From IMG/VR virus record IMGVR_UViG_2974548309_000001, positions 1-64,000 of that record: a stretch of DNA of 64,000 nucleotides. One strand, given 5' to 3'. Below, piece by piece: positions 1-64,000 of this stretch (positions are counted from its first letter, which is position 1; every line of letters begins with the position of its first letter). The notes under the pieces were generated by a model. That model was given only the letters and a program-made list of their open reading frames with translations, was not told the DNA's origin and searched no databases. Both the position numbers and the translations under genes were made by a program. Origin of the DNA: a virus.

Positions 1-56
1 ACTTCACACAAATAATTTTTAACTAAAGTACCCCCCCCCCCATACTTCACACAATC

Positions 57-73
57 TAGAGTCTTCGACTCTA
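57..73 (+). promoter_or_regulatory. Hairpin (7-bp stem tagagtc/gactcta, 3-nt loop ttc) followed by cTGGAG; candidate N4-type vRNAP early promoter hairpin (template-strand loop GAA)
   Basis: Perfect inverted repeat with a 3-nt loop read directly from the sequence. Four more hairpins with the same architecture and downstream TGGA lie upstream of early genes. N4 vRNAP promoters are known to be 5-7 bp stem / 3-nt loop hairpins. Confidence 0.45.
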
Positions 74-174
74 CTGGAGTAATGCATCCATGTCTGCTTA
101 CTCGTATGAGCTATATGCCATATATTTGACATGGTCTGCCTATGGATACATAGGCTCCTTTAAATTGTCTGGAG

Positions 175-519
175 ATGTGTATGAAACTTGTAAACTCTAT
201 TGGTATCTTTCGTGCTGTGTCTTCTTCAACTGTATCTGCTCTCAATGCTATTGAGCGTGGTGCAGTAGCTGTAGCTAATACTGCAAATATGGCAGTAGCC
301 TTAACCGAATGGGGTAACGATGAGATTGAGAATCTCCGTCATCACCGTGCTATCAAGCGTGAGGTAGAAGGTGAAATCTTCCGTACCAAATACGTTATGG
401 AAGCAGCTAAAGAAGTGGCAGAGGTACATGCAGAAGCAACCAAAGCTATGGCTAATGCAGACCCGGATGTTAAAGCTGTGTTCGATGAACTGGTAGCTAA
501 GCACCTCAAAGCCAAATAA
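175..519 (+). CDS. Hypothetical early protein (114 aa; start may be Met-3 at 181)
   Basis: Intact ORF in the rightward early block, followed by a terminator-like hairpin. Confidence 0.5.
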   Translation: MCMKLVNSIGIFRAVSSSTVSALNAIERGAVAVANTANMAVALTEWGNDEIENLRHHRAIKREVEGEIFRTKYVMEAAKEVAEVHAEATKAMANADPDVKAVFDELVAKHLKAK

Positions 520-525
520 CCGTAT

Positions 526-555
526 GCCTACTCTTCGGAGTAGGCTTTAAAAATT
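526..555 (+). terminator. Hairpin gcctactc-ttcg-gagtaggc followed by tttaaaaatt; probable intrinsic terminator
   Basis: 8-bp stem with a UUCG tetraloop, directly after the 175..519 stop. Confidence 0.4.
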
Positions 556-843
556 AAAAGCAGAACAGGAACAAAAACAAAAACAAGGTCACACATCAAA
601 AACAAGAACACACATAGGGCCTAAGATAGATAGTAAGTAAGCACTCTGGAGTGTTCACACAACACAATCTGGCAGGTAAGTACTGTATACATATACACTG
701 TATATAGATACATATCGATTCTGAAGCCTGTACGGTACCTAGGAGAAGAGCTAGGGAAAGGTAATAGGGTAGGATACCTGAACCTATTTAAATTGATTCT
801 AGATACCTTACAAGCCTTATACATCACCGAGAAACTACCTCTT

Positions 844-856
844 GTACCTTCGGTAC
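844..856 (+). promoter_or_regulatory. Hairpin gtacc-ttc-ggtac followed by tcgTGGAT; candidate vRNAP early promoter
   Basis: 5-bp stem with a 3-nt ttc loop, about 30 nt upstream of the ORF at 886. Same architecture as 57..73. Confidence 0.4.
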
Positions 857-885
857 TCGTGGATGAATAAGCCAGAGGCACTCAA

Positions 886-1197
886 ATGGGAATCATCAGA
901 CCTATCATTGGTTCAATTCCAGAACCATCAACCCGAGTAGTCAACAAGTACAAGGAGCCATACGATGTCTATATCGGCAGAGGTAGTGTATGGGGAAATC
1001 CTTATACAGTTCAAGCATATGGCAGAGAATTATGCATTGCAATGTACGAGCAGTACATACGTCAGAGACTACATCAGGAACCTGACCTATATCTACAATT
1101 ACTTGAGCTTAAAGGTAAGACATTAGGCTGTTTCTGTAAGCCTAAAGCATGTCATGGAGACATACTTATCAAGCTCATAGAAGAGTATTCAAACTAA
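886..1197 (+). CDS. Small early protein with a 'YIGRGSVWGNPY' motif, possibly DUF4326-like
   Basis: Intact 103-aa ORF. The R-x-S-x-WGNP(F/Y) motif is recalled from the DUF4326 family (recalled from memory, unverified). Confidence 0.45.
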   Translation: MGIIRPIIGSIPEPSTRVVNKYKEPYDVYIGRGSVWGNPYTVQAYGRELCIAMYEQYIRQRLHQEPDLYLQLLELKGKTLGCFCKPKACHGDILIKLIEEYSN

Positions 1198-1544
1198 TAC
1201 TCTAACTATCCCAATTCCAGTCAAACATACCATAGACCACTTAGAGACTATCTGGGTGGTCAGGAGAACTAATGTGCATACATTCAAATTCTATTTCTTA
1301 GATGGCTCAGTTGAGCAAGGCAAGGGTACATCTGTATCAGATGCATTCACAAAATTAGGTTATGGAGCAGGTGCTATTGCTTCATTAGATTACTATGAGC
1401 AACTCAATTAGAGAGAGCTAGTATGCTCAGTCAAATAACAGTATTGGAGTGTGTTCAAATTGAATGGGAGAAATATAACTATCTGCCATTCATTGACCGT
1501 TACAAACTAGTCTCACTTATCAAAAGAATACTGGAGAACTAATT

Positions 1545-1943
1545 ATGTCATACAAAGTTGTTAAATCATGGGTTACTGAAGCTGGTCTGAATGCATGTGT
1601 ACTGCTGGTCAATGATGGTTCACATCATTGTGGTTACGTAGAAGTTCCAGCAGCCATTGAGAACAAAAGGTTCGATGGGCATGGAGACGATGATGTATAC
1701 ATCACAGCACATGGAGGTATCACCTATCAGGGAATACCAGACTGGTCTAACGGTAAGACTGTCATCGGCTTTGACTGTGCTCATGCAGGTGACAGGATGA
1801 AATGCCCGGAGAAGTTCAAAGGTACAGTTATGGAGCACTCATTCATCTACACAGATGGAATCTGGAGAGATGAGGAGTACTGTGCTGATGAGTGTGAAGC
1901 TATTGCTGAACAGTTAATTAACTTAGTGCCAAAGGTGAATTAA
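1545..1943 (+). CDS. Hypothetical early protein (132 aa)
   Basis: ORF with GGAG-like RBS context; no recognisable motif. Confidence 0.5.
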   Translation: MSYKVVKSWVTEAGLNACVLLVNDGSHHCGYVEVPAAIENKRFDGHGDDDVYITAHGGITYQGIPDWSNGKTVIGFDCAHAGDRMKCPEKFKGTVMEHSFIYTDGIWRDEEYCADECEAIAEQLINLVPKVN

Positions 1944-2048
1944 ATGGATATCTGGTATACAGAGTTATTCTGGTCTTTGATTGGTGCCATTGTAGGTGGC
2001 ATCACTGTCTATTTAGCTATCAAATATGGGGATAACCATGATGCGTAA
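1944..2048 (+). CDS. Possible small hydrophobic peptide (34 aa, MDIWYTELFWSLIGAIVGGITVYLAIKYG...)
   Basis: Short ORF absent from the ORF track; it contains a single predicted TM helix. Speculative. Confidence 0.2.
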   Translation: MDIWYTELFWSLIGAIVGGITVYLAIKYGDNHDA

Positions 2049-2165
2049 ATCATTAATCCAGGGTACCAAAGCAGACGTAGCTCGCATGAAGAAGAGAGAG
2101 CTGGCTAAGCAGACAACACGTAGTGATAACTGCGCTCCTCGTCGTATTGTTACGTTTAATCATCC

Positions 2166-2543
2166 ATGTATTCAGGAGGTCTCTTGAAAGTAATCGTAGC
2201 CGGTGGAAGGGACTTCACCGACATGGTGTACATGGACTCATGCATCAAGCAATTAGTCATGGATGGCAGCATCTCTGATAATTCAGAACTGGTGTGTGGC
2301 ATGGCTCGTGGTGCTGATATCACAGGGTTTAACCTTTGGTACTATCACTACAAGCTACCTATCCATAAGTTCTACGCTGACTGGAAGTCAGAGCCTAGAC
2401 GTGCAGGATTCATTCGCAATGAAGACATGGGTGATGTGGCTGATGTGCTGGTAGCATTCTGGGATGGTGAATCCCGTGGTACTAAGCACATGATTGACTA
2501 CATGACCAAGCTGGGCAAACCAGTCTTTATCTTCAAGTATTAA
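2166..2543 (+). CDS. SLOG / DUF2493 (YspA-like Rossmann) family protein; likely true start is TTG at 2184 after AGGAGG
   Basis: Motifs 'VIVAGGRDF' and 'VCGMARGADITG' resemble the SLOG/DprA-LOG glycine-rich loops. Confidence 0.5.
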   Translation: MYSGGLLKVIVAGGRDFTDMVYMDSCIKQLVMDGSISDNSELVCGMARGADITGFNLWYYHYKLPIHKFYADWKSEPRRAGFIRNEDMGDVADVLVAFWDGESRGTKHMIDYMTKLGKPVFIFKY

Positions 2544-2550
2544 TCTTCAT

Positions 2551-2567
2551 CACCGTCTTCGACGGTG
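2551..2567 (+). promoter_or_regulatory. Hairpin caccgtc-ttc-gacggtg followed by gTGGAG; candidate vRNAP promoter
   Basis: 7-bp stem, ttc loop, TGGA 2 nt downstream. Confidence 0.4.
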
Positions 2568-2604
2568 GTGGAGTTCTCCCTTAAGTTCTCCTTTCCCCTG
2601 TAAG

Positions 2605-2619
2605 AGCGACTTCGTCGCT
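2605..2619 (+). promoter_or_regulatory. Hairpin agcgac-ttc-gtcgct followed by ggTGGAA; candidate vRNAP promoter (second of a tandem pair)
   Basis: 6-bp stem, ttc loop; 43 nt upstream of the ATG at 2662. Confidence 0.4.
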
Positions 2620-2661
2620 GGTGGAATAATCCAAAAACCATTAACTATCGAGGTAATTATC

Positions 2662-3093
2662 ATGGCTACTATCAACAACTCTAACGAAGCTCGTTCTATC
2701 ATCGGCGCAGCGCTGGGTGGTAAGGGTAACGGAAATCGTCAGCAGTCCGGCGACCGTCCGCAAGCTGAATTCTTCATCAACATCGGCGTAACCGTTCCGA
2801 TGCCTGATGAAAACGGGGATATGGTGGATACCTTCCTGTCTCTGCCGTATGGCCTGCCGCTGGATACCATGAGCGAGCTGGTTATCCGTGGTAACAACGA
2901 GGTCTGGAACAATCAGGCCGCTGCCCGTAATGAGCTGCTGAAAGCTCTGGTGAAAATGGGTAGCGAGCTGGAAGCGGGTAGCGGTCAGGAGCTGCCGAAA
3001 TTGCAGGTTCAGCTCTATCGCCGTAAAGAGCAGACCGAGCATACCGCATCCACCAGCGCGGTCAGTGCCATCCTGAATGCACTGTCGTCGTAA
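2662..3093 (+). CDS. Hypothetical early protein (143 aa) with host-like, GC-rich codon usage
   Basis: Intact ORF whose GC content is sharply above that of its neighbours. It is flanked by tandem hairpin promoters upstream and a strong terminator downstream. Confidence 0.6.
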   Translation: MATINNSNEARSIIGAALGGKGNGNRQQSGDRPQAEFFINIGVTVPMPDENGDMVDTFLSLPYGLPLDTMSELVIRGNNEVWNNQAAARNELLKALVKMGSELEAGSGQELPKLQVQLYRRKEQTEHTASTSAVSAILNALSS

Positions 3094-3101
3094 TCAGTAA
3101 T

Positions 3102-3129
3102 GGGAACCTTCGGGTTCCCTTTATTTTTT
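3102..3129 (+). terminator. Intrinsic terminator gggaacc-ttcg-ggttccc + tttatttttt
   Basis: Perfect 7-bp GC-rich stem, UUCG loop and a T-run. Confidence 0.7.
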
Positions 3130-3138
3130 GGAGGGGAT

Positions 3139-3321
3139 ATGCGTCTATTAGCAGTGTTTCTACTGTTTATGGTTTGTTTCGGCAAGATAACAATAACCAT
3201 TGTTGATGAAGATACAGTGCAATACCGGCATCAAATGAAATGTGTCAAAGAGAAGATTGCCAACGGAATTCCTCGTAGTGCAATCAAGTTAACTACTGAT
3301 TCATGTGAGGTCATCAAATGA
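3139..3321 (+). CDS. Small hydrophobic protein (60 aa, MRLLAVFLLFMVCFGK...)
   Basis: ATG 9 nt after GGAGG, immediately downstream of the terminator. It corresponds to the 3' part of track ORF 3100..3321. Confidence 0.4.
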   Translation: MRLLAVFLLFMVCFGKITITIVDEDTVQYRHQMKCVKEKIANGIPRSAIKLTTDSCEVIK

Positions 3322-3485
3322 ATATATTCCTGTTGTTGCTGTTTATAGTGCTGCGCACGTTCACTGGGTTGTGTTGGTTTATAGCATCAGCGATATGGTT
3401 CCTGTTCTGTGTAATGATTGGGATTATATGCCTACCTCATTACATAGGTGTATTGGTCAGAACATTAAACAAGCCCTCGAAATGA
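3318..3485 (+). CDS. Small membrane peptide (55 aa, MNIFLLLLFIVLRTFTGLCWFIASAIWFLFCVMIGII...)
   Basis: ORF under the 60-aa track cutoff, ATGA-overlapped with the previous stop and strongly hydrophobic. Preferred over track ORF 3305..3745. Confidence 0.35.
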   Translation: MNIFLLLLFIVLRTFTGLCWFIASAIWFLFCVMIGIICLPHYIGVLVRTLNKPSK

Positions 3486-3514
3486 GGGCTTTAACATGCC
3501 GCTGGGAGATAGTC

Positions 3515-3745
3515 ATGAATAATGAACTACTTATATTTCTTAACGCCTTTGTAAGATCTAATACTTATAAGGGCAGATCGAAAATCTGTTCAACACTTCA
3601 ATCAGAAGCTGAAAACTGTCAAGGAGCTTCATGTAGTGAATGTATCATAATGACTCAACATATATTTGAATATGAATATCCAATAGTAATTATAAATGTG
3701 AGTCAGGCAATTAATCCTAAAGGATGGGATATTAATGAATCCTGA
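3515..3745 (+). CDS. MNxELIxIL-family small Cys-rich protein (member 1; MNNELLIFLNAF...CQGASCSEC)
   Basis: Internal Met of track ORF 3305..3745. It shares the N-terminal motif with six other small ORFs. Confidence 0.45.
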   Translation: MNNELLIFLNAFVRSNTYKGRSKICSTLQSEAENCQGASCSECIIMTQHIFEYEYPIVIINVSQAINPKGWDINES

Positions 3746-3959
3746 ATTAATAGAAATATTCAGAGCCATGAGATTAAAAACCTCATCTCTAATGGCACAT
3801 GATATAGGTCCATTAGATTTTATTTGTGAGTGTATAGAATTTAATGCATTAGATTGGTGTGGAATAAAAGGGGGATGTGACCATTGTCTTTTAGGTACTA
3901 AAGAAGTATTTGGATATTCCAATCAAATAATAGTTACTAATAAAAGACTATATAAATAG
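3735..3959 (+). CDS. MNxELIxIL-family small Cys-rich protein (member 2; MNPELIEIFRAM...)
   Basis: ORF carrying the shared N-terminal motif and Cys pairs (CECIE...CDHC). Confidence 0.5.
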   Translation: MNPELIEIFRAMRLKTSSLMAHDIGPLDFICECIEFNALDWCGIKGGCDHCLLGTKEVFGYSNQIIVTNKRLYK

Positions 3960-4003
3960 GACTATCGATATTGGTAGTCCAATATCAATGTCTTGTTAGA
4001 TAG

Positions 4004-4270
4004 TTGTCAATCCAAGAGGATATCAATATGTCAAAGAAAGTAAAAGAAACTAGTAAAGTAGGAACTGTTAATCTGGGGTATGTTCCTGAATATACAGTGA
4101 CTTACAGTCGTGAAGAGAAGATATGGGGTGTCCATATTAATGGTACATCGGTATATATTCTCAAGCGTCCTGTTAATAAAAAGAACATGTACTATGTTGG
4201 TACACGTTATTTCAAAACTCTAAGGGATGCTATTTTCAGTGTAGTCATTGGAAGTACTATGCCCTTCTAA
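4004..4270 (+). CDS. Hypothetical protein (88 aa)
   Basis: Intact ORF. Confidence 0.45.
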   Translation: MSIQEDINMSKKVKETSKVGTVNLGYVPEYTVTYSREEKIWGVHINGTSVYILKRPVNKKNMYYVGTRYFKTLRDAIFSVVIGSTMPF

Positions 4271-4279
4271 GGGGTATGT

Positions 4280-4450
4280 ATGAACCAAGAATTAATTATT
4301 ATTCTCTCATCCATTTTGGATAAACATCTTTGCTTTAAATTTAAAGCTATAAATTGTGCTGGAATATCATGTCGTAATTGTTGTATTGATAAAAAGCAAA
4401 TTGATAATTACGTATACCAACTAATTCAATTTGGAGAGAGAATACTATGA
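4280..4450 (+). CDS. MNxELIxIL-family small Cys-rich protein (member 3; MNQELIIILSSI...CRNCC...FGERIL)
   Basis: 56-aa ORF below the track cutoff, found by hand. Its stop overlaps the next start (ATGA) and its C-terminus 'GERIL' is shared with member 4. Confidence 0.45.
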   Translation: MNQELIIILSSILDKHLCFKFKAINCAGISCRNCCIDKKQIDNYVYQLIQFGERIL

Positions 4451-4632
4451 ATAAAGAATTGATAGTTATTCTTAGAGCTATTCGTAGTACAGAAAAACTA
4501 TGTCATGAGACTAAAGATTTATTTAGTTGTGATAGTGTTGAATGTGATTCCTGCCCTTTAATGAAAAAAGTATTTACCTCAGAAAAATTTTATATAACTA
4601 AATTTCTTGAATTAGGTGAAAGAATACTATGA
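4447..4632 (+). CDS. MNxELIxIL-family small Cys-rich protein (member 4; MNKELIVILRAI...CDSVECDSCP...LGERIL)
   Basis: ORF with ATGA overlaps at both ends. Confidence 0.5.
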   Translation: MNKELIVILRAIRSTEKLCHETKDLFSCDSVECDSCPLMKKVFTSEKFYITKFLELGERIL

Positions 4633-4859
4633 ATAGGGAACTAATTAAAATAATAGAATCTCTATGTAATAGAGTTGAATATACTTCAAGCTCAGGAATT
4701 ATATTCATCGAAAGTAAACCTGAATTATGTAGGCTTATGAGATTACATAGAATCCCTAAATGCTCAGGTGTTCAATGTGATAATTGCTACTTTACCAGAA
4801 AAGATTTAACTGAAAATATCTATATATTCTGCCTTCATAAAGTTATTCAGACGTTCTAG
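4629..4859 (+). CDS. MNxELIxIL-family small Cys-rich protein (member 5; MNRELIKIIESL...CSGVQCDNC)
   Basis: ORF carrying the shared N-terminal motif. Confidence 0.5.
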   Translation: MNRELIKIIESLCNRVEYTSSSGIIFIESKPELCRLMRLHRIPKCSGVQCDNCYFTRKDLTENIYIFCLHKVIQTF

Positions 4860-4880
4860 TTTTCCTGTCGCTTCGCTCCT

Positions 4881-4893
4881 CAGCCTTCGGCTG
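4881..4893 (+). promoter_or_regulatory. Hairpin cagcc-ttc-ggctg followed by tagTGGGT; candidate vRNAP promoter upstream of the macro-domain gene
   Basis: 5-bp stem with a ttc loop, the same class as 57..73. Confidence 0.35.
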
Positions 4894-4925
4894 TAGTGGG
4901 TAGAATTCAACAATCAGAGGTAAAA

Positions 4926-5429
4926 ATGAGAGAGGCAAAGGGCAATATCCTTGAGATGGATTGTGATGCTGTATGCATTACGACCAATGGATTTGTAAAA
5001 AGTAATAGTGCTGCTGTAATGGGTGCAGGTATTGCCAAGCAAATGCGTATGGTAGTTCCAGGCTTAGATAAAGTGCTGGGACTTAAGATTGCGCAGGAAG
5101 GTAATAATGTACATGCATTACTGACTCACAATGGTATCTGGGTAGTATCATTTCCAGTTAAACCAATCACTGAAATCAGTGATGGTACAAACTTTGTTAA
5201 GCATAAGTTCTTCCCGGAAGGTCAGACAATTCCAGGCTGGGCATGTAAAGCTAAAATCGATTTGATTGAGCGTTCATGCAAACAGTTGGTTCAACTTGCT
5301 AATCAATATGGTTGGCAGAAAGTTGTATTGCCTCGACCGGGATGTGGTGCTGGTGAACTACAGTGGAGAGACGTTAAGAAACGTATCGAACCATTGTTAG
5401 ATGACAGGTTTGTTGTTTGCACCTATTGA
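4926..5429 (+). CDS. Macro-domain (ADP-ribose binding/processing) protein
   Basis: 'GNILEMDCDAVCITTNG...GAGIAKQ' matches the macro-domain 'GDIT..DAIVNAAN..GGGV..AI' core. A downstream 'PRPGCGAGEL' matches the second glycine-rich loop. GAGG RBS 6 nt upstream. Confidence 0.6.
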   Translation: MREAKGNILEMDCDAVCITTNGFVKSNSAAVMGAGIAKQMRMVVPGLDKVLGLKIAQEGNNVHALLTHNGIWVVSFPVKPITEISDGTNFVKHKFFPEGQTIPGWACKAKIDLIERSCKQLVQLANQYGWQKVVLPRPGCGAGELQWRDVKKRIEPLLDDRFVVCTY

Positions 5430-5436
5430 GGTGTTT

Positions 5437-5643
5437 ATGAATCAAGAACTGATATTTATTTTAAATGCAATACATGAAACCCCGGATGAAAGAGCAGGAA
5501 AAGGAAAAGACATATTGTGCAGATGTGTATATTGCACAGATATATTATGTAAATGTTGTCCATTTGATGCTCAGCTATTAGAACTATCTCCCGACGAACA
5601 TTTCGTCGCTCAAATCCATAAATCAATGGAAGCCATATCATGA
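5437..5643 (+). CDS. MNxELIxIL-family small Cys-rich protein (member 6; MNQELIFILNAI...CRCVYCTDILCKCC)
   Basis: Internal Met of track ORF 5401..5643; carries the shared motif. Confidence 0.5.
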   Translation: MNQELIFILNAIHETPDERAGKGKDILCRCVYCTDILCKCCPFDAQLLELSPDEHFVAQIHKSMEAIS

Positions 5644-6152
5644 ATTACGATACTCAACTCCTCATTGATGATTTCAAGCATCATTTCAAATACCAACCTG
5701 ATGGGACGTTGATTCGGCAGAACAATCGCAGAAATGACTTAAATGGACAGGTAGCAGGAACCTTAACCAAGAAGGGATATGTTCAAATATCCTTTAAGGG
5801 GAAGTTCTATTATGCTCATCAAATAATCTGGGCAATCCACCACAACGAATTTGTGAAACAGATTGACCATATTGACCGTGTTAAACATCACAACTGGATT
5901 GAGAATTTACGCAAAGCTACAGCACAAACCAATGCTTATAACAAACAAGGTTCAGCCCGTGGTGGTAGTAAGTTTAAAGGCGTCTATTGGGCACCTCATG
6001 CCAAAAAGTTTGTAGCAAGAATTACAGTCAATAAACAGGTCAAGCATCTAGGGTATTTCGACGATGAGTACAAAGCTGCTGAAGCCTATAACAAAGCTGC
6101 TGCGATTCATCATAAACAATTCGCCTGTACGGAGCTGTCCAATGAGCAATAG
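5640..6152 (+). CDS. HNH homing endonuclease with C-terminal AP2 DNA-binding domain
   Basis: 'IDHIDRVKHHNWIENLR' is an HNH core. 'GVYWAPHAKKFVARI...LGYFDDEYKAAEAYNKAA' is AP2-like. Confidence 0.7.
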   Translation: MNYDTQLLIDDFKHHFKYQPDGTLIRQNNRRNDLNGQVAGTLTKKGYVQISFKGKFYYAHQIIWAIHHNEFVKQIDHIDRVKHHNWIENLRKATAQTNAYNKQGSARGGSKFKGVYWAPHAKKFVARITVNKQVKHLGYFDDEYKAAEAYNKAAAIHHKQFACTELSNEQ

Positions 6153-7071
6153 CTACGAAACTCAACGTTTAATAGAAATGATGTTTAGCAAGCACCAAGC
6201 TCGTGACCTCATAAGAAAAGAATTAAAAGAGTCACCAGATATTATGGAGCTAGTTAATAAGGCAGTAGAGAAAGCCAAAGAATGGCAGATGGGTGATTAC
6301 TTTGAAAGTAAGAATCGTCGATTAGCTATTCTGGATTCAGATATATTTGAAGATTTTTATATCGATGTAGCTGGTTCATTAGCTCAATTCGGTGTAGCCA
6401 AATACACTCAGATAGTTGGTATGGTTTCAGGCATGATTAAAAACATGTCTCAAAAAGAAGCCATACGAACTGCTGGAGAACTTATTGGTTTAGCAGCAAT
6501 CGTAGATTTGGTAGATGTAATACCAGCCAAGCTCAGTAACACTGGTTCAATGGAATTGGTTAGTCGTATCCAGCTTGAACCAAAAACTCTCAAACTCATC
6601 AATCAGTATCAGTACCTTCCTCCAATGGTAGTCCCACCAAGACCTGTTAAAGATAACAAAGGTAGTGGGTATCTATCTATTGAATGGGATTCTCTAATCC
6701 TGAAGAACAATCATCATGAACTGGATATCTGTCTGGATAATATCAACAGATTTAATTCAGTAGCGTTTGCACTGGATGACCGTGTTATCCGAAATATCCG
6801 TGATAACCGTAAGCATCTGGACTCGCCCAAGAGTGAGGAAACTCATGATGAATGGCAAGCACGAGTGGAGTCGTTCCTGAAAATGGAACGTGAATCCATG
6901 AAGGTATTTGCCATGTTAATTAACGAAGGAAACAGGTTCTATCTGACTCACAAGTATGACAAACGTGGTCGTACTTATTGTCAGGGGTACCATGTGTCCT
7001 ATCAGGGTAATACTTATCGTAAAGCCATACTTCAGTTGGCTGATAAAGAACTCGTTCCAGTGGAGGAATAA
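6142..7071 (+). CDS. N4-type RNA polymerase II, small subunit (T7-like RNAP N-terminal-equivalent fragment)
   Basis: Lies immediately upstream of the catalytic T7-like fragment. The chosen start is the ATG overlapping the HNH stop. Assignment is from N4 gene order. Confidence 0.5.
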   Translation: MSNSYETQRLIEMMFSKHQARDLIRKELKESPDIMELVNKAVEKAKEWQMGDYFESKNRRLAILDSDIFEDFYIDVAGSLAQFGVAKYTQIVGMVSGMIKNMSQKEAIRTAGELIGLAAIVDLVDVIPAKLSNTGSMELVSRIQLEPKTLKLINQYQYLPPMVVPPRPVKDNKGSGYLSIEWDSLILKNNHHELDICLDNINRFNSVAFALDDRVIRNIRDNRKHLDSPKSEETHDEWQARVESFLKMERESMKVFAMLINEGNRFYLTHKYDKRGRTYCQGYHVSYQGNTYRKAILQLADKELVPVEE

Positions 7072-7307
7072 TGGCTGAATTATCTAAACCAGAACAACTC
7101 ATCAAAATCACTTTGTTGTTACGTGATATCCCGGATGAGTTGGAAACTCACTTCTGTAGTACCCATCCTGCATGTGAAAAGTTCTGTGGTGAGTCTCACG
7201 ACAAAACTAAATGTGCATTGTTCTATATGTCAAAGGATGAAATTAAACAGACCATCTTTGGTCTGGATTCAGCAGGGAGGCTGCTGGGAATCATTCCTGA
7301 TGAATAA
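7071..7307 (+). CDS. Hypothetical protein (78 aa)
   Basis: Intact ORF between the two RNAP II subunit genes. Confidence 0.4.
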   Translation: MAELSKPEQLIKITLLLRDIPDELETHFCSTHPACEKFCGESHDKTKCALFYMSKDEIKQTIFGLDSAGRLLGIIPDE

Positions 7308-7509
7308 TAAACTTTTAATTATTTTGTCAGAATTAAGATATTGGGCTGTATCAAATAATACAGTAGCAGCTTGCAAAGGTAACTACCTTAATATAGCTGA
7401 TTGGGGTAAATGCGAATTCTTTTGCATGTATTGCTGGCTAGTACAGACCAAATCTAAGAAGTATTACGCAGATAAAATTATCCAAACTTTCTCTCAACTT
7501 AATAAGTGA
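7300..7509 (+). CDS. MNxELIxIL-family small Cys-rich protein (member 7; MNNKLLIILSEL...CEFFCMYC)
   Basis: Internal Met of track ORF 7123..7509, overlapping the upstream stop. Confidence 0.4.
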   Translation: MNNKLLIILSELRYWAVSNNTVAACKGNYLNIADWGKCEFFCMYCWLVQTKSKKYYADKIIQTFSQLNK

Positions 7510-8744
7510 GACTCAAGATGCAGACGTTCACTCCGTTCCAGTATATCAAATTAGATATTGCTAACTCCTTTGGTTTAGACAAGGAGTTGTTTGAGGACCG
7601 GTTAAACTGGTTCGAAGCAAATAAAGATAACTTATCTGGTTTGGTGGATGATGCAGATGAACCTGCACAATTCTACGCAGGTAAGTTGTGCTATGAAGAT
7701 ACCAAGGCAGGACTGCCTACAGGGTATCTGGTAGGTATGGATGCTACTGCATCTGGTCTACAGTGCATGGCAGCACTGACAGGCTGTAAAGTCACAGCAG
7801 AGACTGTGAACATGGTTAATCCTGATGTACGTCATGATGCATACACCGATGGCTATAAAGTCATGGGTGACCTGCTGGATGGCAAACTGGATAAGATTGA
7901 ACGTTCTCATACCAAGGATGCGACTATGACCCATTTCTATGGGTCGAGAGCTAATCCAGTAAACCTGTTTGGTGAGAACACCATAGAGCTTCAGAAGTTC
8001 TATGAAATGGTTCAAATCATTGCTCCAGGTGCAAACATGCTCCGTGACGATTTGATTGCCCTATGGCAGGCAAATGCCCTACAGCATCACTGGACACTTC
8101 CAGATGGATTTAATGCTGTAGTTAAAGTCATGGTTCCGATGGAAGATAGCTTTGAAGTTAATGAACTGAATAGCTCGTTCACTCATCGTTATTGGGTTAA
8201 CCAAGGTCAGAAAGCTGGTCTGTCACTTGCAGCAAATGTCATTCACTCAGTAGATGGGATGATTGTTCGTGAGATGAATCGTCGTGCTAACTACGATTTG
8301 CTCAAAGTACAGCGTGTATACGAGCTTCTGACGAGTTCTACTAAGGCAGGCAGTGTTAAGCCTTCAGTAAGTGATACAAGGCTTGCACAGGCTCTTAAAT
8401 TAACTGAATCCCATAAGTTTGTATCTGCTGTTCTGATTGAGTTTATCGACCATCTCAATATTCACATGGTTCCTCATTGGGTTCGTAAAGAACTAATTGA
8501 AATCATTGAGAAGATGTTAGCTCATAAACCATACCCGATAGTGTCAATTCACGATTGTTTCAAATGTCATCCTCTATACATGAATAATGTACGTCAGAAC
8601 TATATCGATATCTTTGCACAGATTGCTGACAGCAATATGCTGTCTGCTATTGCATCTCAGATATCTGGTAAGCGTATTCCTGTCGCTAAGCTGTCTAACG
8701 ACCTGTCCAAATATATCCGCCAGAGTAATTACATGTTGAGCTAA
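7506..8744 (+). CDS. N4-type RNA polymerase II, catalytic subunit (T7-like single-subunit RNAP palm/fingers)
   Basis: 'GMDATASGLQCMAAL' matches T7 RNAP motif A, 'DGSCSGIQHFSAML'. 'SIHDCF' matches motif C, 'HDSFGT'. First ATG at 7518. Confidence 0.7.
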   Translation: MRLKMQTFTPFQYIKLDIANSFGLDKELFEDRLNWFEANKDNLSGLVDDADEPAQFYAGKLCYEDTKAGLPTGYLVGMDATASGLQCMAALTGCKVTAETVNMVNPDVRHDAYTDGYKVMGDLLDGKLDKIERSHTKDATMTHFYGSRANPVNLFGENTIELQKFYEMVQIIAPGANMLRDDLIALWQANALQHHWTLPDGFNAVVKVMVPMEDSFEVNELNSSFTHRYWVNQGQKAGLSLAANVIHSVDGMIVREMNRRANYDLLKVQRVYELLTSSTKAGSVKPSVSDTRLAQALKLTESHKFVSAVLIEFIDHLNIHMVPHWVRKELIEIIEKMLAHKPYPIVSIHDCFKCHPLYMNNVRQNYIDIFAQIADSNMLSAIASQISGKRIPVAKLSNDLSKYIRQSNYMLS

Positions 8745-8750
8745 AATCCT

Positions 8751-9131
8751 ATGTCTATCTTCACAGCTGTAACTATCGATATTGACCCGTCAGGTCATTA
8801 CGTAGGTATTAACCGTGACCGTATACGTGACTCTCTCGGGTACATACCTGAGATTGTTAATCGTGCTGTTTTATCTTCTGAAAATGAAGATGATGTAGGT
8901 CACAGGATTTGGGAAGTCTACTCATATGGGGAGCCTATGCTCCCTTCAGAAACTGAATCCAAATTCAGTAATGGTTTACTAACCTATCCGGGAGATGAAC
9001 CGCAATATCCAATTGCTGTTTATTATCTGAATAACACCAAAGGGCTTGATATCAAGTTCTGGCAATACGAGCGAGCCATGACCGTGTATACGGTCAATGG
9101 CGAAGCGAGACTAATCGGGAGAATGGATTAA
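8751..9131 (+). CDS. Hypothetical protein (126 aa)
   Basis: Intact ORF. Confidence 0.5.
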   Translation: MSIFTAVTIDIDPSGHYVGINRDRIRDSLGYIPEIVNRAVLSSENEDDVGHRIWEVYSYGEPMLPSETESKFSNGLLTYPGDEPQYPIAVYYLNNTKGLDIKFWQYERAMTVYTVNGEARLIGRMD

Positions 9132-9478
9132 TGATTACTATCGGTTTAATGATGAGAATGCAGTTTATCAAAGACCCTGAAGGTCATGGGTCTAACGTAA
9201 TTATCAAAGCATTTTATTACGACAAGGTTTGGGTACAACATGAACAATCAGGTGTCGATGAGTTAGTAGATATCGCTGATGTTGCATTCCGTAGCCCAAT
9301 TCCGGGTGATGCCCCTAACCACGACCTTATTGCCAGAGACCTTAGAGGTAAATGGCTCTTCTGGAAAGCTGAAGATGGATACTGGTATGAATGCTCAGAC
9401 CCAACAATCCCAACCACAGCCGAATACCAAGGTGAGGTTGAAGCCTATTCGGGCGAAGAACCTAAAACCCTTCACTAA
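9131..9478 (+). CDS. Hypothetical protein (115 aa)
   Basis: Intact ORF with ATGA overlap. Confidence 0.5.
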   Translation: MITIGLMMRMQFIKDPEGHGSNVIIKAFYYDKVWVQHEQSGVDELVDIADVAFRSPIPGDAPNHDLIARDLRGKWLFWKAEDGYWYECSDPTIPTTAEYQGEVEAYSGEEPKTLH

Positions 9479-9479
9479 G

Positions 9480-9635
9480 ATGTATGCCTGGGATGGAAAT
9501 ATCTATCCCATTCATAACGTCTTTATTAATGAATCTATCAAGATTTATGTTTGGGATGGATGGAAATATATCTCTGTCCTCCTACACCCCGAGGATTATG
9601 TATGCGTAGTTGTAAACGAGCAGTACTTGATGTAG
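9480..9635 (+). CDS. Small protein (51 aa, MYAWDGNIYPIHNVF...)
   Basis: ATG 2 nt after the upstream stop. Confidence 0.3.
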   Translation: MYAWDGNIYPIHNVFINESIKIYVWDGWKYISVLLHPEDYVCVVVNEQYLM

Positions 9636-9883
9636 CACTGCTCACTCTAATTCTATCTGCAATTATGATTGGCTTTATATCAGCTGCCTACGGCAGCGAT
9701 TCTGGTATTAATCCAACGTTCGAGAAAGTCGATATTCAGCGAGTACATGATGGCGATGCTGATGTGACTTGCTGGGTACTTTATGTACCCGGAACTCGAA
9801 AAATTATCAACCATACCAGTGATAGTTACAGTATTAGTTGTCTCCCAAATTCGGCTATCAGTCCAAAAGGAACCGATAAATGA
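9602..9883 (+). CDS. Small membrane/secreted protein (93 aa) with N-terminal hydrophobic segment
   Basis: 'MRSCKRAVLDVALLTLILSAIMIGFISAAYG' looks like a signal-anchor. Internal Met of the track ORF. Confidence 0.4.
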   Translation: MRSCKRAVLDVALLTLILSAIMIGFISAAYGSDSGINPTFEKVDIQRVHDGDADVTCWVLYVPGTRKIINHTSDSYSISCLPNSAISPKGTDK

Positions 9884-10065
9884 AGCTTGCCTTCTATTTA
9901 GTAGTCACCCTAATTGTTACTCTTATTTTATATGTTGGGGTACTACCAGCCATGATTTCTGCAAAAGATACCATGTCAGTGTTAGGCGGTATCGCTATTA
10001 CAGTCCTTTATCCGGTATGTCTGTACCGTATTTTTAAACCTCTGATTAGGAAATATTTCCCATGA
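9880..10065 (+). CDS. Small two-TM membrane protein (61 aa)
   Basis: Hydrophobic ORF with overlapping start/stop coupling. Confidence 0.45.
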   Translation: MKLAFYLVVTLIVTLILYVGVLPAMISAKDTMSVLGGIAITVLYPVCLYRIFKPLIRKYFP

Positions 10066-10922
10066 AAAAAGTATTTTTGACAGTTGCACTAGTATTAGGT
10101 GCACTAACTTTAACTGGCTGTGACCGTGTAGAACCGGGCCATGTTGGTATTAAAGTGAATAAGCTGGGCGACGACAAAGGCGTAGGCGAAGTTGTTGGCG
10201 TAGGTCGTTACTGGACTGGTTGGAACACAACCGTCTATACGTTCCCAACGTTCAAGCAGATGAAGACGTATGACGATACGTTTAACTTCCAAATGTCAGA
10301 TGGTACAACTATTGGCTATCACATCGGTATGGCCTACAAGGTCAACCCGACCAAAGTGACCACTGTCTTCCAAACGTATCGTAAAGGTGTCGATGACATC
10401 ACCGATACGGACATGAAACAGAAAATCGCTGATAGCCTCAACCGTCTGGCTAGCCGTATGACCACCGACAAGTTCATTGACGGCGGTAAAGCTGACCTTC
10501 TGGATGCTGCGCTGAAAGAAATGCAGGAAGAGATGGCTCCAATTGGTATCGACGTCATCAGTCTGTCCTACGTTGGGAAACCGGAATACCCGGAAACCGT
10601 TATCGCTTCTATCAATGCGAAAGTGACTGCGAACCAGACTACGCTGCAACGTACTCAAGAAGTATTGCAACGTGAAGCAGAAGCAAACATGGCTCGTGCT
10701 CAGGCAGATGGTGCTGCTGACGTTAAACGTAAAGAAGCACAGGCAGAAGCTGATGCCGTTATCATGAAGGCAAATGCTGAAGCAGAAGCTATCGCTAAAG
10801 TAGGTGAAGCCCTGAACCGCTATCCTCAGATGAAAGACCTTCGGTCTATTGAGAAGTGGAACGGTGCTCTGCCAACTTATATGACGCAGGGTAGTGTTAC
10901 CCCGTTCGTATCATTTAAGTGA
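10062..10922 (+). CDS. SPFH/band-7 (prohibitin/HflC-like) lipoprotein
   Basis: Signal peptide plus the lipobox 'LTLTGC'. The central SPFH-like region and the Ala/Glu-rich coiled-coil tail are typical of band-7 proteins. Codon usage is GC-rich. Confidence 0.6.
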   Translation: MKKVFLTVALVLGALTLTGCDRVEPGHVGIKVNKLGDDKGVGEVVGVGRYWTGWNTTVYTFPTFKQMKTYDDTFNFQMSDGTTIGYHIGMAYKVNPTKVTTVFQTYRKGVDDITDTDMKQKIADSLNRLASRMTTDKFIDGGKADLLDAALKEMQEEMAPIGIDVISLSYVGKPEYPETVIASINAKVTANQTTLQRTQEVLQREAEANMARAQADGAADVKRKEAQAEADAVIMKANAEAEAIAKVGEALNRYPQMKDLRSIEKWNGALPTYMTQGSVTPFVSFK

Positions 10923-11009
10923 TTCTATGCCCTCTTTGGAGGGCATTTTAATTTTTTATAAATGCTATAGGATGCTATGGCATTTCTACAAAGTTAAACA
11001 GGAACTCTT

Positions 11010-11459
11010 ATGCAAGTTAAACTGAGAACTCTCGTTTTTAAAAATCCTTCAATGTGTATCCCAGCTCCAGCTACTGATGGTTCTGCTGGCGTAGATTTAA
11101 GAGCTAATGTGGCTATGCCATTTACTCTTGCTCCGGACGAAACCAAACTGGTTGAAACTGGTATTGCTATTCATCTGGAAGATGTATCAAAAGCAGCAAT
11201 GATTCTTCCTCGTTCTGGCTTAGGTCATAAGCACGGTATTGTGCTGGGTAACCTCACTGGCCTCATTGATAGTGACTATCAGGGAGAGCTTATGGTGAGC
11301 TTGTGGAATCGCTCTACAGAGCCTTTCACAGTTAACCCTGGTGACCGTATTGCCCAGATGGTAATCGTCCCTGTAGAGCGTCCTGAATTCGTTGTAGTAG
11401 ATTCATTTGAGTCTACTGAACGTGGTGAAGGCGGCTTTAATTCAACAGGGACTAAATAA
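11010..11459 (+). CDS. dut: dUTP diphosphatase (dUTPase)
   Basis: Trimeric-dUTPase motifs are present: 'GSAGVDLRA', '[15 protein letters not shown]', '[11 protein letters not shown]' and 'GDRIAQMV'. Confidence 0.9.
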
Positions 11460-11632
11460 TGACTGAGCCAATGAATAAATTCGATTGGGAAAGGCATAAG
11501 CATAATATCGCTGAGATAGATAAAGCGATTGTTGGTCACGAAGCTGAGATAGCTCGTCTACAAGAAGAGCGTCGTGAGTATATCAATCGCCATAACTTAA
11601 ACAAATGTCTCGATAAAACCTATCCTGTCTAA
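11459..11632 (+). CDS. Small hypothetical protein (57 aa)
   Basis: ORF below the track cutoff, overlapping the dut stop. Its own stop is embedded in the downstream hairpin. Confidence 0.3.
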   Translation: MTEPMNKFDWERHKHNIAEIDKAIVGHEAEIARLQEERREYINRHNLNKCLDKTYPV

Positions 11633-11653
11633 GCGCCTACGGCGCTATTTTTG
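11632..11653 (+). terminator. Hairpin agcgcc-tac-ggcgct + ttttt (terminator; member of the stop-anchored hairpin family)
   Basis: 6-7 bp GC stem followed by a T-run. Confidence 0.6.
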
Positions 11654-11659
11654 GTTAGA

Positions 11660-11685
11660 GCCACCTCCGGGTGGCTTTATTTTTT
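11660..11685 (+). terminator. Intrinsic terminator gccacc-tccg-ggtggc + tttatttttt
   Basis: Perfect stem and T-run, 8 nt after the previous hairpin (a tandem terminator pair). Confidence 0.7.
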
Positions 11686-11696
11686 AGGAGAACCAG

Positions 11697-12020
11697 ATGG
11701 CTAAAGAATCAGGTTCAAAACTGAATGTAGAGTTGGGCGATAAGTATATTGTTACGTCCAACAGCTATACGTTTGTTTTGGTCGAACGTAAAAAGATTAA
11801 GAGTGGTGTTAAAGCAGGTCAGGACCAGTTTGCCAACTGTGGTTACTTCCAGAACCTTAACAGCTTAGCCAAATTCTTAATCAACAAAGAGATTCGTGAA
11901 AGCGAACTCACTTCATTACAGCAGATAGCCGAACGAGTGGATGAACTCGGAGAAGGTATCGGTAAGCTGTTAACTCAAATTATCAATCAATCTGAAGGTA
12001 AAACAGATGGAAAAGATTGA
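11697..12020 (+). CDS. Hypothetical protein (107 aa)
   Basis: ORF with an AGGAG RBS. Confidence 0.5.
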   Translation: MAKESGSKLNVELGDKYIVTSNSYTFVLVERKKIKSGVKAGQDQFANCGYFQNLNSLAKFLINKEIRESELTSLQQIAERVDELGEGIGKLLTQIINQSEGKTDGKD

Positions 12021-12417
12021 AGTAGTACTGCCGAGCAAAGAAACCATCATGACCGTACTGTCATGGCTGCATAGCGAAAAAGAAGAGCCATACATCAATT
12101 GTGCTCGTTCTTTGACTGCTGCATATGGTTCCAAGCTGGGCATGGAAGGTGGTATGCAGTTTATAGCTGAAATGGCTAAACAAACCATGTCTCCTGAAGT
12201 TGCTGAACGTGCTGCTGTAATCGAACAGATTCAAAAGTACATGCTGGAAGATGGTCTGCCAGAACATATTGTCATGATGGAAACCTCAAAAGCTTTACTG
12301 ATTTTAGCGCGCTTCTACATGCAATTTGGGGTTACTCCTCAGATTGTCCGGCAAGAATCTCAGTACACCATTGATGTTGGTTTACCGGGTATTTATTTCT
12401 TAAACCCGGAAGCCTAA
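12007..12417 (+). CDS. Hypothetical protein (136 aa)
   Basis: Intact ORF. Confidence 0.5.
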   Translation: MEKIEVVLPSKETIMTVLSWLHSEKEEPYINCARSLTAAYGSKLGMEGGMQFIAEMAKQTMSPEVAERAAVIEQIQKYMLEDGLPEHIVMMETSKALLILARFYMQFGVTPQIVRQESQYTIDVGLPGIYFLNPEA

Positions 12418-12432
12418 CGCACTCCGTGCGTT
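12416..12432 (+). promoter_or_regulatory. Stop-anchored hairpin aacgcac-tcc-gtgcgtt (7-bp stem, 3-nt loop), no T-run
   Basis: Shares the architecture 'TAA-stem-tcc-stem' with the hairpins at 17513 and 19797. Confidence 0.4.
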
Positions 12433-12483
12433 GTATAGGAGTCATTTGGCTCCTTATTTTTCATCTGAAAGAGGTAAATAAAA

Positions 12484-12810
12484 ATGTCCAAGCCAGAAAT
12501 CGATTTAAAAAAAATTGATACATTGCGTAATGCATTCAATGCAATGGTAGTATCTCACCAGCCAGTGTCGGTAGGTGATATTGTCATTATCAACCCTGCT
12601 AATGAAGGGTTCTTCCGTTTTCCGACAGTTGACCGTCCGGGTATTGTTACTGAACTGCTGCCCCATCCTAAAAGAGGTTGGGAATTTGAAGACAATGCTA
12701 GTAATACCCCAGCTTCTGCAATGATTTTTGATTGCATTGTTCACATCGTCGATGAAGATGGTGATGTAATCCCATTCCTAATGGATTCCCGCCGTCTCCT
12801 GAAAGTTTAA
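12484..12810 (+). CDS. Hypothetical protein (108 aa)
   Basis: Intact ORF. Confidence 0.5.
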   Translation: MSKPEIDLKKIDTLRNAFNAMVVSHQPVSVGDIVIINPANEGFFRFPTVDRPGIVTELLPHPKRGWEFEDNASNTPASAMIFDCIVHIVDEDGDVIPFLMDSRRLLKV

Positions 12811-12825
12811 CCGGGTAGGTGATGT

Positions 12826-13152
12826 ATGAGACCAATAGCTATTAAGCGTGCTATAGAGCGTGCTTTCAGCGCTAAATTGGTCCCGTTTATCAAAGGTAGT
12901 CCGGGCATTGGTAAATCTGCGATTATTCGTCAGATAGCCAAAGAGTTTAAGTTACTGGTTATTGACCTACGCTTAGGTCAGTGTGACCCAACTGACTTGC
13001 TCGGATTTCCTAATATTGAAAACGGGCGTTCGGTTTATCACCCACCAAAAGATATCCCCATTGTAGGGGATAAAGTGCCTGAAGGTTATAACGGCTGGCT
13101 GCTGTTCCTCGATGAGATGAATACAGCGCCAAAAGCTGTTCAAGCTGCTGCT
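12826..13152 (+). CDS. MoxR-like AAA+ ATPase, exon 1 (Walker A GSPGIGKS, Walker B LLFLDEMN...AVQAAA)
   Basis: The protein terminates exactly inside the conserved 'DE(I/M)N.A.P.VQ.ALLE' block of MoxR ATPases. Confidence 0.65.
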
Positions 13153-14011
13153 TAACATAATAGGCATTCATGGGAGAAATCCCATGTCTAAAGCTACTTA
13201 AAACAGGAAACTCTGACTGTTGTATTAGTTTAATACTGCTTGTACAATAAAAGACAATCTGTTGCTAAGTGGAATTATTATGGAACTCTGGAAAGACATA
13301 GAAAACTTCGAGGGCTTATACCAAGTATCGAACTTAGGTAGAGTAAGAAGTCTAGACCATCTGGTTGCCTGTAAAGGCAATAAAACCAGAATGGTTAAAG
13401 GTATCCTCCGTAAACCATCAATCAACCGAAAAGGGTATGCTCTATATGTATTGAGCAAACCAGAAGGATTGATAGGTATTACTGGACACCAATTAGTAGC
13501 CCAAGCATTTATGCCAGGCTTCCAGAGAGGTACTGAGTTAAACCATATCAATGGTAATAAACTCGATAATGCAATCACTAATTTAGAGCCAAGTAACTCA
13601 TCACATAATCAATTACATGCGGTGAGGACAGGACTTAAACAGAAATCTGGTAAGTCAAAATATCGTAATGTTACTTATGTAACTAACCCACGAGCTAAAG
13701 CTAAGTGGGCTGCAAGTATTCGACACGAAGGTAAATCATCCTATGGATGGAAAACTTTTATGAAGGAAGAAGATGCTGCACGATATGTAGATGAATTACT
13801 TGATTCAATTGGTGATACACAGCGTATCCGTAATTTTCCTAAATGCCCAACGACTATCCCGTGAGGGAGTAGAACCAAGTGGTTCGAAACAGTAGCCCCC
13901 TGAACAGGTAAAGCTGAAGGGGTTGATATAGTCTCCTCTGCATAGAAATATGCAGCAGTTCATAAGAGAACGTATAGTGCTTAACGAACACTGTAGAAGA
14001 TAAGGTATAAG
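13153..14011 (+). ncRNA. Putative group I intron (about 859 nt) carrying an HNH endonuclease ORF
   Basis: The 5' exon ends in U and the intron ends in G. The guide sequence 'UAAUAGGCA' can pair with the exon-1 end (UGCU, P1) and the exon-2 start (UAUUG, P10). 'GAUAUAGUC' is S-element-like. A 'caugggaGAAAucccaug' GNRA hairpin is present. Splicing restores 'AAALLDGMVGQ'. Confidence 0.6.
13280..13864 (+). CDS. HNH homing endonuclease (NUMOD4 'FEGLYQVSNLGRVRS' + HNH + AP2-like tail), intron-encoded
   Basis: Motifs read from the translation. The gene lies wholly between the two ATPase exons. Confidence 0.65.
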   Translation: MELWKDIENFEGLYQVSNLGRVRSLDHLVACKGNKTRMVKGILRKPSINRKGYALYVLSKPEGLIGITGHQLVAQAFMPGFQRGTELNHINGNKLDNAITNLEPSNSSHNQLHAVRTGLKQKSGKSKYRNVTYVTNPRAKAKWAASIRHEGKSSYGWKTFMKEEDAARYVDELLDSIGDTQRIRNFPKCPTTIP

Positions 14012-14695
14012 TTATTGGATGGAATGGTTGGTCAAACCAGACTTCATCCTGACGTATATATTGCAGCGGCAGGTAACAAAGATACTGATGGAGCCATCAC
14101 CACTACAATGAGTAGTGCGACTCTATCACGTATCGTCAATTTGGAACTGGAAGCGAACTTCGATGATTGGAAAATCTGGGCATTGGATAATGCCATCGAC
14201 CATCGCATCCTATCTTTCTTAATGTTTAAGGAAGACCTATTCCATAAATTCAATCCACAGGACCTTAAAAATCCATTCCCATGTCCTCGTACTTGGGACT
14301 TTACTAGCCGTGTTTCTCATGGTTTGGAACTCAGTATTGATAATGACTATGGCATTATCTCTGGGATAATCGGTCCGGGGGCTGCAAGAGAGTTCATTGA
14401 ATACACTTCAATCTATGGAAAGATTAAGACTATCGATGAAATTCTTAAAGACCCAGAAGGCATTGAAATTGAGAACAGACCGGACATTAAGTACGCTTAC
14501 GCTGGTTATGTTGCTTCTAAAATTGACCCTAATAACGGTGCTCAGTTGATGAAGTTTATCAATAAACTGCCGGTTGAATTCCAGATTGTAACTTTAAGTA
14601 GTGCTGTTAAAGCACGGCCTGCCATTGTTCAAGTTCCTGAAATTCAGGATTGGGTGATGAAATACGCTAACGAGTCCGGTGCAGGTATGCTCTAA
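14012..14695 (+). CDS. MoxR-like AAA+ ATPase, exon 2 (sensor region 'VYIAAAGN...' and C-terminal lid)
   Basis: Continues the MoxR motif order after the junction. The track ORF starts at TTG 14015 in the same frame. Confidence 0.6.
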   Translation, partial: LLDGMVGQTRLHPDVYIAAAGNKDTDGAITTTMSSATLSRIVNLELEANFDDWKIWALDNAIDHRILSFLMFKEDLFHKFNPQDLKNPFPCPRTWDFTSRVSHGLELSIDNDYGIISGIIGPGAAREFIEYTSIYGKIKTIDEILKDPEGIEIENRPDIKYAYAGYVASKIDPNNGAQLMKFINKLPVEFQIVTLSSAVKARPAIVQVPEIQDWVMKYANESGAGML

Positions 14696-14706
14696 GGAGA
14701 CCCTGT

Positions 14707-15804
14707 ATGGATAAAGATAAAGCGTTAGATTTAGCAAAAGTAGATTTGTTCTCGATAAGAAAGAATACTTTCATCTGTTCTATGTTCTGCTCGCTTCAGC
14801 TGAACTGGAATGATGATGTACCCACAGCTTGTACTGATGGGTTGAGTATAGAAATAAATCCAAAGTTCTTTATGGATTTATCCAGGCCGATGAGGGTGAC
14901 GCTTCTCGCCCATGAAACCTGGCATGTTGTGTTAAAACACATGTCGAGACTATCGGGAAGAAATCCAACCATCTGGAACTATGCCTGCGACTACTACATA
15001 AATAATATGTTGGATGACGCTGGCTATGCGATGGATTGTGGATTGATGGACCACAAGTACGATGGTATAAGTGCTCCACAAATCTACGACTTACTAATCA
15101 GTAACCCACCACCAATGCCATCTGGTGGATTTGGTTTGGATATTAAGAAGAACCAAGGTCTATCAGATGAACAGGTCAATACCCAGATTGACTCTATGCT
15201 TATCCGAAGCAGTATTGCTGCGTCTCAACGTGGTCAGTACGGCGATATCCCCGGAGACATACGTGCCTATCTGGAGGATTTATTAAATCCAAAACTGCCG
15301 TGGAATGACATTCTCAGAAACTTTGTTAATGAGATGACTCGAAACGATTATTCGTGGAAGAAGGTCAATAGACGTTTTCTTCCAGATATCTATCTTCCTT
15401 CATTAAACTCTGAAGGACTGGAGCATATCATTTTTTATACTGATATTTCCGGTTCAGTTACTGATGCACAGTTCACTGTGTACATCAGTGAAATTCATGC
15501 CATTAAGAAACAGCTGAATCCAAAAAGGATTACTGTCTGTACCTTCGATACGAGGATTCATAATGTGTATGAGTTAGAGGAAGGGGATGATATCAGTCAA
15601 TGTGAATTCACTGGTAGAGGTGGTACCTCATTAGGTTGCGTGTATGACCACGCAGCTAAAGAGAAACCCGAACTGATAGTTGTCTTCTCTGATTTAGACT
15701 GTCGTCAAATGGAGAAGGCACCTGTACCTAATGTTATTTGGGTTTGCCTTGATAACCCAAGAGCAGAAGTTAAGTTCGGACAACTGATTCACGTAAACAG
15801 TTAA
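14707..15804 (+). CDS. vWA-like / putative HExxH metallopeptidase-like protein (DUF2201-type MoxR partner)
   Basis: 'LLAHETWHVVLKH' is an HExxH-type motif. Its size and position immediately after the MoxR ATPase match the MoxR-vWA pairing (from general knowledge of MoxR-vWA systems). Confidence 0.5.
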   Translation: MDKDKALDLAKVDLFSIRKNTFICSMFCSLQLNWNDDVPTACTDGLSIEINPKFFMDLSRPMRVTLLAHETWHVVLKHMSRLSGRNPTIWNYACDYYINNMLDDAGYAMDCGLMDHKYDGISAPQIYDLLISNPPPMPSGGFGLDIKKNQGLSDEQVNTQIDSMLIRSSIAASQRGQYGDIPGDIRAYLEDLLNPKLPWNDILRNFVNEMTRNDYSWKKVNRRFLPDIYLPSLNSEGLEHIIFYTDISGSVTDAQFTVYISEIHAIKKQLNPKRITVCTFDTRIHNVYELEEGDDISQCEFTGRGGTSLGCVYDHAAKEKPELIVVFSDLDCRQMEKAPVPNVIWVCLDNPRAEVKFGQLIHVNS

Positions 15805-15851
15805 TATACGTGGCGGGTAATCTTTTTTAAGTTTACCTTTCAGATGTTTTT

Positions 15852-15884
15852 GCCCTCCTTGTGGGGGCATTTTTTTTTTTTTTT
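15852..15884 (+). terminator. Intrinsic terminator: GC hairpin (gccctcc...gggggc) followed by a 15-nt T homopolymer
   Basis: Stem-loop plus T15, read directly from the sequence. Confidence 0.7.
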
Positions 15885-15893
15885 GGAGGTCAT

Positions 15894-16151
15894 ATGGGTC
15901 TTTACCTGTATTGCCAAAATACCGAATGCGGTTCTTATGTTGACGGTATGGACTGTCAGTTATGTGGGTGGAAACAGCCACCACCTAAACCAGAATTCGA
16001 ATTGCCAGAAGATTTGAAGCAGGCTATTCAAAACGCTTTAGATTATGTCGGTCATGACTGTCGGTTAGACCATCATGGCTTATGCCAAGAACATGGACTT
16101 CAAGAAGGAGACTCCTGCTTCGCAGGCGTATTCAGAAAATACTTGGAGTGA
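15894..16151 (+). CDS. Small Cys-rich (zinc-ribbon-like) protein, 'LYLYCQNTECGSYVDGMDCQLCGW'
   Basis: ATG 6 nt after GGAGG, with two CxxC-like pairs. It resembles the ClpX N-terminal zinc-binding domain pattern 'LYCSFCGK...C..C' (resemblance only). Confidence 0.45.
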   Translation: MGLYLYCQNTECGSYVDGMDCQLCGWKQPPPKPEFELPEDLKQAIQNALDYVGHDCRLDHHGLCQEHGLQEGDSCFAGVFRKYLE

Positions 16152-16154
16152 ACC

Positions 16155-16565
16155 ATGTTTCTAAAGAAGGCGATGTTGCTGGCAAGAGAGCAGGCTCTCA
16201 AAGATTACAAGCATAAGCTTGTGGTAGGAATCCCCGATAAATCTGTTCCTCAGTATAACTACAAATGCCATATCAATGCTGCTCAGGCTGTAAAGACTGG
16301 ATTAGCTGTAGGCGTTGTTGAAGTAGTTATTATCTATTCAGATATGTGTATAGCTCACTACGTGAGTCTCATGGCTGATGGAACCATTGTGGATTTCACA
16401 TTGGGTATTGAGGTTCTAGATGCAGATGTACGTCTCGTTCGTTATGTTCATCCTGATGAATACAACAACATGAACGATACTCTCTGGAATCTTAAAAAGC
16501 ATTTGTGCAGAAACCTGCCTTGGTATATCCGAGCTAATGACAAAAGTCTTAGGGAAATCTGCTAA
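16155..16565 (+). CDS. Hypothetical protein (136 aa)
   Basis: Intact ORF. Confidence 0.5.
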   Translation: MFLKKAMLLAREQALKDYKHKLVVGIPDKSVPQYNYKCHINAAQAVKTGLAVGVVEVVIIYSDMCIAHYVSLMADGTIVDFTLGIEVLDADVRLVRYVHPDEYNNMNDTLWNLKKHLCRNLPWYIRANDKSLREIC

Positions 16566-17377
16566 TGAAAGAACAAGAGCAACTCAGGAAAGATATTTCC
16601 CGTATCTTTTCTATCTTTAAAGCCAGTGAATGTCAGTTGAGACCTCACTTCATTCTGACTGGCGAAAGTGGTACTGGAAAAACCTTTTTAATTAAGTCTC
16701 TGGCTGACCAGCATAAGATGGACTACATCGAAATTAATGCTGCTCAGCTAACCAAAGAAGGCTTATCGGGTAATAGCTTAAGCAAAGCTTTAGCTCCTTT
16801 ACGCCAAGCCAACGGTAATCCTGTTATTTGCTTTGTAGATGAATTCGACAAGTTATTCATCGCAGGCAATAACAATAGTGAGTTGGCTCATGAATCTACC
16901 AATGGAGTTCAGAATGAATTCCTGAAGGTTCTGGAAGCCGAGTATACCTCGGTATTTGGCGACTATGGCAAGTATGTGGACGTGCCTGTAAGTAACGTCC
17001 TGTTTGTCTTTGCCGGAGCATTCAATGGAGAACCGGATATTACTCTGGATAAACTCCGTAGCTTTGGTGTGAAGACTGAATTCTTAGGCCGTGTTGGTTT
17101 GGTATACAACACTGTCAAAGTCAGTCTGGAGTCTTTAATTAATATACTTAAAGGCTCATCTACTCTCTCAATGTATCTGGATTTATTTCCAGAAGTTAAG
17201 AGAGATAAAGCTGTCTCTGATATCTCAGCATTTATCAAAGATAATTATGAGATGAATACGTTGGGTATTCGTATGGTTAATACGTTAATTACTCAGTATT
17301 TCATTCAGGACGGTAAGCTTTCCCGAGATGAAGTCAAATCCAGTACTTTCCAAAACAAACTTAAGTTTGGTGAGTAA
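16565..17377 (+). CDS. ClpX/HslU-like AAA+ ATPase lacking an N-terminal zinc-binding domain
   Basis: Walker A 'GESGTGKT' and Walker B 'ICFVDEFDK' are present. 'NGVQNEFLKVLE...LFVFAGAF' parallels ClpX 'EGVQQALLKLIEG...LFICGGAF'. Confidence 0.55.
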   Translation: MKEQEQLRKDISRIFSIFKASECQLRPHFILTGESGTGKTFLIKSLADQHKMDYIEINAAQLTKEGLSGNSLSKALAPLRQANGNPVICFVDEFDKLFIAGNNNSELAHESTNGVQNEFLKVLEAEYTSVFGDYGKYVDVPVSNVLFVFAGAFNGEPDITLDKLRSFGVKTEFLGRVGLVYNTVKVSLESLINILKGSSTLSMYLDLFPEVKRDKAVSDISAFIKDNYEMNTLGIRMVNTLITQYFIQDGKLSRDEVKSSTFQNKLKFGE

Positions 17378-17512
17378 CGTGTCCAAATCTCCTATTGCTT
17401 GGGATGTATTTCGCATTCCCAGTACTCTTATTATCCGAACCAAGAAAACACATGTAGCCAAGATTGCTCGCAATCAAGGTTACAGAGTGATTCCTGTGTT
17501 CGGTAAAGGGTA

Positions 17513-17529
17513 AAGCGCCTCCGGCGCTT
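17513..17529 (+). promoter_or_regulatory. Stop-anchored hairpin aagcgcc-tcc-ggcgctt
   Basis: 7-bp stem with a 3-nt tcc loop, beginning at a TAA stop; no T-run. Confidence 0.4.
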
Positions 17530-17608
17530 GCCTCGGAAAAAGAAAGAGAAATTAACTCTCTTCATTAAAACAATGTAATTTTATCCCAATCTGAAAAGGT
17601 AAATCGAA

Positions 17609-19051
17609 ATGGCTAAAACTCTTAAACAAGACGAAAAAGAAGTTCACGTAGCAGAAGTCGTGCGTCACGGCGAAAAAATCATTCTGCCTGAGCAGATGAA
17701 GATGGGTGATGCTATCGACCTGTTGAAGCGTCGTCAGAAGTACGACGAAGAAGAAGTTGTTGTGCGCCGTACCTACAACGTATTCCCGTGGGATGGTGCC
17801 CATGCACTGATGAACGCGCTGACCGAACGTTACGGCTGGGCCGCTGCTGAAGCAACTCCGGGCTTCTTCGGTTCTAACCCGCCGCAGATGCTGGACGTAC
17901 AAGTCGGCTACGGTCGTACCAAAAAAGTACCGTGGGGCCGCTTCTCTCTGCCGCAGGTTGAAGGCTTTGTTCAGACCTCTGTCGCCAAGAAAGATGGCCG
18001 TATCAGCTTTGAGCTGGTAGCCAAAGTACTGCGCGCTGACGAGCGTACTATCGAACTACTGTTCGATACCGTGGAAGACAAGCTGCGCACTGAATCCATT
18101 TATATGGGTCAGGCGATTAAGATTCGCTTCCGCGATAACGACGGCGACCTGCTGGAAATGCCGGAACCGGAATTCATGAATCTGCAAGGTATCTCGCGCG
18201 ATTCTCTGGTTTATTCCGACGATGTTAACCAGCTGATTGAAACCAACCTGTTCACGCCGATTGAGCGCGTCGAAGACTGTATCGCCAACCACATGCCGGT
18301 TAAACGCGGCGTACTGCTGGGTGGGCCATACGGTACTGGTAAAACTATGGCTGCGACTGTTGCTGCGTCTATCGCGGTTAAAACTGGCGTTACCTACGTT
18401 TACGTGCCGCGTTCTGACGAGCTGTCTGATGCGATTCAGTTCGCTAAGCAGTACAGCGATAAGGCGTGCGTTATCTTCTGTGAAGATATCGACCGTGCTG
18501 TATCCGGTGAACGTAGCGTGAAGATGGACGATATCCTGAACATTCTGGATGGTATCGACACCAAATCTTCTCGCATCATCACCGTTCTGACTACCAACCA
18601 CCTCGAAAACATCAACCCGGCAATGCTGCGTCCGGGCCGTCTGGATGCCATCATCGATGTGACTCCGCCAGACGCGAAAGCAGTTGAAAAACTGGTTCGT
18701 CTGTACGGTCGTGACACTATCGACGCATCTGAAGACCTGACCCTGGTTGGCGAAGCGCTGGCTGGTACCATTCCGGCGGTTATCGCTGAAGTGGTTAAAC
18801 GTGCCAAGCTGCACCAGCTCCAGTATCAGGAGCCGGGTACCGTTATCGAGCAAATCAGCGGTAAAGCACTGCTGGATTCCGCTCTGACCATTCAGGCTCA
18901 GCGTAAACTGCTCGAAGAGCAGAGCAAGCCGAAAGTGAAAGAGCCAACCTTTAACGAAGTTATCGCAAACGCAGTTGCTCCGGCAATTGAAGCGGCGGTT
19001 AGCAAAGTTACCGGTCAGGTAGCAGAAATGCACGAACGCATCGTAGATTAA
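17609..19051 (+). CDS. Classical-clade AAA ATPase (FtsH/Cdc48-like AAA module with about 220-aa novel N-terminal region); host-like GC-rich codon usage
   Basis: 'LLGGPYGTGKT' is a Walker A motif and 'IFCEDIDR' a Walker B motif. 'TTNHLENINPAMLRPGRLD' is the sensor/second region of homology. Strong RBS 'AAAAGGTAAATCGAAATG'. Confidence 0.65.
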   Translation: MAKTLKQDEKEVHVAEVVRHGEKIILPEQMKMGDAIDLLKRRQKYDEEEVVVRRTYNVFPWDGAHALMNALTERYGWAAAEATPGFFGSNPPQMLDVQVGYGRTKKVPWGRFSLPQVEGFVQTSVAKKDGRISFELVAKVLRADERTIELLFDTVEDKLRTESIYMGQAIKIRFRDNDGDLLEMPEPEFMNLQGISRDSLVYSDDVNQLIETNLFTPIERVEDCIANHMPVKRGVLLGGPYGTGKTMAATVAASIAVKTGVTYVYVPRSDELSDAIQFAKQYSDKACVIFCEDIDRAVSGERSVKMDDILNILDGIDTKSSRIITVLTTNHLENINPAMLRPGRLDAIIDVTPPDAKAVEKLVRLYGRDTIDASEDLTLVGEALAGTIPAVIAEVVKRAKLHQLQYQEPGTVIEQISGKALLDSALTIQAQRKLLEEQSKPKVKEPTFNEVIANAVAPAIEAAVSKVTGQVAEMHERIVD

Positions 19052-19065
19052 TCTATCGGTGCAGT

Positions 19066-19090
19066 AGCGCTCGGATACGCCTCCTATGGG
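19066..19090 (+). terminator. Hairpin acgcctcc-tatg-ggggcgt (one G·U) + ttctagtt; weak terminator
   Basis: Stem-loop directly after the 19051 stop. Confidence 0.3.
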
Positions 19091-19117
19091 GGCGTATTCT
19101 AGTTAACTGGAGGTCGT

Positions 19118-19798
19118 ATGAAAAATCTCTATATGAAGATTGATGGTAGCCAGTATAAACGAATCTTCGTTGTCGGAGATTTGCATGGCTGCCTCACTGA
19201 ATTACAACAACAGTTATGGGCTAACCAGTTTGATACTCAAACTGACTTACTCATTTCTGTTGGTGATTTAATTGACCGAGGTCCTGATAGTTTAGGCTGC
19301 TTACGCCTAATCAATGAACCTTGGTTTAAAACTGTATTGGGTAACCATGAAGTTATGGCACTCAATGCATTGGCTTCTGAACCAGATACTCATGAAAGTG
19401 ATATGGCTTACATGGACTGGTTTCGCAATGGTGGTACATGGTTAATGTACATACCAGAAGAACAGAAGTCAGAAGTGCTCGAACTCTTTACTCAGGTAGC
19501 TGACCTGCCGGGTATCATTGAAGTCTCAGTAGATGACAAAACTATTGTTATCTGCCATGCAGACTACCCTTCAAACCAGTACGAGTTTGGTAAAGACGTT
19601 GACGTAGAAGCTTTGCTTTGGAATCGTGAACGTATGGTTAGAAACCAAAACTCAAGAGGTACTGTCATTAAAGGTGCTGACGAATTCTATTTCGGACACA
19701 CACCTGCCAAAGACCCTGTGCAATACCATAACCAAAACTATATCGACACTGGTGCAGTGTTCGAGAAGGGCCGGTTAACAATGGTACAAATCAAGTAA
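19118..19798 (+). CDS. Ser/Thr protein phosphatase (λ-PPase / PrpA-like, calcineurin-like metallophosphoesterase)
   Basis: Motifs 'GDLHG', 'GDLIDRGP' and 'GNHE' are in the canonical order. Confidence 0.85.
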   Translation: MKNLYMKIDGSQYKRIFVVGDLHGCLTELQQQLWANQFDTQTDLLISVGDLIDRGPDSLGCLRLINEPWFKTVLGNHEVMALNALASEPDTHESDMAYMDWFRNGGTWLMYIPEEQKSEVLELFTQVADLPGIIEVSVDDKTIVICHADYPSNQYEFGKDVDVEALLWNRERMVRNQNSRGTVIKGADEFYFGHTPAKDPVQYHNQNYIDTGAVFEKGRLTMVQIK

Positions 19799-19813
19799 CT
19801 GCCTCCGGCAGTT
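19797..19813 (+). promoter_or_regulatory. Stop-anchored hairpin aactgcc-tcc-ggcagtt
   Basis: Third member of the tcc-loop family. It begins at the phosphatase TAA. Confidence 0.4.
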
Positions 19814-19847
19814 GCTTTGGTTACTTCACATCTGCATAGGTGCTCAA

Positions 19848-20159
19848 ATGAAAATCGTGAAATTTGGTGTTATTAATTTTAGTCCTGCTGGTAAACCTAT
19901 ACCTGAACACTTTCAGGTAGACTTTGAATCAGCTGAGGAAAAGAAACTGTACGAAACAGACCACAGATACTTCATCTCAATGTTAATGGCAGCTATTTCT
20001 AAGCACATGAGCATTGAATCAATGAGCTGCGCGAGTATCGTTGATAGACTCGTTGAGAACGATTCTAAAGCGTTTACTCAGCCGGGTAAGGGATACGACA
20101 AGTCTCCTGAACAAATCGTCGTAGAATCGCTTCTACGTGCCTCTACGAAGCATGAATAA
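19848..20159 (+). CDS. Hypothetical protein (103 aa)
   Basis: Intact ORF; first ATG of track ORF 19812..20159. Confidence 0.45.
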   Translation: MKIVKFGVINFSPAGKPIPEHFQVDFESAEEKKLYETDHRYFISMLMAAISKHMSIESMSCASIVDRLVENDSKAFTQPGKGYDKSPEQIVVESLLRASTKHE

Positions 20160-20227
20160 CATCATCATGACTTTCATCTTGGGCATTCTTTGGATACTGG
20201 ACCTCTACTTAAAATATTAGGGGGAAT

Positions 20228-20494
20228 ATGTCAGAAGAATCTCCAAACAAATCATATCGTGGAAACATGATGTGTGTTCAGTTCAGTTATGATTTTAAAA
20301 TCATTCTCCCCATTGAAGACGGTAAAGCCCTGCTCGAGTTATTGAGTAGGGCTGAACTGTATGTCAGTGAATATAAGGGGCCTGAACGAATTGAACCAAT
20401 GGATAAAGATATCCAGGTTAAGTTCATTGCCAGAACCAAGTATGAATTACTTAAGTTAGCTTTTATGAGACACGAAGATGGCAAATCTGACTAG
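20228..20494 (+). CDS. Hypothetical protein (88 aa)
   Basis: Intact ORF. Confidence 0.45.
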   Translation: MSEESPNKSYRGNMMCVQFSYDFKIILPIEDGKALLELLSRAELYVSEYKGPERIEPMDKDIQVKFIARTKYELLKLAFMRHEDGKSD

Positions 20495-21722
20495 TTGTCA
20501 GGACTCTGCTGCAAAGCAGTTTATGTCTTTTCTGTGTACTCCAGCAAAGCATATGGTTATCTCTGGTCCACCCGGAGTAGGCAAGACGTATATGCTCAAT
20601 CACATGATTGAGATGCTTCCGAGCAGTCATCGTATTGCAACCATATTAGGTGCTGAACCTCTCAACAATGTTGTTGTATCAGCTACAACTAATAAAGCTG
20701 CTGAAGTACTTCAGGAAAGATTTCAAACCACAGTAAAAACCATATATTCTGCTTTAGGTTTAATGGTCAGAGATGACTATAGAACTGGTGAAACCATCAC
20801 CACTAAAGGTAAGAATTTTCAACCACTGTCAGATACGCTAGTCCTGCTAGACGAAGCATCAATGGCAGATACTCCATTACTGAACCTGATTGAAGAAGGT
20901 ACCCGTAGAAACTGTAAAATAGTTTTTATCGGTGACCATTGTCAGTTAGCGCCAGTGTCAGAGCAGATTAGTCCTGTATTCAATTCAGGCTATCTCACTT
21001 CATATCTCAATACCCAAATGAGGACTAATAATAGTCCAGAGTTAACTCTACTTAATACTCAGTTACGTGAGACAGTAGAGACGGGTGTCTTCAGACCAAT
21101 AATTCCAGTTCCCGGAGTCATAGACTTCTTAGGGGATGATGCAATGAGAGGCGCAATGCAAGCTCATTTCATCCAACAGGAATCTCCCGGTCATAAAATC
21201 CTCGTATTTACCAATAATACCGTTCAAGGCTACAACCAATACATAAGAACCAAGAAGAACTTACCACCTATAGTTCAAGTTGGTGACAATGTTGTCTCTA
21301 ACAACAGTATCGAGTGTGGTTCTAAACGCACTGTTATTGAAAAGAACTATGCTGTTTATTACGTAAGTGAAATCAAATATGACGATGTAGTACCTTATTA
21401 CTTCGTTGATATTGGTATTGGTACTTATGTACGTCAGCCAGTAGATTACAGTGAACTTCAAAAGTTCATTAGGTTAGCTGCTGACAGAAAAGATTGGGTT
21501 GAGTACTTCAGGTTGAAGAATGGATTCGCAGACTTGCGATTTTCATATGCTTCAACTGTGCATAAATCTCAAGGTTCTACCTACCATACTGTCTACATAG
21601 ACATTGGTGATTTATGTGTCTGTAAGGACATAAACCAATTAGCTCGCTTGCTGTATGTTGCAGTTAGTAGAGCCACTACGAGAGTAGTCTTTTATGGTAA
21701 TCCTCCTCGATTCATGAGGTGA
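20478..21722 (+). CDS. Dda/RecD-like SF1 DNA helicase
   Basis: 'GPPGVGKT', 'LLDEASMAD', 'IGDHCQLAPV' and 'VHKSQGSTY...YVAVSRAT' are the SF1 motifs I to VI. Confidence 0.85.
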   Translation: MANLTSCQDSAAKQFMSFLCTPAKHMVISGPPGVGKTYMLNHMIEMLPSSHRIATILGAEPLNNVVVSATTNKAAEVLQERFQTTVKTIYSALGLMVRDDYRTGETITTKGKNFQPLSDTLVLLDEASMADTPLLNLIEEGTRRNCKIVFIGDHCQLAPVSEQISPVFNSGYLTSYLNTQMRTNNSPELTLLNTQLRETVETGVFRPIIPVPGVIDFLGDDAMRGAMQAHFIQQESPGHKILVFTNNTVQGYNQYIRTKKNLPPIVQVGDNVVSNNSIECGSKRTVIEKNYAVYYVSEIKYDDVVPYYFVDIGIGTYVRQPVDYSELQKFIRLAADRKDWVEYFRLKNGFADLRFSYASTVHKSQGSTYHTVYIDIGDLCVCKDINQLARLLYVAVSRATTRVVFYGNPPRFMR

Positions 21723-22198
21723 TTATGATAGATAAAAGTGCCTACACTAAATCCAAATTCAAAATGGAATTACTGGATTGGATTTGTAATAAAATCACCG
21801 ACCCCTTCTGCTCATTTGTATCAGAAGAGGAGCATAAGCTATGTATGGCAAATGATACCCCTCAAGGATTCATGGTTGATAACATGATTTTTAAAGAGGG
21901 TTCAGACAACTTAGCTTTTGGTTGTAAGCCAGAGTTACTTGAAAGAGCCAAAGAGATTTGGTTACTCAAACTCAAAGTAAAAGAAGACTGGAATAGGATT
22001 GAAGGATACTTCAGAAGAATCATTGCTCGTATGGATGAGGTAGGGCAGTTGTATTGTTATGTCCCGCAGTTCATGCATAAAGCTTTAGATGAAGCATTCA
22101 TCGATGTAAGGAATAAATCTCCCATACCGGGGATTCACCCTGACCCAGAAATCTACAAACTCATTTCATTCTATGTAATGTCTCGATTGGTGATTTGA
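21719..22198 (+). CDS. Hypothetical protein (159 aa)
   Basis: ORF with ATGA overlap. Confidence 0.5.
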   Translation: MIMIDKSAYTKSKFKMELLDWICNKITDPFCSFVSEEEHKLCMANDTPQGFMVDNMIFKEGSDNLAFGCKPELLERAKEIWLLKLKVKEDWNRIEGYFRRIIARMDEVGQLYCYVPQFMHKALDEAFIDVRNKSPIPGIHPDPEIYKLISFYVMSRLVI

Positions 22199-22467
22199 TG
22201 AGATACGCATTTGTCATATCAAAGCTCATAGCTGTTGAGTACACCATCTTAAGGGATGGACTCCCTACACAGCTACTTGAGTCAAGATACACAGATGTAG
22301 GTATGTCCAGAACTTACTTTCTTGAAGTATCTGCCATTACAGATGAGCTATTTGACTTCATGGCTGAGCTGAAAAGTGAAGGCAGAGAGTATAGACTTAT
22401 GGACCTACTCGATTCTCCGCCAGATTTACCAGAGGTTAACTTAGATAATGAGACACCTGATTTTTGA
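22195..22467 (+). CDS. Hypothetical protein (90 aa)
   Basis: Intact ORF. Confidence 0.45.
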   Translation: MMRYAFVISKLIAVEYTILRDGLPTQLLESRYTDVGMSRTYFLEVSAITDELFDFMAELKSEGREYRLMDLLDSPPDLPEVNLDNETPDF

Positions 22468-24388
22468 ACCAGCTTCAAGATATCCAATTGCTATTCTCAT
22501 TAAACCTCAACAGCTTAGGAAGAAAGAGTTACGGGAACACTACATTGACCCCACTGGTTTAAAGCCAAGTCAATTTATTGCATTCGACCTTGAATATAAT
22601 GGGAAGAAAGCACCCGTAAAGTTGCAGAAAGACTATCTAGCCCAACTCCTACCAGAGCTATGTAATCTACGCACAGAATACGTTCTGTGTTGTGATGCAG
22701 CCTATTTCAAGACTCTAACCAAGCAAACAAAAGCAGAGCCATATTATGGCTACTCTTTGCCATGTGCGCTTAAAGGTTTTGAGCACTTGAATATCATTCT
22801 TTGTCCTAACTATGGCGGTCTGTTCTATGACCCAAATATCCAAGGCAAGATTGATTTAGGCTTACAGGCATTAGTCGGTAAGGTGCAAAAGTCCTATCAG
22901 GAACTTGGACAAGGTATTATCCATTCTGCTTACTATCCTGAGACTGTTGAAGACATTGAATCTTGGTTAGATTCTCTTCATCAATATCCAATATTGGCTT
23001 CGGATATAGAGGCATTTAGCCTCAAGTTCTATACAGCAGGTGTCGGTACCATTGGCTTTGCATGGGACCAACATAATGGTGGAGCATTCGCTGTTGATTA
23101 TACGAATGAACCAGAAAAAGCTAATAGGATAAGGTTGGCTCTTAAGAAGTTCTTTGAAACTTATAAAGGCAAACTGATTTGGCATAACGCTGGTTATGAC
23201 TTAACAGTACTTATCCATCAGCTTTGGATGAAAGGACTGCTAGACCAGAAAGGACTGCTTAAGGGCTTACATACTATGTGTCGTGATTTTCACGATACTA
23301 AGATTGTTACATATCTGGCTACCAATTCATGTGCAGGTAATGAGTTAGGGCTGAAAGCTCAGTCTCATGAGTTTGCTGGAAACTATGCACAGGAAGATAT
23401 TGCTGACATTACTAAAATTCCTATCAAAGAGCTTCTGGAGTACAACTTAGTTGACTGCTTAAGCACTTGGTATGTGGCTGATAAACATGCAGACACAATG
23501 GTCTTGGATGACCAGTGGAATATCTACAATGAGCTAATGCTACCTTCTCTGAAAAATATTATTCAGATGCAATTAACCGGTATGCCTATTGATATGGCAG
23601 AGGTTAAGAAGGTTAAGGCAGATATGGAGAAGGAACGAGATGGGTATCTGAGAGCAATTAAAGCTTTCAGTGTCGTTGATGTTCTGGTTCATAGGTTAAG
23701 GGTTAACCATGTAGAAACACGTAATGCCGGTCTGAAGACAAAGCAAATTACTCTGTCTGATGATGAAACGTTAGCAATAGAATTTAATCCAAATTCAAAC
23801 CCTCAGATGCAGGAACTGTTGTATAGTATTATGGGTTTACCTGTAATCGATTTAACTGAATCCAAACAGCCAGCTACAGGCGCTGATACATTGGATAAGT
23901 TAATCAACCATACAACAAATGAAAGACATAAAAAGATTCTCGAATGCCTTATTAAGTATTCAAAGGTAGAGAAAATCCTATCTGCATTTATTCCAGCATT
24001 TGAAGAAGCACCTTTAGCCGAAGATGGGATGCATTATCTCTTCGGTAGTTATAACTTAGGCGGTACTGTATCCGGTCGTTTGAGTTCATCAAAACCAAAC
24101 ATGCAACAGATTCCATCCTCTAAGAGTCCGTATGCTAAGCCAATCAAGCGATGCTTTAAGGCGGCAAAAGGTAAATTACTTATTGGATTGGATTTCGCTA
24201 GTTTGGAAGACCGTATTTCAGCTCTGACAACCAAAGACCCTAATAAACTTAAAGTGTACATGGGCCATACCGTTTACGAAGTGAACATTAATGGGACTAT
24301 CCATCATATCCGTGATGATGCTACAATCACCTTTGATGGTAAAACCTATACAGGGGAAGAATTTTATGACGCCTTTGGCTCACTTTGA
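22448..24388 (+). CDS. DNA polymerase (family A), N-terminal fragment: 3'-5' exonuclease region through polymerase motif A ('LDFASLEDRISAL')
   Basis: Motif A 'D-x-S-x-x-E-x-R' aligns with Pol I 'DYSQIELR'. The fragment terminates before motif B. Confidence 0.7.
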   Translation: MRHLIFEPASRYPIAILIKPQQLRKKELREHYIDPTGLKPSQFIAFDLEYNGKKAPVKLQKDYLAQLLPELCNLRTEYVLCCDAAYFKTLTKQTKAEPYYGYSLPCALKGFEHLNIILCPNYGGLFYDPNIQGKIDLGLQALVGKVQKSYQELGQGIIHSAYYPETVEDIESWLDSLHQYPILASDIEAFSLKFYTAGVGTIGFAWDQHNGGAFAVDYTNEPEKANRIRLALKKFFETYKGKLIWHNAGYDLTVLIHQLWMKGLLDQKGLLKGLHTMCRDFHDTKIVTYLATNSCAGNELGLKAQSHEFAGNYAQEDIADITKIPIKELLEYNLVDCLSTWYVADKHADTMVLDDQWNIYNELMLPSLKNIIQMQLTGMPIDMAEVKKVKADMEKERDGYLRAIKAFSVVDVLVHRLRVNHVETRNAGLKTKQITLSDDETLAIEFNPNSNPQMQELLYSIMGLPVIDLTESKQPATGADTLDKLINHTTNERHKKILECLIKYSKVEKILSAFIPAFEEAPLAEDGMHYLFGSYNLGGTVSGRLSSSKPNMQQIPSSKSPYAKPIKRCFKAAKGKLLIGLDFASLEDRISALTTKDPNKLKVYMGHTVYEVNINGTIHHIRDDATITFDGKTYTGEEFYDAFGSL

Positions 24389-24905
24389 AAAACGGTACGC
24401 AATTACCGAACAAGGCCAGATTATTAATCTGGCTAACAACCAACCACTCAAACCAACAGAAAATGAAAATGGTTATCTGAAGGTAGGATTGGCAACTGGT
24501 GACGGTGGGCATGTTCAAGAGTTAGTTCACATTCTTGTAGCTAAACACTTCATCCCTAACCCCTATGGCCACCCACAAGTGAACCATAAAGATGGGGTAA
24601 AGGCTAACTGTGCTAAAGACAATTTAGAATGGTGTTCAGCGCAAGGAAATGTACTTCATGCTTTGCAGTATGGATTACGACCCGGCTATATGTCAGCAGA
24701 CGATAAAGAGCAGCATTTAATGAGTGTGCTTGCAGGAGTGCAAGTTAGCGAATTAGCAGCTCAGATAAATCGTAGACCGGAAACGTTACACAAGATGTTG
24801 CGGGAAACTGCGAAACGGTTAGGTCTATCCTCCCAATGGGATGCACAAATGAAGGAGAATCGCCGTAATGCAGCTATTCGAAACCTTGCAAAAATCAACT
24901 CTTGA
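24366..24905 (+). CDS. HNH homing endonuclease inserted between the two DNA polymerase fragments
   Basis: 'NGYLKVGL...HILVAKHFI...VNHKDGVKANCAKDNLEW' is an HNH core. The gene is in a different frame from both polymerase fragments and overlaps each by 23-38 nt. Confidence 0.65.
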   Translation: MTPLAHFEKRYAITEQGQIINLANNQPLKPTENENGYLKVGLATGDGGHVQELVHILVAKHFIPNPYGHPQVNHKDGVKANCAKDNLEWCSAQGNVLHALQYGLRPGYMSADDKEQHLMSVLAGVQVSELAAQINRRPETLHKMLRETAKRLGLSSQWDAQMKENRRNAAIRNLAKINS

Positions 24906-25728
24906 TATTCCCGCTGGGGCTATTGTCACGGTAAAGCGTGTTGGCAACACTCCAGGGTATGATGGTCATTCTCTTAGAGCATTCGCTTATTTCGGCGAGC
25001 ACATGCCAGATATTGTTGATACAGTTTTAAGTATCAATAGCATTGCTGACGTGTACCCAGACTTTAGACAAGATTCTAAAGCACCTACTTTTGCACTTAC
25101 CTATCAAGGTACTTATCACACACTGATGGCTAACTGCGGCTTTTCTGAAGAGAAAGCCAAGACAGTTGAACAGAGATACCATGAACTTTATTGGGTCTCT
25201 GATGAATGGGTTAACGATAAGTTAGCTCAAGCCAGTAGAGATGGTTATATCACTGGTGCATTCGGATTAAGGATTCGTACTCCATTAATCAAAAAAGTTG
25301 TTTGGGGAACCAGTAAAACTCCATATGAAGCTAAAGCTGAAGGCAGAACTGCTGGTAATGCTTTAGGTCAATCATGGTGCTTACTGAATAACCGAGCAGC
25401 CAATGAGTTCATGGAACGAGTCTGGAATTCTCCATATGCAGAACTAATCAAGCCATGTGCTCAGATTCATGATGCTCAGTATTATCTGGTTCCAGATGAT
25501 ATTGAGATTGTGAAATGGGTAAATGACAACTTGGTTGAGTGTGTTCAGTGGCAAGACCATCCCGACATTTATCATGATGAAGTGAAACTTGGAGGGGAAC
25601 TCAGTGTCTTCTATCCATCATGGGCTAATGATATCTCCCTTAAGAACGGAGCTTCTATGGAAGATATTCTGAATACATGTGAAGTTGGATTGGATAAGTA
25701 TCTGCACCCGGAGAAATATAAAAAATGA
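24868..25728 (+). CDS. DNA polymerase (family A), C-terminal fragment (motif B 'RQDSKAPTFALTYQG', motif C 'QIHDAQY')
   Basis: Aligns with Pol I 'RRSAKAINFGLIYG' and 'VHDE'. Confidence 0.7.
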   Translation: MQLFETLQKSTLDIPAGAIVTVKRVGNTPGYDGHSLRAFAYFGEHMPDIVDTVLSINSIADVYPDFRQDSKAPTFALTYQGTYHTLMANCGFSEEKAKTVEQRYHELYWVSDEWVNDKLAQASRDGYITGAFGLRIRTPLIKKVVWGTSKTPYEAKAEGRTAGNALGQSWCLLNNRAANEFMERVWNSPYAELIKPCAQIHDAQYYLVPDDIEIVKWVNDNLVECVQWQDHPDIYHDEVKLGGELSVFYPSWANDISLKNGASMEDILNTCEVGLDKYLHPEKYKK

Positions 25729-26030
25729 CAATTTTACAGTCCCCTATTGATAGTGCTCCTGCCATTTTGCAGGAAGCATCCCGTTGTATTGGTGATAGAG
25801 CAAGCGAGCGTGACCAAGAGTCGGAGCGTTCTATGGCTCGTACTGTAGCTGCATTCAATGCGATGTATAACCTAGGTATGACTGTTGAAGCTGGATGGGC
25901 TTTCATGGTCTTACTTAAAATGTCTAGAAGTGTGGGCGGTGGATTTAAAATGGATGATTATATTGATGGTGCCGCATACTTCGCACTAATGGGAGAAGAG
26001 GCACTTCATGAAAGGAATACCACCAGTTGA
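25725..26030 (+). CDS. Hypothetical protein (101 aa)
   Basis: Intact ORF. Confidence 0.5.
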   Translation: MTILQSPIDSAPAILQEASRCIGDRASERDQESERSMARTVAAFNAMYNLGMTVEAGWAFMVLLKMSRSVGGGFKMDDYIDGAAYFALMGEEALHERNTTS

Positions 26031-26526
26031 ATATTTTCATGAAAATTTAATATACGACCCTTTGACTGGATACTTTTATTGGAAAACCAATAGAGTAAAC
26101 GGAAAGGGTAGAGCAGGTGACCGATGTGAACAGCTGGATAGTAAAGGTTACTATCAAATAAAACTCAATGGAGTTAAATATTTAGCTCATAGGGTAGCAA
26201 TATACATGACTGAAAATGTATGGCCTGATGGTCTTATAGACCATAAAGATAGAATTACTACTAACAATGCTTACCTTAATTTAAGAAAAGCATCTCAAAT
26301 GGAAAATGCATTTAACGCTAAGTTAAATAAAGCAAATTCTAGTGGGGTAAAAGGAGTAAGACTACGTAAAGGCAGATACATAACTTATGTAACTAAAGAT
26401 GGTAAACAGTATTCAGCAGGTTCTTTTTCTACTTTAACTGAAGCTGCACAAGCTGTAGCTGAGTTAAGACAAAAATTACATGGTCAGTTTGCTAATCATA
26501 TTCAATTAGAATTACCACTGGAGTAA
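26008..26526 (+). CDS. HNH-AP2 homing endonuclease
   Basis: 'IDHKDRITTNNAYLNLR' is an HNH core. 'GVKGVRLRKGRYITYVTKDGKQYSAGSFSTLTEAAQA' is AP2-like. It is a paralog of the 5640 gene. Confidence 0.7.
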   Translation: MKGIPPVEYFHENLIYDPLTGYFYWKTNRVNGKGRAGDRCEQLDSKGYYQIKLNGVKYLAHRVAIYMTENVWPDGLIDHKDRITTNNAYLNLRKASQMENAFNAKLNKANSSGVKGVRLRKGRYITYVTKDGKQYSAGSFSTLTEAAQAVAELRQKLHGQFANHIQLELPLE

Positions 26527-26528
26527 AA

Positions 26529-27164
26529 ATGCAGGTTAAATTTATTACTGCAACACCAGATGCAGAAAAAATTATTGGATATATTGCTCGTGTATCCAAT
26601 CCTGATAACCAAGAAAATCCTTCAGTAGCAGGCTTACTTAAATATTGTATTGCCCACGCTCATTGGAGTGTGTTTGAACAAGCACACATGACTCTTGAGA
26701 TTGAAACTACTCGTGCCATCTCAGCACAGATTCTTCGTCATCGTAGTTTTACATTTCAAGAATTCAGTCAAAGATACGCGGAAGTAACTGAGTTACCTGT
26801 CGTATTCGACTTACGTTCTCAGGATATGAAGAATCGTCAAAACTCCATAGACAACATTCCTAATGATATTAAAGCCGATTTACAGGCCAAAATTCGTACC
26901 CATCTAGTAAATACTCAACGTTTATATGAAGAGTTGTTATTTCATGGTGTAGCTAAAGAATGTGCTCGTATGGTTTTACCAATGTGCTCTCCTACCAAAA
27001 TTTACATGACTGGTAATGTTCGTAGTTGGATTACATATATCCAACTTCGTAGTGCTAATGGCACTCAAAAAGAACATATGGAAATTGCTTTAGCTGCTAA
27101 AGAAATTTTTAAATCACAGTTTCCTACTATTGCCGAAGCACTCGGCTGGACTAAGGAAGAATAA
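26529..27164 (+). CDS. thyX: Flavin-dependent thymidylate synthase ThyX
   Basis: The ThyX signature 'RHR-x7-S-x-R-Y' is present as 'RHRSFTFQEFSQRY'. Confidence 0.75.
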   Translation: MQVKFITATPDAEKIIGYIARVSNPDNQENPSVAGLLKYCIAHAHWSVFEQAHMTLEIETTRAISAQILRHRSFTFQEFSQRYAEVTELPVVFDLRSQDMKNRQNSIDNIPNDIKADLQAKIRTHLVNTQRLYEELLFHGVAKECARMVLPMCSPTKIYMTGNVRSWITYIQLRSANGTQKEHMEIALAAKEIFKSQFPTIAEALGWTKEE

Positions 27165-27165
27165 T

Positions 27166-27804
27166 ATGTCTACTCGTTTAACTAATGATGCTCGTGACAA
27201 AATCGTTGCTGCTGCAATGGAAAAATCTGGATTTCCTAAGCGTTTAAAAGAAGCCAGACAGAATGTAGAAAAGATTAAAATGGAATGTTTAATCGCTGCA
27301 TTTGGTGGGCTGAAAGCTTATCGTCGTCTCTGCGACAGATTCAATACTATCCAAGAGAAAGTCCAATCCTTAAAGGATGAAGGTATCTTGGTTAGAGACC
27401 CAAGAGATTACAGCACATGGAATGCTGACAAGATTAATATTGCAGGGATGAACGTACAGTATCCGTGTCAAACTGTTTTATCCTTAGAAGAGTTTAAAGG
27501 ACTTAAGTTTATCCGTCTTCATAATGGTAATAAGCCTACTCTAACCGCTGATAACCCATTGGTTCAGAAGTTCCTTGATGCAGAGAAAGTCGTAGAAGAA
27601 TTAGATTCTTCTGCTAGAAGCATCAAAGAAAACGTTAAAGCAGTAGTTTACTCTGTATCTACTACTAAACGTCTGGTTGAAGTATGGCCTGAAGCAGCAG
27701 AGCTGATTCCAACTGATATCGAAGTAGTCCGTGCTGGATTACCTGCAATTGACTTCGCTAATCTGAATGCCTCTATTGGCATCCCTTCTGAGAAGAAGGC
27801 GTAA
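27166..27804 (+). CDS. Hypothetical protein (212 aa)
   Basis: ORF; first ATG of track ORF 27130..27804. Confidence 0.5.
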   Translation: MSTRLTNDARDKIVAAAMEKSGFPKRLKEARQNVEKIKMECLIAAFGGLKAYRRLCDRFNTIQEKVQSLKDEGILVRDPRDYSTWNADKINIAGMNVQYPCQTVLSLEEFKGLKFIRLHNGNKPTLTADNPLVQKFLDAEKVVEELDSSARSIKENVKAVVYSVSTTKRLVEVWPEAAELIPTDIEVVRAGLPAIDFANLNASIGIPSEKKA

Positions 27805-27806
27805 TC

Positions 27807-28793
27807 ATGAAACTGACCAACAACACTAACATCGCTTTATCGATGGCAGTTTGGTTGGCGACGGACGATTACGACTACGTTGAGAAACCAAACTACATCT
27901 CTGCAACTAGCTTATTGAAGAGTGTTCGTCAGCTAACGTTAATGAAGCGTCTCACAGGCACTACAGACGTTGCTGTGGACATATCCTCACAAATCCCTAA
28001 CCGGATGGGTTCAGCCTTCCACGATGCGATTGAGAGAGCCTGGAAAGGTAATTATCGAGAATCGCTAAAAGCTCTTGGTTATCCCAAGAGAGTTATTGAT
28101 GCGATTCGTATCAATCCAAGTGAAGAAGAACTGAATGACGATATCATTCCAATCTGGTTAGAAACTCGTATTGAAAAGGAATTCAGAGGTTGGACCATTG
28201 GAGGTAAGTTCGACATGGTAATGGAGTATCGTCTGAGGGACGTTAAGTCCACCAGCGTATTCACTTACACGAACAAGTCCAATGACGAGAAGTTCAGAAT
28301 GCAGGGTAGTATTTACCGCTGGCTTAACCCAGAGAAAATCAAGCATGACCACATGTACATTGATTATCTCTTCGTTGATTGGTCTGCAAACCAAGCCAGA
28401 AGTAATAAGGATTATCCTCAACAGAAGATTTTAGAATATCCATTGCAGTTGAAATCTGTACAGGAAACGGAGCAGTATATCGCCTCCAAGTTGTCTGCGT
28501 TAGAACGATACAAAGACACTCCTGAACCAGAGCTTCCTGAATGTACAGATGAAGAGTTATGGCGTACAGAACCTAAGTATAAGTACTACAAAAATCCTCA
28601 GAAGATGGGGCGTAGTACCAGTAACCATGACAATCTCCATGATGCCAACCTAGCTTTAGCGAAAGATGGTGGAGTAGGGATTGTGGTCACAATACCGGGC
28701 GAAGTGAAAGCGTGTAGATTCTGTAGTGTCTACGCAAGTTGTACTCAGAAAGATAAGTATCTGGCATCAGGTGAACTTAATATTTCAGATTGA
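27807..28793 (+). CDS. Putative nuclease with C-terminal Cys cluster (possible PD-(D/E)xK / Cas4-like fold)
   Basis: The C-terminal 'CRFCSVYASC' cluster and a D..E.K-like segment support a nuclease. The functional call is weak. Confidence 0.35.
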   Translation: MKLTNNTNIALSMAVWLATDDYDYVEKPNYISATSLLKSVRQLTLMKRLTGTTDVAVDISSQIPNRMGSAFHDAIERAWKGNYRESLKALGYPKRVIDAIRINPSEEELNDDIIPIWLETRIEKEFRGWTIGGKFDMVMEYRLRDVKSTSVFTYTNKSNDEKFRMQGSIYRWLNPEKIKHDHMYIDYLFVDWSANQARSNKDYPQQKILEYPLQLKSVQETEQYIASKLSALERYKDTPEPELPECTDEELWRTEPKYKYYKNPQKMGRSTSNHDNLHDANLALAKDGGVGIVVTIPGEVKACRFCSVYASCTQKDKYLASGELNISD

Positions 28794-30964
28794 GGAATCC
28801 AATGTTTGATTTATCATCTGCGACTTATCACCCTATCACTGAACAGATTGTTGATGTGCTTTGCAAGAAGACACTTAACAACAACCGTCTATTCTTTAGG
28901 GTACAGGTAAGTTACTTCTTAGCTAAGATGGCATCTAACATGCGTTGCACGTTGGATACACTGGATAGAGGAAAACTTCCTGTAAACGTCTATGTCCTGA
29001 ACTTAGCCCCATCTGGTTCAGGTAAAGGGCATTCAACCAACATCATCGAAGGACAATTCTTAAGCCAGTTTAAGAAGACATTTCTCAATGATACTTTTCC
29101 ATTTGTAGCTCAACAGAACCTTGTTGATATAGCTGCTCAGAGAGCTGCTAAAAATGGTACAGACCCAGCAGATGAACTGGTTAAAGTTGAGAAGGAGTTC
29201 GCCTCAACTGGTGCATTAGCCTATTCATTTGATAGTGGTACTGTGCCTGCTCTCAAGCAGTTACGCCATAAACTGCTGTTAGCTAATGCTGGTGCAGCAT
29301 CTTTCGAGTGCGATGAATTAGGTAAGAACCTGATTGCTAATACCGACCTGTTAACTGCATTCCTTGAGTTGTATGACCAAGGACAGATTAAACAGAAGTT
29401 AATCAAGAACACAGCAGACTCACAGAGGGCAGAAGAGCTGGAGGGTAAAACTCCATCTAACATGCTTATGTTCGGTACACCAAGTAGTTTGCTGAATGGT
29501 GGTAAAGAAGAAGATGAGTTCTATGCTCTGCTAGAAGCAGGGTATGCGAGACGTTGTCTGTTTGGATATTCTCGTAAAGAGGATTTCGAAGCAGAGATGA
29601 CTCCTGAACAAATCTTCGACATGCTTACTGACTCTACCTCCAATGCCACTGTGGTGAGACTATCTCAACATTTCGGTATGTTGGCAGATGCGGTTAAGTT
29701 TAACCAACATATTATGGTTAACAGAGATGTGAGCATTAAGCTCATTGCCTACAAACTTCACTGTGAGCAGTTAGCTGATAAACTCCCTGACCACGAAGAG
29801 ATTCGTAAAGCAGAACTACGTCACAGATACTTTAAAGCACTCAAGTTATCTGGGGTGTATGCATTTGTTGACGAGACTACAGAAGTAACAGAATCACAGC
29901 TCATGTCTGCGATTAAGTTAGTCGAAGAGTCTGGTGAAGCTTTTAACAGAATTCTCAGTCGTGAGAAGAACTATGTGAAGTTAGCCAACTACATTGCAGA
30001 AGTAGGCAAGGAAGTAACTCATGTAGATTTGGTAGAGGACTTACCATTCTACAAAGGTAGTAACTCTCAGAAGCAAGAGCTAATGAATTTAGCCATTGCT
30101 TATGGCTATAAGCATCACATTATCATCAAGAAAACATTCATTGATGGTATCGAGTTCTTCAAGGGTGAAGCTCTTAAGCCAACATCACTTGATAAACTTA
30201 TGGTGAGTTACAGCGGTCATGTGGCATATGACTACCTGTCTGAACAAATCTCCTTTGAGAATCTGATGCAGTTATGTCAGATGGAAGATATGCATTGGAT
30301 TAACCATGCACTACTCAAAGGTAATGTCGGTAATGGTCATAGGGATGGAAGCAATATCATTCCGGGATTCAACGTTGTAGTTATTGATGTTGATGGAGGA
30401 ACTTCATTGGAAGAAGTTAAGGTGTTGATGAAAGACTATATGTATTTCATTCATACAACCAAGCGCCATCAGACCGAAGGATACGGTGACCGGTTCAGAC
30501 TCATTATGCCAATCAATTATCATCTGAAACTCGATGAGAATGAATTCAGAGAATTCATGAACAACATCTTTGAATGGTTACCGTTCTCTGTAGATGAACA
30601 AACCAGTCAACGTTGCAGGAAGTGGTCTACCCATCCGGGTGAAACTTTTTTCAATGAAGGTGAAGTTCTTGATGCATTAGCGTTCATTCCGAAGACTAGT
30701 AAGAATGATGAATTGAAAAAGACTATGGTTGATTTGAGTAATCTCGACAACCTTGAACGTTGGTTTGCCCAACGTATGGGGTCAGGAAATCGCAACAATC
30801 AGCTGCTGAAATTTGCTATGATGTTAGCTGATACAGGCATGAACTATCAGTCTATCCTGGATAAGGTACTTGGCTTCAATGCCAAGCTGGATAATGGACT
30901 TCCAGAGATTGAGATCCATAGTACTATCATGCGTAGCGTAAGTAAGAAAATCTCTGAGAAATAG
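28790..30964 (+). CDS. Large replication-associated protein (724 aa) with P-loop 'APSGSGKGHS' and a possible primase-polymerase-like 'VVVIDVDGG' motif
   Basis: Both motifs are read from the translation. Assigning a replicative primase/helicase role relies on N4 gene order. Confidence 0.45.
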   Translation: MRNPMFDLSSATYHPITEQIVDVLCKKTLNNNRLFFRVQVSYFLAKMASNMRCTLDTLDRGKLPVNVYVLNLAPSGSGKGHSTNIIEGQFLSQFKKTFLNDTFPFVAQQNLVDIAAQRAAKNGTDPADELVKVEKEFASTGALAYSFDSGTVPALKQLRHKLLLANAGAASFECDELGKNLIANTDLLTAFLELYDQGQIKQKLIKNTADSQRAEELEGKTPSNMLMFGTPSSLLNGGKEEDEFYALLEAGYARRCLFGYSRKEDFEAEMTPEQIFDMLTDSTSNATVVRLSQHFGMLADAVKFNQHIMVNRDVSIKLIAYKLHCEQLADKLPDHEEIRKAELRHRYFKALKLSGVYAFVDETTEVTESQLMSAIKLVEESGEAFNRILSREKNYVKLANYIAEVGKEVTHVDLVEDLPFYKGSNSQKQELMNLAIAYGYKHHIIIKKTFIDGIEFFKGEALKPTSLDKLMVSYSGHVAYDYLSEQISFENLMQLCQMEDMHWINHALLKGNVGNGHRDGSNIIPGFNVVVIDVDGGTSLEEVKVLMKDYMYFIHTTKRHQTEGYGDRFRLIMPINYHLKLDENEFREFMNNIFEWLPFSVDEQTSQRCRKWSTHPGETFFNEGEVLDALAFIPKTSKNDELKKTMVDLSNLDNLERWFAQRMGSGNRNNQLLKFAMMLADTGMNYQSILDKVLGFNAKLDNGLPEIEIHSTIMRSVSKKISEK

Positions 30965-31014
30965 CCTCTGCCAAGAGGCTTTATAGTCTTTACTCCAATC
31001 CATCAGGAGAAACA

Positions 31015-31746
31015 ATGTCAGAACCAATCAAAGACCTGCTACTCATTGCAGGCGCATCGTCATCTGGTAAATCTGCATCGTTGATGACGTTGCCTGACCA
31101 TCCGGGTGTAATGTATCTGAACTGTGAATCAGGTAAGCGTCTGCCATTTCCAAACAAGTTTGACAGGTATGTAATCACAGACCCACTTCAAGTGTATGAG
31201 GCATTTGATGCAGCAGAGAATATGCCACATATTCATACCATTGTTGTGGATTCCATTACATTCCTGATGGATATGTTTGAGTCACTTTATGTAGTGAACT
31301 CAACCAATACCATGAAAGGATGGGCGGACTATAACCAGTTCTTCAAGAATCTGATGCAGGACAAGGTAGCTAAGTCTACCAAACGAGTAATCTTTACTGC
31401 TCATACCTTATCTCAACTCAATGAGAATGAGATGGTCATTGAGACCAAAATCCCTGTTAAAGGTGCTCTTAAGAACCAAGGTATTGAAGCGTACTTTACC
31501 TGTATTGTTTATGCCAAAAAGATTCAACTGAAGCACCTCAAGAATTATGAAAATGATTTATTGGTGGTGACTCCAGAAGAAGAAATGCTTGGCTTCAAAC
31601 ATGTGTTCCAAACCAGTATCACTAAAGATACGGTTCATGAACGCATTCGTTCTCCACGCTTTATGTGGAAAACAGCTGAGACGTTCATCGATAACGATGC
31701 AATGAAAGTGTTAAATCGAATCAAAGAATTCTACGAAGAAGATTAA
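31015..31746 (+). CDS. RecA-like P-loop ATPase (Sak4 / AAA_24-like recombination ATPase)
   Basis: Walker A 'GASSSGKS' and Walker B 'TIVVDSITFL'; size about 240 aa. Confidence 0.5.
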   Translation: MSEPIKDLLLIAGASSSGKSASLMTLPDHPGVMYLNCESGKRLPFPNKFDRYVITDPLQVYEAFDAAENMPHIHTIVVDSITFLMDMFESLYVVNSTNTMKGWADYNQFFKNLMQDKVAKSTKRVIFTAHTLSQLNENEMVIETKIPVKGALKNQGIEAYFTCIVYAKKIQLKHLKNYENDLLVVTPEEEMLGFKHVFQTSITKDTVHERIRSPRFMWKTAETFIDNDAMKVLNRIKEFYEED

Positions 31747-31755
31747 GGATAAAAT

Positions 31756-32496
31756 ATGTCTCTGTTAAATAATCTGACTACCAAAGCTGGCGTTGAAGGT
31801 GAGAAAGATATGCTTGGTGGAGGCGGTGCATTAGACTCTGCCATTTATCCAAGTACAGTCAAAGTAGGCTATCTGTCTAAATCAGGCGGTGGTGCTTTAG
31901 CTCTGAACGTCATTCTTGATATCAATGGTAAAGAAGTACGTCAGCAGCTCTGGATGACCTCTGGTGATGCCAAAGGTAATAAGAATACCTACATCGATAC
32001 TCGTACTAATAAAGAACATTATTTGCCAGGCTTTATCACTGCCAATAGCTTAGCTCTGCTTACTGTAGGTAAAGAAATTGGTGAATGTGAGCTGGAGAAG
32101 AAAGTCATCAAACTGTATGACTTTGATGCCAAAGGTGAAGTCCCAACAGAAGTTGAAGTATTTGTTGAACTGACTGGTCAACAGATTCTCACTGGTCTGC
32201 AACGCATCACCGTAGACAAGAATGTTGATTCAGGTGAAGTTGATTCCAATGGTAAGAAAATTTATGTGCCATCTGGTGAGACTCGTGACATTAATGAAAT
32301 CAACAAATTCTTCCGTGCAGACGATGGTCTGACCGTTCCTGAAATTGAAGCTCAGGTAACTGAAGCTAAATTCAAGAACGATTGGGAGAACAAGTTTGCT
32401 GGTAAAATCATCAACAGAGCCAAAGGCTTAGATGGTGTGAAAGCAGGTGCTCCATCAGCTGCTAAGCAACCAACCAAATCTTTGTTCTCTAAATAA
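31756..32496 (+). CDS. Putative single-stranded DNA-binding protein (N4 SSB-like position)
   Basis: Gly-rich N-terminus, followed by a strong terminator. The position mirrors the N4 SSB after the recombination genes. The call is positional. Confidence 0.35.
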   Translation: MSLLNNLTTKAGVEGEKDMLGGGGALDSAIYPSTVKVGYLSKSGGGALALNVILDINGKEVRQQLWMTSGDAKGNKNTYIDTRTNKEHYLPGFITANSLALLTVGKEIGECELEKKVIKLYDFDAKGEVPTEVEVFVELTGQQILTGLQRITVDKNVDSGEVDSNGKKIYVPSGETRDINEINKFFRADDGLTVPEIEAQVTEAKFKNDWENKFAGKIINRAKGLDGVKAGAPSAAKQPTKSLFSK

Positions 32497-32505
32497 TAAA
32501 AAATA

Positions 32506-32530
32506 AGCCCACTACGGTGGGCTTTTAAAT
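32506..32530 (+). terminator. Intrinsic terminator agcccac-tacg-gtgggct + tttaaat
   Basis: Perfect 7-bp stem. Confidence 0.55.
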
Positions 32531-32774
32531 GGGCGTTCTTATGACTATCAAAGTAAGGGTGTTCCAAAATGTCTCTGGTACAGCATACCAGAAGTTATCT
32601 CATAAAATCATTCAAGGAATTATTGATAATCCAGATGATAAAGAGATTGATGTTCTTCTGACTGGTTGGGAACACGCTTCCTCTAAGTCACTTATGAGAA
32701 CGCATGTACTAAAGCAACTCGAATGGTTTAAGTCTCAGGGTTACACTGTCATTTTTAATGACACGAGACTTTAA
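32529..32774 (+). CDS. Hypothetical protein (81 aa)
   Basis: Intact ORF. Confidence 0.45.
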   Translation: MGVLMTIKVRVFQNVSGTAYQKLSHKIIQGIIDNPDDKEIDVLLTGWEHASSKSLMRTHVLKQLEWFKSQGYTVIFNDTRL

Positions 32775-32777
32775 TTC

Positions 32778-33188
32778 ATGCATAAACTTATCGCACCTCT
32801 CCGAGTACATAAATCCAAGAACAAACTATTCAGTCTTAACCTGAATACCTACAGGAATGAGAATAGATTTGCATTGGATACTGCCAAAGTTAACTTCAAA
32901 AAGATTATGGAAGAGCAGATTTTACAGCTGCCAACCTTTCAGAAGGTTCGTATTACATATGTCTTTTATCCAGGTACACGTCACTTAAGTGATATTGGTA
33001 ATGCATGTTCCGTTGTCGATAAGTTTTTTGCAGATGCTCTAGTAGAACTAGGGAAACTCCCAGATGACAATTATCTTTATGTTCCTGAATTGGCTTTTCG
33101 GTTTGGGTCTATAGACCGAGAGAAGCCAAGAGTAGAAATCTTTATTGAGGAAATTAATTATCATGCAGATAACTTTAAACCAAGATGA
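32778..33188 (+). CDS. RusA-like Holliday-junction resolvase (tentative)
   Basis: 'DIGNACSVVDKFFADALVELGKLPDDNYL' resembles the RusA 'D.DN..K..DAL...G...DD..I' catalytic segment. Confidence 0.4.
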   Translation: MHKLIAPLRVHKSKNKLFSLNLNTYRNENRFALDTAKVNFKKIMEEQILQLPTFQKVRITYVFYPGTRHLSDIGNACSVVDKFFADALVELGKLPDDNYLYVPELAFRFGSIDREKPRVEIFIEEINYHADNFKPR

Positions 33189-33600
33189 AATTCTGGAAGC
33201 TCTGAAAGACTATGCTTTCCGTGTTATCAACGTAGCTCCAGGTAACGATATCACTATCGACCTGAAAGCAGGTCGTGGTGAGAATGGTTATTCAGCAACT
33301 TTGGATATCGTTCCACAGAAGCTGACTGAATCTCATGTACCAACCCAAGCATATAACCGCACAGAGAAATCTGAAGGTAGTGTAGGGCTTCGTACAGAGG
33401 TCATGGAGCGTACAGTTGAACCTCGTCATGGAATTATGAGGGCAGAGGCTGTAGAGGCTCCTGCGGAGCTTCCAGTGGTTGGTGAAGATGTAATTGATAC
33501 CAAACCACTGGAAGAGCCTCAGACTCAAGACGATGCTAACCCGGATGTAGATGCATACTTAGAAGGCCAGAAAACTCGTTCTCTGTTCGCTCGCACCTGA
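33163..33600 (+). CDS. Hypothetical acidic protein (145 aa)
   Basis: Intact ORF. Confidence 0.45.
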   Translation: MQITLNQDEILEALKDYAFRVINVAPGNDITIDLKAGRGENGYSATLDIVPQKLTESHVPTQAYNRTEKSEGSVGLRTEVMERTVEPRHGIMRAEAVEAPAELPVVGEDVIDTKPLEEPQTQDDANPDVDAYLEGQKTRSLFART

Positions 33601-33613
33601 TTAAGGAGCCAAG

Positions 33614-33766
33614 ATGAAAGCACTTAAAGCTGCTTTCATTACTGCTCTCATAGTAGGGGTCTTTTTTGCATGGCCCCTAGTTCTGACAGTTGCTGTGATA
33701 GCAGGCATATTCTGGTTCATCTATATGGCACTTAATCAACAGGACGACGACAAACCTCAAGGATGA
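33614..33766 (+). CDS. Small membrane peptide (50 aa)
   Basis: AGGAG RBS and a single TM helix. Below the track cutoff. Confidence 0.3.
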   Translation: MKALKAAFITALIVGVFFAWPLVLTVAVIAGIFWFIYMALNQQDDDKPQG

Positions 33767-33779
33767 GGTTGGAGATAAT

Positions 33780-34013
33780 ATGTTTACTCTCTGGTTTTTA
33801 ATTGGCTTATGCGTAACTCTTTACATTCTTTATATCCGAGATGGAAATAAGGTTAATGAAAAGAGAAGCAAGTTAAGAGAATGCTTTGATGATGATGGAG
33901 TTTATTGCGCCATCCTAATCCCAGCATACTTAACTTGGTTATGCATCTTCGCAGTATTCTGGCCTTTAGTTGTATACGCAGTGTACTTCTACAAAGGTAA
34001 AGATAAGGTATAA
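33780..34013 (+). CDS. Small two-TM membrane protein (77 aa)
   Basis: Hydrophobic ORF. Confidence 0.45.
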   Translation: MFTLWFLIGLCVTLYILYIRDGNKVNEKRSKLRECFDDDGVYCAILIPAYLTWLCIFAVFWPLVVYAVYFYKGKDKV

Positions 34014-34016
34014 CAA

Positions 34017-34409
34017 ATGGCTGTTACTGTTACTCCCCAAAGTATTGAAGATAAAATTGCAGGGGTTTACTACTTAAATGTAGGTACTGCACTTGCTGCT
34101 GTGAATCATACTGTTATTTCACAACGACAAGAAATCAATCCTAACCATGCGGTAGAGTTAGGTTTAGTTACTATCTGCATCATAGTTTTAGAGAATGGTT
34201 ACAAGGTTGAAGGCACTTCAGCTTGTGTTGACCCTAATCTTTATGATGAAGAAAAAGGACGTAAAGCTGCATACGAAAATGCTTTTGAAAAGATTTGGCA
34301 GCTAGAGGGTTATCTGCTTAAAGAATCTCTGCATGAAGCCAAACAAACTCAGGCACAGTTAGCAGACTTTAGTCTTGATGATTGTGAAGGCGGAGCCTGT
34401 AAAATTTAA
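34017..34409 (+). CDS. Hypothetical protein (130 aa)
   Basis: Intact ORF, the last rightward gene before the convergent terminator. Confidence 0.5.
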   Translation: MAVTVTPQSIEDKIAGVYYLNVGTALAAVNHTVISQRQEINPNHAVELGLVTICIIVLENGYKVEGTSACVDPNLYDEEKGRKAAYENAFEKIWQLEGYLLKESLHEAKQTQAQLADFSLDDCEGGACKI

Positions 34410-34416
34410 ATAAAGC

Positions 34417-34445
34417 CCCATCCTTGGGGCTTTTTCTTTTAGTAC
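34417..34445. terminator. Bidirectional terminator aagcccca-tcc-ttggggctt flanked by A- and T-runs, between convergent rightward middle genes and the leftward vRNAP gene
   Basis: Perfect 9-bp stem with T-runs on both strands. Confidence 0.65.
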
Positions 34446-37400
34446 AGTTCAACCAGTGGGTGTACTGTGAATCCATTCAATGCAGTACCTATCCCAATGT
34501 TGTAGTTCAGGCTGCCAGTCACTAAGTTAGCGTCAGTGATGTTCGGCAGATTCGATTCCCAACTATTACTGAACATCAGGAAGAGTGCTCTCAGTGGATT
34601 CTCACGAATCGTTCTGAGAATAACTTTCTGAATTCTAATCTTATAGTTCAGGAACCAAGTTAATCCCATTGCATCCAGATAGAATCTGGTACGACTTGGA
34701 AGGATATCGTAGTTAACGAATTCATCCATCACTCGTGCAATGGCACTATCTTTATCCATTGGATTATTCTTACGAGTAGTCAGCTGTTTATACAGTGAAT
34801 ACTTAGCAACGAAGTCACCATACTGAATTGAACGGTTTAGTAAGAAGTAGATATGACTATCTCTTGAAAGTGTTACTTCCTTAGCAACTCGTTTAACACT
34901 GTCTGGAACAGAAGAAGTGTATTCGTCCATTTTGGTTAACAGTTTATCTTTCAGAGAGTAATCATCCTGCTGACCTAAATCCTCTGCGATAGTAGGCAGT
35001 AAACCTGCTTTGATTAAATCAGCAACAGGGTTACGGGCCTGTGAATCTTTGAGTTCAGAAATCTTTCTCTGATACTCATCAGCCATCTTAGGATTCTGTC
35101 CTACAGCCAGATAGTGAGAATACTCGTTAATCAGTTTCTCATTTCTTCTGTATTCTTCAGCAGCCAATACAGCTACAGACATGTCTTTAGCCATAGTAAC
35201 TGGACTGATGCCTACAGTCGCTAAGTGAACCATGTTGGAAACAATGTTGGCTGCTGATACGACTACTGAACGTACAACAATCCAATCTTTCATTTCCTTC
35301 ACAAATTCCATAATCCCACGCTCACCTAAGCGGAGATACTTAGCAGCATTCTTACCTAAGAATGTCTCTGCGATACTCACAAAGGCTTTCTGGAACTCTT
35401 TAGAGTAACCAGTCTGACCAGCCCACATATTCAGTACAGAAGGCTCACGATAACCAAATGCGTTATTCAGTAAGTCTTTACGTACCTTGATATCACCATT
35501 AGGCCAAATCTTTTTGGCAGCTTCTTTCATTTCAATTGGCATCAACTCATAAATCTCTTTGAGCTGTGCATCAGTTGAGTTCTTATTGATAGTGATGTAC
35601 TGGTATGCATTGCCTTGGCGAGCATCTTTCACATACATCTCATGCAATCTCTGAAGAAGCATCTCATTGTATTTCTCAGCCTGAATCTCCTCAGCAATAC
35701 GACCTTCCCAAGCTGCCATTACCTTAGTGAAATCATTATCAATATCCAGATGTGCTTCTTTGTTAGCACGAGGAATTTGATAAGAGTATCCCATGATTGA
35801 ACCAGCTCTATTCAGAGTAGGTTGCATATAGCTCTGAGTACCAGTAGGCATAGGCTTATTGGCATCAAACAGTTCATCAACCTTACTACGTTTCAGAGTA
35901 GCTAATGCAGTTTTCTCCTTACTACCCCAAACACCTGGGGTCATTGAACCATTAACACTTCTACCTGAAATTGGGTTTACACCACCTACGGTGGTTTGTA
36001 GGGTGCTCATTACCCCAGCAATCCAACGAGGCTCACCACCATTATTTGAGTGGTAGTAGTACATTGGCTGCTTGCTTAGGTCACTTGGGTCACGAGCAAA
36101 CTGAGCACCTCTGACGTAGCCTCTACGAATCAGGCTTGGCTCATCTAAAACAGATGCCACAATGACCTTTTTATTTGGGTCAGTCAGAGTAGGCGTGTAA
36201 CCTTTTACAGCTGCCAGAGACTGATTCTTACCAGATTTGGCTAACTCAGCACTCTGCAAACTGCTGTAATATTTCAGCGTAAAAGTCATGCCATTGTTAT
36301 CTGGCTCACCTTTAGTCATCTCTCTACTGATGACATTACTTACAGTTTCTTTATCAGCTTGTGACAATTCAGTCAGAGCTGACAATGAAGCCAGAGTATC
36401 AATCAGCTGCGTAGCTGAGTTAACAACAGTATCGTTAGGTCTGACTTTACCAGTACCGATTAAGCGAGCAATAGCCGCAGCATTAGGCAACTGATAAACC
36501 AGTGGACTAACTCCATGCACCATTTGCTTAGCCAAGCCTTTAGCAGACTTAATATAGAATGGGGCATTCTGGGCACCAACTGAATTGAGCTGAGATTCCA
36601 TAGAAGCAATCTCTTTAGCCAGTTCATTTGGATTAGTCAGTAACTCATTCAGACGAGCCAAGTCATATCCATTGGCAAACAGATAAGCCATATCAGTATT
36701 AGCAACCACCTTCTGAATAGCTTCTTTCTCAGTCTGGTTCAGTGAAACAAAAGTCTGCTCAATCATGCCCGGAACCATCTCACGAATAATCTGACGTGCT
36801 CTATCAGCAGCCATGTTCTTCTGAGTTAACAAGGTATGAATGCTCTGATTGGTTTCATTGGAACCAATGAATTCATTAACCAGTTCAGCCAGAGTACCCA
36901 GCTTATCATCCTGATGAATGTTCATCATGATAGTGGTAATTGCTGTACGCACGTCCTGAGCATCTTGGTCATTGAATACAGCAGAACCAGCACTGATACC
37001 AAACGCTACAGACTTAGGAACAATCTTCTGTACCTTGAGTAACTGGTTTCTAACCATGTGACCAAAGGCATTCAGTTTATCCTGAACAGTCTGCGAGATT
37101 TCTTCGCTACCACGTTCAACTCTTCCCAGCAGATTATCTCTGACTTCACTATCAACATGGCTAATGTTTTTAGCCAGTTTAGTTAAGCGAGTAGCAACAG
37201 TAGCATTGGACAGAGATTTAGTAGCCAGTCCTGACAGCCAAGTCAGAATGGAATTAACTAAATCACCAATACGTTCTCTGATGGTAGTAGCCGGTGCTGA
37301 ACGAGTACGTTTAACACTCATTTGAGCCAGTTTATTTCTCAGAGGTTCATTGGTTTCTGCTAATGCAATAAAGTTAGCCAATCTGTTAGTACGACCAGTA

Positions 37401-40400
37401 GCATCAGTAGTGATAGCAGTATTGCCAAATACAGCATAATATCTCTGTTTAGCCAGAGCCATCTCAGTAGCAGACGTGTTGTTAGGGTCAGTGAGGAAAT
37501 CACTATACTTCAACTGGTCTCTTGCCTGAGCATACAGACTACGTGCTACCAGAACATTTGGAGAGAAATTCTCCAGACCATACTTCATAGATACCTGAAG
37601 CATCTTGAAGACAAACGCCTCTTTCTCACTCATGTCAAAACCATGAGCAATCAGAGCATCTGGAGATTTATCAATCTCAGGGTCAATGCTATCTACCAAG
37701 AGTTTCTCTTGGAAATGGTCCAGACCAGAAATCTGCTGACCAGATTGTTTAATCACTCTAACAATATTTGACTGGAGATAATCCAGAGTATCAGTCAAAT
37801 GATTGATATGGTCTTGCGTTGCTTTACCCGGTTTCAGTTTGTTGAACAAGGTTTCAGCATCCAATCTGTTAATGTTGTTGGCATTACGCTGTGCAAAACT
37901 GGTTACATCGTCTGTATTCACAGAAGTTGTAGCATCAGTTAATGCAACAGTATGACCTAGCAGTCTTGACCAGTAAGAGTTAATCTCTGGATTAGAACCA
38001 ATTGCAAACAAGCGCTTGATAGAATCAGCTAACTGTTTCAGCACATTGGTAACCTTACCGGCAATAGTCTTCTTAGTCATTGCATCAATCATTCTTGGGT
38101 TAACTAAACCCCATGCAATGAATTCAGCAGTAGCCTGAGCCATATCACCAGTTTCAATGTGATTCTTAATCAGATTAACTACAGAATCTGTTTCTGGATT
38201 AGTGTTTGTATATTCATTAACAAACTTAGTCATGAGAGCTTCAATAGAAGCAATCTCAGTTCTCTGATTTGGATTTAGACTGGTTGGGTCAATGTAATAA
38301 GCCTGAACAGTATTGGCAGTAGCAGCATGGATTAACTCATGCATAACTGTCTCAATAGACTGAGAACCGATATAGATGTTCTGGCCTTCTGTAAGCCCTA
38401 AGAAGCTGTTAGTAAACTTAGCCTTAGTATCAGGCGTCATTTCTTGTTGAATAGCTGATAGAGCTTCTGGAGAGCCTACATAAACATTAATATCGTTAGG
38501 AATGACTTTCTCAATTTTATCAAGAATAAATCCAGTGATTTTATTCTGACGAGATGGCAGAGATTTAGCTGCCTCTCTAACAGCAGCAACCACATCACCT
38601 TTAGCCAGAACTTTAACACCTTCATGACCAGCCAGATTTCTACCATTCTTATCCAGAGCCTCAGTCATCTGACGAGTAGGTGGAATGGTTACTCTACCCA
38701 TAGGCAGAGATACTGAATCCATAGTTGGTAATTCAGTATTAGAAACTAATTGCTCCAGAGGAGTTCTGATATCAGTAGCTTGTTCACTGGTCTGCTTACC
38801 ATTCTGTACATTGAATGGAATGTTAGCACCAGTCATCTGGTTAATAGAGGTAACTGTATCACCAGCAAATAAACCTCGTTTGATAGCAGTCTGAGTAGCA
38901 GCTTCTCTCTTAAGCAGAGTAGTGAATGCTTTCATTACTTCTGGGCTAGTAGGTGAATCAGTTTCATCAGCACCAATCATTTCCATAATTCCACGGAAAG
39001 ATTGTCCCAGACGAATATTAGCTTCTGGACCTAATTCCTCTACTAAATTCACTCCATCCATTGCTTGTTCAAAGCGGTTAGTGAAATCTTGCAGTAAATC
39101 GAATTCATTCCAGCTTTGCAGAACACCTTGGTTAATAGCCTGTGAACCAGACTCAAGATGCTGAACAGCATTGATGTAACCATCGAATACGTTAAGTGCG
39201 TTATTCGGGTTGATATCACGAGCAATGGCTTGCATAGCTGCTTCTACAGACTGAACCAATAAAGGCATTACACGAGTACCTGGTTCGGTATAGGTAGGCA
39301 TGTCTACACCAAAGGTAGACCTACGCATTTTACCATCTAGTTCTCTACGCCCTCTGGACTCCATTCTGTATACATCAGATGGAATACGTCCTTCCTCACT
39401 CAGAAGAATACCTTCGTTCAGCCTATCAACATCTAAGTTGTTAGCAGTGAACCATGAATTAAAAATTGGCATTGAACCAATCAAATAATTCTTAATGTCA
39501 TTGTACTGCTGCTGAGATAAAGACTCATATTTAGAGAGCTTACCTGCTTTACGCAGTTCATCTTCTAAACGAGTTACTTCTTTATTCCATCGAGCCATGA
39601 ACACTTCATGCATCACAGCAGCAGCGTAAACCATCATCTTGCCACGGTTAATTACAGTACCAAATTCAGTAGCAATAGACTGATTAACAGCAGCGCCAAT
39701 CCCGATTTTAATGTTTTGAGTGATAGCATCAATTTGTTCTCCGGAGAATTTAAATTGGGTTACATCAGACCCTAAATTAATAGGTTCTCCGATATTAACC
39801 CAGTCACCATTACGGAATACACGAGCAGAAGTTAACTCGTTAGTAGTTTGAGTCAGGTCTTGGATATGAGCAATTGCAGCATCTCTCTCTTCAACAGTAG
39901 TTGCTGAATCCACTGCTCTTAATGCTTTAGTAATTGCTTCGTAGTAACCATTAACAATACCCATAGCAATCTTTCTATTAATAGCGTTAGCACCACCAGA
40001 ATAGACTGTTACGGTTACTGGATTCTTAAGTAATCCACGACCAATCTTAATTGTATGTTCAACTTGTTCACCTTCGACAATATTCACATCACCAATTAGT
40101 TTGTAAGCAGCCAGAGTTACACGCACCTGATTTCTCAGACGTTCAATGTTTCTGGTTTCCTCCCGCTGTTCCTGACGAGACTTACCTTTCATAGCTGCAA
40201 TTCTGTTAGGAATAGCACGGAAAGAGTCCATCATATTGTTGATGTACTGTTGAGTACCAGCAGCAGCAGTCTTATATAGGTCTAAGAATCCTGGGTCTTC
40301 AGCAGCATCATTGTACAGACGGTCAGATTGAGCATAGAACAAACCACCCTTCTCCAGTTTATCTAGAAGGTCTTGGTTAATATCTTTTAATCCAAGATGG

Positions 40401-43400
40401 ATAATAGAGTTAAATGGACCGTTAGTAACACCATCAAGCTCCAACATGATATGGGTCTGGAATGACTCTTTACCTTGCTCTACAGCCAGCTCATATTGAG
40501 CCTGTGCATACAGTGCATGAAGAGTTTTAGTCTTCTCTTTACCTGCATTCACAGCCTCTAACAGAATCTCTGCATCTGCATCACTAATAAAGTCCTGATT
40601 CTCCGCAGCTTTAAGAATATTGATAGCATCTCTAAACAGGCCAGTATCGATAGCTTTATTCACTCTATCTCTGGCTGTATTAGAAGACAGCTTATCAATT
40701 GCAATACCCAAACCTTGAGCAATAGCATAATCAAGAAATGCATTATGTAGAGGATTATTCAGTTCAATAGTAGATGGCTCAACAGTAACCAATTCACGAT
40801 GTAACTTAGAAGCCTGTGGATTCAAGTCACCTGAGTTCAACATCATACGATAGTTACTGATGACGTTATAAGCAAAGTAGATTGGAGTAGTAGCAAGGTC
40901 TTTACCTGCTTCTACCATACGAGTTAAACCATTAACTAAAGTATTAATGTCTCGTTCAATGGTACGGTTAGAACCCTGAATAGATTTCAAATGAGCCTCG
41001 TTAGCATTCTCTTCTGACTGAATGCCTAACATTCTACCAGTCCATTGAGTACCTAACTTATCAAGCATCAGGTCATGTAGACCCATGTTAATGAAGTGAG
41101 GTTGTTTGCTACCTTTATTACGGGCAGCAAGCGCCTTCTTAGGAATATCCTGACCACCACCATTTTTAACTTTAGTGCTCTGATTTTTTGGTGGAGTACC
41201 GAAGTATGCACCTGCTCTTTCTCTCTGAGGATTAGTCAATTGACCTAATAGGTCATTAGAATCCTGCATTAATTTTACTAAACGAGTAGCAGCCTCTGAC
41301 TCTTCATTCATACGAATGAATACACGAGAGTTCTTCATGTTTGAAAAAATAACTTTAGGAGAACCAACAGCAGCTAATTCACTATTCTTAACAACAGTTT
41401 CCTGAACTAAACCAGCATTAATCATGACGTTCAGTACTTCAGTTGCCAGTGCTTTAGACACAGCATCACGTACAGAAATAGGTGCATTAGGGTCTGCATT
41501 GATACCTAATACCCCAAAGATTTCTCTGCTTAAATAATCAATAACATTCTGACGGTCAGTACCAACGTTACGTAGTAAGTCAACCTGTTCTACAGTAGGT
41601 CTGGTTTTGTTATCTAAACCAAGAATATCCATAACTGCTCTGTCATCATTGAATGTAGTTTCAGATGCATTACGTACAAACCACTGCATCATTCCAGCAG
41701 TCATTGCTTCAATAACTGGTTGAGGTAAGAAATAAACATTCTCATCATTGATGTTTCTAACTTCATTAAAGTACTCAACAGGATAAGTTTCCCAGAAGAT
41801 ACGTTGACCTTCAGGAGTTAATTTACCCCAAGACTGAAGCAGAGACTGTTCAATAGCAGGCACTAAACCAGCAAATTGACGAAGTACATTTACTTCTTTC
41901 TCAGTTACTTGTTCTGGTTGAATGAATCCTTTAAACAGATTCTGAATCTGAGTAATTGGGTTAGAGCCATTAGTAAAGATGTTATTAAGTCTCCCAGAGA
42001 AATTAGAAGTTCTCAGGAATGCTGAACGTTTACCAGTAGGTTTAAACCATTTCTTAACTTGGTTAGTGGCCTGATATTCTTTATCAGCATCTGAAGTAGA
42101 TTTAGCATCAGAACGTACAGTCTCTGCCTGTAACCCATTCAGAATGTCATAGTTAACACCTTTATCTAAACCAAGGTCTAACTGAGACTCATCCATTAAG
42201 TCTGTTTCAACAGATGTAGGAGTTTCCTGAATCTGAATATCAGATTCTACAGTTTCTGGTTTCTCAAACAGTTCACCCTGAACAGGTTCTTCATTAACCT
42301 GTGCTGGAGCTTCTGTAACAGCCTCTGGCTGTGTTTCTGTAGTCTCAACCGGTGTTTGTACCTCTTCCTGAGAAGTCTCTTCAGAAGGCGCTACAAGAGC
42401 TTTTGAAGCAGTGTTGAGTTGAGATAAGGTCTTCTCATAAACTGCTTTAATTGCATTTTTCCCTGCTTCAGTAATTTCTCTAGTACCTACACCAGCAAAG
42501 TTCTTAGTCAGGACTGGGGTGCCAGTTTGTATAAACTTTCCATTACTGTAGGTGTACCAGTTATTGTCTTTTTGGTTGAACACATATACAGGTTTACCTT
42601 GGTCAACGGCCATTTGTACTGCCCAACCAGTACCCCCTTCAACAATATTCCCTGCAATGTTGCCAATGGCGAAGACTGCATCAGAGTTCAATACTTGATA
42701 GTAGTTACGTTGCAGCAGAGTACGCACATAAGCATTACTTGGTGGATATCGACGGCCCAGGGATTCATTAGCTTTCTTCAAAGCAGGATCTGCTTTAGCT
42801 AACTGCTCTGCTGTTAATGGAGTATTTCCTTTAGGTGTTTTGTTTCCTGCTCCAAAGTAATGAGCTGAATTACCTAAACCAAACAACTTACCTACCGTAT
42901 CCCAAACAGTATCGGAACCTACTGCACCACCTGAATGCAGTGTGTAGTCTGATATACCAACGTCTGAAGAGGGTGACAAAGTAGTATTAGTCTCTTGCGT
43001 CTCCTTGTAACTAGTTGTTTGCTTAGGAGTGCTTGCAGGAGCTTCTGTAGTATCCTGAGTTTGATTAACTTCTTCAGTAGCCATAGGCTGAGACTCAGCA
43101 GGTACTTCAACAGGTTTACCATCTACTAGTTGACTTGTAATAGTGTGTGCCTGTCTTACAGCAGCAGCATCATTACGAATTTCCTGTATTAAGTTCTTAG
43201 AACGTACAGGATGATAAGTCATAGGATTTCCATCCAGTGACAAATATGGTTGACCAGTAATAGGGTTGACTACCATTACAGGCTGATTACCAGTGAAATT
43301 CTCGGCTGCCAGCTCAAATGCATTAACTTTGGTTTCCATGTGCGTAGCAAAACTGTTCAGATGGTCTAACAGACCCTGAGCACGTTTAGTATCACCTAAT

Positions 43401-45898
43401 GATAATGCACGGAAGATACCTTGCTGATATTGCTGAATACCAATAAACCCTTCAGAACCCTGACGTACATCCTGACTTACCTGACTCATAACTTTGCCAG
43501 TAGCAGAGATGACTCTCAGCTTGTTTAAGTCTTGTTGGCTTAAACCAATAGCATCTGCTGAGTTAATCAGTTTATCTGCTGTCTCAGGAGTAATAGATGC
43601 AGCATCTAAATTCATTTGAGCCAGAACAGATTTAACTCCTTTCTGTACTTCAGGAGACTGGTAGGTCTCTGGAGTAATTTCAGAAGGCAGTGATTCCATG
43701 ACTTTAGTCATTTCATCAGGAGTCAGTTTAAAGCTTTCAGCAGTAGTCTTGATGGCTTGTACATCAGGATTACTCAGTACTGCATTGATGTTATCAATAG
43801 CAGTCTGATACTGAGCTTTCTGTTCTTCTGGAGCAGATTCCATCTGTGCCTGAATGTTAGGCAGAGCTTCTTCATATGCAGAGATAACGTTGTTACCAAC
43901 AGTAGCAAGGTCACGTCTTGAAGCTTCATCCAGTTGACGATTACGGATTGCACGAGCAATACGCATAATTGAATCAGGAGAGCTGATTTCTTCTTCTGGG
44001 ATGGCTTTAAAGACTTCTTTTGCAGCTGGTTCAGTAACAGCATCTACAGCTTTAGTAGCAGGAGCTGCTTCTGGAGTAGCAGTTTCTGGTTGTGGAGAAG
44101 TCTGCTGAACAGATTCATTAGCAGTATTTACAGTGTTTCTGAAATCCTGTGCTCTGGTTTGTTCTTTTTGAGCTTGTCTCTCATTAAATGCACTACGACC
44201 CTGCTGGATTCCTTCCTGAATTGCTCTAGGTGTTTCACTAACAGCCGAACCAAAAGCACCCATACCCGCACCAGCAAGAGCAGACTCAGCAACGTTTGAA
44301 CCAATATCTTCAGATAAGGACTGAGATTCATCAGCAGAAGTCCGTACACCGAGATTAGAGCCAAATTGACCAGTAGCCCCTTGCGATGCTTCCTCAACAG
44401 TCTCTTTAAGTGTGTTACCAAGGATGCGTGATGCAGCACTTGAGAATCCTTTACCTTCTAATAATGAAGGAGAGAAAATTCGAGATTCAAATGGAGCAGC
44501 AAGTTTACCTGTTAACGCACCCAACGTACCTGCTACAGCAGCTGTGACGTTACCAGCCTGAGTACGCACTTGTCTTCTGGCTTGGTCTTTAGACATATCA
44601 TCAGCAATGAGGTCTCTGTACATAGGAGACTTCTCAGCAAGCTGAGCATCAGTCATTCTATCAATCTGGTCGAGAGTCTGCTGCATGTTAGAACCAGCTT
44701 CTTGGAAGCCAACATAACTAACAAAAGCATTCTCAGCAGCATTCTGAAGTTTTTCTCTACCATATTTGGTAGCAACTAACTTAGTAGCAAAATCTTCACC
44801 ATACTCTTTAACTAGTTCTTTAAATGCACCACGGGTAGCTAACTTACCTACTAAACCACCAGTTAATAAATCAGGAGCAGATTCTGCAATCAGAGTAGTT
44901 AATGCACCTGGTTTATCTCCATACTGTTCAGCAGTGTTAACGAACTGGCGCAGCTGTTCCTTAGCACCAGCGACTAATGGATTATCACCTTTAGCAATGT
45001 CAGCAGCTTCACGCTGAGCACCTTGGTTCTTGAACTGTTCTTTCTGTGCTTCAATCACAGATTGTTCATACAGGATACCTGGAGAGTATTGACCTCTCTG
45101 TTCATCAGTAAATTCTTTTAAAGGTTTATCAATACCTGCTTGGTCTATCAGAGTAGGTTGACCTGCTAAGTCTTCACGTCCAGTTACATCAGCAATTAAA
45201 TCCTGGGTATTTTGGGTAGCCAGATTAACTAAACCAAGACCAAAGCGAGCTGTGTTACCTAACCAAACTTGAGCAGCATTACCAATGTCACTGGCTTCAA
45301 TACCCTGACCAGAGAATTCATCAGTGTTTGCCTGAGCGATATTCAGAGATAACTTATCTCGTGCAGCTTGAGGTCCATACTTCTGCTGTAGAGCAGCAAT
45401 AGGCATGTACTGTAAGTCTTCCAGATACTGCTGATTAGCAGGAATTTGAGCCTGTTGTGCAGGTGCCTGATAGTTTGGATGGTTCGGGTCAAATGGGCCA
45501 GTACCACCAAATTCTGGAGACACTTGGGGGTTAATCATCTTGCGATAGAAAGGTTTAGTACGTGCAATAGCATCGTAGTTAGCCTGCATCTCAGGAGTGA
45601 TTGGCTGTGCTTCTGAAATACTAAAATCATTAATATTGCCAGTATTAGCAGGAGCAGTAGGAGCAGCAGTAAGCATCTGAGTCATCTGCTCACGAGTATA
45701 TTTAGGACCTGCTTCTGCTAAACGAATAGCTTCCTGTGCTCTCTGGTATCCCGGGGAACCAACAGGAAAATCAATCTCTACTCCCGGAACAGGAGCACCC
45801 ATCTCTACACGTTTCTGTTGAGTAGCTTGATTTAGTTCTTGTGCTTTTTGCGCCCCAACACCAGATAACTGTTGTTCTTTTTCAAATCCGGTAGCCAT
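34439..45898 (-). CDS. Giant virion protein (3,819 aa), N4 gp50-type virion-encapsidated RNA polymerase (vRNAP)
   Basis: An uninterrupted 11.5-kb ORF at the position and orientation of N4 gp50, at the head of the leftward late block. It contains an internal SLOG/DprA-like Rossmann segment. Identification is by size and synteny; polymerase motifs were not verified. Confidence 0.7.
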   Translation of the reverse strand: MATGFEKEQQLSGVGAQKAQELNQATQQKRVEMGAPVPGVEIDFPVGSPGYQRAQEAIRLAEAGPKYTREQMTQMLTAAPTAPANTGNINDFSISEAQPITPEMQANYDAIARTKPFYRKMINPQVSPEFGGTGPFDPNHPNYQAPAQQAQIPANQQYLEDLQYMPIAALQQKYGPQAARDKLSLNIAQANTDEFSGQGIEASDIGNAAQVWLGNTARFGLGLVNLATQNTQDLIADVTGREDLAGQPTLIDQAGIDKPLKEFTDEQRGQYSPGILYEQSVIEAQKEQFKNQGAQREAADIAKGDNPLVAGAKEQLRQFVNTAEQYGDKPGALTTLIAESAPDLLTGGLVGKLATRGAFKELVKEYGEDFATKLVATKYGREKLQNAAENAFVSYVGFQEAGSNMQQTLDQIDRMTDAQLAEKSPMYRDLIADDMSKDQARRQVRTQAGNVTAAVAGTLGALTGKLAAPFESRIFSPSLLEGKGFSSAASRILGNTLKETVEEASQGATGQFGSNLGVRTSADESQSLSEDIGSNVAESALAGAGMGAFGSAVSETPRAIQEGIQQGRSAFNERQAQKEQTRAQDFRNTVNTANESVQQTSPQPETATPEAAPATKAVDAVTEPAAKEVFKAIPEEEISSPDSIMRIARAIRNRQLDEASRRDLATVGNNVISAYEEALPNIQAQMESAPEEQKAQYQTAIDNINAVLSNPDVQAIKTTAESFKLTPDEMTKVMESLPSEITPETYQSPEVQKGVKSVLAQMNLDAASITPETADKLINSADAIGLSQQDLNKLRVISATGKVMSQVSQDVRQGSEGFIGIQQYQQGIFRALSLGDTKRAQGLLDHLNSFATHMETKVNAFELAAENFTGNQPVMVVNPITGQPYLSLDGNPMTYHPVRSKNLIQEIRNDAAAVRQAHTITSQLVDGKPVEVPAESQPMATEEVNQTQDTTEAPASTPKQTTSYKETQETNTTLSPSSDVGISDYTLHSGGAVGSDTVWDTVGKLFGLGNSAHYFGAGNKTPKGNTPLTAEQLAKADPALKKANESLGRRYPPSNAYVRTLLQRNYYQVLNSDAVFAIGNIAGNIVEGGTGWAVQMAVDQGKPVYVFNQKDNNWYTYSNGKFIQTGTPVLTKNFAGVGTREITEAGKNAIKAVYEKTLSQLNTASKALVAPSEETSQEEVQTPVETTETQPEAVTEAPAQVNEEPVQGELFEKPETVESDIQIQETPTSVETDLMDESQLDLGLDKGVNYDILNGLQAETVRSDAKSTSDADKEYQATNQVKKWFKPTGKRSAFLRTSNFSGRLNNIFTNGSNPITQIQNLFKGFIQPEQVTEKEVNVLRQFAGLVPAIEQSLLQSWGKLTPEGQRIFWETYPVEYFNEVRNINDENVYFLPQPVIEAMTAGMMQWFVRNASETTFNDDRAVMDILGLDNKTRPTVEQVDLLRNVGTDRQNVIDYLSREIFGVLGINADPNAPISVRDAVSKALATEVLNVMINAGLVQETVVKNSELAAVGSPKVIFSNMKNSRVFIRMNEESEAATRLVKLMQDSNDLLGQLTNPQRERAGAYFGTPPKNQSTKVKNGGGQDIPKKALAARNKGSKQPHFINMGLHDLMLDKLGTQWTGRMLGIQSEENANEAHLKSIQGSNRTIERDINTLVNGLTRMVEAGKDLATTPIYFAYNVISNYRMMLNSGDLNPQASKLHRELVTVEPSTIELNNPLHNAFLDYAIAQGLGIAIDKLSSNTARDRVNKAIDTGLFRDAINILKAAENQDFISDADAEILLEAVNAGKEKTKTLHALYAQAQYELAVEQGKESFQTHIMLELDGVTNGPFNSIIHLGLKDINQDLLDKLEKGGLFYAQSDRLYNDAAEDPGFLDLYKTAAAGTQQYINNMMDSFRAIPNRIAAMKGKSRQEQREETRNIERLRNQVRVTLAAYKLIGDVNIVEGEQVEHTIKIGRGLLKNPVTVTVYSGGANAINRKIAMGIVNGYYEAITKALRAVDSATTVEERDAAIAHIQDLTQTTNELTSARVFRNGDWVNIGEPINLGSDVTQFKFSGEQIDAITQNIKIGIGAAVNQSIATEFGTVINRGKMMVYAAAVMHEVFMARWNKEVTRLEDELRKAGKLSKYESLSQQQYNDIKNYLIGSMPIFNSWFTANNLDVDRLNEGILLSEEGRIPSDVYRMESRGRRELDGKMRRSTFGVDMPTYTEPGTRVMPLLVQSVEAAMQAIARDINPNNALNVFDGYINAVQHLESGSQAINQGVLQSWNEFDLLQDFTNRFEQAMDGVNLVEELGPEANIRLGQSFRGIMEMIGADETDSPTSPEVMKAFTTLLKREAATQTAIKRGLFAGDTVTSINQMTGANIPFNVQNGKQTSEQATDIRTPLEQLVSNTELPTMDSVSLPMGRVTIPPTRQMTEALDKNGRNLAGHEGVKVLAKGDVVAAVREAAKSLPSRQNKITGFILDKIEKVIPNDINVYVGSPEALSAIQQEMTPDTKAKFTNSFLGLTEGQNIYIGSQSIETVMHELIHAATANTVQAYYIDPTSLNPNQRTEIASIEALMTKFVNEYTNTNPETDSVVNLIKNHIETGDMAQATAEFIAWGLVNPRMIDAMTKKTIAGKVTNVLKQLADSIKRLFAIGSNPEINSYWSRLLGHTVALTDATTSVNTDDVTSFAQRNANNINRLDAETLFNKLKPGKATQDHINHLTDTLDYLQSNIVRVIKQSGQQISGLDHFQEKLLVDSIDPEIDKSPDALIAHGFDMSEKEAFVFKMLQVSMKYGLENFSPNVLVARSLYAQARDQLKYSDFLTDPNNTSATEMALAKQRYYAVFGNTAITTDATGRTNRLANFIALAETNEPLRNKLAQMSVKRTRSAPATTIRERIGDLVNSILTWLSGLATKSLSNATVATRLTKLAKNISHVDSEVRDNLLGRVERGSEEISQTVQDKLNAFGHMVRNQLLKVQKIVPKSVAFGISAGSAVFNDQDAQDVRTAITTIMMNIHQDDKLGTLAELVNEFIGSNETNQSIHTLLTQKNMAADRARQIIREMVPGMIEQTFVSLNQTEKEAIQKVVANTDMAYLFANGYDLARLNELLTNPNELAKEIASMESQLNSVGAQNAPFYIKSAKGLAKQMVHGVSPLVYQLPNAAAIARLIGTGKVRPNDTVVNSATQLIDTLASLSALTELSQADKETVSNVISREMTKGEPDNNGMTFTLKYYSSLQSAELAKSGKNQSLAAVKGYTPTLTDPNKKVIVASVLDEPSLIRRGYVRGAQFARDPSDLSKQPMYYYHSNNGGEPRWIAGVMSTLQTTVGGVNPISGRSVNGSMTPGVWGSKEKTALATLKRSKVDELFDANKPMPTGTQSYMQPTLNRAGSIMGYSYQIPRANKEAHLDIDNDFTKVMAAWEGRIAEEIQAEKYNEMLLQRLHEMYVKDARQGNAYQYITINKNSTDAQLKEIYELMPIEMKEAAKKIWPNGDIKVRKDLLNNAFGYREPSVLNMWAGQTGYSKEFQKAFVSIAETFLGKNAAKYLRLGERGIMEFVKEMKDWIVVRSVVVSAANIVSNMVHLATVGISPVTMAKDMSVAVLAAEEYRRNEKLINEYSHYLAVGQNPKMADEYQRKISELKDSQARNPVADLIKAGLLPTIAEDLGQQDDYSLKDKLLTKMDEYTSSVPDSVKRVAKEVTLSRDSHIYFLLNRSIQYGDFVAKYSLYKQLTTRKNNPMDKDSAIARVMDEFVNYDILPSRTRFYLDAMGLTWFLNYKIRIQKVILRTIRENPLRALFLMFSNSWESNLPNITDANLVTGSLNYNIGIGTALNGFTVHPLVELY

Positions 45899-45972
45899 TA
45901 GGAATCCTCAGAAGGGAATTAACTGATAGAAGTGTACTAAAAGAAATCCCTCACTAGGAGGGATTTTTGTAC

Positions 45973-47397
45973 TTAACGAGTATTACTATTGAATTTCGGG
46001 TCACCTAATCGTTCATCCAGGAACTTAACTAACTCTTTTCGTTTACCGGTATAGTCCGGCACTACTGGAGTTAATTTAGGTAGGGCCTCACCAGTAATGT
46101 TAGCTTTAGGCAGTGAACGTTGATATTGAATCAAAGGAGCATTTGCTTCCTTAACCAAGGAATCTCCTGTCGAGTCAACCAAACGTAAAGCATCAGTGTA
46201 GGTTTGACGTGCAGCAGCATTGTTAGCTGTCTGTCTGGTCTGTTTAGCAATGTCTTCAACATCACCAAACGATACTGTTACCCCATCAGCAAAGCCTCCC
46301 CATCTACCCGGAGATAGTGACTTCTCAATGATGTAACCAACGGTACTAGGAGTAGCTCCAGGGTATGCTTTCTTAACTCGGCTATATGCTTCAATAGCTT
46401 CATTAGGGTCACTCAGACGTGACTGGAGACTTTTAATAACATCATCAGCAGAAGTCTTAGTATCATCCTGTAAACTGAATACAGTAGGGTCTACGCCTTG
46501 TCTAATGAATGCTGCTCGTACATCTTGGGTAGCATCCTGTTTAAACTGCTGACCCGCCTGAGCATTCTGTGTAGTCAGAGAAGTTAATACACCAGCTTGC
46601 TCAGGAGTAGGAGCACCTAATGCCTGAATATTCTGACCAACAGCAGTAGCAACCTGATTACCTGTAACCGGGTTGATATCATATTTCTTCTGAAGTTCAG
46701 CAGCTTTAGCACCCATTGGTTTATCTGGATTATCCAGAACCCATTGGTTTAATTCCTGAGCATAGCTACGGAAGTTACCTCGCTCTTTTGCAGCAGCAGC
46801 TCTTTCAGAGTTAGCAGCAGCTCTTGCAGCACGAGCATCAGCAAGCTGTGCTCTCTGTAAACTAAGCTGTTCAATCTGCTGTCTGCGATTAGTTAAATCA
46901 CCATAGAGCTGACGAGAGTCTGCAAAGTTAGCTTCATTCTGTCTGAGGAATGCTTCAGCTTGAGCAGGGTTAGCAGCCAATAAAGAATAGAATTGGTTCT
47001 CATAAGGTTGAGAAGCTTGTTCTTTCTGTAATTGGTCTAACTGGATTTGACCAGTCATATCCTGTCTCAACTGACCCGGACGAGTAGCCAATGTCTGGTT
47101 AATAGCATTCTGGTCTAATGCTGCACCAAATCTTTGACGTAAAGCATCAGCAGCATACTGAGGCATTGCCTCCTGTAATTGGTTAGGGTCACGATAGTTA
47201 AGTAACTCATTCTGTAATGCAGCAGTATTTTGGGTACGTGCTGTATCAAAGTTTAAGTTACTTAATTGACGCTGTTGGTCGAAGGTTCCAAGTAAGCCAG
47301 AGATGGCATCTCGGATACCTTGAACACCAACTTCTTGAAGTCTTGCAACTCCAGTTAAGTCGGGAGCATCAATATTTCTCCAAGTAATCTGAGCCAT
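45973..47397 (-). CDS. Virion structural protein (474 aa), Gln/Ala-rich
   Basis: Intact ORF in the late structural block. Confidence 0.55.
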   Translation of the reverse strand: MAQITWRNIDAPDLTGVARLQEVGVQGIRDAISGLLGTFDQQRQLSNLNFDTARTQNTAALQNELLNYRDPNQLQEAMPQYAADALRQRFGAALDQNAINQTLATRPGQLRQDMTGQIQLDQLQKEQASQPYENQFYSLLAANPAQAEAFLRQNEANFADSRQLYGDLTNRRQQIEQLSLQRAQLADARAARAAANSERAAAAKERGNFRSYAQELNQWVLDNPDKPMGAKAAELQKKYDINPVTGNQVATAVGQNIQALGAPTPEQAGVLTSLTTQNAQAGQQFKQDATQDVRAAFIRQGVDPTVFSLQDDTKTSADDVIKSLQSRLSDPNEAIEAYSRVKKAYPGATPSTVGYIIEKSLSPGRWGGFADGVTVSFGDVEDIAKQTRQTANNAAARQTYTDALRLVDSTGDSLVKEANAPLIQYQRSLPKANITGEALPKLTPVVPDYTGKRKELVKFLDERLGDPKFNSNTR

Positions 47398-47406
47398 ATC
47401 TACCTC

Positions 47407-47886
47407 TTAGAAGTTTAAACGATTCTGGTTCAGGTAGTTTTGAACATCCTGTTCTTTACCTTCATAGTTAGATGTACGACCTCTAATACGGTCTTCAAGT
47501 GCTGTATTATAGGCTTGGGTCTGATTTCGCAGGTTAGTATTAAAAGCATTCTTCTGGAAGTTTAACTGGTCACGAGCTAAATCTAACTGCTGCATACCTG
47601 TCCAGCCTTGGAACAATGAACCTAACCCCTGAGCCAATGGAGATACAATTCCACTTGATTGAAATCCTGTCTCAGGGTTAGTACCACCAAATAGAATACG
47701 CATCGTATCTTCAGATGGAAGCCAAGAAGCAAATATACTTCCTAAGCCACTAGTTGCTGGTGCTCCATCTGTGATGGGGGTGGATAAATTAGTATTTAAT
47801 ACTGAACTCTGAGTAGGATTATACCCAGAGTCAAATAATGGAAGTTGGCTGGTTTGATAACCACCAAAATTCAAATCAAAAGCCAT
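47407..47886 (-). CDS. Virion structural protein (159 aa)
   Basis: Intact ORF in the late block. Confidence 0.5.
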   Translation of the reverse strand: MAFDLNFGGYQTSQLPLFDSGYNPTQSSVLNTNLSTPITDGAPATSGLGSIFASWLPSEDTMRILFGGTNPETGFQSSGIVSPLAQGLGSLFQGWTGMQQLDLARDQLNFQKNAFNTNLRNQTQAYNTALEDRIRGRTSNYEGKEQDVQNYLNQNRLNF

Positions 47887-47897
47887 ATGTCACCTCA

Positions 47898-50228
47898 TTA
47901 TTTAAATGGCATAGCTGGAACATTAGTAAGGTCATCAGGTAATGCTAACAGTGTGGTAACGAAATCCTGAATAGTATTCAAAGTAAGAGGGCCAGGATTC
48001 TGAAGTAATGTTCTATTAAAGAATGATTGAGCTGTCTCAAACAGATTCAGATATCCACCACGAGTTAAATCCTCAATAGAGATATCTTGGTTTCCATTAA
48101 GAGCATTCATTGCATCTTTAATCTGTTCCATTCTATCTTCATAGAGTTCCTGTTGAACTCTCATTTCTTTCATCACCGCCTGCAAATCACTTTGAAGCCT
48201 TTGGTTAACACCTTTAGTTACCGCAGGTACTAATTGTAATACTTCTGAAGCGTAAGGTAATCCTTTACTACCACCAGCACCTGCTTCTGATGAGACACCA
48301 TAAGCCAAAGCAACTACAGCAATAATAACACCGATTTCTGGCGCTACTCTTCTAATGACTTGCTGCACAGCTACAGCCACAACTACACCAATAGCAATCT
48401 GTGTGCCTAAGTAAATAGCTACTGCTGCTGCTACAGATGTACCTGCTGCTGTCGCTGCTGACGCAGCAGCCGCTGCACCTGTTGCTAATGAGCCTAATGA
48501 GATAACAGATACGACGATGGCAATAACAATAACGACTACTTTGAACCATCCTGATTGGTACCATTTAAGCTTCTTCTCTTCATACGAATTAGCTACTAAA
48601 TGAAGACAATCAAAAGTCATCTGAGTACGGTCAACTAAATCCATATCAAGTACAACGGAACGGCATAATGGAATGAGGAATGCTTCATTACCATCTGTAC
48701 TTTCTAAACTCTTCTTAGCACTGGTAGAGACATTGTGACCTTTATAGATATGGTTTATGTGCTCTAAACCACACAGCTCTATCTCCTCATACTGATTAGC
48801 TGAAATCTGTTTTCTGAAATAGATAACAGATACATCAGCAGTTAACTCAGTAGACTGGTCAAATTCATTAATGATGGTGATAGAAGCTGCTGTACCAAGC
48901 TCTCTGGTAATAGTGCCTTCAGTACCAATAACACCTGTCTTCACAATGTATGAAGCATACTGATAGCTGATGGTTACATCGTATGGTTCCTGCCTCAGTT
49001 TTAAATTATTTACAGGAGGCTTAGGACTACTCTTTCCTGTAGTACCATCAACAGCAGTAACATTATCGTTATACCAAGTTAAATAGGCTTCCTTCTGTGA
49101 AGGAGAATGTTGAGCCAGATACTTAAAATACTCATGCAGATATGCAATTGACGATGGGTACTTTGAGTTGAGTGAAATACCCAATACAAAGAATGCATGG
49201 TCAATATCACCTACATCAGGGTTTTCATTAAGCTTATCTCCAAGTTCAGTAAGACTAACCCCGATACGTCTCAGGATGTTCTTATTGGCTTTATATTCAT
49301 CTGCTGGAACATTAGCAGGATTAGTCCAATCCTTGTTATATACCCTCAGAGGAACGATAGGATAATAGTCACTATTGGCTACATCATCATCGAGGATATC
49401 GTCCAGAGTAGGATAGGTACCTGTGCCAGCTTCATACATGAAGTATTGCTTACGAGATAAAGTATCCACTACAACAGTGGTTGTGATAGTGGTTTTGAGA
49501 GCCAGTATATCTACTTCAGTTTTTACTGTAGTAGTTGTATATGTGTACTCACCAAAGTTGTTATTAACATCATTGGTAGTTACTTCATCATCCACATCAC
49601 CAATCTGATAATCTCGTTCTTCTACAGTGACTGTAGGAGTACCAGCTTCACGTACACGATAAATGACTTGGTAATAATCACCAGATAAATTCACATCTGG
49701 GAATAAAACTGTTTCTGTGTATACAACAGTTTCTCCATCTAGATAATCAATAGTGACTACACCATTATTATCAATTGAATATTGGTAGTCTGCGTTGGTA
49801 GGAACACCTGGAGGAGGATTACCAAATCCACCGTGGTCTTCATCCCAATCATAGGTTTTGGTTAAGTAATCCTCAGTCCAATAACCAAGGTCTACTGTAC
49901 CGAAATCTGACATGACTAAGGCAACTTGCTTACCAGAGTTGAGAGATGATAGTACATCCATCAAATCCTCTTGGTTCAATGTGCCATAGCCAATACGTCC
50001 TTCAGGTAAGCCTGTAGGAGAGTAATCTCTAGCGTATCGATATGTCTGGTCAATCTTAATACCCATGCCATTCAAATATGAACTTTGCATAGTGGCAGAA
50101 ATATCTGTACCAGCCATGATAGCGGAGTTAATAGTCTTTCTAAGAAAGTTGGTTTGCTCTTTGTCCCCAGACAAGTTGAATGTCTGTGAAGCTACAGAGA
50201 TAACCTTTTTACGACTAAATAATCCCAT
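47898..50228 (-). CDS. Large virion structural protein (776 aa) with a long hydrophobic Ala/Val-rich segment
   Basis: Intact ORF in the late block. Confidence 0.55.
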   Translation of the reverse strand: MGLFSRKKVISVASQTFNLSGDKEQTNFLRKTINSAIMAGTDISATMQSSYLNGMGIKIDQTYRYARDYSPTGLPEGRIGYGTLNQEDLMDVLSSLNSGKQVALVMSDFGTVDLGYWTEDYLTKTYDWDEDHGGFGNPPPGVPTNADYQYSIDNNGVVTIDYLDGETVVYTETVLFPDVNLSGDYYQVIYRVREAGTPTVTVEERDYQIGDVDDEVTTNDVNNNFGEYTYTTTTVKTEVDILALKTTITTTVVVDTLSRKQYFMYEAGTGTYPTLDDILDDDVANSDYYPIVPLRVYNKDWTNPANVPADEYKANKNILRRIGVSLTELGDKLNENPDVGDIDHAFFVLGISLNSKYPSSIAYLHEYFKYLAQHSPSQKEAYLTWYNDNVTAVDGTTGKSSPKPPVNNLKLRQEPYDVTISYQYASYIVKTGVIGTEGTITRELGTAASITIINEFDQSTELTADVSVIYFRKQISANQYEEIELCGLEHINHIYKGHNVSTSAKKSLESTDGNEAFLIPLCRSVVLDMDLVDRTQMTFDCLHLVANSYEEKKLKWYQSGWFKVVVIVIAIVVSVISLGSLATGAAAAASAATAAGTSVAAAVAIYLGTQIAIGVVVAVAVQQVIRRVAPEIGVIIAVVALAYGVSSEAGAGGSKGLPYASEVLQLVPAVTKGVNQRLQSDLQAVMKEMRVQQELYEDRMEQIKDAMNALNGNQDISIEDLTRGGYLNLFETAQSFFNRTLLQNPGPLTLNTIQDFVTTLLALPDDLTNVPAMPFK

Positions 50229-50257
50229 AGAGTAAAAAGGGGCCGAAGCCCCTCTCC

Positions 50258-51007
50258 TTAGTAATTAACCTGAACTCCATCTGCGACTTTTCTCGTAAAG
50301 GCATCCACAGCAGCTGTATCAAAGCCTGTTGGAAGTGGAGTTCCATCGTCCACTGTCTTACGAGTAATCCAAGTATCAGCCACAATCTTAAGTGCTTTCT
50401 GTTCAGCATCTCGAAGGAACCCATCTCTCTGTTGTTTATACAGAGCAATTTGAGCACCCAGAATACCGGTAACAGAAACACCATCAACAGAATCAGAAAT
50501 CTGTGCCATCTCAGTTTTAATCTTCTGTCTGGTTAAATCAGCAGTAGCTTCTTGAACAGCAATCTGCTTATCCAGTAATTGCATTTCCTTGTCTTTAACC
50601 AGAAGTTCTTTATCAGCCAGTTCAACCTGCTTCTCAGCTAATTGAATCTGCTGTTCCATCAGTTCCATCTGCTTCTGAGCATTCAGTAATTCTTGCTGCT
50701 TGTTCAGTAAATCTTGAGCAGCCAAAGCTACCTGTGCATCTGCTAATTTAATCTGCGACTGCACCAGAAGGTTATTCAGGTACGTCTTATCTCTTTCAGT
50801 AAGGAAGAGTACAGCCTGTCCCAATACTGCCGTTAACTGGCCCAGATATACTTCTGCATACGATGTGCCAGTAATACGGTCTTGTTCCCATTGATAGGTA
50901 AGATGAGCATTGGCTGCTGTCATTAACTCATCAAAGATACCTGTACCATCAACGACCTTAGTAGTTAGGTCTTCGTTGGTAATGGGTTGAATAACATAAT
51001 CAGCCAT
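50258..51007 (-). CDS. Virion protein (249 aa) with coiled-coil region
   Basis: Intact ORF with heptad-like Q/L/E repeats. Confidence 0.5.
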   Translation of the reverse strand: MADYVIQPITNEDLTTKVVDGTGIFDELMTAANAHLTYQWEQDRITGTSYAEVYLGQLTAVLGQAVLFLTERDKTYLNNLLVQSQIKLADAQVALAAQDLLNKQQELLNAQKQMELMEQQIQLAEKQVELADKELLVKDKEMQLLDKQIAVQEATADLTRQKIKTEMAQISDSVDGVSVTGILGAQIALYKQQRDGFLRDAEQKALKIVADTWITRKTVDDGTPLPTGFDTAAVDAFTRKVADGVQVNY

Positions 51008-51018
51008 TGCTCTACTCC

Positions 51019-51573
51019 TTAATCAATAGATTTAGAGGCAGCCTGCTGAGCTTTAAGAGCTTCCAGCTCTGCTTCAGTCAGTTGAGGCAGTACTTCAATA
51101 CTGTATGCTTTAGCCAGAAATGTCTGTTGGGTATCTCCCTTAGGACCTTTAATAGTTTTGACAGAAGCATATTCACGGTCACGTAAGAACTTATAAATGA
51201 TGTTCGGAACGTGATAACCATTCTCATAGAATTCTTCACGGTAAGGAACAAATACTTTAACGTTACCAACTACATCATTACCTACAGTGATAATCTCACC
51301 GTGGTAGTCAGCCTTAGATGGGTCCATACAAGTCAGACGAATACGAACCAGTTTCATTGCATCATCAGCAGCTTCAGCTCTGAGTTGAGCAGCAGACTTG
51401 GTAGTTGATTTGGTTTCAGTCACAGTTTCTTCCTCAGATACATTTTCATTCTTACCTTCTAAAACTGCATTCACTTTCTCACGCAGTTTATCTACACCGA
51501 TATTAGGATGGTAAGAAATACCTAATTGGTCAGCACGCTGTTTCAGTACATCTAATTCATTCAGTTCAGACAT
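51019..51573 (-). CDS. Virion/decoration protein (184 aa)
   Basis: Intact ORF adjacent to the capsid gene. Confidence 0.45.
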   Translation of the reverse strand: MSELNELDVLKQRADQLGISYHPNIGVDKLREKVNAVLEGKNENVSEEETVTETKSTTKSAAQLRAEAADDAMKLVRIRLTCMDPSKADYHGEIITVGNDVVGNVKVFVPYREEFYENGYHVPNIIYKFLRDREYASVKTIKGPKGDTQQTFLAKAYSIEVLPQLTEAELEALKAQQAASKSID

Positions 51574-51686
51574 AGAAGTTTTCCTTTTAGGACTCTGGGT
51601 GGAACCAGTTTTGGTCTAGCTAAGTGTATCGTATTTTTTAGATAAAAAAAGAGTGGGTTTCCCCACTCTCTTAGTCAAAATCTCAA

Positions 51687-52856
51687 TTACATCTGAGCTA
51701 CAGTCTTGAACAGTGCAATCCATTCAGGACGCAGAATCAGTGAACCGTAGTACCATTTGATTGAGGTGAAGCCCATTTCGCCATACGGGTCTGCATAAGA
51801 TGCAGTCTCGATGCCTGGTTTCTTGGTATAGGTAACGAACTTAACAGTCTTACCATCTGTCTGGAAACCGATAGTGGTGAAGGAGCCAGAACCAACACAC
51901 AGCATTGGGAATACGTCGTACTTGCCAGAAGTAGCGTAGTAACCTGGGTTGGTAGTAACTGCTTTACCAGCACCTGCCCATTTCAGCATCTTAGGAACAA
52001 CGATGATGCGGAAAGAAGCGATAGAACCAATCTCACCTTGCAGGATAGTACCAGCATCAGCATACTGCTGAACCGGGATGAAAGCTGCATTGTCAAACGG
52101 GTCTTTCATCTTACGCAGCATCAGTTCCAGCTCAGAACCAATGTACAGAGCACGAGCACCTGGAATAACACGAGTATCAATCATACGCGAACCAGCAATC
52201 AGCTTGGTCTGCATAGGACACAGGTTGTCATTCAGAGTAATACCCATCTTAACCAGACCGTCATAGGTAACTACAGTAGCAGTACCTTCGCCAGTCATAT
52301 CTGCGTTAGAGGTAGCAGCACCTGGATAACGAACAACACCAGCACCATTCAGCAGGTCAATCTGCAACTGGTCTTCAGTGATTTCGTTAGCACCTTTAAC
52401 AGCTTCCTGAATCAGGTGCATATCCAGCTCTTCGTCGGTATCGAAATCCATTGCTTCCTGAGTCCACTCATAGAAGAAGCCGAATTTCTTGATAGTGCCT
52501 TGCAGCTGAATACGGGTGAAACCAACACGGTTAACACGACCACCATTCTCGGTCAGAGCAGGCATCTTAGCTGGGATAGTACCGATATCTTTGCTAGAAC
52601 CATACAGGTTACCGTTAGTAATAGTAGCACCAGCAGCATCAATACCTTGGTCGTTGACGTTACGGTCATCCAGCAGTGGGATATAGTGATACAGCTTAAT
52701 GGTTTTACCCATGTTCTTAGGCATGTTGGTTACATCAGCCAACTGACCAAAGTACATTTCTTTAGCTGCATCAACGAGCGCTTTCTTGTAGTAGTAGTCC
52801 AGACGAATCTGCGGACCAACACTAGAAGACGTAGTATTAGGAGCATTATACTTCAT
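51687..52856 (-). CDS. Major capsid protein
   Basis: The 389-aa ORF sits between the scaffold-like gene and the decoration gene. Its GC-rich, host-optimised codon usage is typical of the most highly expressed late gene. The call is positional (N4 gp56-like). Confidence 0.6.
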
Positions 52857-52872
52857 AATTAATCACCCTCGA

Positions 52873-53988
52873 TTATCGAAACTTAGAGTTAAACGCTTTC
52901 TCAAACTCTTCATCAGACATAGACAGAGGATTTAAATCTGGCTCTTTAGTTGTCTGAGTCTGTTTGGATGGACTTGCAGCCTTACGCTTTGCAGCCCTTT
53001 CAGTATCATCTTGCGTAGGTACTTTTGGCTTAACTTCTACTGGCTGTTGGGTTGGCTTCTTATTGAATGCGCCCTGAGCAGCAAGTTGTTTACCAATAGC
53101 TTCATACGCCTGTAAATCTGAAAGACCACTCAAATTCCCCAATGCTCTCTGCTTCATCATCTCAGAGGCGATTGTGTCAAAAATTCCATTTGCCACATGC
53201 TCATTGATGAGTGGAATAAGATTTGGTTCATTTGCAAGTGCACGTTTACTGTTATCATCCCATTCATCGAGAATGACGGTCATTGTCCGATTATATGTTG
53301 GAGTATGTTCGATACTATCCAACACCGTATCTAGATTAACCTGTGCATCCGAGACTGAGTAATTACCAGGTGTGTACTTCGGTTCTTCCTGTGTATTTAC
53401 ATCGAGAGGGTCAATGCCACTCTCCTTAATGAGTTTGCCAATAGCATCAGGATTCTTTTTATCTAAATCGATTAGATAAGTAATCTTTTGCTCATCAAGC
53501 AGACCATTATTTTCCAACATCTTAAGAACTTTTAAAGATGGTTTCAAGGCCGCCATCTTTTTATTATAGTTTGCTCCTTGTTGCATCAGCTTAATAGCTT
53601 CATCAACTGAGTCGATTTTAATATCTCGACCATTCGCTTTGAATGGAGCAAACAACTTATTCAACTGAGCTTGAGCATCAGCTACTTCAGGTTCAGCCTC
53701 AGTAGATTTATTCTCTTGTTCAGTTGATTCTGTTCCTTCCTGAGTATCAGTAGATTGAGTTTCTTGCTCTGTAGAAGTATCAACTTCTTCAGTAGTTTCA
53801 GTCTCAGTATCTTCTGTATCTTCAGCTTGAGTAGTAGTAGTTGTTTCAACTTCTACTTCTTCTTTCTTTTCAGTCTGAGTTTCCGTTTGCTCATGTGAAG
53901 ATGCCGACTTAAAGGTCGGCATCGGAGCATTCAGGAAATCAGCATCAGACATACTAAGAATAGATTGTTCAACACTGTTTCCAGCCAT
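52873..53988 (-). CDS. Putative scaffolding protein (371 aa, extremely acidic Thr/Glu-rich N-terminus)
   Basis: Composition and position between portal and capsid. Confidence 0.45.
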   Translation of the reverse strand: MAGNSVEQSILSMSDADFLNAPMPTFKSASSHEQTETQTEKKEEVEVETTTTTQAEDTEDTETETTEEVDTSTEQETQSTDTQEGTESTEQENKSTEAEPEVADAQAQLNKLFAPFKANGRDIKIDSVDEAIKLMQQGANYNKKMAALKPSLKVLKMLENNGLLDEQKITYLIDLDKKNPDAIGKLIKESGIDPLDVNTQEEPKYTPGNYSVSDAQVNLDTVLDSIEHTPTYNRTMTVILDEWDDNSKRALANEPNLIPLINEHVANGIFDTIASEMMKQRALGNLSGLSDLQAYEAIGKQLAAQGAFNKKPTQQPVEVKPKVPTQDDTERAAKRKAASPSKQTQTTKEPDLNPLSMSDEEFEKAFNSKFR

Positions 53989-53994
53989 ATGCTA

Positions 53995-54348
53995 TTACTC
54001 CTGTACGTCTTCTTCTAACAGCTCAACTTCGGTTGCTTGGTCAGCAGGCAGAGAACCACGAGCTTGTTCAGCAAACATTTCCACGCGAGCCAAGAACTGA
54101 CGGAAATACGCAATGGCTAACATCTGGTTACGGATTTCAGCCTGGGAAGCCTCGTCCTGCATTGCAGGGTGAGCCAGAAGAGATACTAGTCGCTTAGGTT
54201 CATTTTCGAAGAACTCGGTATCAACCAGTTTCTTCCAATCACGATTCTTAACGATGCGAGAAACAGCATCACCTAAAGCAATCATTTCTTTCTTCTGTTC
54301 AATAGTGATTCGAATTTGTTCTACTTGACTCATGTCGTGTGTCCTCAT
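53995..54348 (-). CDS. Hypothetical late protein (117 aa)
   Basis: Intact ORF. Confidence 0.45.
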   Translation of the reverse strand: MRTHDMSQVEQIRITIEQKKEMIALGDAVSRIVKNRDWKKLVDTEFFENEPKRLVSLLAHPAMQDEASQAEIRNQMLAIAYFRQFLARVEMFAEQARGSLPADQATEVELLEEDVQE

Positions 54349-54357
54349 TACGAGATA

Positions 54358-56478
54358 TTAGATTTCACTAAGTGGCTTACCAGTCTTGAGAATATAGTCC
54401 ACAATCTTGGTTTGGGTTTGGCTTTCAGCTTGAGCCTGAATACGTTCAACATCACGAGCCTGTTTAACACCAGACTCTTGTTCAACATAATCCAGATTTT
54501 TAAGGTCTGTATCACTTTGAACGTTTCCAGCTTGTGTAGCTTTATACCCTGCTGAAGCTCTGTTTTCAATCGCTTTAGATTGAGTTTCTGCAATTTGAGC
54601 CTCTAATAATGCAATTTCCAGCTCAGCTTTACGTTGTGCAAGTGGGTCAGGTTGAGGCTGATATTTCTCAATTCGTTTAGCTAAGTCAGGCATATTTCTC
54701 AGTCGAGCAATATCACTTAATACCATCTGAGACATTTCAAATGGCAGGCTATTACCCATAGTCTGAAGCATGAATGCTAACTCTTGTGCCTTCTGGTTAT
54801 CTGCTTCAGCAGTAGAAATACTTAACTTGAGGTCAAAGTTTCCAGCTAATTCATCTCTACGAACTGATACGAAATCATCATTAGTGATTCGTACAACTTC
54901 TTCTTCAGATAAGAACTCAGCATTCATAGATACAAACTTATAGCCAATATCTATAATGCCTTGAGCCAATCTACGAAGAATACCTAACTCACGTTTAGAA
55001 GCAGCATCAAGTGCTCCACGAATACCAGTAGCTACATCGCCTAAAGCTTGTGATGCAATACCTTGTGAGAATGACTTAACACCAGTAAGAGATTCAGCTT
55101 CATTATTCTGATACTGAATCATCAGAGGCGCTGACTGAGGAATCTCAGGAGACGTATGCATATAGACACCTTGTCTTGGGTCCACGTTTGCATTGAACTC
55201 ATAGTCTTCACCTTTATCAAACTTACGTCTGTTAGTCACATCCAACATGTCTTTACGAATACCAGTTTGACCATTAGCACTACGAGCCAGAATATCAATC
55301 ATGGCACGAGTAGTAGCTCCAATAATCTTCTGGTTATCTTCTAGTAAAGCACCATCAGGCTCACCATAGATAGAGCGAGTAACTGGCAGATAGGGAACGA
55401 TAACAAATGGAATTTGTTTATCTGGGAATGGGTTCTCTTCAAGACGAATCATCGTATTCCCTACAAAGGTAGCTACGATTGGTACAGTCTTACCATCACC
55501 ATTAATATCCCAATATCCCCAATACTCATAAGCAATAAACTTCTTACGAGGTTCATCCTTAAAGTTGAAACCAGATTGGTCTTCGGTCATATGGTCAGGA
55601 GTATTAAGAGGATTAGACATACTTGTAGAAATCTTATCCAGATTCTTATATCTACCATCTTTCTCTAAATCCGACTTAGAAGTCTCAAAACTATAAATAA
55701 CAAACTGAGCTTGTTTGATATCACCATTACAAGTTGGGTCGATAACTACGTTCTGAGAGTTAACTACTTCAACAGTAGGTTGGTTAACAATAATCTTTTC
55801 GTACTCAACTTCCTGAGTACCTTCTTGTCTAGCCACATATGCACCACGATTCTCAAAGGAATAATCTACAGAGGCAATAATGTCATCTGGTAGATTGTGA
55901 TATGCATTAGGGTTCTCCAGCTTTAACTGAAGAGCTTCTTGGATAGCAGCTACTTGGTCAGGAGTCTGTGCTGGATAATATGCATACACAGGAACAGTCT
56001 CTTTAATTTTTTGAGTCTGTTCACGCCAACCAACACGAACAATTACAGTACCTTCATTAACAGCAGTACGAACGTAATCATCAATGAAACGTACCTTATC
56101 AATCTTAATATTGAACTGATAATTAAGTACTAATTGGTTCTGGATAGCAGCTTGTCTGTCTTCCCATGTAACAGGAGCCACAGAGAATAACTCATCTGTA
56201 CTTAAGAATGGTTCTGTAAGAGCTGAGTATCTCCATTCAGCTTGCTTACGAATGAGCATAGGTTGTACTGAAGACCTACCTGGTAACTTCTTAGGTTTAG
56301 CAGGACCAGTAACATTCAGGTTATCTAGCCAAGTAGTAATCTTGCTCATTTGAGCACTATGAGCGCTGGATGCAGAATCGTAATCTGACTTGAGGTCAGT
56401 TACGTTAGGTTCATTTTTCCAATCAGTTAAGTTGGCAGACTCTGCTGGGTCAACTGTTGGTAATTCATCTTTAGCCAT
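54358..56478 (-). CDS. Portal protein (706 aa)
   Basis: Size and position upstream of the scaffold/capsid genes at the head of the operon. The call is positional (N4 gp59-like). Confidence 0.55.
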   Translation of the reverse strand: MAKDELPTVDPAESANLTDWKNEPNVTDLKSDYDSASSAHSAQMSKITTWLDNLNVTGPAKPKKLPGRSSVQPMLIRKQAEWRYSALTEPFLSTDELFSVAPVTWEDRQAAIQNQLVLNYQFNIKIDKVRFIDDYVRTAVNEGTVIVRVGWREQTQKIKETVPVYAYYPAQTPDQVAAIQEALQLKLENPNAYHNLPDDIIASVDYSFENRGAYVARQEGTQEVEYEKIIVNQPTVEVVNSQNVVIDPTCNGDIKQAQFVIYSFETSKSDLEKDGRYKNLDKISTSMSNPLNTPDHMTEDQSGFNFKDEPRKKFIAYEYWGYWDINGDGKTVPIVATFVGNTMIRLEENPFPDKQIPFVIVPYLPVTRSIYGEPDGALLEDNQKIIGATTRAMIDILARSANGQTGIRKDMLDVTNRRKFDKGEDYEFNANVDPRQGVYMHTSPEIPQSAPLMIQYQNNEAESLTGVKSFSQGIASQALGDVATGIRGALDAASKRELGILRRLAQGIIDIGYKFVSMNAEFLSEEEVVRITNDDFVSVRRDELAGNFDLKLSISTAEADNQKAQELAFMLQTMGNSLPFEMSQMVLSDIARLRNMPDLAKRIEKYQPQPDPLAQRKAELEIALLEAQIAETQSKAIENRASAGYKATQAGNVQSDTDLKNLDYVEQESGVKQARDVERIQAQAESQTQTKIVDYILKTGKPLSEI

Positions 56479-56632
56479 TTCGGTTATCCCTCAGTTACTT
56501 TGCAAGCAGTATATATGTTTTGATGCATTTCTGAACTTAGTTTGCTGTCTGTCTCCATATTTATCTAATCTTTTTAAGTGTATCTATTGTATTCTTTACT
56601 CACTTCTTAAGAAGAATATTGGAGGCTTTCAA

Positions 56633-57007
56633 ATGCATGAGCCAGTTTCAGGAACTGCTATCACGACAGGTTTGGGTGCTACTACTCTACTGTCTTATTG
56701 GGCAGGTATTCCACCTGGAGTCATCATTGGTTCATTTGCTGGAGCAGTGGTCTATGTTTTGACCAATTCAGACATTCCCCTATTTAAAAGGTTAAGTTTT
56801 TTCTTAATCTCTTTTGTAGTGGGAATCATTGGTTCAGAGTATGCATCTAAGATAATGAGTGCTGTTACTTCAGCTCTCACTAGAACAGATATTACTGTGG
56901 ACCTTTCGGTTGGAGCATTTGTAGCTTCTGCGGTAGCTATTAAACTAATCCTAAGTCTGATTGCAAAAGCAAAGATTCCCGACTCACCGACGGGAGGAAC
57001 TCAGTGA
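56633..57007 (+). CDS. Holin-like membrane protein (124 aa, 3-4 TM helices)
   Basis: GGAGG RBS. It is the first gene of the rightward cassette that precedes the lysozyme. Confidence 0.5.
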   Translation: MHEPVSGTAITTGLGATTLLSYWAGIPPGVIIGSFAGAVVYVLTNSDIPLFKRLSFFLISFVVGIIGSEYASKIMSAVTSALTRTDITVDLSVGAFVASAVAIKLILSLIAKAKIPDSPTGGTQ

Positions 57008-57306
57008 TGGTCATTGTTGATTACTTAAGGTCGTTAGGGCCACTTGAGATTCTCAATGCAGTTATCTGCTTTGGTATTTCATTTCGTCTGATGTGCTTCA
57101 GACAAGGCTCTGCACAACACAAAGTTATCTACTCATTCTTGGCTTACATCCTCATAGTAGCTACAGCAGCTATTGGTATCAGAATCCTGATGAAGCACTG
57201 CACCCATGTCGATATATGGGAAGTGATTGTCAATGGAACTGTGCTAATCGGTGTTGTAGGCTCTAGAGGCAATATTGCTAGATTCGTAAAGGTGGAATTT
57301 AAATGA
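57004..57306 (+). CDS. Second small membrane protein (100 aa; holin/antiholin partner)
   Basis: Hydrophobic ORF coupled by ATGA overlaps. Confidence 0.45.
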   Translation: MMVIVDYLRSLGPLEILNAVICFGISFRLMCFRQGSAQHKVIYSFLAYILIVATAAIGIRILMKHCTHVDIWEVIVNGTVLIGVVGSRGNIARFVKVEFK

Positions 57307-57794
57307 GTAGAACCATGTCACAGAACGGACTGAGGTTTACAGCAGCTTGGGAACAACTCAGAACCAAAGCCTATAGAGCTACCTCTAAGGAGAAGTACCT
57401 AACCATTGGTTATGGTCACTATGGTTCGGATGTTAAACCAGGAGATACAATCACTGCTGATGGTGCCTTAGTCTTACTTAATAAAGATATGGATGAAGCT
57501 GTTCAGTTAGCTGACTCCATTGCCAGTAAGAAATTTAACCAGTCTCAGTTTGATGCTATCTGTGACCTTATCTTTAATGTTGGACCTAAAGCTGTGGCAG
57601 CAGGCACAGGAACAGGTAAAGCAGTTAGAGAAGGTGATATAGCAACTCTCAGAACCAAACTTCCTCAATTCAGAAATCAAGGTGGAGTACCTACTCTCGG
57701 TGTATACCGTAGAGCTATAGGTCGTCTTGCTCTGTTTGATGGTAAGACTTGGTCTGAAGCTGAGTCCATTGGTCGAGCAGTCAAATCATTGTGA
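57303..57794 (+). CDS. Endolysin, T4-lysozyme-like (GH24)
   Basis: 'AWEQLRTKAYRATSKEKYLTIGYGH' parallels T4 E '[21 protein letters not shown]', including the catalytic Glu and the downstream Asp/Thr. Confidence 0.8.
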   Translation: MSRTMSQNGLRFTAAWEQLRTKAYRATSKEKYLTIGYGHYGSDVKPGDTITADGALVLLNKDMDEAVQLADSIASKKFNQSQFDAICDLIFNVGPKAVAAGTGTGKAVREGDIATLRTKLPQFRNQGGVPTLGVYRRAIGRLALFDGKTWSEAESIGRAVKSL

Positions 57795-57802
57795 GGTAAT
57801 AC

Positions 57803-58351
57803 ATGATTGATAAAACCAAGTTAATTAAGCTTGGTTTAATTGCTCTAGCTCTCATCTTGGTGGGAGCTTTTTTATCTTGGTATATAACCAGTAACCATTA
57901 TGAGACTGCACTTGCTACACAGAAGTCTTCATACGATGGGAAACTGAAATCTATATCAGATGAAGCAGCATTTAAACTAGGTAACGAAGTAGACCGTAAC
58001 AACAAACTCCAGAAAGACTTAGCTGATTTAGACGCTAAGAAATATCAGGAACTCCAACATGAAAAAGATGCTAACGATAAGCTCACTGCTGATGTTGCTT
58101 CTGGTAAGCGTAGGGTGCTCTTCGCAGAAGCCAGTCTTGCAACCTGTAAGCTCTCCAGAAGTACAGGAGCAAAGGCCAGCAGCATGGTCGATGGAACCTC
58201 ACTCGAACTCTCTGCAACTGCTGGACGAAACATTCTCGGTATCCGAAGAGGAATAATCGAAGACCAAGCTAAATTAGATTACCTACAAGACTACATACGT
58301 AAGGTAGAGGAATCTAAGAATGCCAGAATTAATACCCAGACAAAGAAGTAA
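57803..58351 (+). CDS. i-spanin (Rz-like; N-terminal TM + coiled-coil periplasmic domain)
   Basis: TM helix 'LIKLGLIALALILVGAF', then a coiled coil, following the endolysin. Confidence 0.65.
   Translation: MIDKTKLIKLGLIALALILVGAFLSWYITSNHYETALATQKSSYDGKLKSISDEAAFKLGNEVDRNNKLQKDLADLDAKKYQELQHEKDANDKLTADVASGKRRVLFAEASLATCKLSRSTGAKASSMVDGTSLELSATAGRNILGIRRGIIEDQAKLDYLQDYIRKVEESKNARINTQTKK
58059..58256 (+). CDS. o-spanin (Rz1-like lipoprotein) embedded in the +1 frame of the i-spanin gene
   Basis: Lipobox 'LLVSVGC' and a Pro-rich mature region, wholly inside 57803..58351. Confidence 0.65.
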   Translation: MKKMLTISSLLMLLLVSVGCSSQKPVLQPVSSPEVQEQRPAAWSMEPHSNSLQLLDETFSVSEEE

Positions 58352-58437
58352 CTCCCTTCGGGAGTGAGCAGTGGTACTTCCCTATATCCGTATAACGTTC
58401 TCTAAGGTCCTACGGGGCCTTTTTTATTGGAGTTAAT

Positions 58438-58632
58438 ATGAATGCTCAACTAGTAGAGATTCAATGCCGTCTAGGTGCCTTACAGGCTGAATTAGAAGCC
58501 ATGAAGATAGCTAACCTAAGACGACTCTCAGATAACTACTCAGAAGCCTATGACGAAGAAGCATTCTTCTATGTGGCTTCCCAGATGGAAGCTTTAGCTC
58601 AACGAGCTGTGGAGATTAGCCATGAGGGTTAA
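58438..58632 (+). CDS. Hypothetical protein (64 aa)
   Basis: Intact ORF. Confidence 0.4.
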   Translation: MNAQLVEIQCRLGALQAELEAMKIANLRRLSDNYSEAYDEEAFFYVASQMEALAQRAVEISHEG

Positions 58633-58939
58633 AACTTATCTTCGAAGGGAACGTAATGGTGAACTCCCTAAACAGGAATTCAAAGATGATACAGGTGTAT
58701 ATGAGTATCCAGATGCACTACTGACTCTGTACATTAACGTTCTATTTAACAATTCGAATACAGCGTTACGTCGAGGTATCGATGAGATGCTTAAAAGAAT
58801 TGAATCACCAAGAGTCCGTCACATACTGATTATCATTAAAAGAGCACCAATACCCATTGGTAAGTTAAATTTCTTTTACTCAGCATTGGAACAAGACCTT
58901 GGTGAGATTAAAGAGCTATCAAATAAAAACTCCTCCTAA
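58622..58939 (+). CDS. Hypothetical protein (105 aa)
   Basis: Intact ORF. Confidence 0.4.
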   Translation: MRVKTYLRRERNGELPKQEFKDDTGVYEYPDALLTLYINVLFNNSNTALRRGIDEMLKRIESPRVRHILIIIKRAPIPIGKLNFFYSALEQDLGEIKELSNKNSS

Positions 58940-59199
58940 TGCTGGCTTGTGGAAGCCGCACGGTAAACACTGCTTTTCTGGTCATAGCCCCGGCTCCGCA
59001 TACGAAAAAGCTCTTTTCGGAGCTTAATCATAACATCCTTTTCAAATCGGGACGCAGTAACCGTAGTCCACTTCATCTGCAATCGGGTCTACGGGGAAAG
59101 AAAGTTCCGACGGAACCATATCTAACATTGGTTTTATAAGAGAGAGGACATACATATCAGCATACAGAAGAGGAAATAGAATAGTAGTCTAGTGACAAA

Positions 59200-59226
59200 A
59201 GCGCCAGACTTGGCGCTTTCTTTTAA
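59200..59226. terminator. Terminator agcgcca-gact-tggcgct + ttcttttaa
   Basis: Perfect 7-bp stem in the convergent intergenic region. Confidence 0.55.
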
Positions 59227-59247
59227 TATGAATCATAGATGTGAAAA

Positions 59248-59270
59248 GGGGCCGAATGGCCCCTTTTTTA
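59248..59270. terminator. Bidirectional terminator ggggcc-gaat-ggcccc flanked by A4 and T7
   Basis: Perfect GC stem with U-runs on both strands. It would terminate both the lysis cassette and the leftward tail operon. Confidence 0.65.
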
Positions 59271-59425
59271 TTCTGTTGTCTTGATATGCCTGATATGTCA
59301 TATCTCAACAAAGTGGATGTTGTTTTAGGAAACTCCGGCTGTTTCGGCCTGCGCTAACCGTTGCAAGCCGTAGTTGGTGTGAATTGTTGCGTATACCATT
59401 AATTCGGCCTCTTATTTTTCAGTAA

Positions 59426-62302
59426 TTACCAAGTAGATACTGCCGCTCTAACCCAGGTATTTGTTGCAACACACACATAAAGATATGTGGAAGATATTGC
59501 AATATTTCCAGCAACCCCGGATGCAGTAGCTGAGGCAGGAACATCAACTACACGAGGTAACCTGTACCAACTATTCCATGCTGAAGTATTAGTGTTCCAG
59601 GTTCTTCTGTAGGTATTACCTGTAGTCGATACAAAGTCTTCATATGCCCCGGCACGTAAGTTCTGGTGCCCACCATACAATGCAACAACACCATAAGATT
59701 CTGGCCATGTAGCATCGTTATAAACAGGCGAAGTCATCATAGCATAAGGTGCTATGATAGATGGTGTAGATGAGACTGTGATAAGAGAAACCATGTTATT
59801 GGTTACAGTCTTACCCTGCATCTGCCAATCACCATTAGAGTTATACACCCATGAATCAATAGACTCATTAGGGGAACCCACACACTTAACAACCATGCCC
59901 GGTAACCATGTAATCAAACCATAGTTACTGAATGTACTCGCTGAAGGTTTACCAAAAGTACTGCTCTCATACGTAGTGGCATAGTCTAAAAATTCCCATA
60001 ACCCAGTGTTTGGGGAGACTCGTACCCGGCCTAAATACCGGTCAGTACAGTAAATACCTTTAACACGGGGTAAAGAGTGGAAGTTATTAGATGCACGGAT
60101 TACAGCATCAAAACCATACACATATGGAGCTACCGAACCATTTGCTATGAATAGGTTAGGGAGATAAGACGAACCATCTGATGACCTTCTAGCAGGAACA
60201 CCAGAAAAACTAATCTTAGCTGCCGTATTTGAGTAAGTAACAGCCCAATACAGAATAAGCTGGGCCTGCGCAATAGTATCGCTAGAGGTGCTTGGTGGGT
60301 TATGGGTAACACCATTGATACTAACCTGTGCAATCTGACGGTCCCCAGCACAGTGAATAGCATAGTAAGTATCATCAGCATAGTTACCACGAATGCTAAT
60401 ACTATTGATATCCAGGTTATAAATCGTAGTATACCCAATACCAATGAGAGTCCGGTTATTCCCAGTAGGCCAAAGTTGGATATTGGATAAAACCAAGGAA
60501 TTAATAAGGCAGGTATGTGCATCACCTGTGCTTGCCGCAGTCAGTGAACCAATGCGGATAGAGTTATACAGATGCTGGTTAGTGGATGCACCTGCAACTC
60601 GTACACTGATATCATCAATGATTACACTACCCATGGTATTCCAATAGTCTGTAGCAGGAGCTGAACCCACTGGGTCAGAAGCACCTACTCGAACACCACT
60701 GTACTGGGTATACCCTTTAACATTGCTGATATGTACCTTCTCTACACCAATGCCACCTTGACCGCCAACAACTACACCATTCCACGTATAGACGGTAGTA
60801 TTCGGGTCAATATCACTGGTTTTATGCCAAGGATTAACATTGCGAATAGTTACTGACTTACAGGTTAGGTAATCTAAATTTGTTACCATAGCAGAGTCTG
60901 CTTCAGTACCCCCTTCAACCCAAAGGATACCAGCAAAAACTGCTACCATGTCATCAGTAGTAAAGCCATAAACGTTCTCAATGAGCACGTCTTCTGAGCA
61001 CCCAGTAATACCATCACCACGAGATCCCCCTTGAGGGAACGCCTGCGCAATGTGCGAATTAAACCGCAGATTGCTGGCGTGTAGTTTTTTATTTCCAGCA
61101 TGGTTCATGGAGTGACCACGAAAACTATGGACATACATATTGTCGAGACGAACGTTATTAAACAGGCTAACAATAAATCCGTGTGAAAGGTCTTTGAACG
61201 TACCATTGCTATTCAGAGTCTCATCACCCTGACCGGCCCAGTTGCCGTCAAACTCGCCGCCAAACCATTCAAAATCATGTTTCCGGTCACTGACAAAAAC
61301 CATCATGTTGCAGCGAGCGTTATCAGCGAGTTTAAATACAACGCCTGGTGCGCAAATGACCCGCAGATTTTTAGTGAGCAGGCATTTTAATTTACGTGTG
61401 ATGTGATAGGTGCCTTTCGGGATAAATACAGTCTCATATGTTGATTTGAACGCATCGTATAACGCCTGCGTGTCATCATGTACACCATCACCAGTTGCAC
61501 CAAAGGCTTGTGGCATAGTCCAGCTTATCGCCTGTTGAACTGTTAACCCTTGTTCAAGGCCAATCTGGCTTCCGCCGCTTGGCTGCGCCAAAACCGCCAG
61601 AGTCGACTGTTCGGCAGCGTCATTAATGATTTGCTGAATTTGATCTCTTGCAGCCTCAGCAGCTAACTCTGAATCCTTAGAGTTCATCTCTGAAGTTTTT
61701 GCTGCATTTTCAGATGCAGCAGCCGCAGCAGCGCTGGCAGCAGCTTCTTGAGCTTTTTCTGTAGCTTCCTTCAAAGCTTCATAAGCAAATAAATCAATAT
61801 CTTTAAAAATAATTGGGTCAGTACCAGGAACCAAAGAATACTGAGGACCATCTACTTGCCATACATCGCCTTGAGAAGAAAAAACAAGAGTTCCATCGAC
61901 TACATCTTTTGGACCATCAAAATCTACTGAACGAGTCCATGCATTATTCTGAACATCATAGATGCCATTCTCTACAGGATTAGTTTGACCTAAAACTAAA
62001 ACTCTCATACCTGTAGTTGCGAGTACTGAGTAATCACCTGAATGAGCAGACCAGGTAAGTACCTGATTACCAGATAAAGTAATAGGAGATGCAGCCACTG
62101 CTTGAACAGGAGCTTTAACAGCAATGTTTGTAATCAATCCATACTGAAGTAAGAATTGATAAATCTGGTCCAGATAATCTAAGTTATCTGCAACAGCCTT
62201 AACATTGTCATATGCAGAGTTGATATACTTCTCAATCAATCCTGCACTTGAATTGCAAGAGTTAACTGGAGGTGTAGACATTATACCCATCCTCTTAAGC
62301 AA
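59426..62302 (-). CDS. Tail spike / receptor-binding appendage protein (958 aa) with predicted right-handed β-helix (pectate-lyase-like) domain
   Basis: The N-terminal adaptor-like region is followed by repetitive β-helix-like segments ('NVRLDNMYVHSF...NLRFNSH'). It sits in the tail-gene block. Confidence 0.55.
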   Translation of the reverse strand: MLKRMGIMSTPPVNSCNSSAGLIEKYINSAYDNVKAVADNLDYLDQIYQFLLQYGLITNIAVKAPVQAVAASPITLSGNQVLTWSAHSGDYSVLATTGMRVLVLGQTNPVENGIYDVQNNAWTRSVDFDGPKDVVDGTLVFSSQGDVWQVDGPQYSLVPGTDPIIFKDIDLFAYEALKEATEKAQEAAASAAAAAASENAAKTSEMNSKDSELAAEAARDQIQQIINDAAEQSTLAVLAQPSGGSQIGLEQGLTVQQAISWTMPQAFGATGDGVHDDTQALYDAFKSTYETVFIPKGTYHITRKLKCLLTKNLRVICAPGVVFKLADNARCNMMVFVSDRKHDFEWFGGEFDGNWAGQGDETLNSNGTFKDLSHGFIVSLFNNVRLDNMYVHSFRGHSMNHAGNKKLHASNLRFNSHIAQAFPQGGSRGDGITGCSEDVLIENVYGFTTDDMVAVFAGILWVEGGTEADSAMVTNLDYLTCKSVTIRNVNPWHKTSDIDPNTTVYTWNGVVVGGQGGIGVEKVHISNVKGYTQYSGVRVGASDPVGSAPATDYWNTMGSVIIDDISVRVAGASTNQHLYNSIRIGSLTAASTGDAHTCLINSLVLSNIQLWPTGNNRTLIGIGYTTIYNLDINSISIRGNYADDTYYAIHCAGDRQIAQVSINGVTHNPPSTSSDTIAQAQLILYWAVTYSNTAAKISFSGVPARRSSDGSSYLPNLFIANGSVAPYVYGFDAVIRASNNFHSLPRVKGIYCTDRYLGRVRVSPNTGLWEFLDYATTYESSTFGKPSASTFSNYGLITWLPGMVVKCVGSPNESIDSWVYNSNGDWQMQGKTVTNNMVSLITVSSTPSIIAPYAMMTSPVYNDATWPESYGVVALYGGHQNLRAGAYEDFVSTTGNTYRRTWNTNTSAWNSWYRLPRVVDVPASATASGVAGNIAISSTYLYVCVATNTWVRAAVSTW

Positions 62303-62988
62303 GGTTTCATATTAGTAGAATTGAGACTAGCGTTATCCAAGTCAAGTTCTTCAATCTTAGAACACTCAGCCTCATACTTAACATTCCACTCCACACCCTT
62401 CTGAGTTGCCCCATCACTTGGCAGCATTGAGTAAAAAGCAGCTGCTACGAAATAGCATAATGCTTTTACATGACTTGCCGGTAGAACAACTTCAACAGTA
62501 GTTGGGTCTGTAGTGTCAGTAGGAATCCAATCATGATTAGCCCGATACGTTACAAACAGAGCATTAGTATCAATAGGTCTAATTACTTGAATACAATCAA
62601 AGGATGGTGTGAAGAGTTCGCAACACATTGCATCATTGTTTAATTGTAATTCATGCCCTACTTCATTAGCTACACGTTCAACTCTAATTACATTCTCTTG
62701 GAATGGATAGAATTGACTGTCCTCAATATACTTGTATTTCTCTTGAGAGTCTTGGTTTGTCTGAGCAAATTGTCTTCTCAAGTAGTAATGGGAAATGTGC
62801 TCATACATTTGAATAGTTACTTGTCCTTCTCTCAAAGGAAAGCGGGAATGCAGGTCAGTTAAACCAAGATTAATCTGGGTGATAACTTTAGGGTAATCTT
62901 TTGCTCTGATACCATTACCCGTATTCCCCACATTAAGTTGGTTTAACTCCCCTGTTGATAACATCTGAAAAAGGTCACTCAATTTCAT
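62281..62988 (-). CDS. Virion/tail-associated protein (235 aa)
   Basis: Intact ORF between the terminase and the tailspike. Confidence 0.45.
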   Translation of the reverse strand: MKLSDLFQMLSTGELNQLNVGNTGNGIRAKDYPKVITQINLGLTDLHSRFPLREGQVTIQMYEHISHYYLRRQFAQTNQDSQEKYKYIEDSQFYPFQENVIRVERVANEVGHELQLNNDAMCCELFTPSFDCIQVIRPIDTNALFVTYRANHDWIPTDTTDPTTVEVVLPASHVKALCYFVAAAFYSMLPSDGATQKGVEWNVKYEAECSKIEELDLDNASLNSTNMKPCLRGWV

Positions 62989-63037
62989 AATGTGGTCTCA
63001 GTCAAAGAGTAAACATCCACCACATTATAAACAACAA

Positions 63038-63988
63038 TCAGACGAGATAACTATCTATTCCATTGTCTGGAGAAGGAGTTGGCATATCCCATACACTGTC
63101 TTCTTGGATAGAGCCTCCAGAAGCTTGTGAAGGCTTCCAGACCTTCAGACATGACAACATACTAATCGTATCAATAAAGTCGTCATGCTTTGATTTAAAG
63201 CCCTCCACAGTAGCCAACCGAAGCTCATCCATAGCTTCCAACATAATCTTCTCATCCTTCAGTTCTTCAGGAAAAAAGAACTTACCAGCTTTGAACCAAG
63301 GTAACACTGAGTTAAATCTCACCATCTTATTGGTGTTAGGTCTGATGCCAGGCTTGTTATTGTTTCCGTCAGAAGCAAAGTTAAACCAGATGTTCCTGTT
63401 CATCATCTCATCACGTAACAAGGAGATAAATCCTCCCTGTTGACCAGTGACTTCAATACCTACTGACTGAGGTTGGTACTCCACCACTAATCTAAAGAGG
63501 TCATCAAAGTTCTTATTCATTAATTGACGACGACAGATACCATCAACCCAGAACCAATCACCATTGCTATTGATTGCCCATACAGAAATGACCGAATAGT
63601 CAGCTGATTGTTTCTCACTGGTAGCAAAGTCAGTAGTGATATAGAAGTTGAACATACCTCTGTTCAGTAAAAGAGACTTACGCTTGTACCACTGGATATC
63701 AGATTCCAGTACAAGTCTCTCTTCATCTGAAGTAATCCTCAACATCAGTTCCTGATTGAATGCAGCCACTTGTCCAGTAGCTACAGCAAGGTCATATTGG
63801 CTCTTAACGAAGTCATATGAGAAACGGTCTTCCCAAGCACCTACGAATTCTTCTCTCGAACAAGGGAATTTCTCACAAATGGGGAATACGTTGACGTACC
63901 AACCACCTGATTCCACTGCTTCATAAAGAATATCGTTCTTGTTAAAGGGTGTGCCACTGAAAACAATCTTTCTACGAGTAGGGTCCAA
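63038..63988 (-). CDS. Terminase large subunit, C-terminal nuclease half (5'-truncated by window end)
   Basis: 'FSGTPF' is ATPase motif III. The RNaseH-like nuclease motifs 'DYSVISVWAI...DG' and 'KHDDFIDTISM' are present. The ORF runs off the window edge. Confidence 0.75.
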   Translation of the reverse strand: MDPTRRKIVFSGTPFNKNDILYEAVESGGWYVNVFPICEKFPCSREEFVGAWEDRFSYDFVKSQYDLAVATGQVAAFNQELMLRITSDEERLVLESDIQWYKRKSLLLNRGMFNFYITTDFATSEKQSADYSVISVWAINSNGDWFWVDGICRRQLMNKNFDDLFRLVVEYQPQSVGIEVTGQQGGFISLLRDEMMNRNIWFNFASDGNNNKPGIRPNTNKMVRFNSVLPWFKAGKFFFPEELKDEKIMLEAMDELRLATVEGFKSKHDDFIDTISMLSCLKVWKPSQASGGSIQEDSVWDMPTPSPDNGIDSYLV

Positions 63989-64000
63989 AGCATAATCAAC

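Follow-up and report, generated by a model that had tools for sequence, protein, structure and literature searches.

The window, a 64,000-nucleotide stretch of viral DNA, was identified as Klebsiella phage Pylas (Schitoviridae, N4-like). Its + strand carries a homologue of N4 gp2 at 2662..3093 (34% identity, E 1e-18), the counterpart of which in phage Pollock bears the annotation 'N4 gp2-like'; in N4, gp2 is a single-stranded DNA-binding cofactor that recruits RNA polymerase II (RNAPII). The two RNAPII subunits are encoded on the same strand, the small, N4 gp15-like subunit at 6142..7071 (45% identity, E 3e-48) and the large, N4 gp16-like subunit at 7518..8744 (37% identity, E 3e-91), and the first strong Pylas terminator lies downstream of these genes at ~10.93 kb. 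The gene annotated as the N4 gp50-like virion RNA polymerase (vRNAP) occupies 34439..45898 on the - strand.

Beyond the RNAPII genes and the ~10.93 kb terminator, and only from 11.6 kb onward, we found a family of four hairpins that we refer to as class B, all on the + strand, which is the direction of early and middle transcription. Hairpin 1 (AGCGCC-TAC-GGCGCT, 11632..11646) starts in the TAA of Pylas_031 and has a 6-bp stem and a template (-) strand loop of GTA. Hairpin 2 (AACGCAC-TCC-GTGCGTT, 12416..12432) starts in the TAA of Pylas_033, hairpin 3 (AAGCGCC-TCC-GGCGCTT, 17513..17529) at the last A of the Pylas_041 TAA, and hairpin 4 (AACTGCC-TCC-GGCAGTT, 19797..19813) in the TAA of the phosphatase gene Pylas_043, and all four thus begin within the stop codon of an annotated coding sequence. 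The initial annotation had located the four hairpins correctly apart from ending the first at 11647, which adds an A·A mismatch, and had described stems starting with the last two bases of TAA, a rule that fails at 17513, where only the last A is in the stem. That the stems run into stop codons is mostly incidental: the AA(G/C) with which they start, also found in N4 promoters P2 and P3, merges with TAA in a tightly packed genome.

The class-B family is genuine and not a product of chance. Three perfect 7-bp stems capped by TCC were counted, whereas 200 dinucleotide shuffles gave 0.065 on average and never more than 1, which bears out the earlier judgement that the pattern was too regular for chance. 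A covariance model derived from the family recovered only these sites at 31-43 bits (hairpin 1 at 38 bits; next best <=18 bits) and no member in the late region, and Rfam covariance models gave no match to any hairpin in 9000-21000 at E <=1. The perfect 6-7 bp stems with 3-nt loops fold as DNA on both strands and also fold stably as RNA, with intergenic z-scores between -2.6 and -3.9 at sites 1, 2 and 4 and of -1.2 at site 3.

Conservation was assessed in an orthologue set of 18 copies (13 distinct) from five Humphriesvirinae genomes, Pylas included. The search of relatives that the initial annotation had proposed showed that KpCHEMY26, Pollock, As2 and SP-058 carry class-B hairpins at matching positions, a conservation that spans three genera; hairpin 2 alone is lacking in As2 and SP-058, through a clean 14-nt indel. 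The intergenic hairpins are more strongly conserved than the adjacent coding DNA. Hairpin 1 is invariant in the five phages; hairpin 2 is found in Pylas, KpCHEMY26 and Pollock (loop TTC in Pollock); hairpin 3 reads AAGCCCC-TTC-GGGGCTT in As2, Pollock and SP-058, a compensatory G:C to C:G change; and hairpin 4 keeps an invariant stem around a loop centre that is C, T or A depending on the phage (TAC in Pollock). Across the class-B stems 93% of cells were paired, 4/7 pairs showed double changes, and neither one-sided nor G·U changes occurred in any of the 91 cells; one Pollock copy has a 5 bp stem. Every copy has a T-N-C loop closed by a C:G pair (columns C, T..C and G invariant in 18/18 copies), and on the template strand this gives a G-N-A triloop whose centre position varies freely. 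The template 'GGA' loop described earlier was right in kind, the general form being G-N-A closed by C:G.

Each hairpin is followed by a fixed downstream motif. The T-N-GG that had been noted 4-7 nt after the hairpins proved more regular than that description: counted from the loop centre, T occupies +12 and GG occupies +14/+15 at 4/4 Pylas sites and in 18/18 copies in the five phages. The GG dinucleotides, the predicted initiating nucleotides, lie on the + strand at 11653..11654 (hairpin 1), at 12438..12439 (hairpin 2), where they double as the base of the next hairpin, at 17535..17536 (hairpin 3) and at 19819..19820 (hairpin 4), within the conserved TTTGGTTA. Starts with G are typical of N4-family polymerases: N4 vRNAP needs a template C at +1 (PMC4496689), and G is preferred at both early and middle starts of LUZ7 (PMC9163698). 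Sites 2-4 have further downstream sequence in common (ATCTG...AGG just before ATG).

A separate set of five TTC-loop hairpins, class A, lies on the + strand within the first 5 kb; every one of them precedes the RNAPII genes and has GG at +11. The first (TAGAGTC-TTC-GACTCTA, 57..73) lies within the terminal repeat and is predicted to serve the virion RNAP as an early promoter, and the second is GTACC-TTC-GGTAC at 844..856. Two hairpins in tandem precede the gp2-like gene, CACCGTC-TTC-GACGGTG at 2551..2567, labelled 'terminator' in GenBank, and AGCGAC-TTC-GTCGCT at 2605..2619, and the last (CAGCC-TTC-GGCTG, 4881..4893) lies upstream of the block holding the RNAPII genes. The same +11 geometry is present at three early-region hairpins of N4, which we took as P1-P3, and in G7C. 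Since this is the N4 virion-polymerase geometry, we assigned class A as early promoters. The predicted start of class B is 3 nt further from the loop centre (+14 vs +11).

Comparison with N4 P1-P3 revealed both close likeness and consistent departures. Extrusion of N4 promoter hairpins requires template G-N-A loop ends and a C:G closing pair (PMC4496689), and class B shares these features, as it does the 5-7 bp stem with a 3-nt loop, the AAG...CTT stem ends of P2 and P3, the T(T)GG after the stem and the identity of the mRNA-like strand with the non-template strand. N4 vRNAP also requires a purine at -11, the loop centre, on the template strand (PMC4496689), whereas the template loop of site 1 reads GTA throughout the five phages, and at Pollock site 4 the non-template loop is likewise TAC; the remaining class-B template loops are GGA or GAA. 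N4 further requires a template G at -8, where class B has non-template G or T, hence template C or A. The Pylas class-A hairpins likewise lack this G, so the -8 rule may not hold for the Pylas virion enzyme. Transcription in N4 starts 11 nt from the loop centre, whereas the class-B GG is at +14 and the non-template base at +11 is T, C or A, and class B therefore does not fit the virion-RNAP ruler. All class-B sites lie at 11.6-19.8 kb in the middle region instead of the first ~5 kb, while the five class-A hairpins do fit the N4 geometry.

The middle promoters of N4, which depend on RNAPII and gp2, consist of a minimal AT-rich element from -7 to +2 and no hairpin. The polymerase and cofactor family expected in Pylas (gp15, gp16 and gp2 homologues) and the genome region are the same, but the Pylas class-B sites have a hairpin and the N4 element has none. 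A search of N4 and G7C for class-B elements found none. As a separate observation, the presence of a gp2 homologue in Pylas, taken with the hairpin-free gp2-dependent promoters of N4, counts against hairpin middle promoters.

The mapped middle promoters of phage LUZ7 provided a closer parallel. As published (Putzeys et al. 2022, PMC9163698), they comprise a hairpin rich in GC, its stem 6 bp or longer and its loop 3-4 nt, and transcription begins at a G ~15 bp further downstream. Pylas class B has GC-rich stems of at least 6 bp (5 bp in the one Pollock copy) with 3-nt loops, and its predicted start is the conserved GG at +14/+15. In the LUZ7 sequence we found four + strand TCC-loop hairpins, each with G at +14; in three of them a stop codon precedes the hairpin by 1-8 nt, and two come after the RNAPII genes, a geometry and placement that recur in Pylas class B; we infer that these four are the published middle promoters. 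Counting from the loop centre on the tandem early hairpins of LUZ7 reproduced the published 33-nt distance between their starts, and placed early starts 12-13 nt from the centre of TAC loops (PMC9163698 and our own counting). The two systems also differ. LUZ7 has the Drc cofactor and no gp2, whereas Pylas has a homologue of gp2, the cofactor in N4; the sequences are unrelated, and the class-B covariance model does not recover the LUZ7 hairpins; LUZ7 has a single G in place of T-N-GG; the early-middle spacing gap is 1-2 nt in LUZ7 and 3 nt in Pylas; and the LUZ7 starts were mapped as transcripts, whereas those of class B are predicted from sequence.

On balance we favour, by somewhat better than even chances, the interpretation that the four hairpins are DNA-level 'hairpin promoter' elements of the N4 family, forming a second class distinct from the early promoters. 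They would most likely serve to start transcription of the middle genes and not to end transcripts, and would probably be read by RNAPII with the gp2-like cofactor. The initial annotation had listed three candidate roles and had not chosen among them; the middle-class (RNAPII) signal appears to be the best supported of the three, because the hairpins lie only downstream of the RNAPII genes, match LUZ7 and do not fit vRNAP. By analogy with N4, negative supercoiling would extrude the inverted repeat, and the template (-) strand would then form the 6-7 bp GC-rich stem, G-N-A triloop and C:G closing pair that can be read directly from its sequence. A phage RNA polymerase of the single-subunit type may recognise this hairpin as a landmark and start rightward at the conserved GG, with the first G 14 nt from the loop centre. 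The reader would most likely be the heterodimeric RNAPII, recruited by the gp2-like single-stranded DNA-binding protein. Such middle promoters would serve Pylas_032-033, Pylas_034-037, Pylas_042, and Pylas_044 onward into the replication genes.

The main rival to the promoter reading is a role in RNA, in which the hairpin would either protect the 3' end of the upstream mRNA from exonucleases or give the T7-like polymerases of the phage a weak pause or termination signal that needs no U-tract. All four hairpins abut a stop codon, the usual place of a terminator or 3' stabiliser, they fold stably as RNA (with the weakest intergenic z-score at site 3), the depositors annotated two Pollock homologues as terminators, and a T-run follows Pylas site 1. 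We nevertheless consider this role unlikely. As had been pointed out initially, three of the four sites lack a U-tract, and the T-run of the fourth (11647-11652) is not conserved, KpCHEMY26 having ATCCTTGG there; the earlier view that these are not ordinary intrinsic terminators is thereby supported. RNA processing or stability, another of the proposed roles, does not account for T..C loop ends that never vary, for stems free of G·U pairs or for the T-N-GG fixed in 18/18 copies. The genuine Pylas terminators have UNCG tetraloops, which are optimal for RNA, and accept G·U pairs, and a canonical terminator stands within 10-15 nt of sites 1 and 2, so that a first terminator there would be redundant.

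If class B instead comprised extra vRNAP promoters, they might extend early transcription to the middle region or yield vRNAP transcripts for DNA replication, for which N4 vRNAP is genetically required. The stems, AA(G/C)NNNC-TCC-GNNN(C/G)TT, are closer to N4 P2 (AAGAAGC-TCC-GCTTCTT) and P3 (AAGCTGC-TCC-GCAGCTT) than the class-A hairpins are, and the template-strand GGA loop is that of P2. Moreover, the 12-13 nt spacing and TAC loops of the LUZ7 early promoters imply that spacing and loop centre vary between vRNAPs. The ruler should, however, be fixed within one genome, where 5/5 early-region hairpins have +11 and class B does not, and two spacing classes point to two readers. The early region contains no class-B hairpin, and the GTA of site 1 in all five phages is at odds with the purine needed at -11. 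With the predicted start at +14 instead of +11, and with template -8 and site 1 -11 departing from N4 needs, the vRNAP-type signal suggested in the initial annotation is quite improbable. Structural DNA elements unrelated to transcription (landmarks for recombination, replication priming or packaging) or functionless remnants of a duplicated intergenic cassette are very improbable. The clean 14-nt indel at site 2 would suit such an origin, and the downstream sequence common to sites 2-4 suggests cassette duplication; against this stand the strong conservation with compensatory changes across three genera, the strict strand polarity matching the direction of transcription, the fixed start-like GG, which would be left unexplained, and the lack of association with genome ends or with replication genes in particular.

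Two class-B sites are immediately followed by terminators. At 11659..11685 on the + strand, between the predicted start of hairpin 1 and Pylas_032, lies the canonical terminator AGCCACC-TCCG-GGTGGCT then TTTATTTTTT (annotated as 11656-11685), which shows compensatory changes. After hairpin 2, a terminator-like RNA hairpin with one T·G/G·U pair (AGGAGTC-ATTT-GGCTCCT then TATTTTT, 12437..12461, + strand) has a Pollock homologue annotated as a terminator. At sites 1 and 2 a hairpin-plus-T-run terminator thus separates the predicted +1 from the next gene, an order that is odd for a promoter. Class B resembles intrinsic terminators in being a GC-rich hairpin right after a stop codon, and two Pollock copies were so annotated, but it has no conserved U-tract, a triloop in place of the UNCG-type tetraloops of the nearby canonical terminators, no G·U pairs in contrast to their stems, and a fixed GG. 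Intrinsic terminators were considered as an identity and rejected, sites 2-4 having no U-tract and site 1 a T-run that is not conserved. Genes situated behind the 10.93, 15.85 and 19.08 kb terminators lack a class-B hairpin, and other promoters must therefore exist.

A possible fifth member (GCTGCC-TAC-GGCAGC, 9683..9697, + strand) lies inside the Pylas_027 coding sequence with GG at +14; at 16 bits the evidence for it is weak. At the corresponding locus SP-058 has kept a hairpin, ACTGCC-TTC-GGCAGT, despite a differing peptide, and the GG there is at +16.

The stretch between 11000 and 20000 was 100% identical to Klebsiella phage Pylas (MH899585/NC_049444), an N4-like phage of the Schitoviridae (Humphriesvirinae) whose genome coordinates coincide with those of the window. 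The + strand carries its early and middle genes, read rightward up to 34409, and the giant virion RNA polymerase (RNAP) gene, Pylas_065, lies on the minus strand at 34439-45898. GenBank labels the genes at 6142-7071 and 7518-8744 as 'virion RNA polymerase subunit'. Judging from their homology to N4 gp15 (45% identity) and gp16 (37% identity), respectively, this label is wrong, and the products are the two subunits of RNAPII, the heterodimeric polymerase of middle transcription. A homologue of gp2, the ssDNA-binding cofactor of RNAPII, is encoded at 2662-3093.

The initial annotation had described a family of hairpins anchored at the stop codons of middle genes, and all four were found on the + strand at 11632-11646, 12416-12432, 17513-17529 and 19797-19813 (sites 1 to 4), each with its stem starting within the TAA stop of an annotated gene. 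Dinucleotide shuffles gave an expectation of 0.065 perfect 7-bp stems with a TCC loop, and three were seen, in line with the claim that the pattern is not due to chance. As also described, three of the four hairpins lack a U-tract, and the T-run behind the other one is not kept in the related phage KpCHEMY26. The T-N-GG that follows the hairpins is real and proved more regular than had been reported: counted from the loop centre on the non-template strand, T stood at +12 and GG at +14/+15 at all four sites, with T, C or A at +11. The hairpin element measures 17 nt and the predicted signal 31 nt. This family, which we call class B, is confined to positions from 11.6 kb onward (9.7 kb if a weak candidate is counted), and its four confirmed sites all lie past the first strong terminator at ~10.93 kb.

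The search of relatives for stop-overlapping hairpins, which had been proposed as a check, was carried out by aligning orthologous intergenic regions of Pylas, KpCHEMY26, Salmonella phages As2 and FSL SP-058 (hereafter SP-058) and Escherichia phage Pollock. Sites 1, 3 and 4 were found in all five phages and site 2 in three of them. A clean 14-nt indel accounts for the absence of site 2 from As2 (~13040) and SP-058 (~14018); it takes out the hairpin alone, and the terminator-like hairpin downstream and the RBS region are kept. In Pollock, the stem of site 2 begins 4 nt past the stop codon. Among the five phages, a G:C pair of site 3 is replaced by C:G in a compensatory change, and site 4 keeps an invariant stem around a loop whose centre is C, T or A. 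Across 13 distinct copies, the invariant columns were the C:G closing pair, the loop T and C, one stem T, the +12 T and the GG. Pair cells were Watson-Crick in 93% of cases, with double changes at four of the seven pairs, and no one-sided or G·U changes occurred in the pair cells of the aligned class-B copies. A covariance model made from these copies recovered only its own members at 31-43 bits, all on the + strand, and the next-best match reached at most 18 bits.

Searches with the phosphatase and with an alignment of the AAA/FtsH-like protein did not widen the sample: besides KpCHEMY26, Pollock and SP-058, both returned only a 71-kb UViG that was new and carries sites 3 and 4. Scanning IMG/VR with AACTGCCNNNGGCAGTT matched at least 119 contigs, mostly unrelated, because the pattern is too short and palindromic to be specific, and among the 80 IMG/VR loci listed and searched with the covariance model only Pollock was positive. 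The model gave no match in N4, Erwinia phage Frozen or LUZ7. That LUZ7 was missed despite its analogous hairpins indicates that the model is too sequence-specific for other subfamilies. In Frozen, palindromes dominated the output of both a search with a degenerate pattern and a scan for short inverted repeats.

Scanning for C-TNC-G triloop hairpins and measuring the distance to the next GG separated a second class, class A, with a TTC loop, T-GG-A and GG at +11. It is represented in Pylas at 57-73, 844-856, 2551-2567, 2605-2619 and 4881-4893, and hairpins with the same loop and spacing lie in Pollock at 61, 682, 1499, 1552 and 3828. None lies beyond the first 5 kb; all precede the gp2-like and RNAPII genes, with a tandem pair ahead of the gp2-like gene, much as tandem early promoters precede the cofactor gene Drc in LUZ7. 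Because the +11 geometry and the early location match hairpins of N4 (90, 557, 4546) and G7C (89, 1228, 5221), class A is predicted to be the early promoter set of the virion RNAP. Promoter annotation is missing from all five Pylas hairpins, and 2545-2577 carries a terminator label. In N4 the hairpin is the reference point of a molecular ruler that sets the start position (PMC4496689). A constant 3-nt offset between two classes inside one genome argues for two different readers. A weak class-B candidate (GCTGCC-TAC-GGCAGC, GG at +14) lies at 9683-9697 inside the Pylas_027 CDS. Its SP-058 equivalent reads ACTGCC-TTC-GGCAGT despite a peptide change (AAYGS vs TAFGS), with GG at +16; the hairpin may be an internal promoter of the SPFH-protein operon, or chance. 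Two further hairpins with GG at +14, at 33457 and 35981, were taken as chance, having 5-6 bp stems within CDSs and poor covariance-model scores.

The sequence anatomy of class B, its conservation, its strand polarity and its place in the genome were observed directly. The best explanation is a predicted second class of hairpin-type promoters, most likely serving middle transcription by RNAPII with a gp2-like cofactor. The hairpin would be extruded, the polymerase would recognize the extruded form, and transcription would start at the first G of the conserved GG. The predicted starts are G11653, G12438, G17535 and G19819 in Pylas and about 9229, 10031, 15894 and 18181 in Pollock. The main rival is that the hairpins act in RNA, as a 3' stabilizer or a U-independent pause. 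Since they are predicted to fold in RNA form as well as in DNA, folding by itself cannot tell at which level they act. Their conserved features form a C-GNA-G triloop on the template strand, and in N4 promoter-hairpin extrusion and stability need a closing G:C pair, a loop 5'G and a loop 3'A, with recognition by the virion RNAP through -11 A/G, -10 G, -8 G and +1 C (PMC4496689). An RNA role does not explain the invariant loop ends, the missing G·U pairs or the fixed GG. The triloops also look different from the canonical terminators of Pylas, which have UNCG-type tetraloops (TTCG, TCCG) or longer loops, T-runs and some G·U pairs. An extended 11-bp RNA stem at site 4 was dropped because it is not kept in Pollock or SP-058. 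The 17-nt element might be dual: a promoter at the DNA level and, in the mRNA that ends there, a 3' hairpin. Neither the +11 ruler nor the GTA loop at site 1 agrees with a reading of class B as additional promoters of the virion RNAP. The anchoring to stop codons is probably incidental, since AAG...CTT stem ends occur in N4 promoters P2 and P3 as well, and tight packing of the genome lets the AA coincide with part of a TAA.

The closest parallel to class B comes from LUZ7, whose transcript starts were mapped by Putzeys et al. Its early promoters were described as N4-like hairpins, and four middle promoters as GC-rich hairpins with a stem of at least 6 bp and a loop of 3-4 nt, ~15 bp upstream of a G start, unlike the AT-rich middle promoters of N4 (PMC9163698). 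On the + strand of LUZ7, TCC-loop hairpins lie at 8238, 9521, 35252 and 39354, with G at +14 in four of four and a position 1-8 nt past a stop codon in three. When starts were counted in the same way for the tandem early hairpins ahead of Drc, they fell on G at 3681 and 3714, and this 33-nt spacing agrees with the published distance (PMC9163698). We infer that the four TCC-loop hairpins are the published middle promoters, matched by description and not by coordinates; the middle starts would then be expected at 8259, 9543, 35273 and 39375.

Several observations count against the promoter assignment of class B. A canonical terminator stands between the predicted start and the next gene at sites 1 and 2. 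The genes behind the terminators at 10.93, 15.85 and 19.08 kb must depend on promoters of another type, since class-B hairpins are missing there. Class B is absent from N4 and G7C, which bear gp2 as Pylas does.

In a review of N4, the RNAPII melting factor is given as 'unknown protein X', and the promoter determinants are referred to unpublished work (PMC4496689); our literature search for an N4 middle-promoter consensus was without result. Many middle-region terminators of N4 have a T-run that closes with TTTTTA(G/A) (e.g. 6720-6735, 7640-7650, 13120-13135), which suggests a possible overlap between terminator T-tracts and the AT-rich middle promoters (-7 to +2). If Pylas had a similar overlap, the 'terminators' behind sites 1 and 2 might be start sites in their own right.

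Hairpin promoters in N4-like phages and hairpin-type middle promoters in LUZ7 are already known. Class B in gp2-type enterobacterial phages appears to be undescribed, being unannotated in Pylas and labelled 'terminator' in Pollock. A broader proposal, which we advance tentatively and regard as somewhat improbable, is that gp2-type enterobacterial N4-like phages (Humphriesvirinae) possess two co-existing DNA-hairpin promoter classes with a 3-nt ruler difference, one read by the virion RNAP and the other by RNAPII-gp2. Hairpin recognition would then be a common, possibly ancestral, trait of both N4-family polymerases, and the AT-rich middle promoters of N4 a derived exception. As RNAPII promoters, the class-B elements would provide a compact, sharply bounded 31-nt signal in phages of E. 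coli, Salmonella and Klebsiella with a well-studied gp2-type cofactor, and each genome would hold a built-in contrast in its early class with the 11-nt ruler. The polymerase specificity of hairpin promoters would become directly testable on oligonucleotide templates, and annotations that leave the elements unmarked or call them terminators would be corrected. If they are not promoters, they still constitute a conserved, unexplained class of triloop hairpins abutting stop codons.

Across the whole window, perfect 7-bp stems with 3-nt loops numbered 22 against 4.7 ± 2.3 in shuffles, a ~4.6-fold excess that is mostly AT-rich and intragenic and is not accounted for by the two promoter-like classes. 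The terminator hairpin at 15851-15884 is followed by an unusually long 15-T run adjoining the RBS of Pylas_038; a weak sub-threshold Rfam match to suhB/mmgR there is probably due to the terminator alone. The 123-nt intergenic region at 9479-9601 has no terminator and holds an imperfect direct repeat, TGGGATGGAAATATCT ... TGGGATGGATGGAAATATATCT. A (C)ATCTG-(A/C)A-(A/T)AG(A)GG motif just 5' of the start codon (12462-12475, 17589-17599, 19830-19840) is common to sites 2, 3 and 4 and kept in all relatives, and a similar TATCT(A/G) lies ahead of many genes in N4 intergenic regions. ATCTG is the core of the class II pause/termination signal of T7 RNAP (ATCTGTT); possible roles of the motif are a further transcription signal and a context for translation initiation. 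At site 3, a second hairpin (17544-17563, AAGAGA-AATTAAC-TCTCTT) starts 8 nt past the GG with no T-run after it. It is kept in As2, Pollock and SP-058 through a compensatory change (AAGAGG/CCTCTT) and might be a structure within the 5' UTR of the transcript predicted here.

What the first reader, a model, noticed from the sequence alone, without database searches (positions are those of the whole stretch)
13153..14011. Probable self-splicing group I intron with an HNH ORF interrupting the MoxR-like AAA+ ATPase gene
Exon 1 (12826..13152) stops inside the conserved MoxR block '...LDEMNTAPKAVQAAA'. Exon 2 resumes at 14012 with 'LLDGMVGQTRL...VYIAAAGN'. Joining 13152 to 14012 is in frame and recreates 'AAALLDGMVG', matching the canonical 'vqsALLEam.E..V' segment. 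The splice sites obey group I rules: the 5' exon ends in U and the intron ends in G at 14011. Nine nt into the intron, 'UAAUA|GGCA' can pair with exon-1 'UGCU' (P1, U·G at the splice site) and, on its 5' side, with exon-2 'UAUUG' (P10). 'GGGUUGAUAUAGUCUCC' (about 13925) resembles the conserved S element 'AAGAUAUAGUCC' (P7 3' strand). A GNRA hairpin 'caugggaGAAAucccaug' lies near the 5' end. Introns are not a described feature of the N4 family (from memory).
Basis: partly seen in the sequence, partly recalled or inferred. Interest (0 to 1): 0.8.

Follow-up and report, generated by a model that had tools for sequence, protein, structure and literature searches.

The report
Known group I intron in phage ATPase gene

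Summary
The window is Klebsiella phage Pylas (MH899585.1), an N4-like phage of the family Schitoviridae. The gp24-like AAA+ ATPase gene is interrupted at 13153..14005 by an 853-nt group IA2 intron. An I-HmuI-like NUMOD4/HNH endonuclease ORF (13280..13864) sits in the P6a loop.

- **Boundaries:** Intron-less sister phages KpCHEMY26 and MY01 read ...VQAAAYKLLDG..., and the deposited 338-aa protein matches this.
- **Fold:** 14 helices (P1 to P9.2, including the P7 pseudoknot) are 95.7% paired across 12 homologous introns. 50 of 68 pairs show compensatory changes.
- **Independent model:** A covariance model built without Pylas hits the window once, at 13839..14007 (160 bits, E=2e-42).
- **Rfam:** RF00028 reaches only 22 bits against a threshold of 50, probably because of the 585-nt ORF in P6a.

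The 3' splice site, the reconstructed junction and the P10 proposal are wrong. The novelty claim is also wrong: GenBank already annotates "ATPase split by intron", and Fouts 2013 noted gp24 split by HNH genes in Vibrio N4-like phages. Splicing itself has not been tested. This is ordinary and of low interest. A small extra finding is that gp24 carries related introns at three or more sites.

The parts
12826..13152 (+). Exon 1 of the gp24-like AAA+ ATPase (Pylas_035): Walker A GSPGIGKS, Walker B LLFLDE, ends ...VQAAA. The last base, U13152, forms the U.G pair in P1.
13153..14005 (+). Group IA2 intron, 853 nt. It starts with an in-frame UAA (13153-13155) and ends in G14005.
   Evidence: Boundaries from intron-less KpCHEMY26/MY01 and an exact match of the spliced 338-aa product to AYP69289.1. 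Fold.
13149..13166 (+). P1: UGCU|UA (13149-13154) pairs with the internal guide UAGGCA (13161-13166). U13152.G13163 is at the 5' splice site. The loop is ACAUAA.
   Evidence: the U.G column is 12/12 and the helix is 93% paired
13169..13186 (+). P2 hairpin CAUGGGA-GAAA-UCCCAUG
   Evidence: (6 of 7 pairs with compensatory changes)
13193..13198 (+). P3 5' strand GCUACU, which pairs with AGUAGC at 13891-13896
   Evidence: 100% paired, 5 of 6 pairs covary
13203..13262 (+). P4-P5 domain: P4 ACAGG (13203-13207) with UCUGU (13258-13262); P5 UCU (13212-13214) with AGA (13252-13254); variable P5 extension between them.
   Evidence: MFE recovers P4/P5; ACAG/CUGU in Pylas versus ACGG/CCGU in relatives
13264..13274 (+). 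P6 (GC, 13264-13265) and P6a (GGAA, 13271-13274) 5' strands. P6a overlaps the annotated ribosome-binding site (13271-13273) of the endonuclease ORF.
   Evidence: Partners are at 13845-13846 and 13836-13839.
13280..13864 (+). Homing endonuclease ORF (Pylas_036, 194 aa; NUMOD4 + HNH_3; I-HmuI-like) in the P6a loop. Its 3' end runs through P6a', P6', J6/7, the P7 5' strand and into the P7.1 loop, where the UGA stop lies.
13836..13846 (+). P6a 3' strand (UUCC, 13836-13839) and P6 3' strand (GC, 13845-13846)
13849..13856 (+). R element AACGACUA. The P7 5' strand GACUA (13852-13856) pairs with UAGUC at 13929-13933 (pseudoknot with P3).
   Evidence: (one relative has GACCA/UGGUC, a compensatory change)
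13858..13885 (+). P7.1 (CCC-GUGA-GGG, 13858-13867) and P7.2 (GAACC-AAGU-GGUUC, 13872-13885), joined by A-GUA. This is the IA2 signature.
   Evidence: criterion from PMC3428280
13891..13896 (+). P3 3' strand AGUAGC
13897..13922 (+). P8 hairpin (CCCC...GGGG with inner CAG/CUG)
13925..13933 (+). S element GAUAUAGUC, including the P7 3' strand
13938..13995 (+). P9 (13938-13955, GAAA loop), P9.1 (13958-13971) and P9.2 (13973-13995)
   Evidence: (100% paired, most pairs covary)
14006..14695 (+). Exon 2 of the ATPase. It starts UAU AAG (YKLLDGMVG...) and contains the sensor-1-like AAAGN.

Best explanation
Positions 13153..14005 are a mobile group I intron of subgroup IA2 inserted in the gp24-like AAA+ ATPase gene of Klebsiella phage Pylas, between Walker B and sensor 1.

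Inferred mechanism (standard group I chemistry, not tested here):
- The ATPase pre-mRNA folds into the P1-P9.2 ribozyme.
- An external guanosine attacks after U13152, which is held in P1 as a U.G pair with the internal guide 13161-13166.
- The freed exon-1 3'-OH then attacks after the terminal G14005.
- This joins 13152 to 14006 and gives a 338-aa ATPase reading ...VQAAA-YKLLDG...

The in-frame UAA at 13153 stops ribosomes at the intron border. The P6a loop carries an I-HmuI-like NUMOD4/HNH endonuclease gene (13280..13864). Its ribosome-binding site lies in the P6a stem and its 3' end doubles as the ribozyme core. By inference, the enzyme cuts or nicks intron-less gp24 alleles during mixed infection, and recombinational repair then copies the intron in (homing).
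For: **Shown**
1. Identity and annotation: the window is 100% identical to MH899585.1. Pylas_035 is a 2-piece join noted 'ATPase split by intron', and Pylas_036 is noted 'HNH homing endonuclease encoded in intron'.
2. Precise presence/absence: KpCHEMY26 and MY01 (94-95% identical flanks) carry an uninterrupted 1017-nt gene. The junction gives 13152|14006. The spliced 338-aa product equals AYP69289.1 exactly.
3. The junction is read through without a gap by PHROG 1297 (residues 3-332, E=2.6e-114). It also aligns to Midasin AAA 'LDELNLAPTDVLEALNRLLDD'.
4. Fold across 12 homologous ORF-deleted introns: 68 pairs in 14 helices, 95.7% paired versus 33-41% for slid partners. 50 pairs have double changes. 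The covariation score is 0.571 versus at most 0.117 for slid partners. 0 of 500 shuffles reach these values. U.G at the splice site is 12/12, and all 12 introns end in G.
5. Energy-only folding recovers P2, P4, P5, P7, P7.1, P7.2, P8, P9, P9.1 and P9.2.
6. Rfam RF00028 aligns the R, S and P9 elements at E=0.0042 in a local scan. A covariance model of the 3' domain from 10 non-Pylas introns hits the window once, at 13839..14007 (159.9 bits, E=2e-42).
7. The 3' 170 nt are 74-78% identical to DNA-polymerase introns of T7-like phages. That family was reported as self-splicing IA2 introns by Bonocora & Shub 2004, cited through PMC3428280.
8. Endonuclease: NUMOD4 (57.5 bits), HNH_3 (26.9 bits) and I-HmuI 1U3E (E=1.1e-7). 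The identical protein occurs on 33 contigs.
9. Polymorphism: wild Pylas-like contigs carry this intron with or without a second intron. Many 338-aa intron-less alleles also exist.
Against: - No RNA or enzymatic data exist for Pylas, and the genome announcement does not mention the intron.
- Rfam RF00028 is far below its gathering score on the genomic sequence (22 versus 50 bits). It gives nothing in whole-window scans. None of the ORF-containing homologues reaches 50 bits either.
- The helix set was drawn on the Pylas sequence, which inflates the percent-paired measure. The compensatory changes in the other 11 sequences do not depend on that.
- P10 is only a weak 3-bp possibility.
- The endonuclease has N where I-HmuI has its metal-binding Asp next to the catalytic His (alignment: LNH versus VDH). 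Its activity is therefore assumed, not shown.
- A TTG at 14015 preceded by AAGG could in principle start an independent exon-2 polypeptide.
Confidence: 0.93

Rival explanations
1. The insertion is a homing-endonuclease cassette that splits the ATPase gene into two separately translated polypeptides (109 aa and about 226 aa from TTG 14015), which assemble without RNA splicing. Any ribozyme-like sequence is a relic.
For: Gene callers and several GenBank records annotate the pieces as separate CDSs (Pollock, JA-1, pVco-5). A TTG at 14015 with an AAGG 9 nt upstream exists. In the same window the DNA polymerase gene appears to be split by an HNH gene with no detectable ribozyme.
Against: About 270 nt of non-ORF sequence is conserved as a complete, covarying group I core across phages whose exons and endonucleases have diverged. 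U at -1 and a 3'-terminal G are invariant. The AAGG is the conserved intron 3' end. The split would fall between Walker B and sensor 1 of a single AAA+ module.
Confidence: 0.04
2. The intron is, 13153..14011, with splicing 13152|14012 giving AAALLDG.
For: 14011 is a G and the join is in frame.
Against: All intron-less homologues retain YK (TATAAG) at this point. All eight same-site introns end ...GG|TATAA. The deposited protein contains YK, and the 336-aa product is absent from the collection. The covariance model's 3' end aligns to 14005|14006.
Confidence: 0.01
3. It is a decayed, splicing-defective intron, so the ATPase is a pseudogene in Pylas.
For: No experimental splicing data. Rfam is sub-threshold.
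Against: Every core helix is intact. The endonuclease ORF is intact and identical on 33 contigs. Near-identical intron-bearing genomes recur in independent samples. gp24 is conserved across the family.
Confidence: 0.02

Closest known systems
[quoted passage not shown]
   Same: The 3' domain (P7-P9.2) is 74-78% identical in sequence. The helix set is the same, with P7.1/P7.2 joined by GUA. The endonuclease ORF sits in P6a and overlaps the core. U at -1 and a terminal G are shared.
   Different: The host gene differs (gp24 ATPase versus DNA polymerase), as does the phage family. In Yep-phi the endonuclease is unrelated to the Pylas one (no blastp match at E<=10; annotated 'endonuclease VII' in related Yersinia phage records). 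In Pylas it is NUMOD4/HNH_3. The 5' half is much more diverged.
HNH-split gp24 genes of Vibrio N4-like phages JA-1 / VCO139 (Fouts et al. 2013, Virol J 10:165, PMC3670811) and Escherichia phage Pollock
   Same: The insertion site is the same (…VQAAA|YK…). The ribozyme is homologous. The endonuclease is homologous, at 61-62% aa identity in Pollock, 12VC501 and pVco-5.
   Different: The Vibrio versions have enlarged P7.1/P7.2. JA-1 carries a shorter, differently annotated ORF. Pollock has an additional ORF-less intron in the Walker A codons. The 2013 paper only suggested an intron.
Phage T4 td intron with I-TevI
   Same: It is a phage IA2 intron in a conserved gene. The endonuclease ORF lies in the P6 region, with its 3' end forming core helices. 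An in-frame stop follows the 5' splice site, and the ORF's ribosome-binding site lies in a stem (PMC3073962).
   Different: The endonuclease is GIY-YIG rather than HNH. The host gene differs. The T4 case is experimentally proven.
SPO1 DNA polymerase intron endonuclease I-HmuI (PDB 1U3E)
   Same: The Pylas ORF aligns over residues 4-110 (E=1.1e-7), with the NUMOD4-type N-terminus and the HNH motif.
   Different: The match is about 30-35% identity over the N-terminal half only. The target gene differs. Nicking activity is not tested for Pylas.

Membership tests
Group I intron (Rfam RF00028) | Conserved core helices P3-P8 (P4-P6 and P3-P9 domains) supported by covariation | tested here: met
   P3, P4, P5, P6, P7 and P8 are 92-100% paired across 12 homologues, with compensatory changes in most pairs. 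Slid controls are 33-41% paired.
Group I intron (Rfam RF00028) | R and S sequence elements forming the P7 pseudoknot (guanosine-binding helix) | tested here: met
   AACGACUA at 13849-13856 and GAUAUAGUC at 13925-13933. P7 is 100% paired, and one relative shows GACCA/UGGUC.
Group I intron (Rfam RF00028) | 5' exon ends in U, paired as U.G with an internal guide sequence in P1 | tested here: met
   U13152.G13163. The column is U.G in 12/12 sequences. Intron-less alleles have G or A at this synonymous position.
Group I intron (Rfam RF00028) | Intron ends in G (omega G) | tested here: met
   G14005, using boundaries set by intron-less alleles and the deposited protein. All 12 homologues end in G.
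Group I intron (Rfam RF00028) | Score at or above the family's gathering threshold (50 bits) | tested here: not met
   22 bits, E=0.0042, in a 1-kb scan; nothing in whole-window scans. The 585-nt ORF in P6a probably splits the match; ORF-containing homologues also score 29-36 bits. An ORF-deleted construct could not be submitted to the tool.
Group I intron (Rfam RF00028) | P10 pairing between the guide sequence and the start of the 3' exon | tested here: inconclusive
   Only AUA (13157-13159) with UAU (14006-14008) can be drawn. It is not consistently conserved among homologues (sequence inspection).
Group I intron (Rfam RF00028) | Guanosine-dependent self-splicing | not testable with these tools
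   No RNA data. Related T7-like phage introns are reported as self-splicing (Bonocora & Shub 2004, via PMC3428280).
Subgroup IA2 | Extra helices P7.1 and P7.2 between P7 and P3', linked by G-U-A (criterion as stated in PMC3428280) | tested here: met
   P7.1 at 13858-13867, A-GUA at 13868-13871, P7.2 at 13872-13885. Both helices covary, and the GUA linker between P7.1 and P7.2 is visible in all aligned sequences.
HNH homing endonuclease (I-HmuI-like) | HNH catalytic domain with NUMOD-type DNA-binding module, above curated thresholds | tested here: met
   NUMOD4 57.5 bits (cut-off 23.4); HNH_3 26.9 bits (cut-off 24.8). I-HmuI 1U3E E=1.1e-7. PHROG 59 and 1492 'HNH endonuclease'.
HNH homing endonuclease (I-HmuI-like) | Presence/absence polymorphism of the element at one precise site among close relatives | tested here: met
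   KpCHEMY26 and MY01 lack it precisely. Many contiguous 338-aa alleles and 33 contigs with the identical endonuclease exist.
HNH homing endonuclease (I-HmuI-like) | Site-specific cleavage or nicking of the intron-less allele | not testable with these tools
   Needs purified protein and a KpCHEMY26 gp24 target.
MoxR/AAA_5-type AAA+ ATPase (host gene) | AAA+ module with Walker A, Walker B and sensor 1, continuous across the splice junction | tested here: met
   AAA_5 27.3 bits (cut-off 22) and AAA 21.8 bits (cut-off 21.2) on the spliced protein. PHROG 1297 ATPase matches residues 3-332. The Midasin AAA alignment spans the junction. MoxR-specific models (AAA_3, bpMoxR) are below threshold, so 'MoxR-like' is only approximate. 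The next gene encodes a DUF2201/VWA-like metallopeptidase.

The most novel reading that the evidence does not exclude
The gp24 ATPase gene of N4-like phages may be a multi-site hotspot for one family of IA2 introns.
- There are at least three insertion sites: the Walker A codons GSPGI|GKS, VQAAA|YK, and PCP|RTW.
- Zero, one or two sites are occupied in near-identical wild Pylas-like genomes.

This would imply repeated transposition of the ribozyme between genes and phage families, with endonuclease swapping. The synonymous non-U base at -1 in intron-less alleles may act as a barrier to productive invasion.
Probability: 0.4. Interest if true: 0.35.

Novelty: already known. Interest (0 to 1): 0.15.

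Why it matters
It matters little for discovery. The element belongs to a textbook class, and it is already annotated with the correct join in the public record of this phage.

There is practical value in three points:
- The correct splice junction is 13152|14006.
- Rfam's group I model misses ORF-bearing phage introns at its gathering threshold. Split genes in phage genomes, such as the gp24 pieces annotated as separate CDSs in Pollock, JA-1 and pVco-5, should therefore be checked by comparison with intron-less relatives.
- gp24 of Schitoviridae offers a compact natural system, with three sites and variable occupancy, for studying intron homing and ectopic spread.

Tried and rejected
- **Rfam at gathering threshold on the whole window:** no hit. 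Whole window at E<=0.05: no hit. Only a 1-kb local scan gave RF00028, at 22 bits.
rejected by intron-less alleles and an exact protein look-up.
- **Co-conversion tract around the junction versus KpCHEMY26/MY01:** none visible. The region from -75 to +18 is identical except for the -1 base.
- **Pylas genome announcement:** no mention of an intron.
- **Bonocora & Shub 2004 and 2009:** not held in the library, so they are cited only through PMC3428280.
- **IMG/VR pattern scan for the P3-J3/4-P4 motif:** only 4 loci.
- **Other copies of this intron family in the window:** none found with model R1.
- **The DNA polymerase 'intron' annotated in the same genome:** no ribozyme signal.
- **Group II intron or intein:** not pursued. 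The insert starts with a stop codon, carries group I R and S elements, and has no reverse transcriptase or intein blocks.

Full report
**Identity of the window.** The region 12400..15100 is 100% identical, at the same coordinates, to Klebsiella phage Pylas MH899585.1 (Schitoviridae, Humphriesvirinae, Pylasvirus), an N4-like podophage. The GenBank record already annotates three relevant features:
- Pylas_036 (13280..13864) as 'HNH Homing Endonuclease encoded in intron'.
- The next gene as a DUF2201/VWA-like metallopeptidase (N4 gp25-like).

The genome announcement itself does not mention the intron.

**Checking the observation.**
- The ORF 12826..13155 encodes 109 aa ending ...LDEMNTAPKAVQAAA, followed by TAA.
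- A 194-aa ORF at 13280..13864 matches Pfam NUMOD4 (57.5 bits) and HNH_3 (26.9 bits).
- The downstream ATPase reading frame continues to 14695.

**Boundaries.** Sister phages KpCHEMY26 and MY01 have 94-95% identical flanks and an uninterrupted 1017-nt gene. Across the insertion point they read GCTGCTGC(G/A) TAT AAG TTA TTG GAT GG, which translates to ...VQAAAYKLLDGMVG.

In Pylas, TATAAGTTATTGG begins at 14006. The intron is therefore 13153..14005 (853 nt), ending in G14005. Exon 2 starts at 14006, not 14012.

An exact-sequence look-up confirms this.

The corrected junction is read through without a gap by two independent comparisons:
- PHROG 1297 (residues 3-332, E=2.6e-114).
- A Midasin AAA module, 'LDELNLAPTDVLEALNRLLDD' against 'LDEMNTAPKAVQAAAYKLLDG'.

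The insertion lies between Walker B (LLFLDE) and the sensor-1-like AAAGN.

**Is it a group I intron?**

*Rfam.* Rfam gives no hit at gathering threshold on the window, and none at E<=0.05 on the whole window. A 1-kb local scan gives RF00028 at 13783..13955 with 22 bits (threshold 50) and E=0.0042. That alignment covers the R element (CAACGACUA), the S element (GAUAUAGUCU) and the P9 GAAA hairpin.

*Homologues.* I collected homologous introns for comparison.
- The same element sits at the same codon (GCU|UAA...AUAGGCA) in Escherichia phage Pollock, Vibrio phages 12VC501, pVco-5/7, JA-1, VCO139 and JSF3, and three IMG/VR contigs.
- A related element sits at a second gp24 site (PCP|RTW) in Gamaleyavirus NAN33P5 and Pseudoalteromonas phage pYD6-A. 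pYD6-A annotates it as a join.
- The 3' 170 nt are 74-78% identical to DNA-polymerase introns of T7-like Yersinia phages and Acinetobacter phage APK44.

*Covariation.* I removed the ORFs, aligned 12 introns (A2), and drew 14 helices on the Pylas sequence: P1, P2, P3, P4, P5, P6, P6a, P7 as a pseudoknot, P7.1, P7.2, P8, P9, P9.1 and P9.2. Counting the pairs gave the following:

| Measure | Observed | Control |
|---|---|---|
| Cells forming a standard pair | 95.7% | 33-41% with 3' partners slid by 1-3 columns |
| Pairs with compensatory double changes | 50 of 68 | 9-17 with slid partners |
| Covariation score | 0.571 | at most 0.117 with slid partners |
| Shuffles reaching the observed values | 0 of 500 | n/a |

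The splice-site U.G is invariant (12/12), and every intron ends in G.

*Caveat.* The structure was drawn on one of the aligned sequences, which favours the percent-paired measure. The double changes in the other 11 sequences do not depend on that.

*Energy-only folding.* This independently recovers P2, P4, P5, P7, P7.1, P7.2, P8, P9, P9.1 and P9.2.

*Independent model.* A covariance model of the 3' domain, built from 10 introns without Pylas (A3/R1), hits the 64-kb window exactly once. The hit is at 13839..14007, full length, with 159.9 bits and E=2e-42. Its 3' end aligns on GG|UA.

*Subgroup.* P7.1 and P7.2 joined by G-U-A is the criterion for subgroup IA2 given in PMC3428280, and it is met here.

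**Anatomy and likely mechanism.**
- P1 pairs UGCU|UA (13149-13154) with UAGGCA (13161-13166).
- The intron opens with an in-frame UAA. PMC3073962 describes this as usual for bacterial group I introns, because it keeps ribosomes out of the core.
- The endonuclease ORF sits in the P6a loop, the same location as in the PhiI and W31 introns (PMC3428280).
- The ORF's annotated ribosome-binding site (13271-13273) lies in the P6a 5' strand.
- The ORF's last 29 nt form P6a', P6', J6/7, the P7 5' strand and half of P7.1, comparable to I-TevI in the td intron (PMC3073962).
- The protein aligns to I-HmuI (1U3E, E=1.1e-7). It is 61-62% identical to the endonucleases of the same-site introns in Pollock, 12VC501 and pVco-5, 45-47% identical to those at the second gp24 site, and 33% identical to that of APK44.
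- Yep-phi carries an unrelated endonuclease in the same ribozyme: it gave no blastp match to the Pylas protein at E<=10, and the corresponding ORF is annotated 'endonuclease VII' in related Yersinia phage records.

Splicing by the standard two-step guanosine-initiated pathway, and homing by cleavage of intron-less alleles, are inferences from family membership. Neither is shown here.

**Mobility evidence.**
- Intron-less 338-aa alleles are numerous: the 90% cluster has 117 members, mostly contiguous genes from assemblies.
- The identical endonuclease occurs on 33 contigs.
- Within -75..+18 nt of the junction, the only difference between Pylas and the intron-less alleles is the last exon-1 base. 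It is T in Pylas and in all eight same-site intron-bearing alleles, G in KpCHEMY26 and A in MY01. This fits the U.G requirement.
- No co-conversion tract is visible.

**Comparison with what is known.**
- Fouts et al. 2013 (PMC3670811) reported that HNH genes split the gp24, DNA polymerase and gp43 homologues in Vibrio N4-like phages, and suggested introns.
- Katharios et al. 2017 (PMC5746245) reported a group I intron in the td gene of an N4-like Vibrio phage.
- The Pylas and pYD6-A GenBank records annotate the gp24 joins.

**Rivals.**
- A split gene translated as two polypeptides is conceivable, since a TTG at 14015 follows AAGG. It does not explain a fully conserved, covarying ribozyme core.
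- A decayed intron is unlikely given intact helices and recurrence in independent samples.

**Verdict.** It is an ordinary member of a well-known class and is already annotated. Interest is low.

Noticed in passing
window 22448..25728 (HNH ORF 24366..24905): GenBank annotates the DNA polymerase A gene (Pylas_049) as a join around an HNH endonuclease, noted 'non-conserved homing endonuclease intron'. However, the three ORFs (22448..24388, 24291/24366..24905, 24868..25728) overlap and leave no non-coding room for a ribozyme. Neither Rfam nor model R1 finds a group I signal there. It looks like a free-standing endonuclease gene splitting the polymerase into two ORFs rather than an intron.
   Followed up: partly
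window 26008..26526: A third HNH endonuclease gene (Pylas_052, annotated '(intron)') lies just upstream of thymidylate synthase. Its context was not examined.
   Followed up: no
L003 (Escherichia phage Pollock KM236242.1) 852..1204: Pollock's gp24-like ATPase carries a second, ORF-less group I intron (Rfam RF00028, 101 bits, above threshold) inside the Walker A codons GSPGI|GKS. GenBank annotates the three exon pieces as separate CDSs rather than a join.
   Followed up: partly
L022 about 1788..2130 and L017 about 1248..2130 (metagenomic Pylas-like contigs): Wild genomes 96-98% identical to Pylas carry the Pylas intron plus an extra group I intron at the Walker A site, corresponding to Pylas 12909|12910. 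It is ORF-less in L022 (Rfam 94.7 bits) and carries a 185-aa HNH_3 ORF in L017-L019 and L021. Near-identical phages therefore carry 0, 1 or 2 introns in gp24.
   Followed up: partly
L008 (Gamaleyavirus NAN33P5) 1368..2232; L004 (Pseudoalteromonas phage pYD6-A) 1349..2214: A related IA2 intron with a related NUMOD4/HNH endonuclease (45-47% aa identity) occupies a different gp24 site, PCP|RTW. That corresponds to about window 14285 in Pylas, where Pylas has no intron.
   Followed up: partly
window 13152: The last exon-1 base (a synonymous third position of Ala) is T in every intron-bearing allele, but G in KpCHEMY26 and A in MY01. It is the only difference within -75..+18 nt of the junction.
   Followed up: partly
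This was evidently copied from the Pylas annotation, although this genome has no intron.
   Followed up: yes
NC_049444.1 / NC_049467.1 (RefSeq copies): In the feature lists under the matches to window 12400..15100, the RefSeq copies show one more 'HNH endonuclease' than the GenBank copies and no 'metallopeptidase'. This suggests the DUF2201/VWA metallopeptidase gene downstream of the ATPase was relabelled 'HNH endonuclease'.
   Followed up: no
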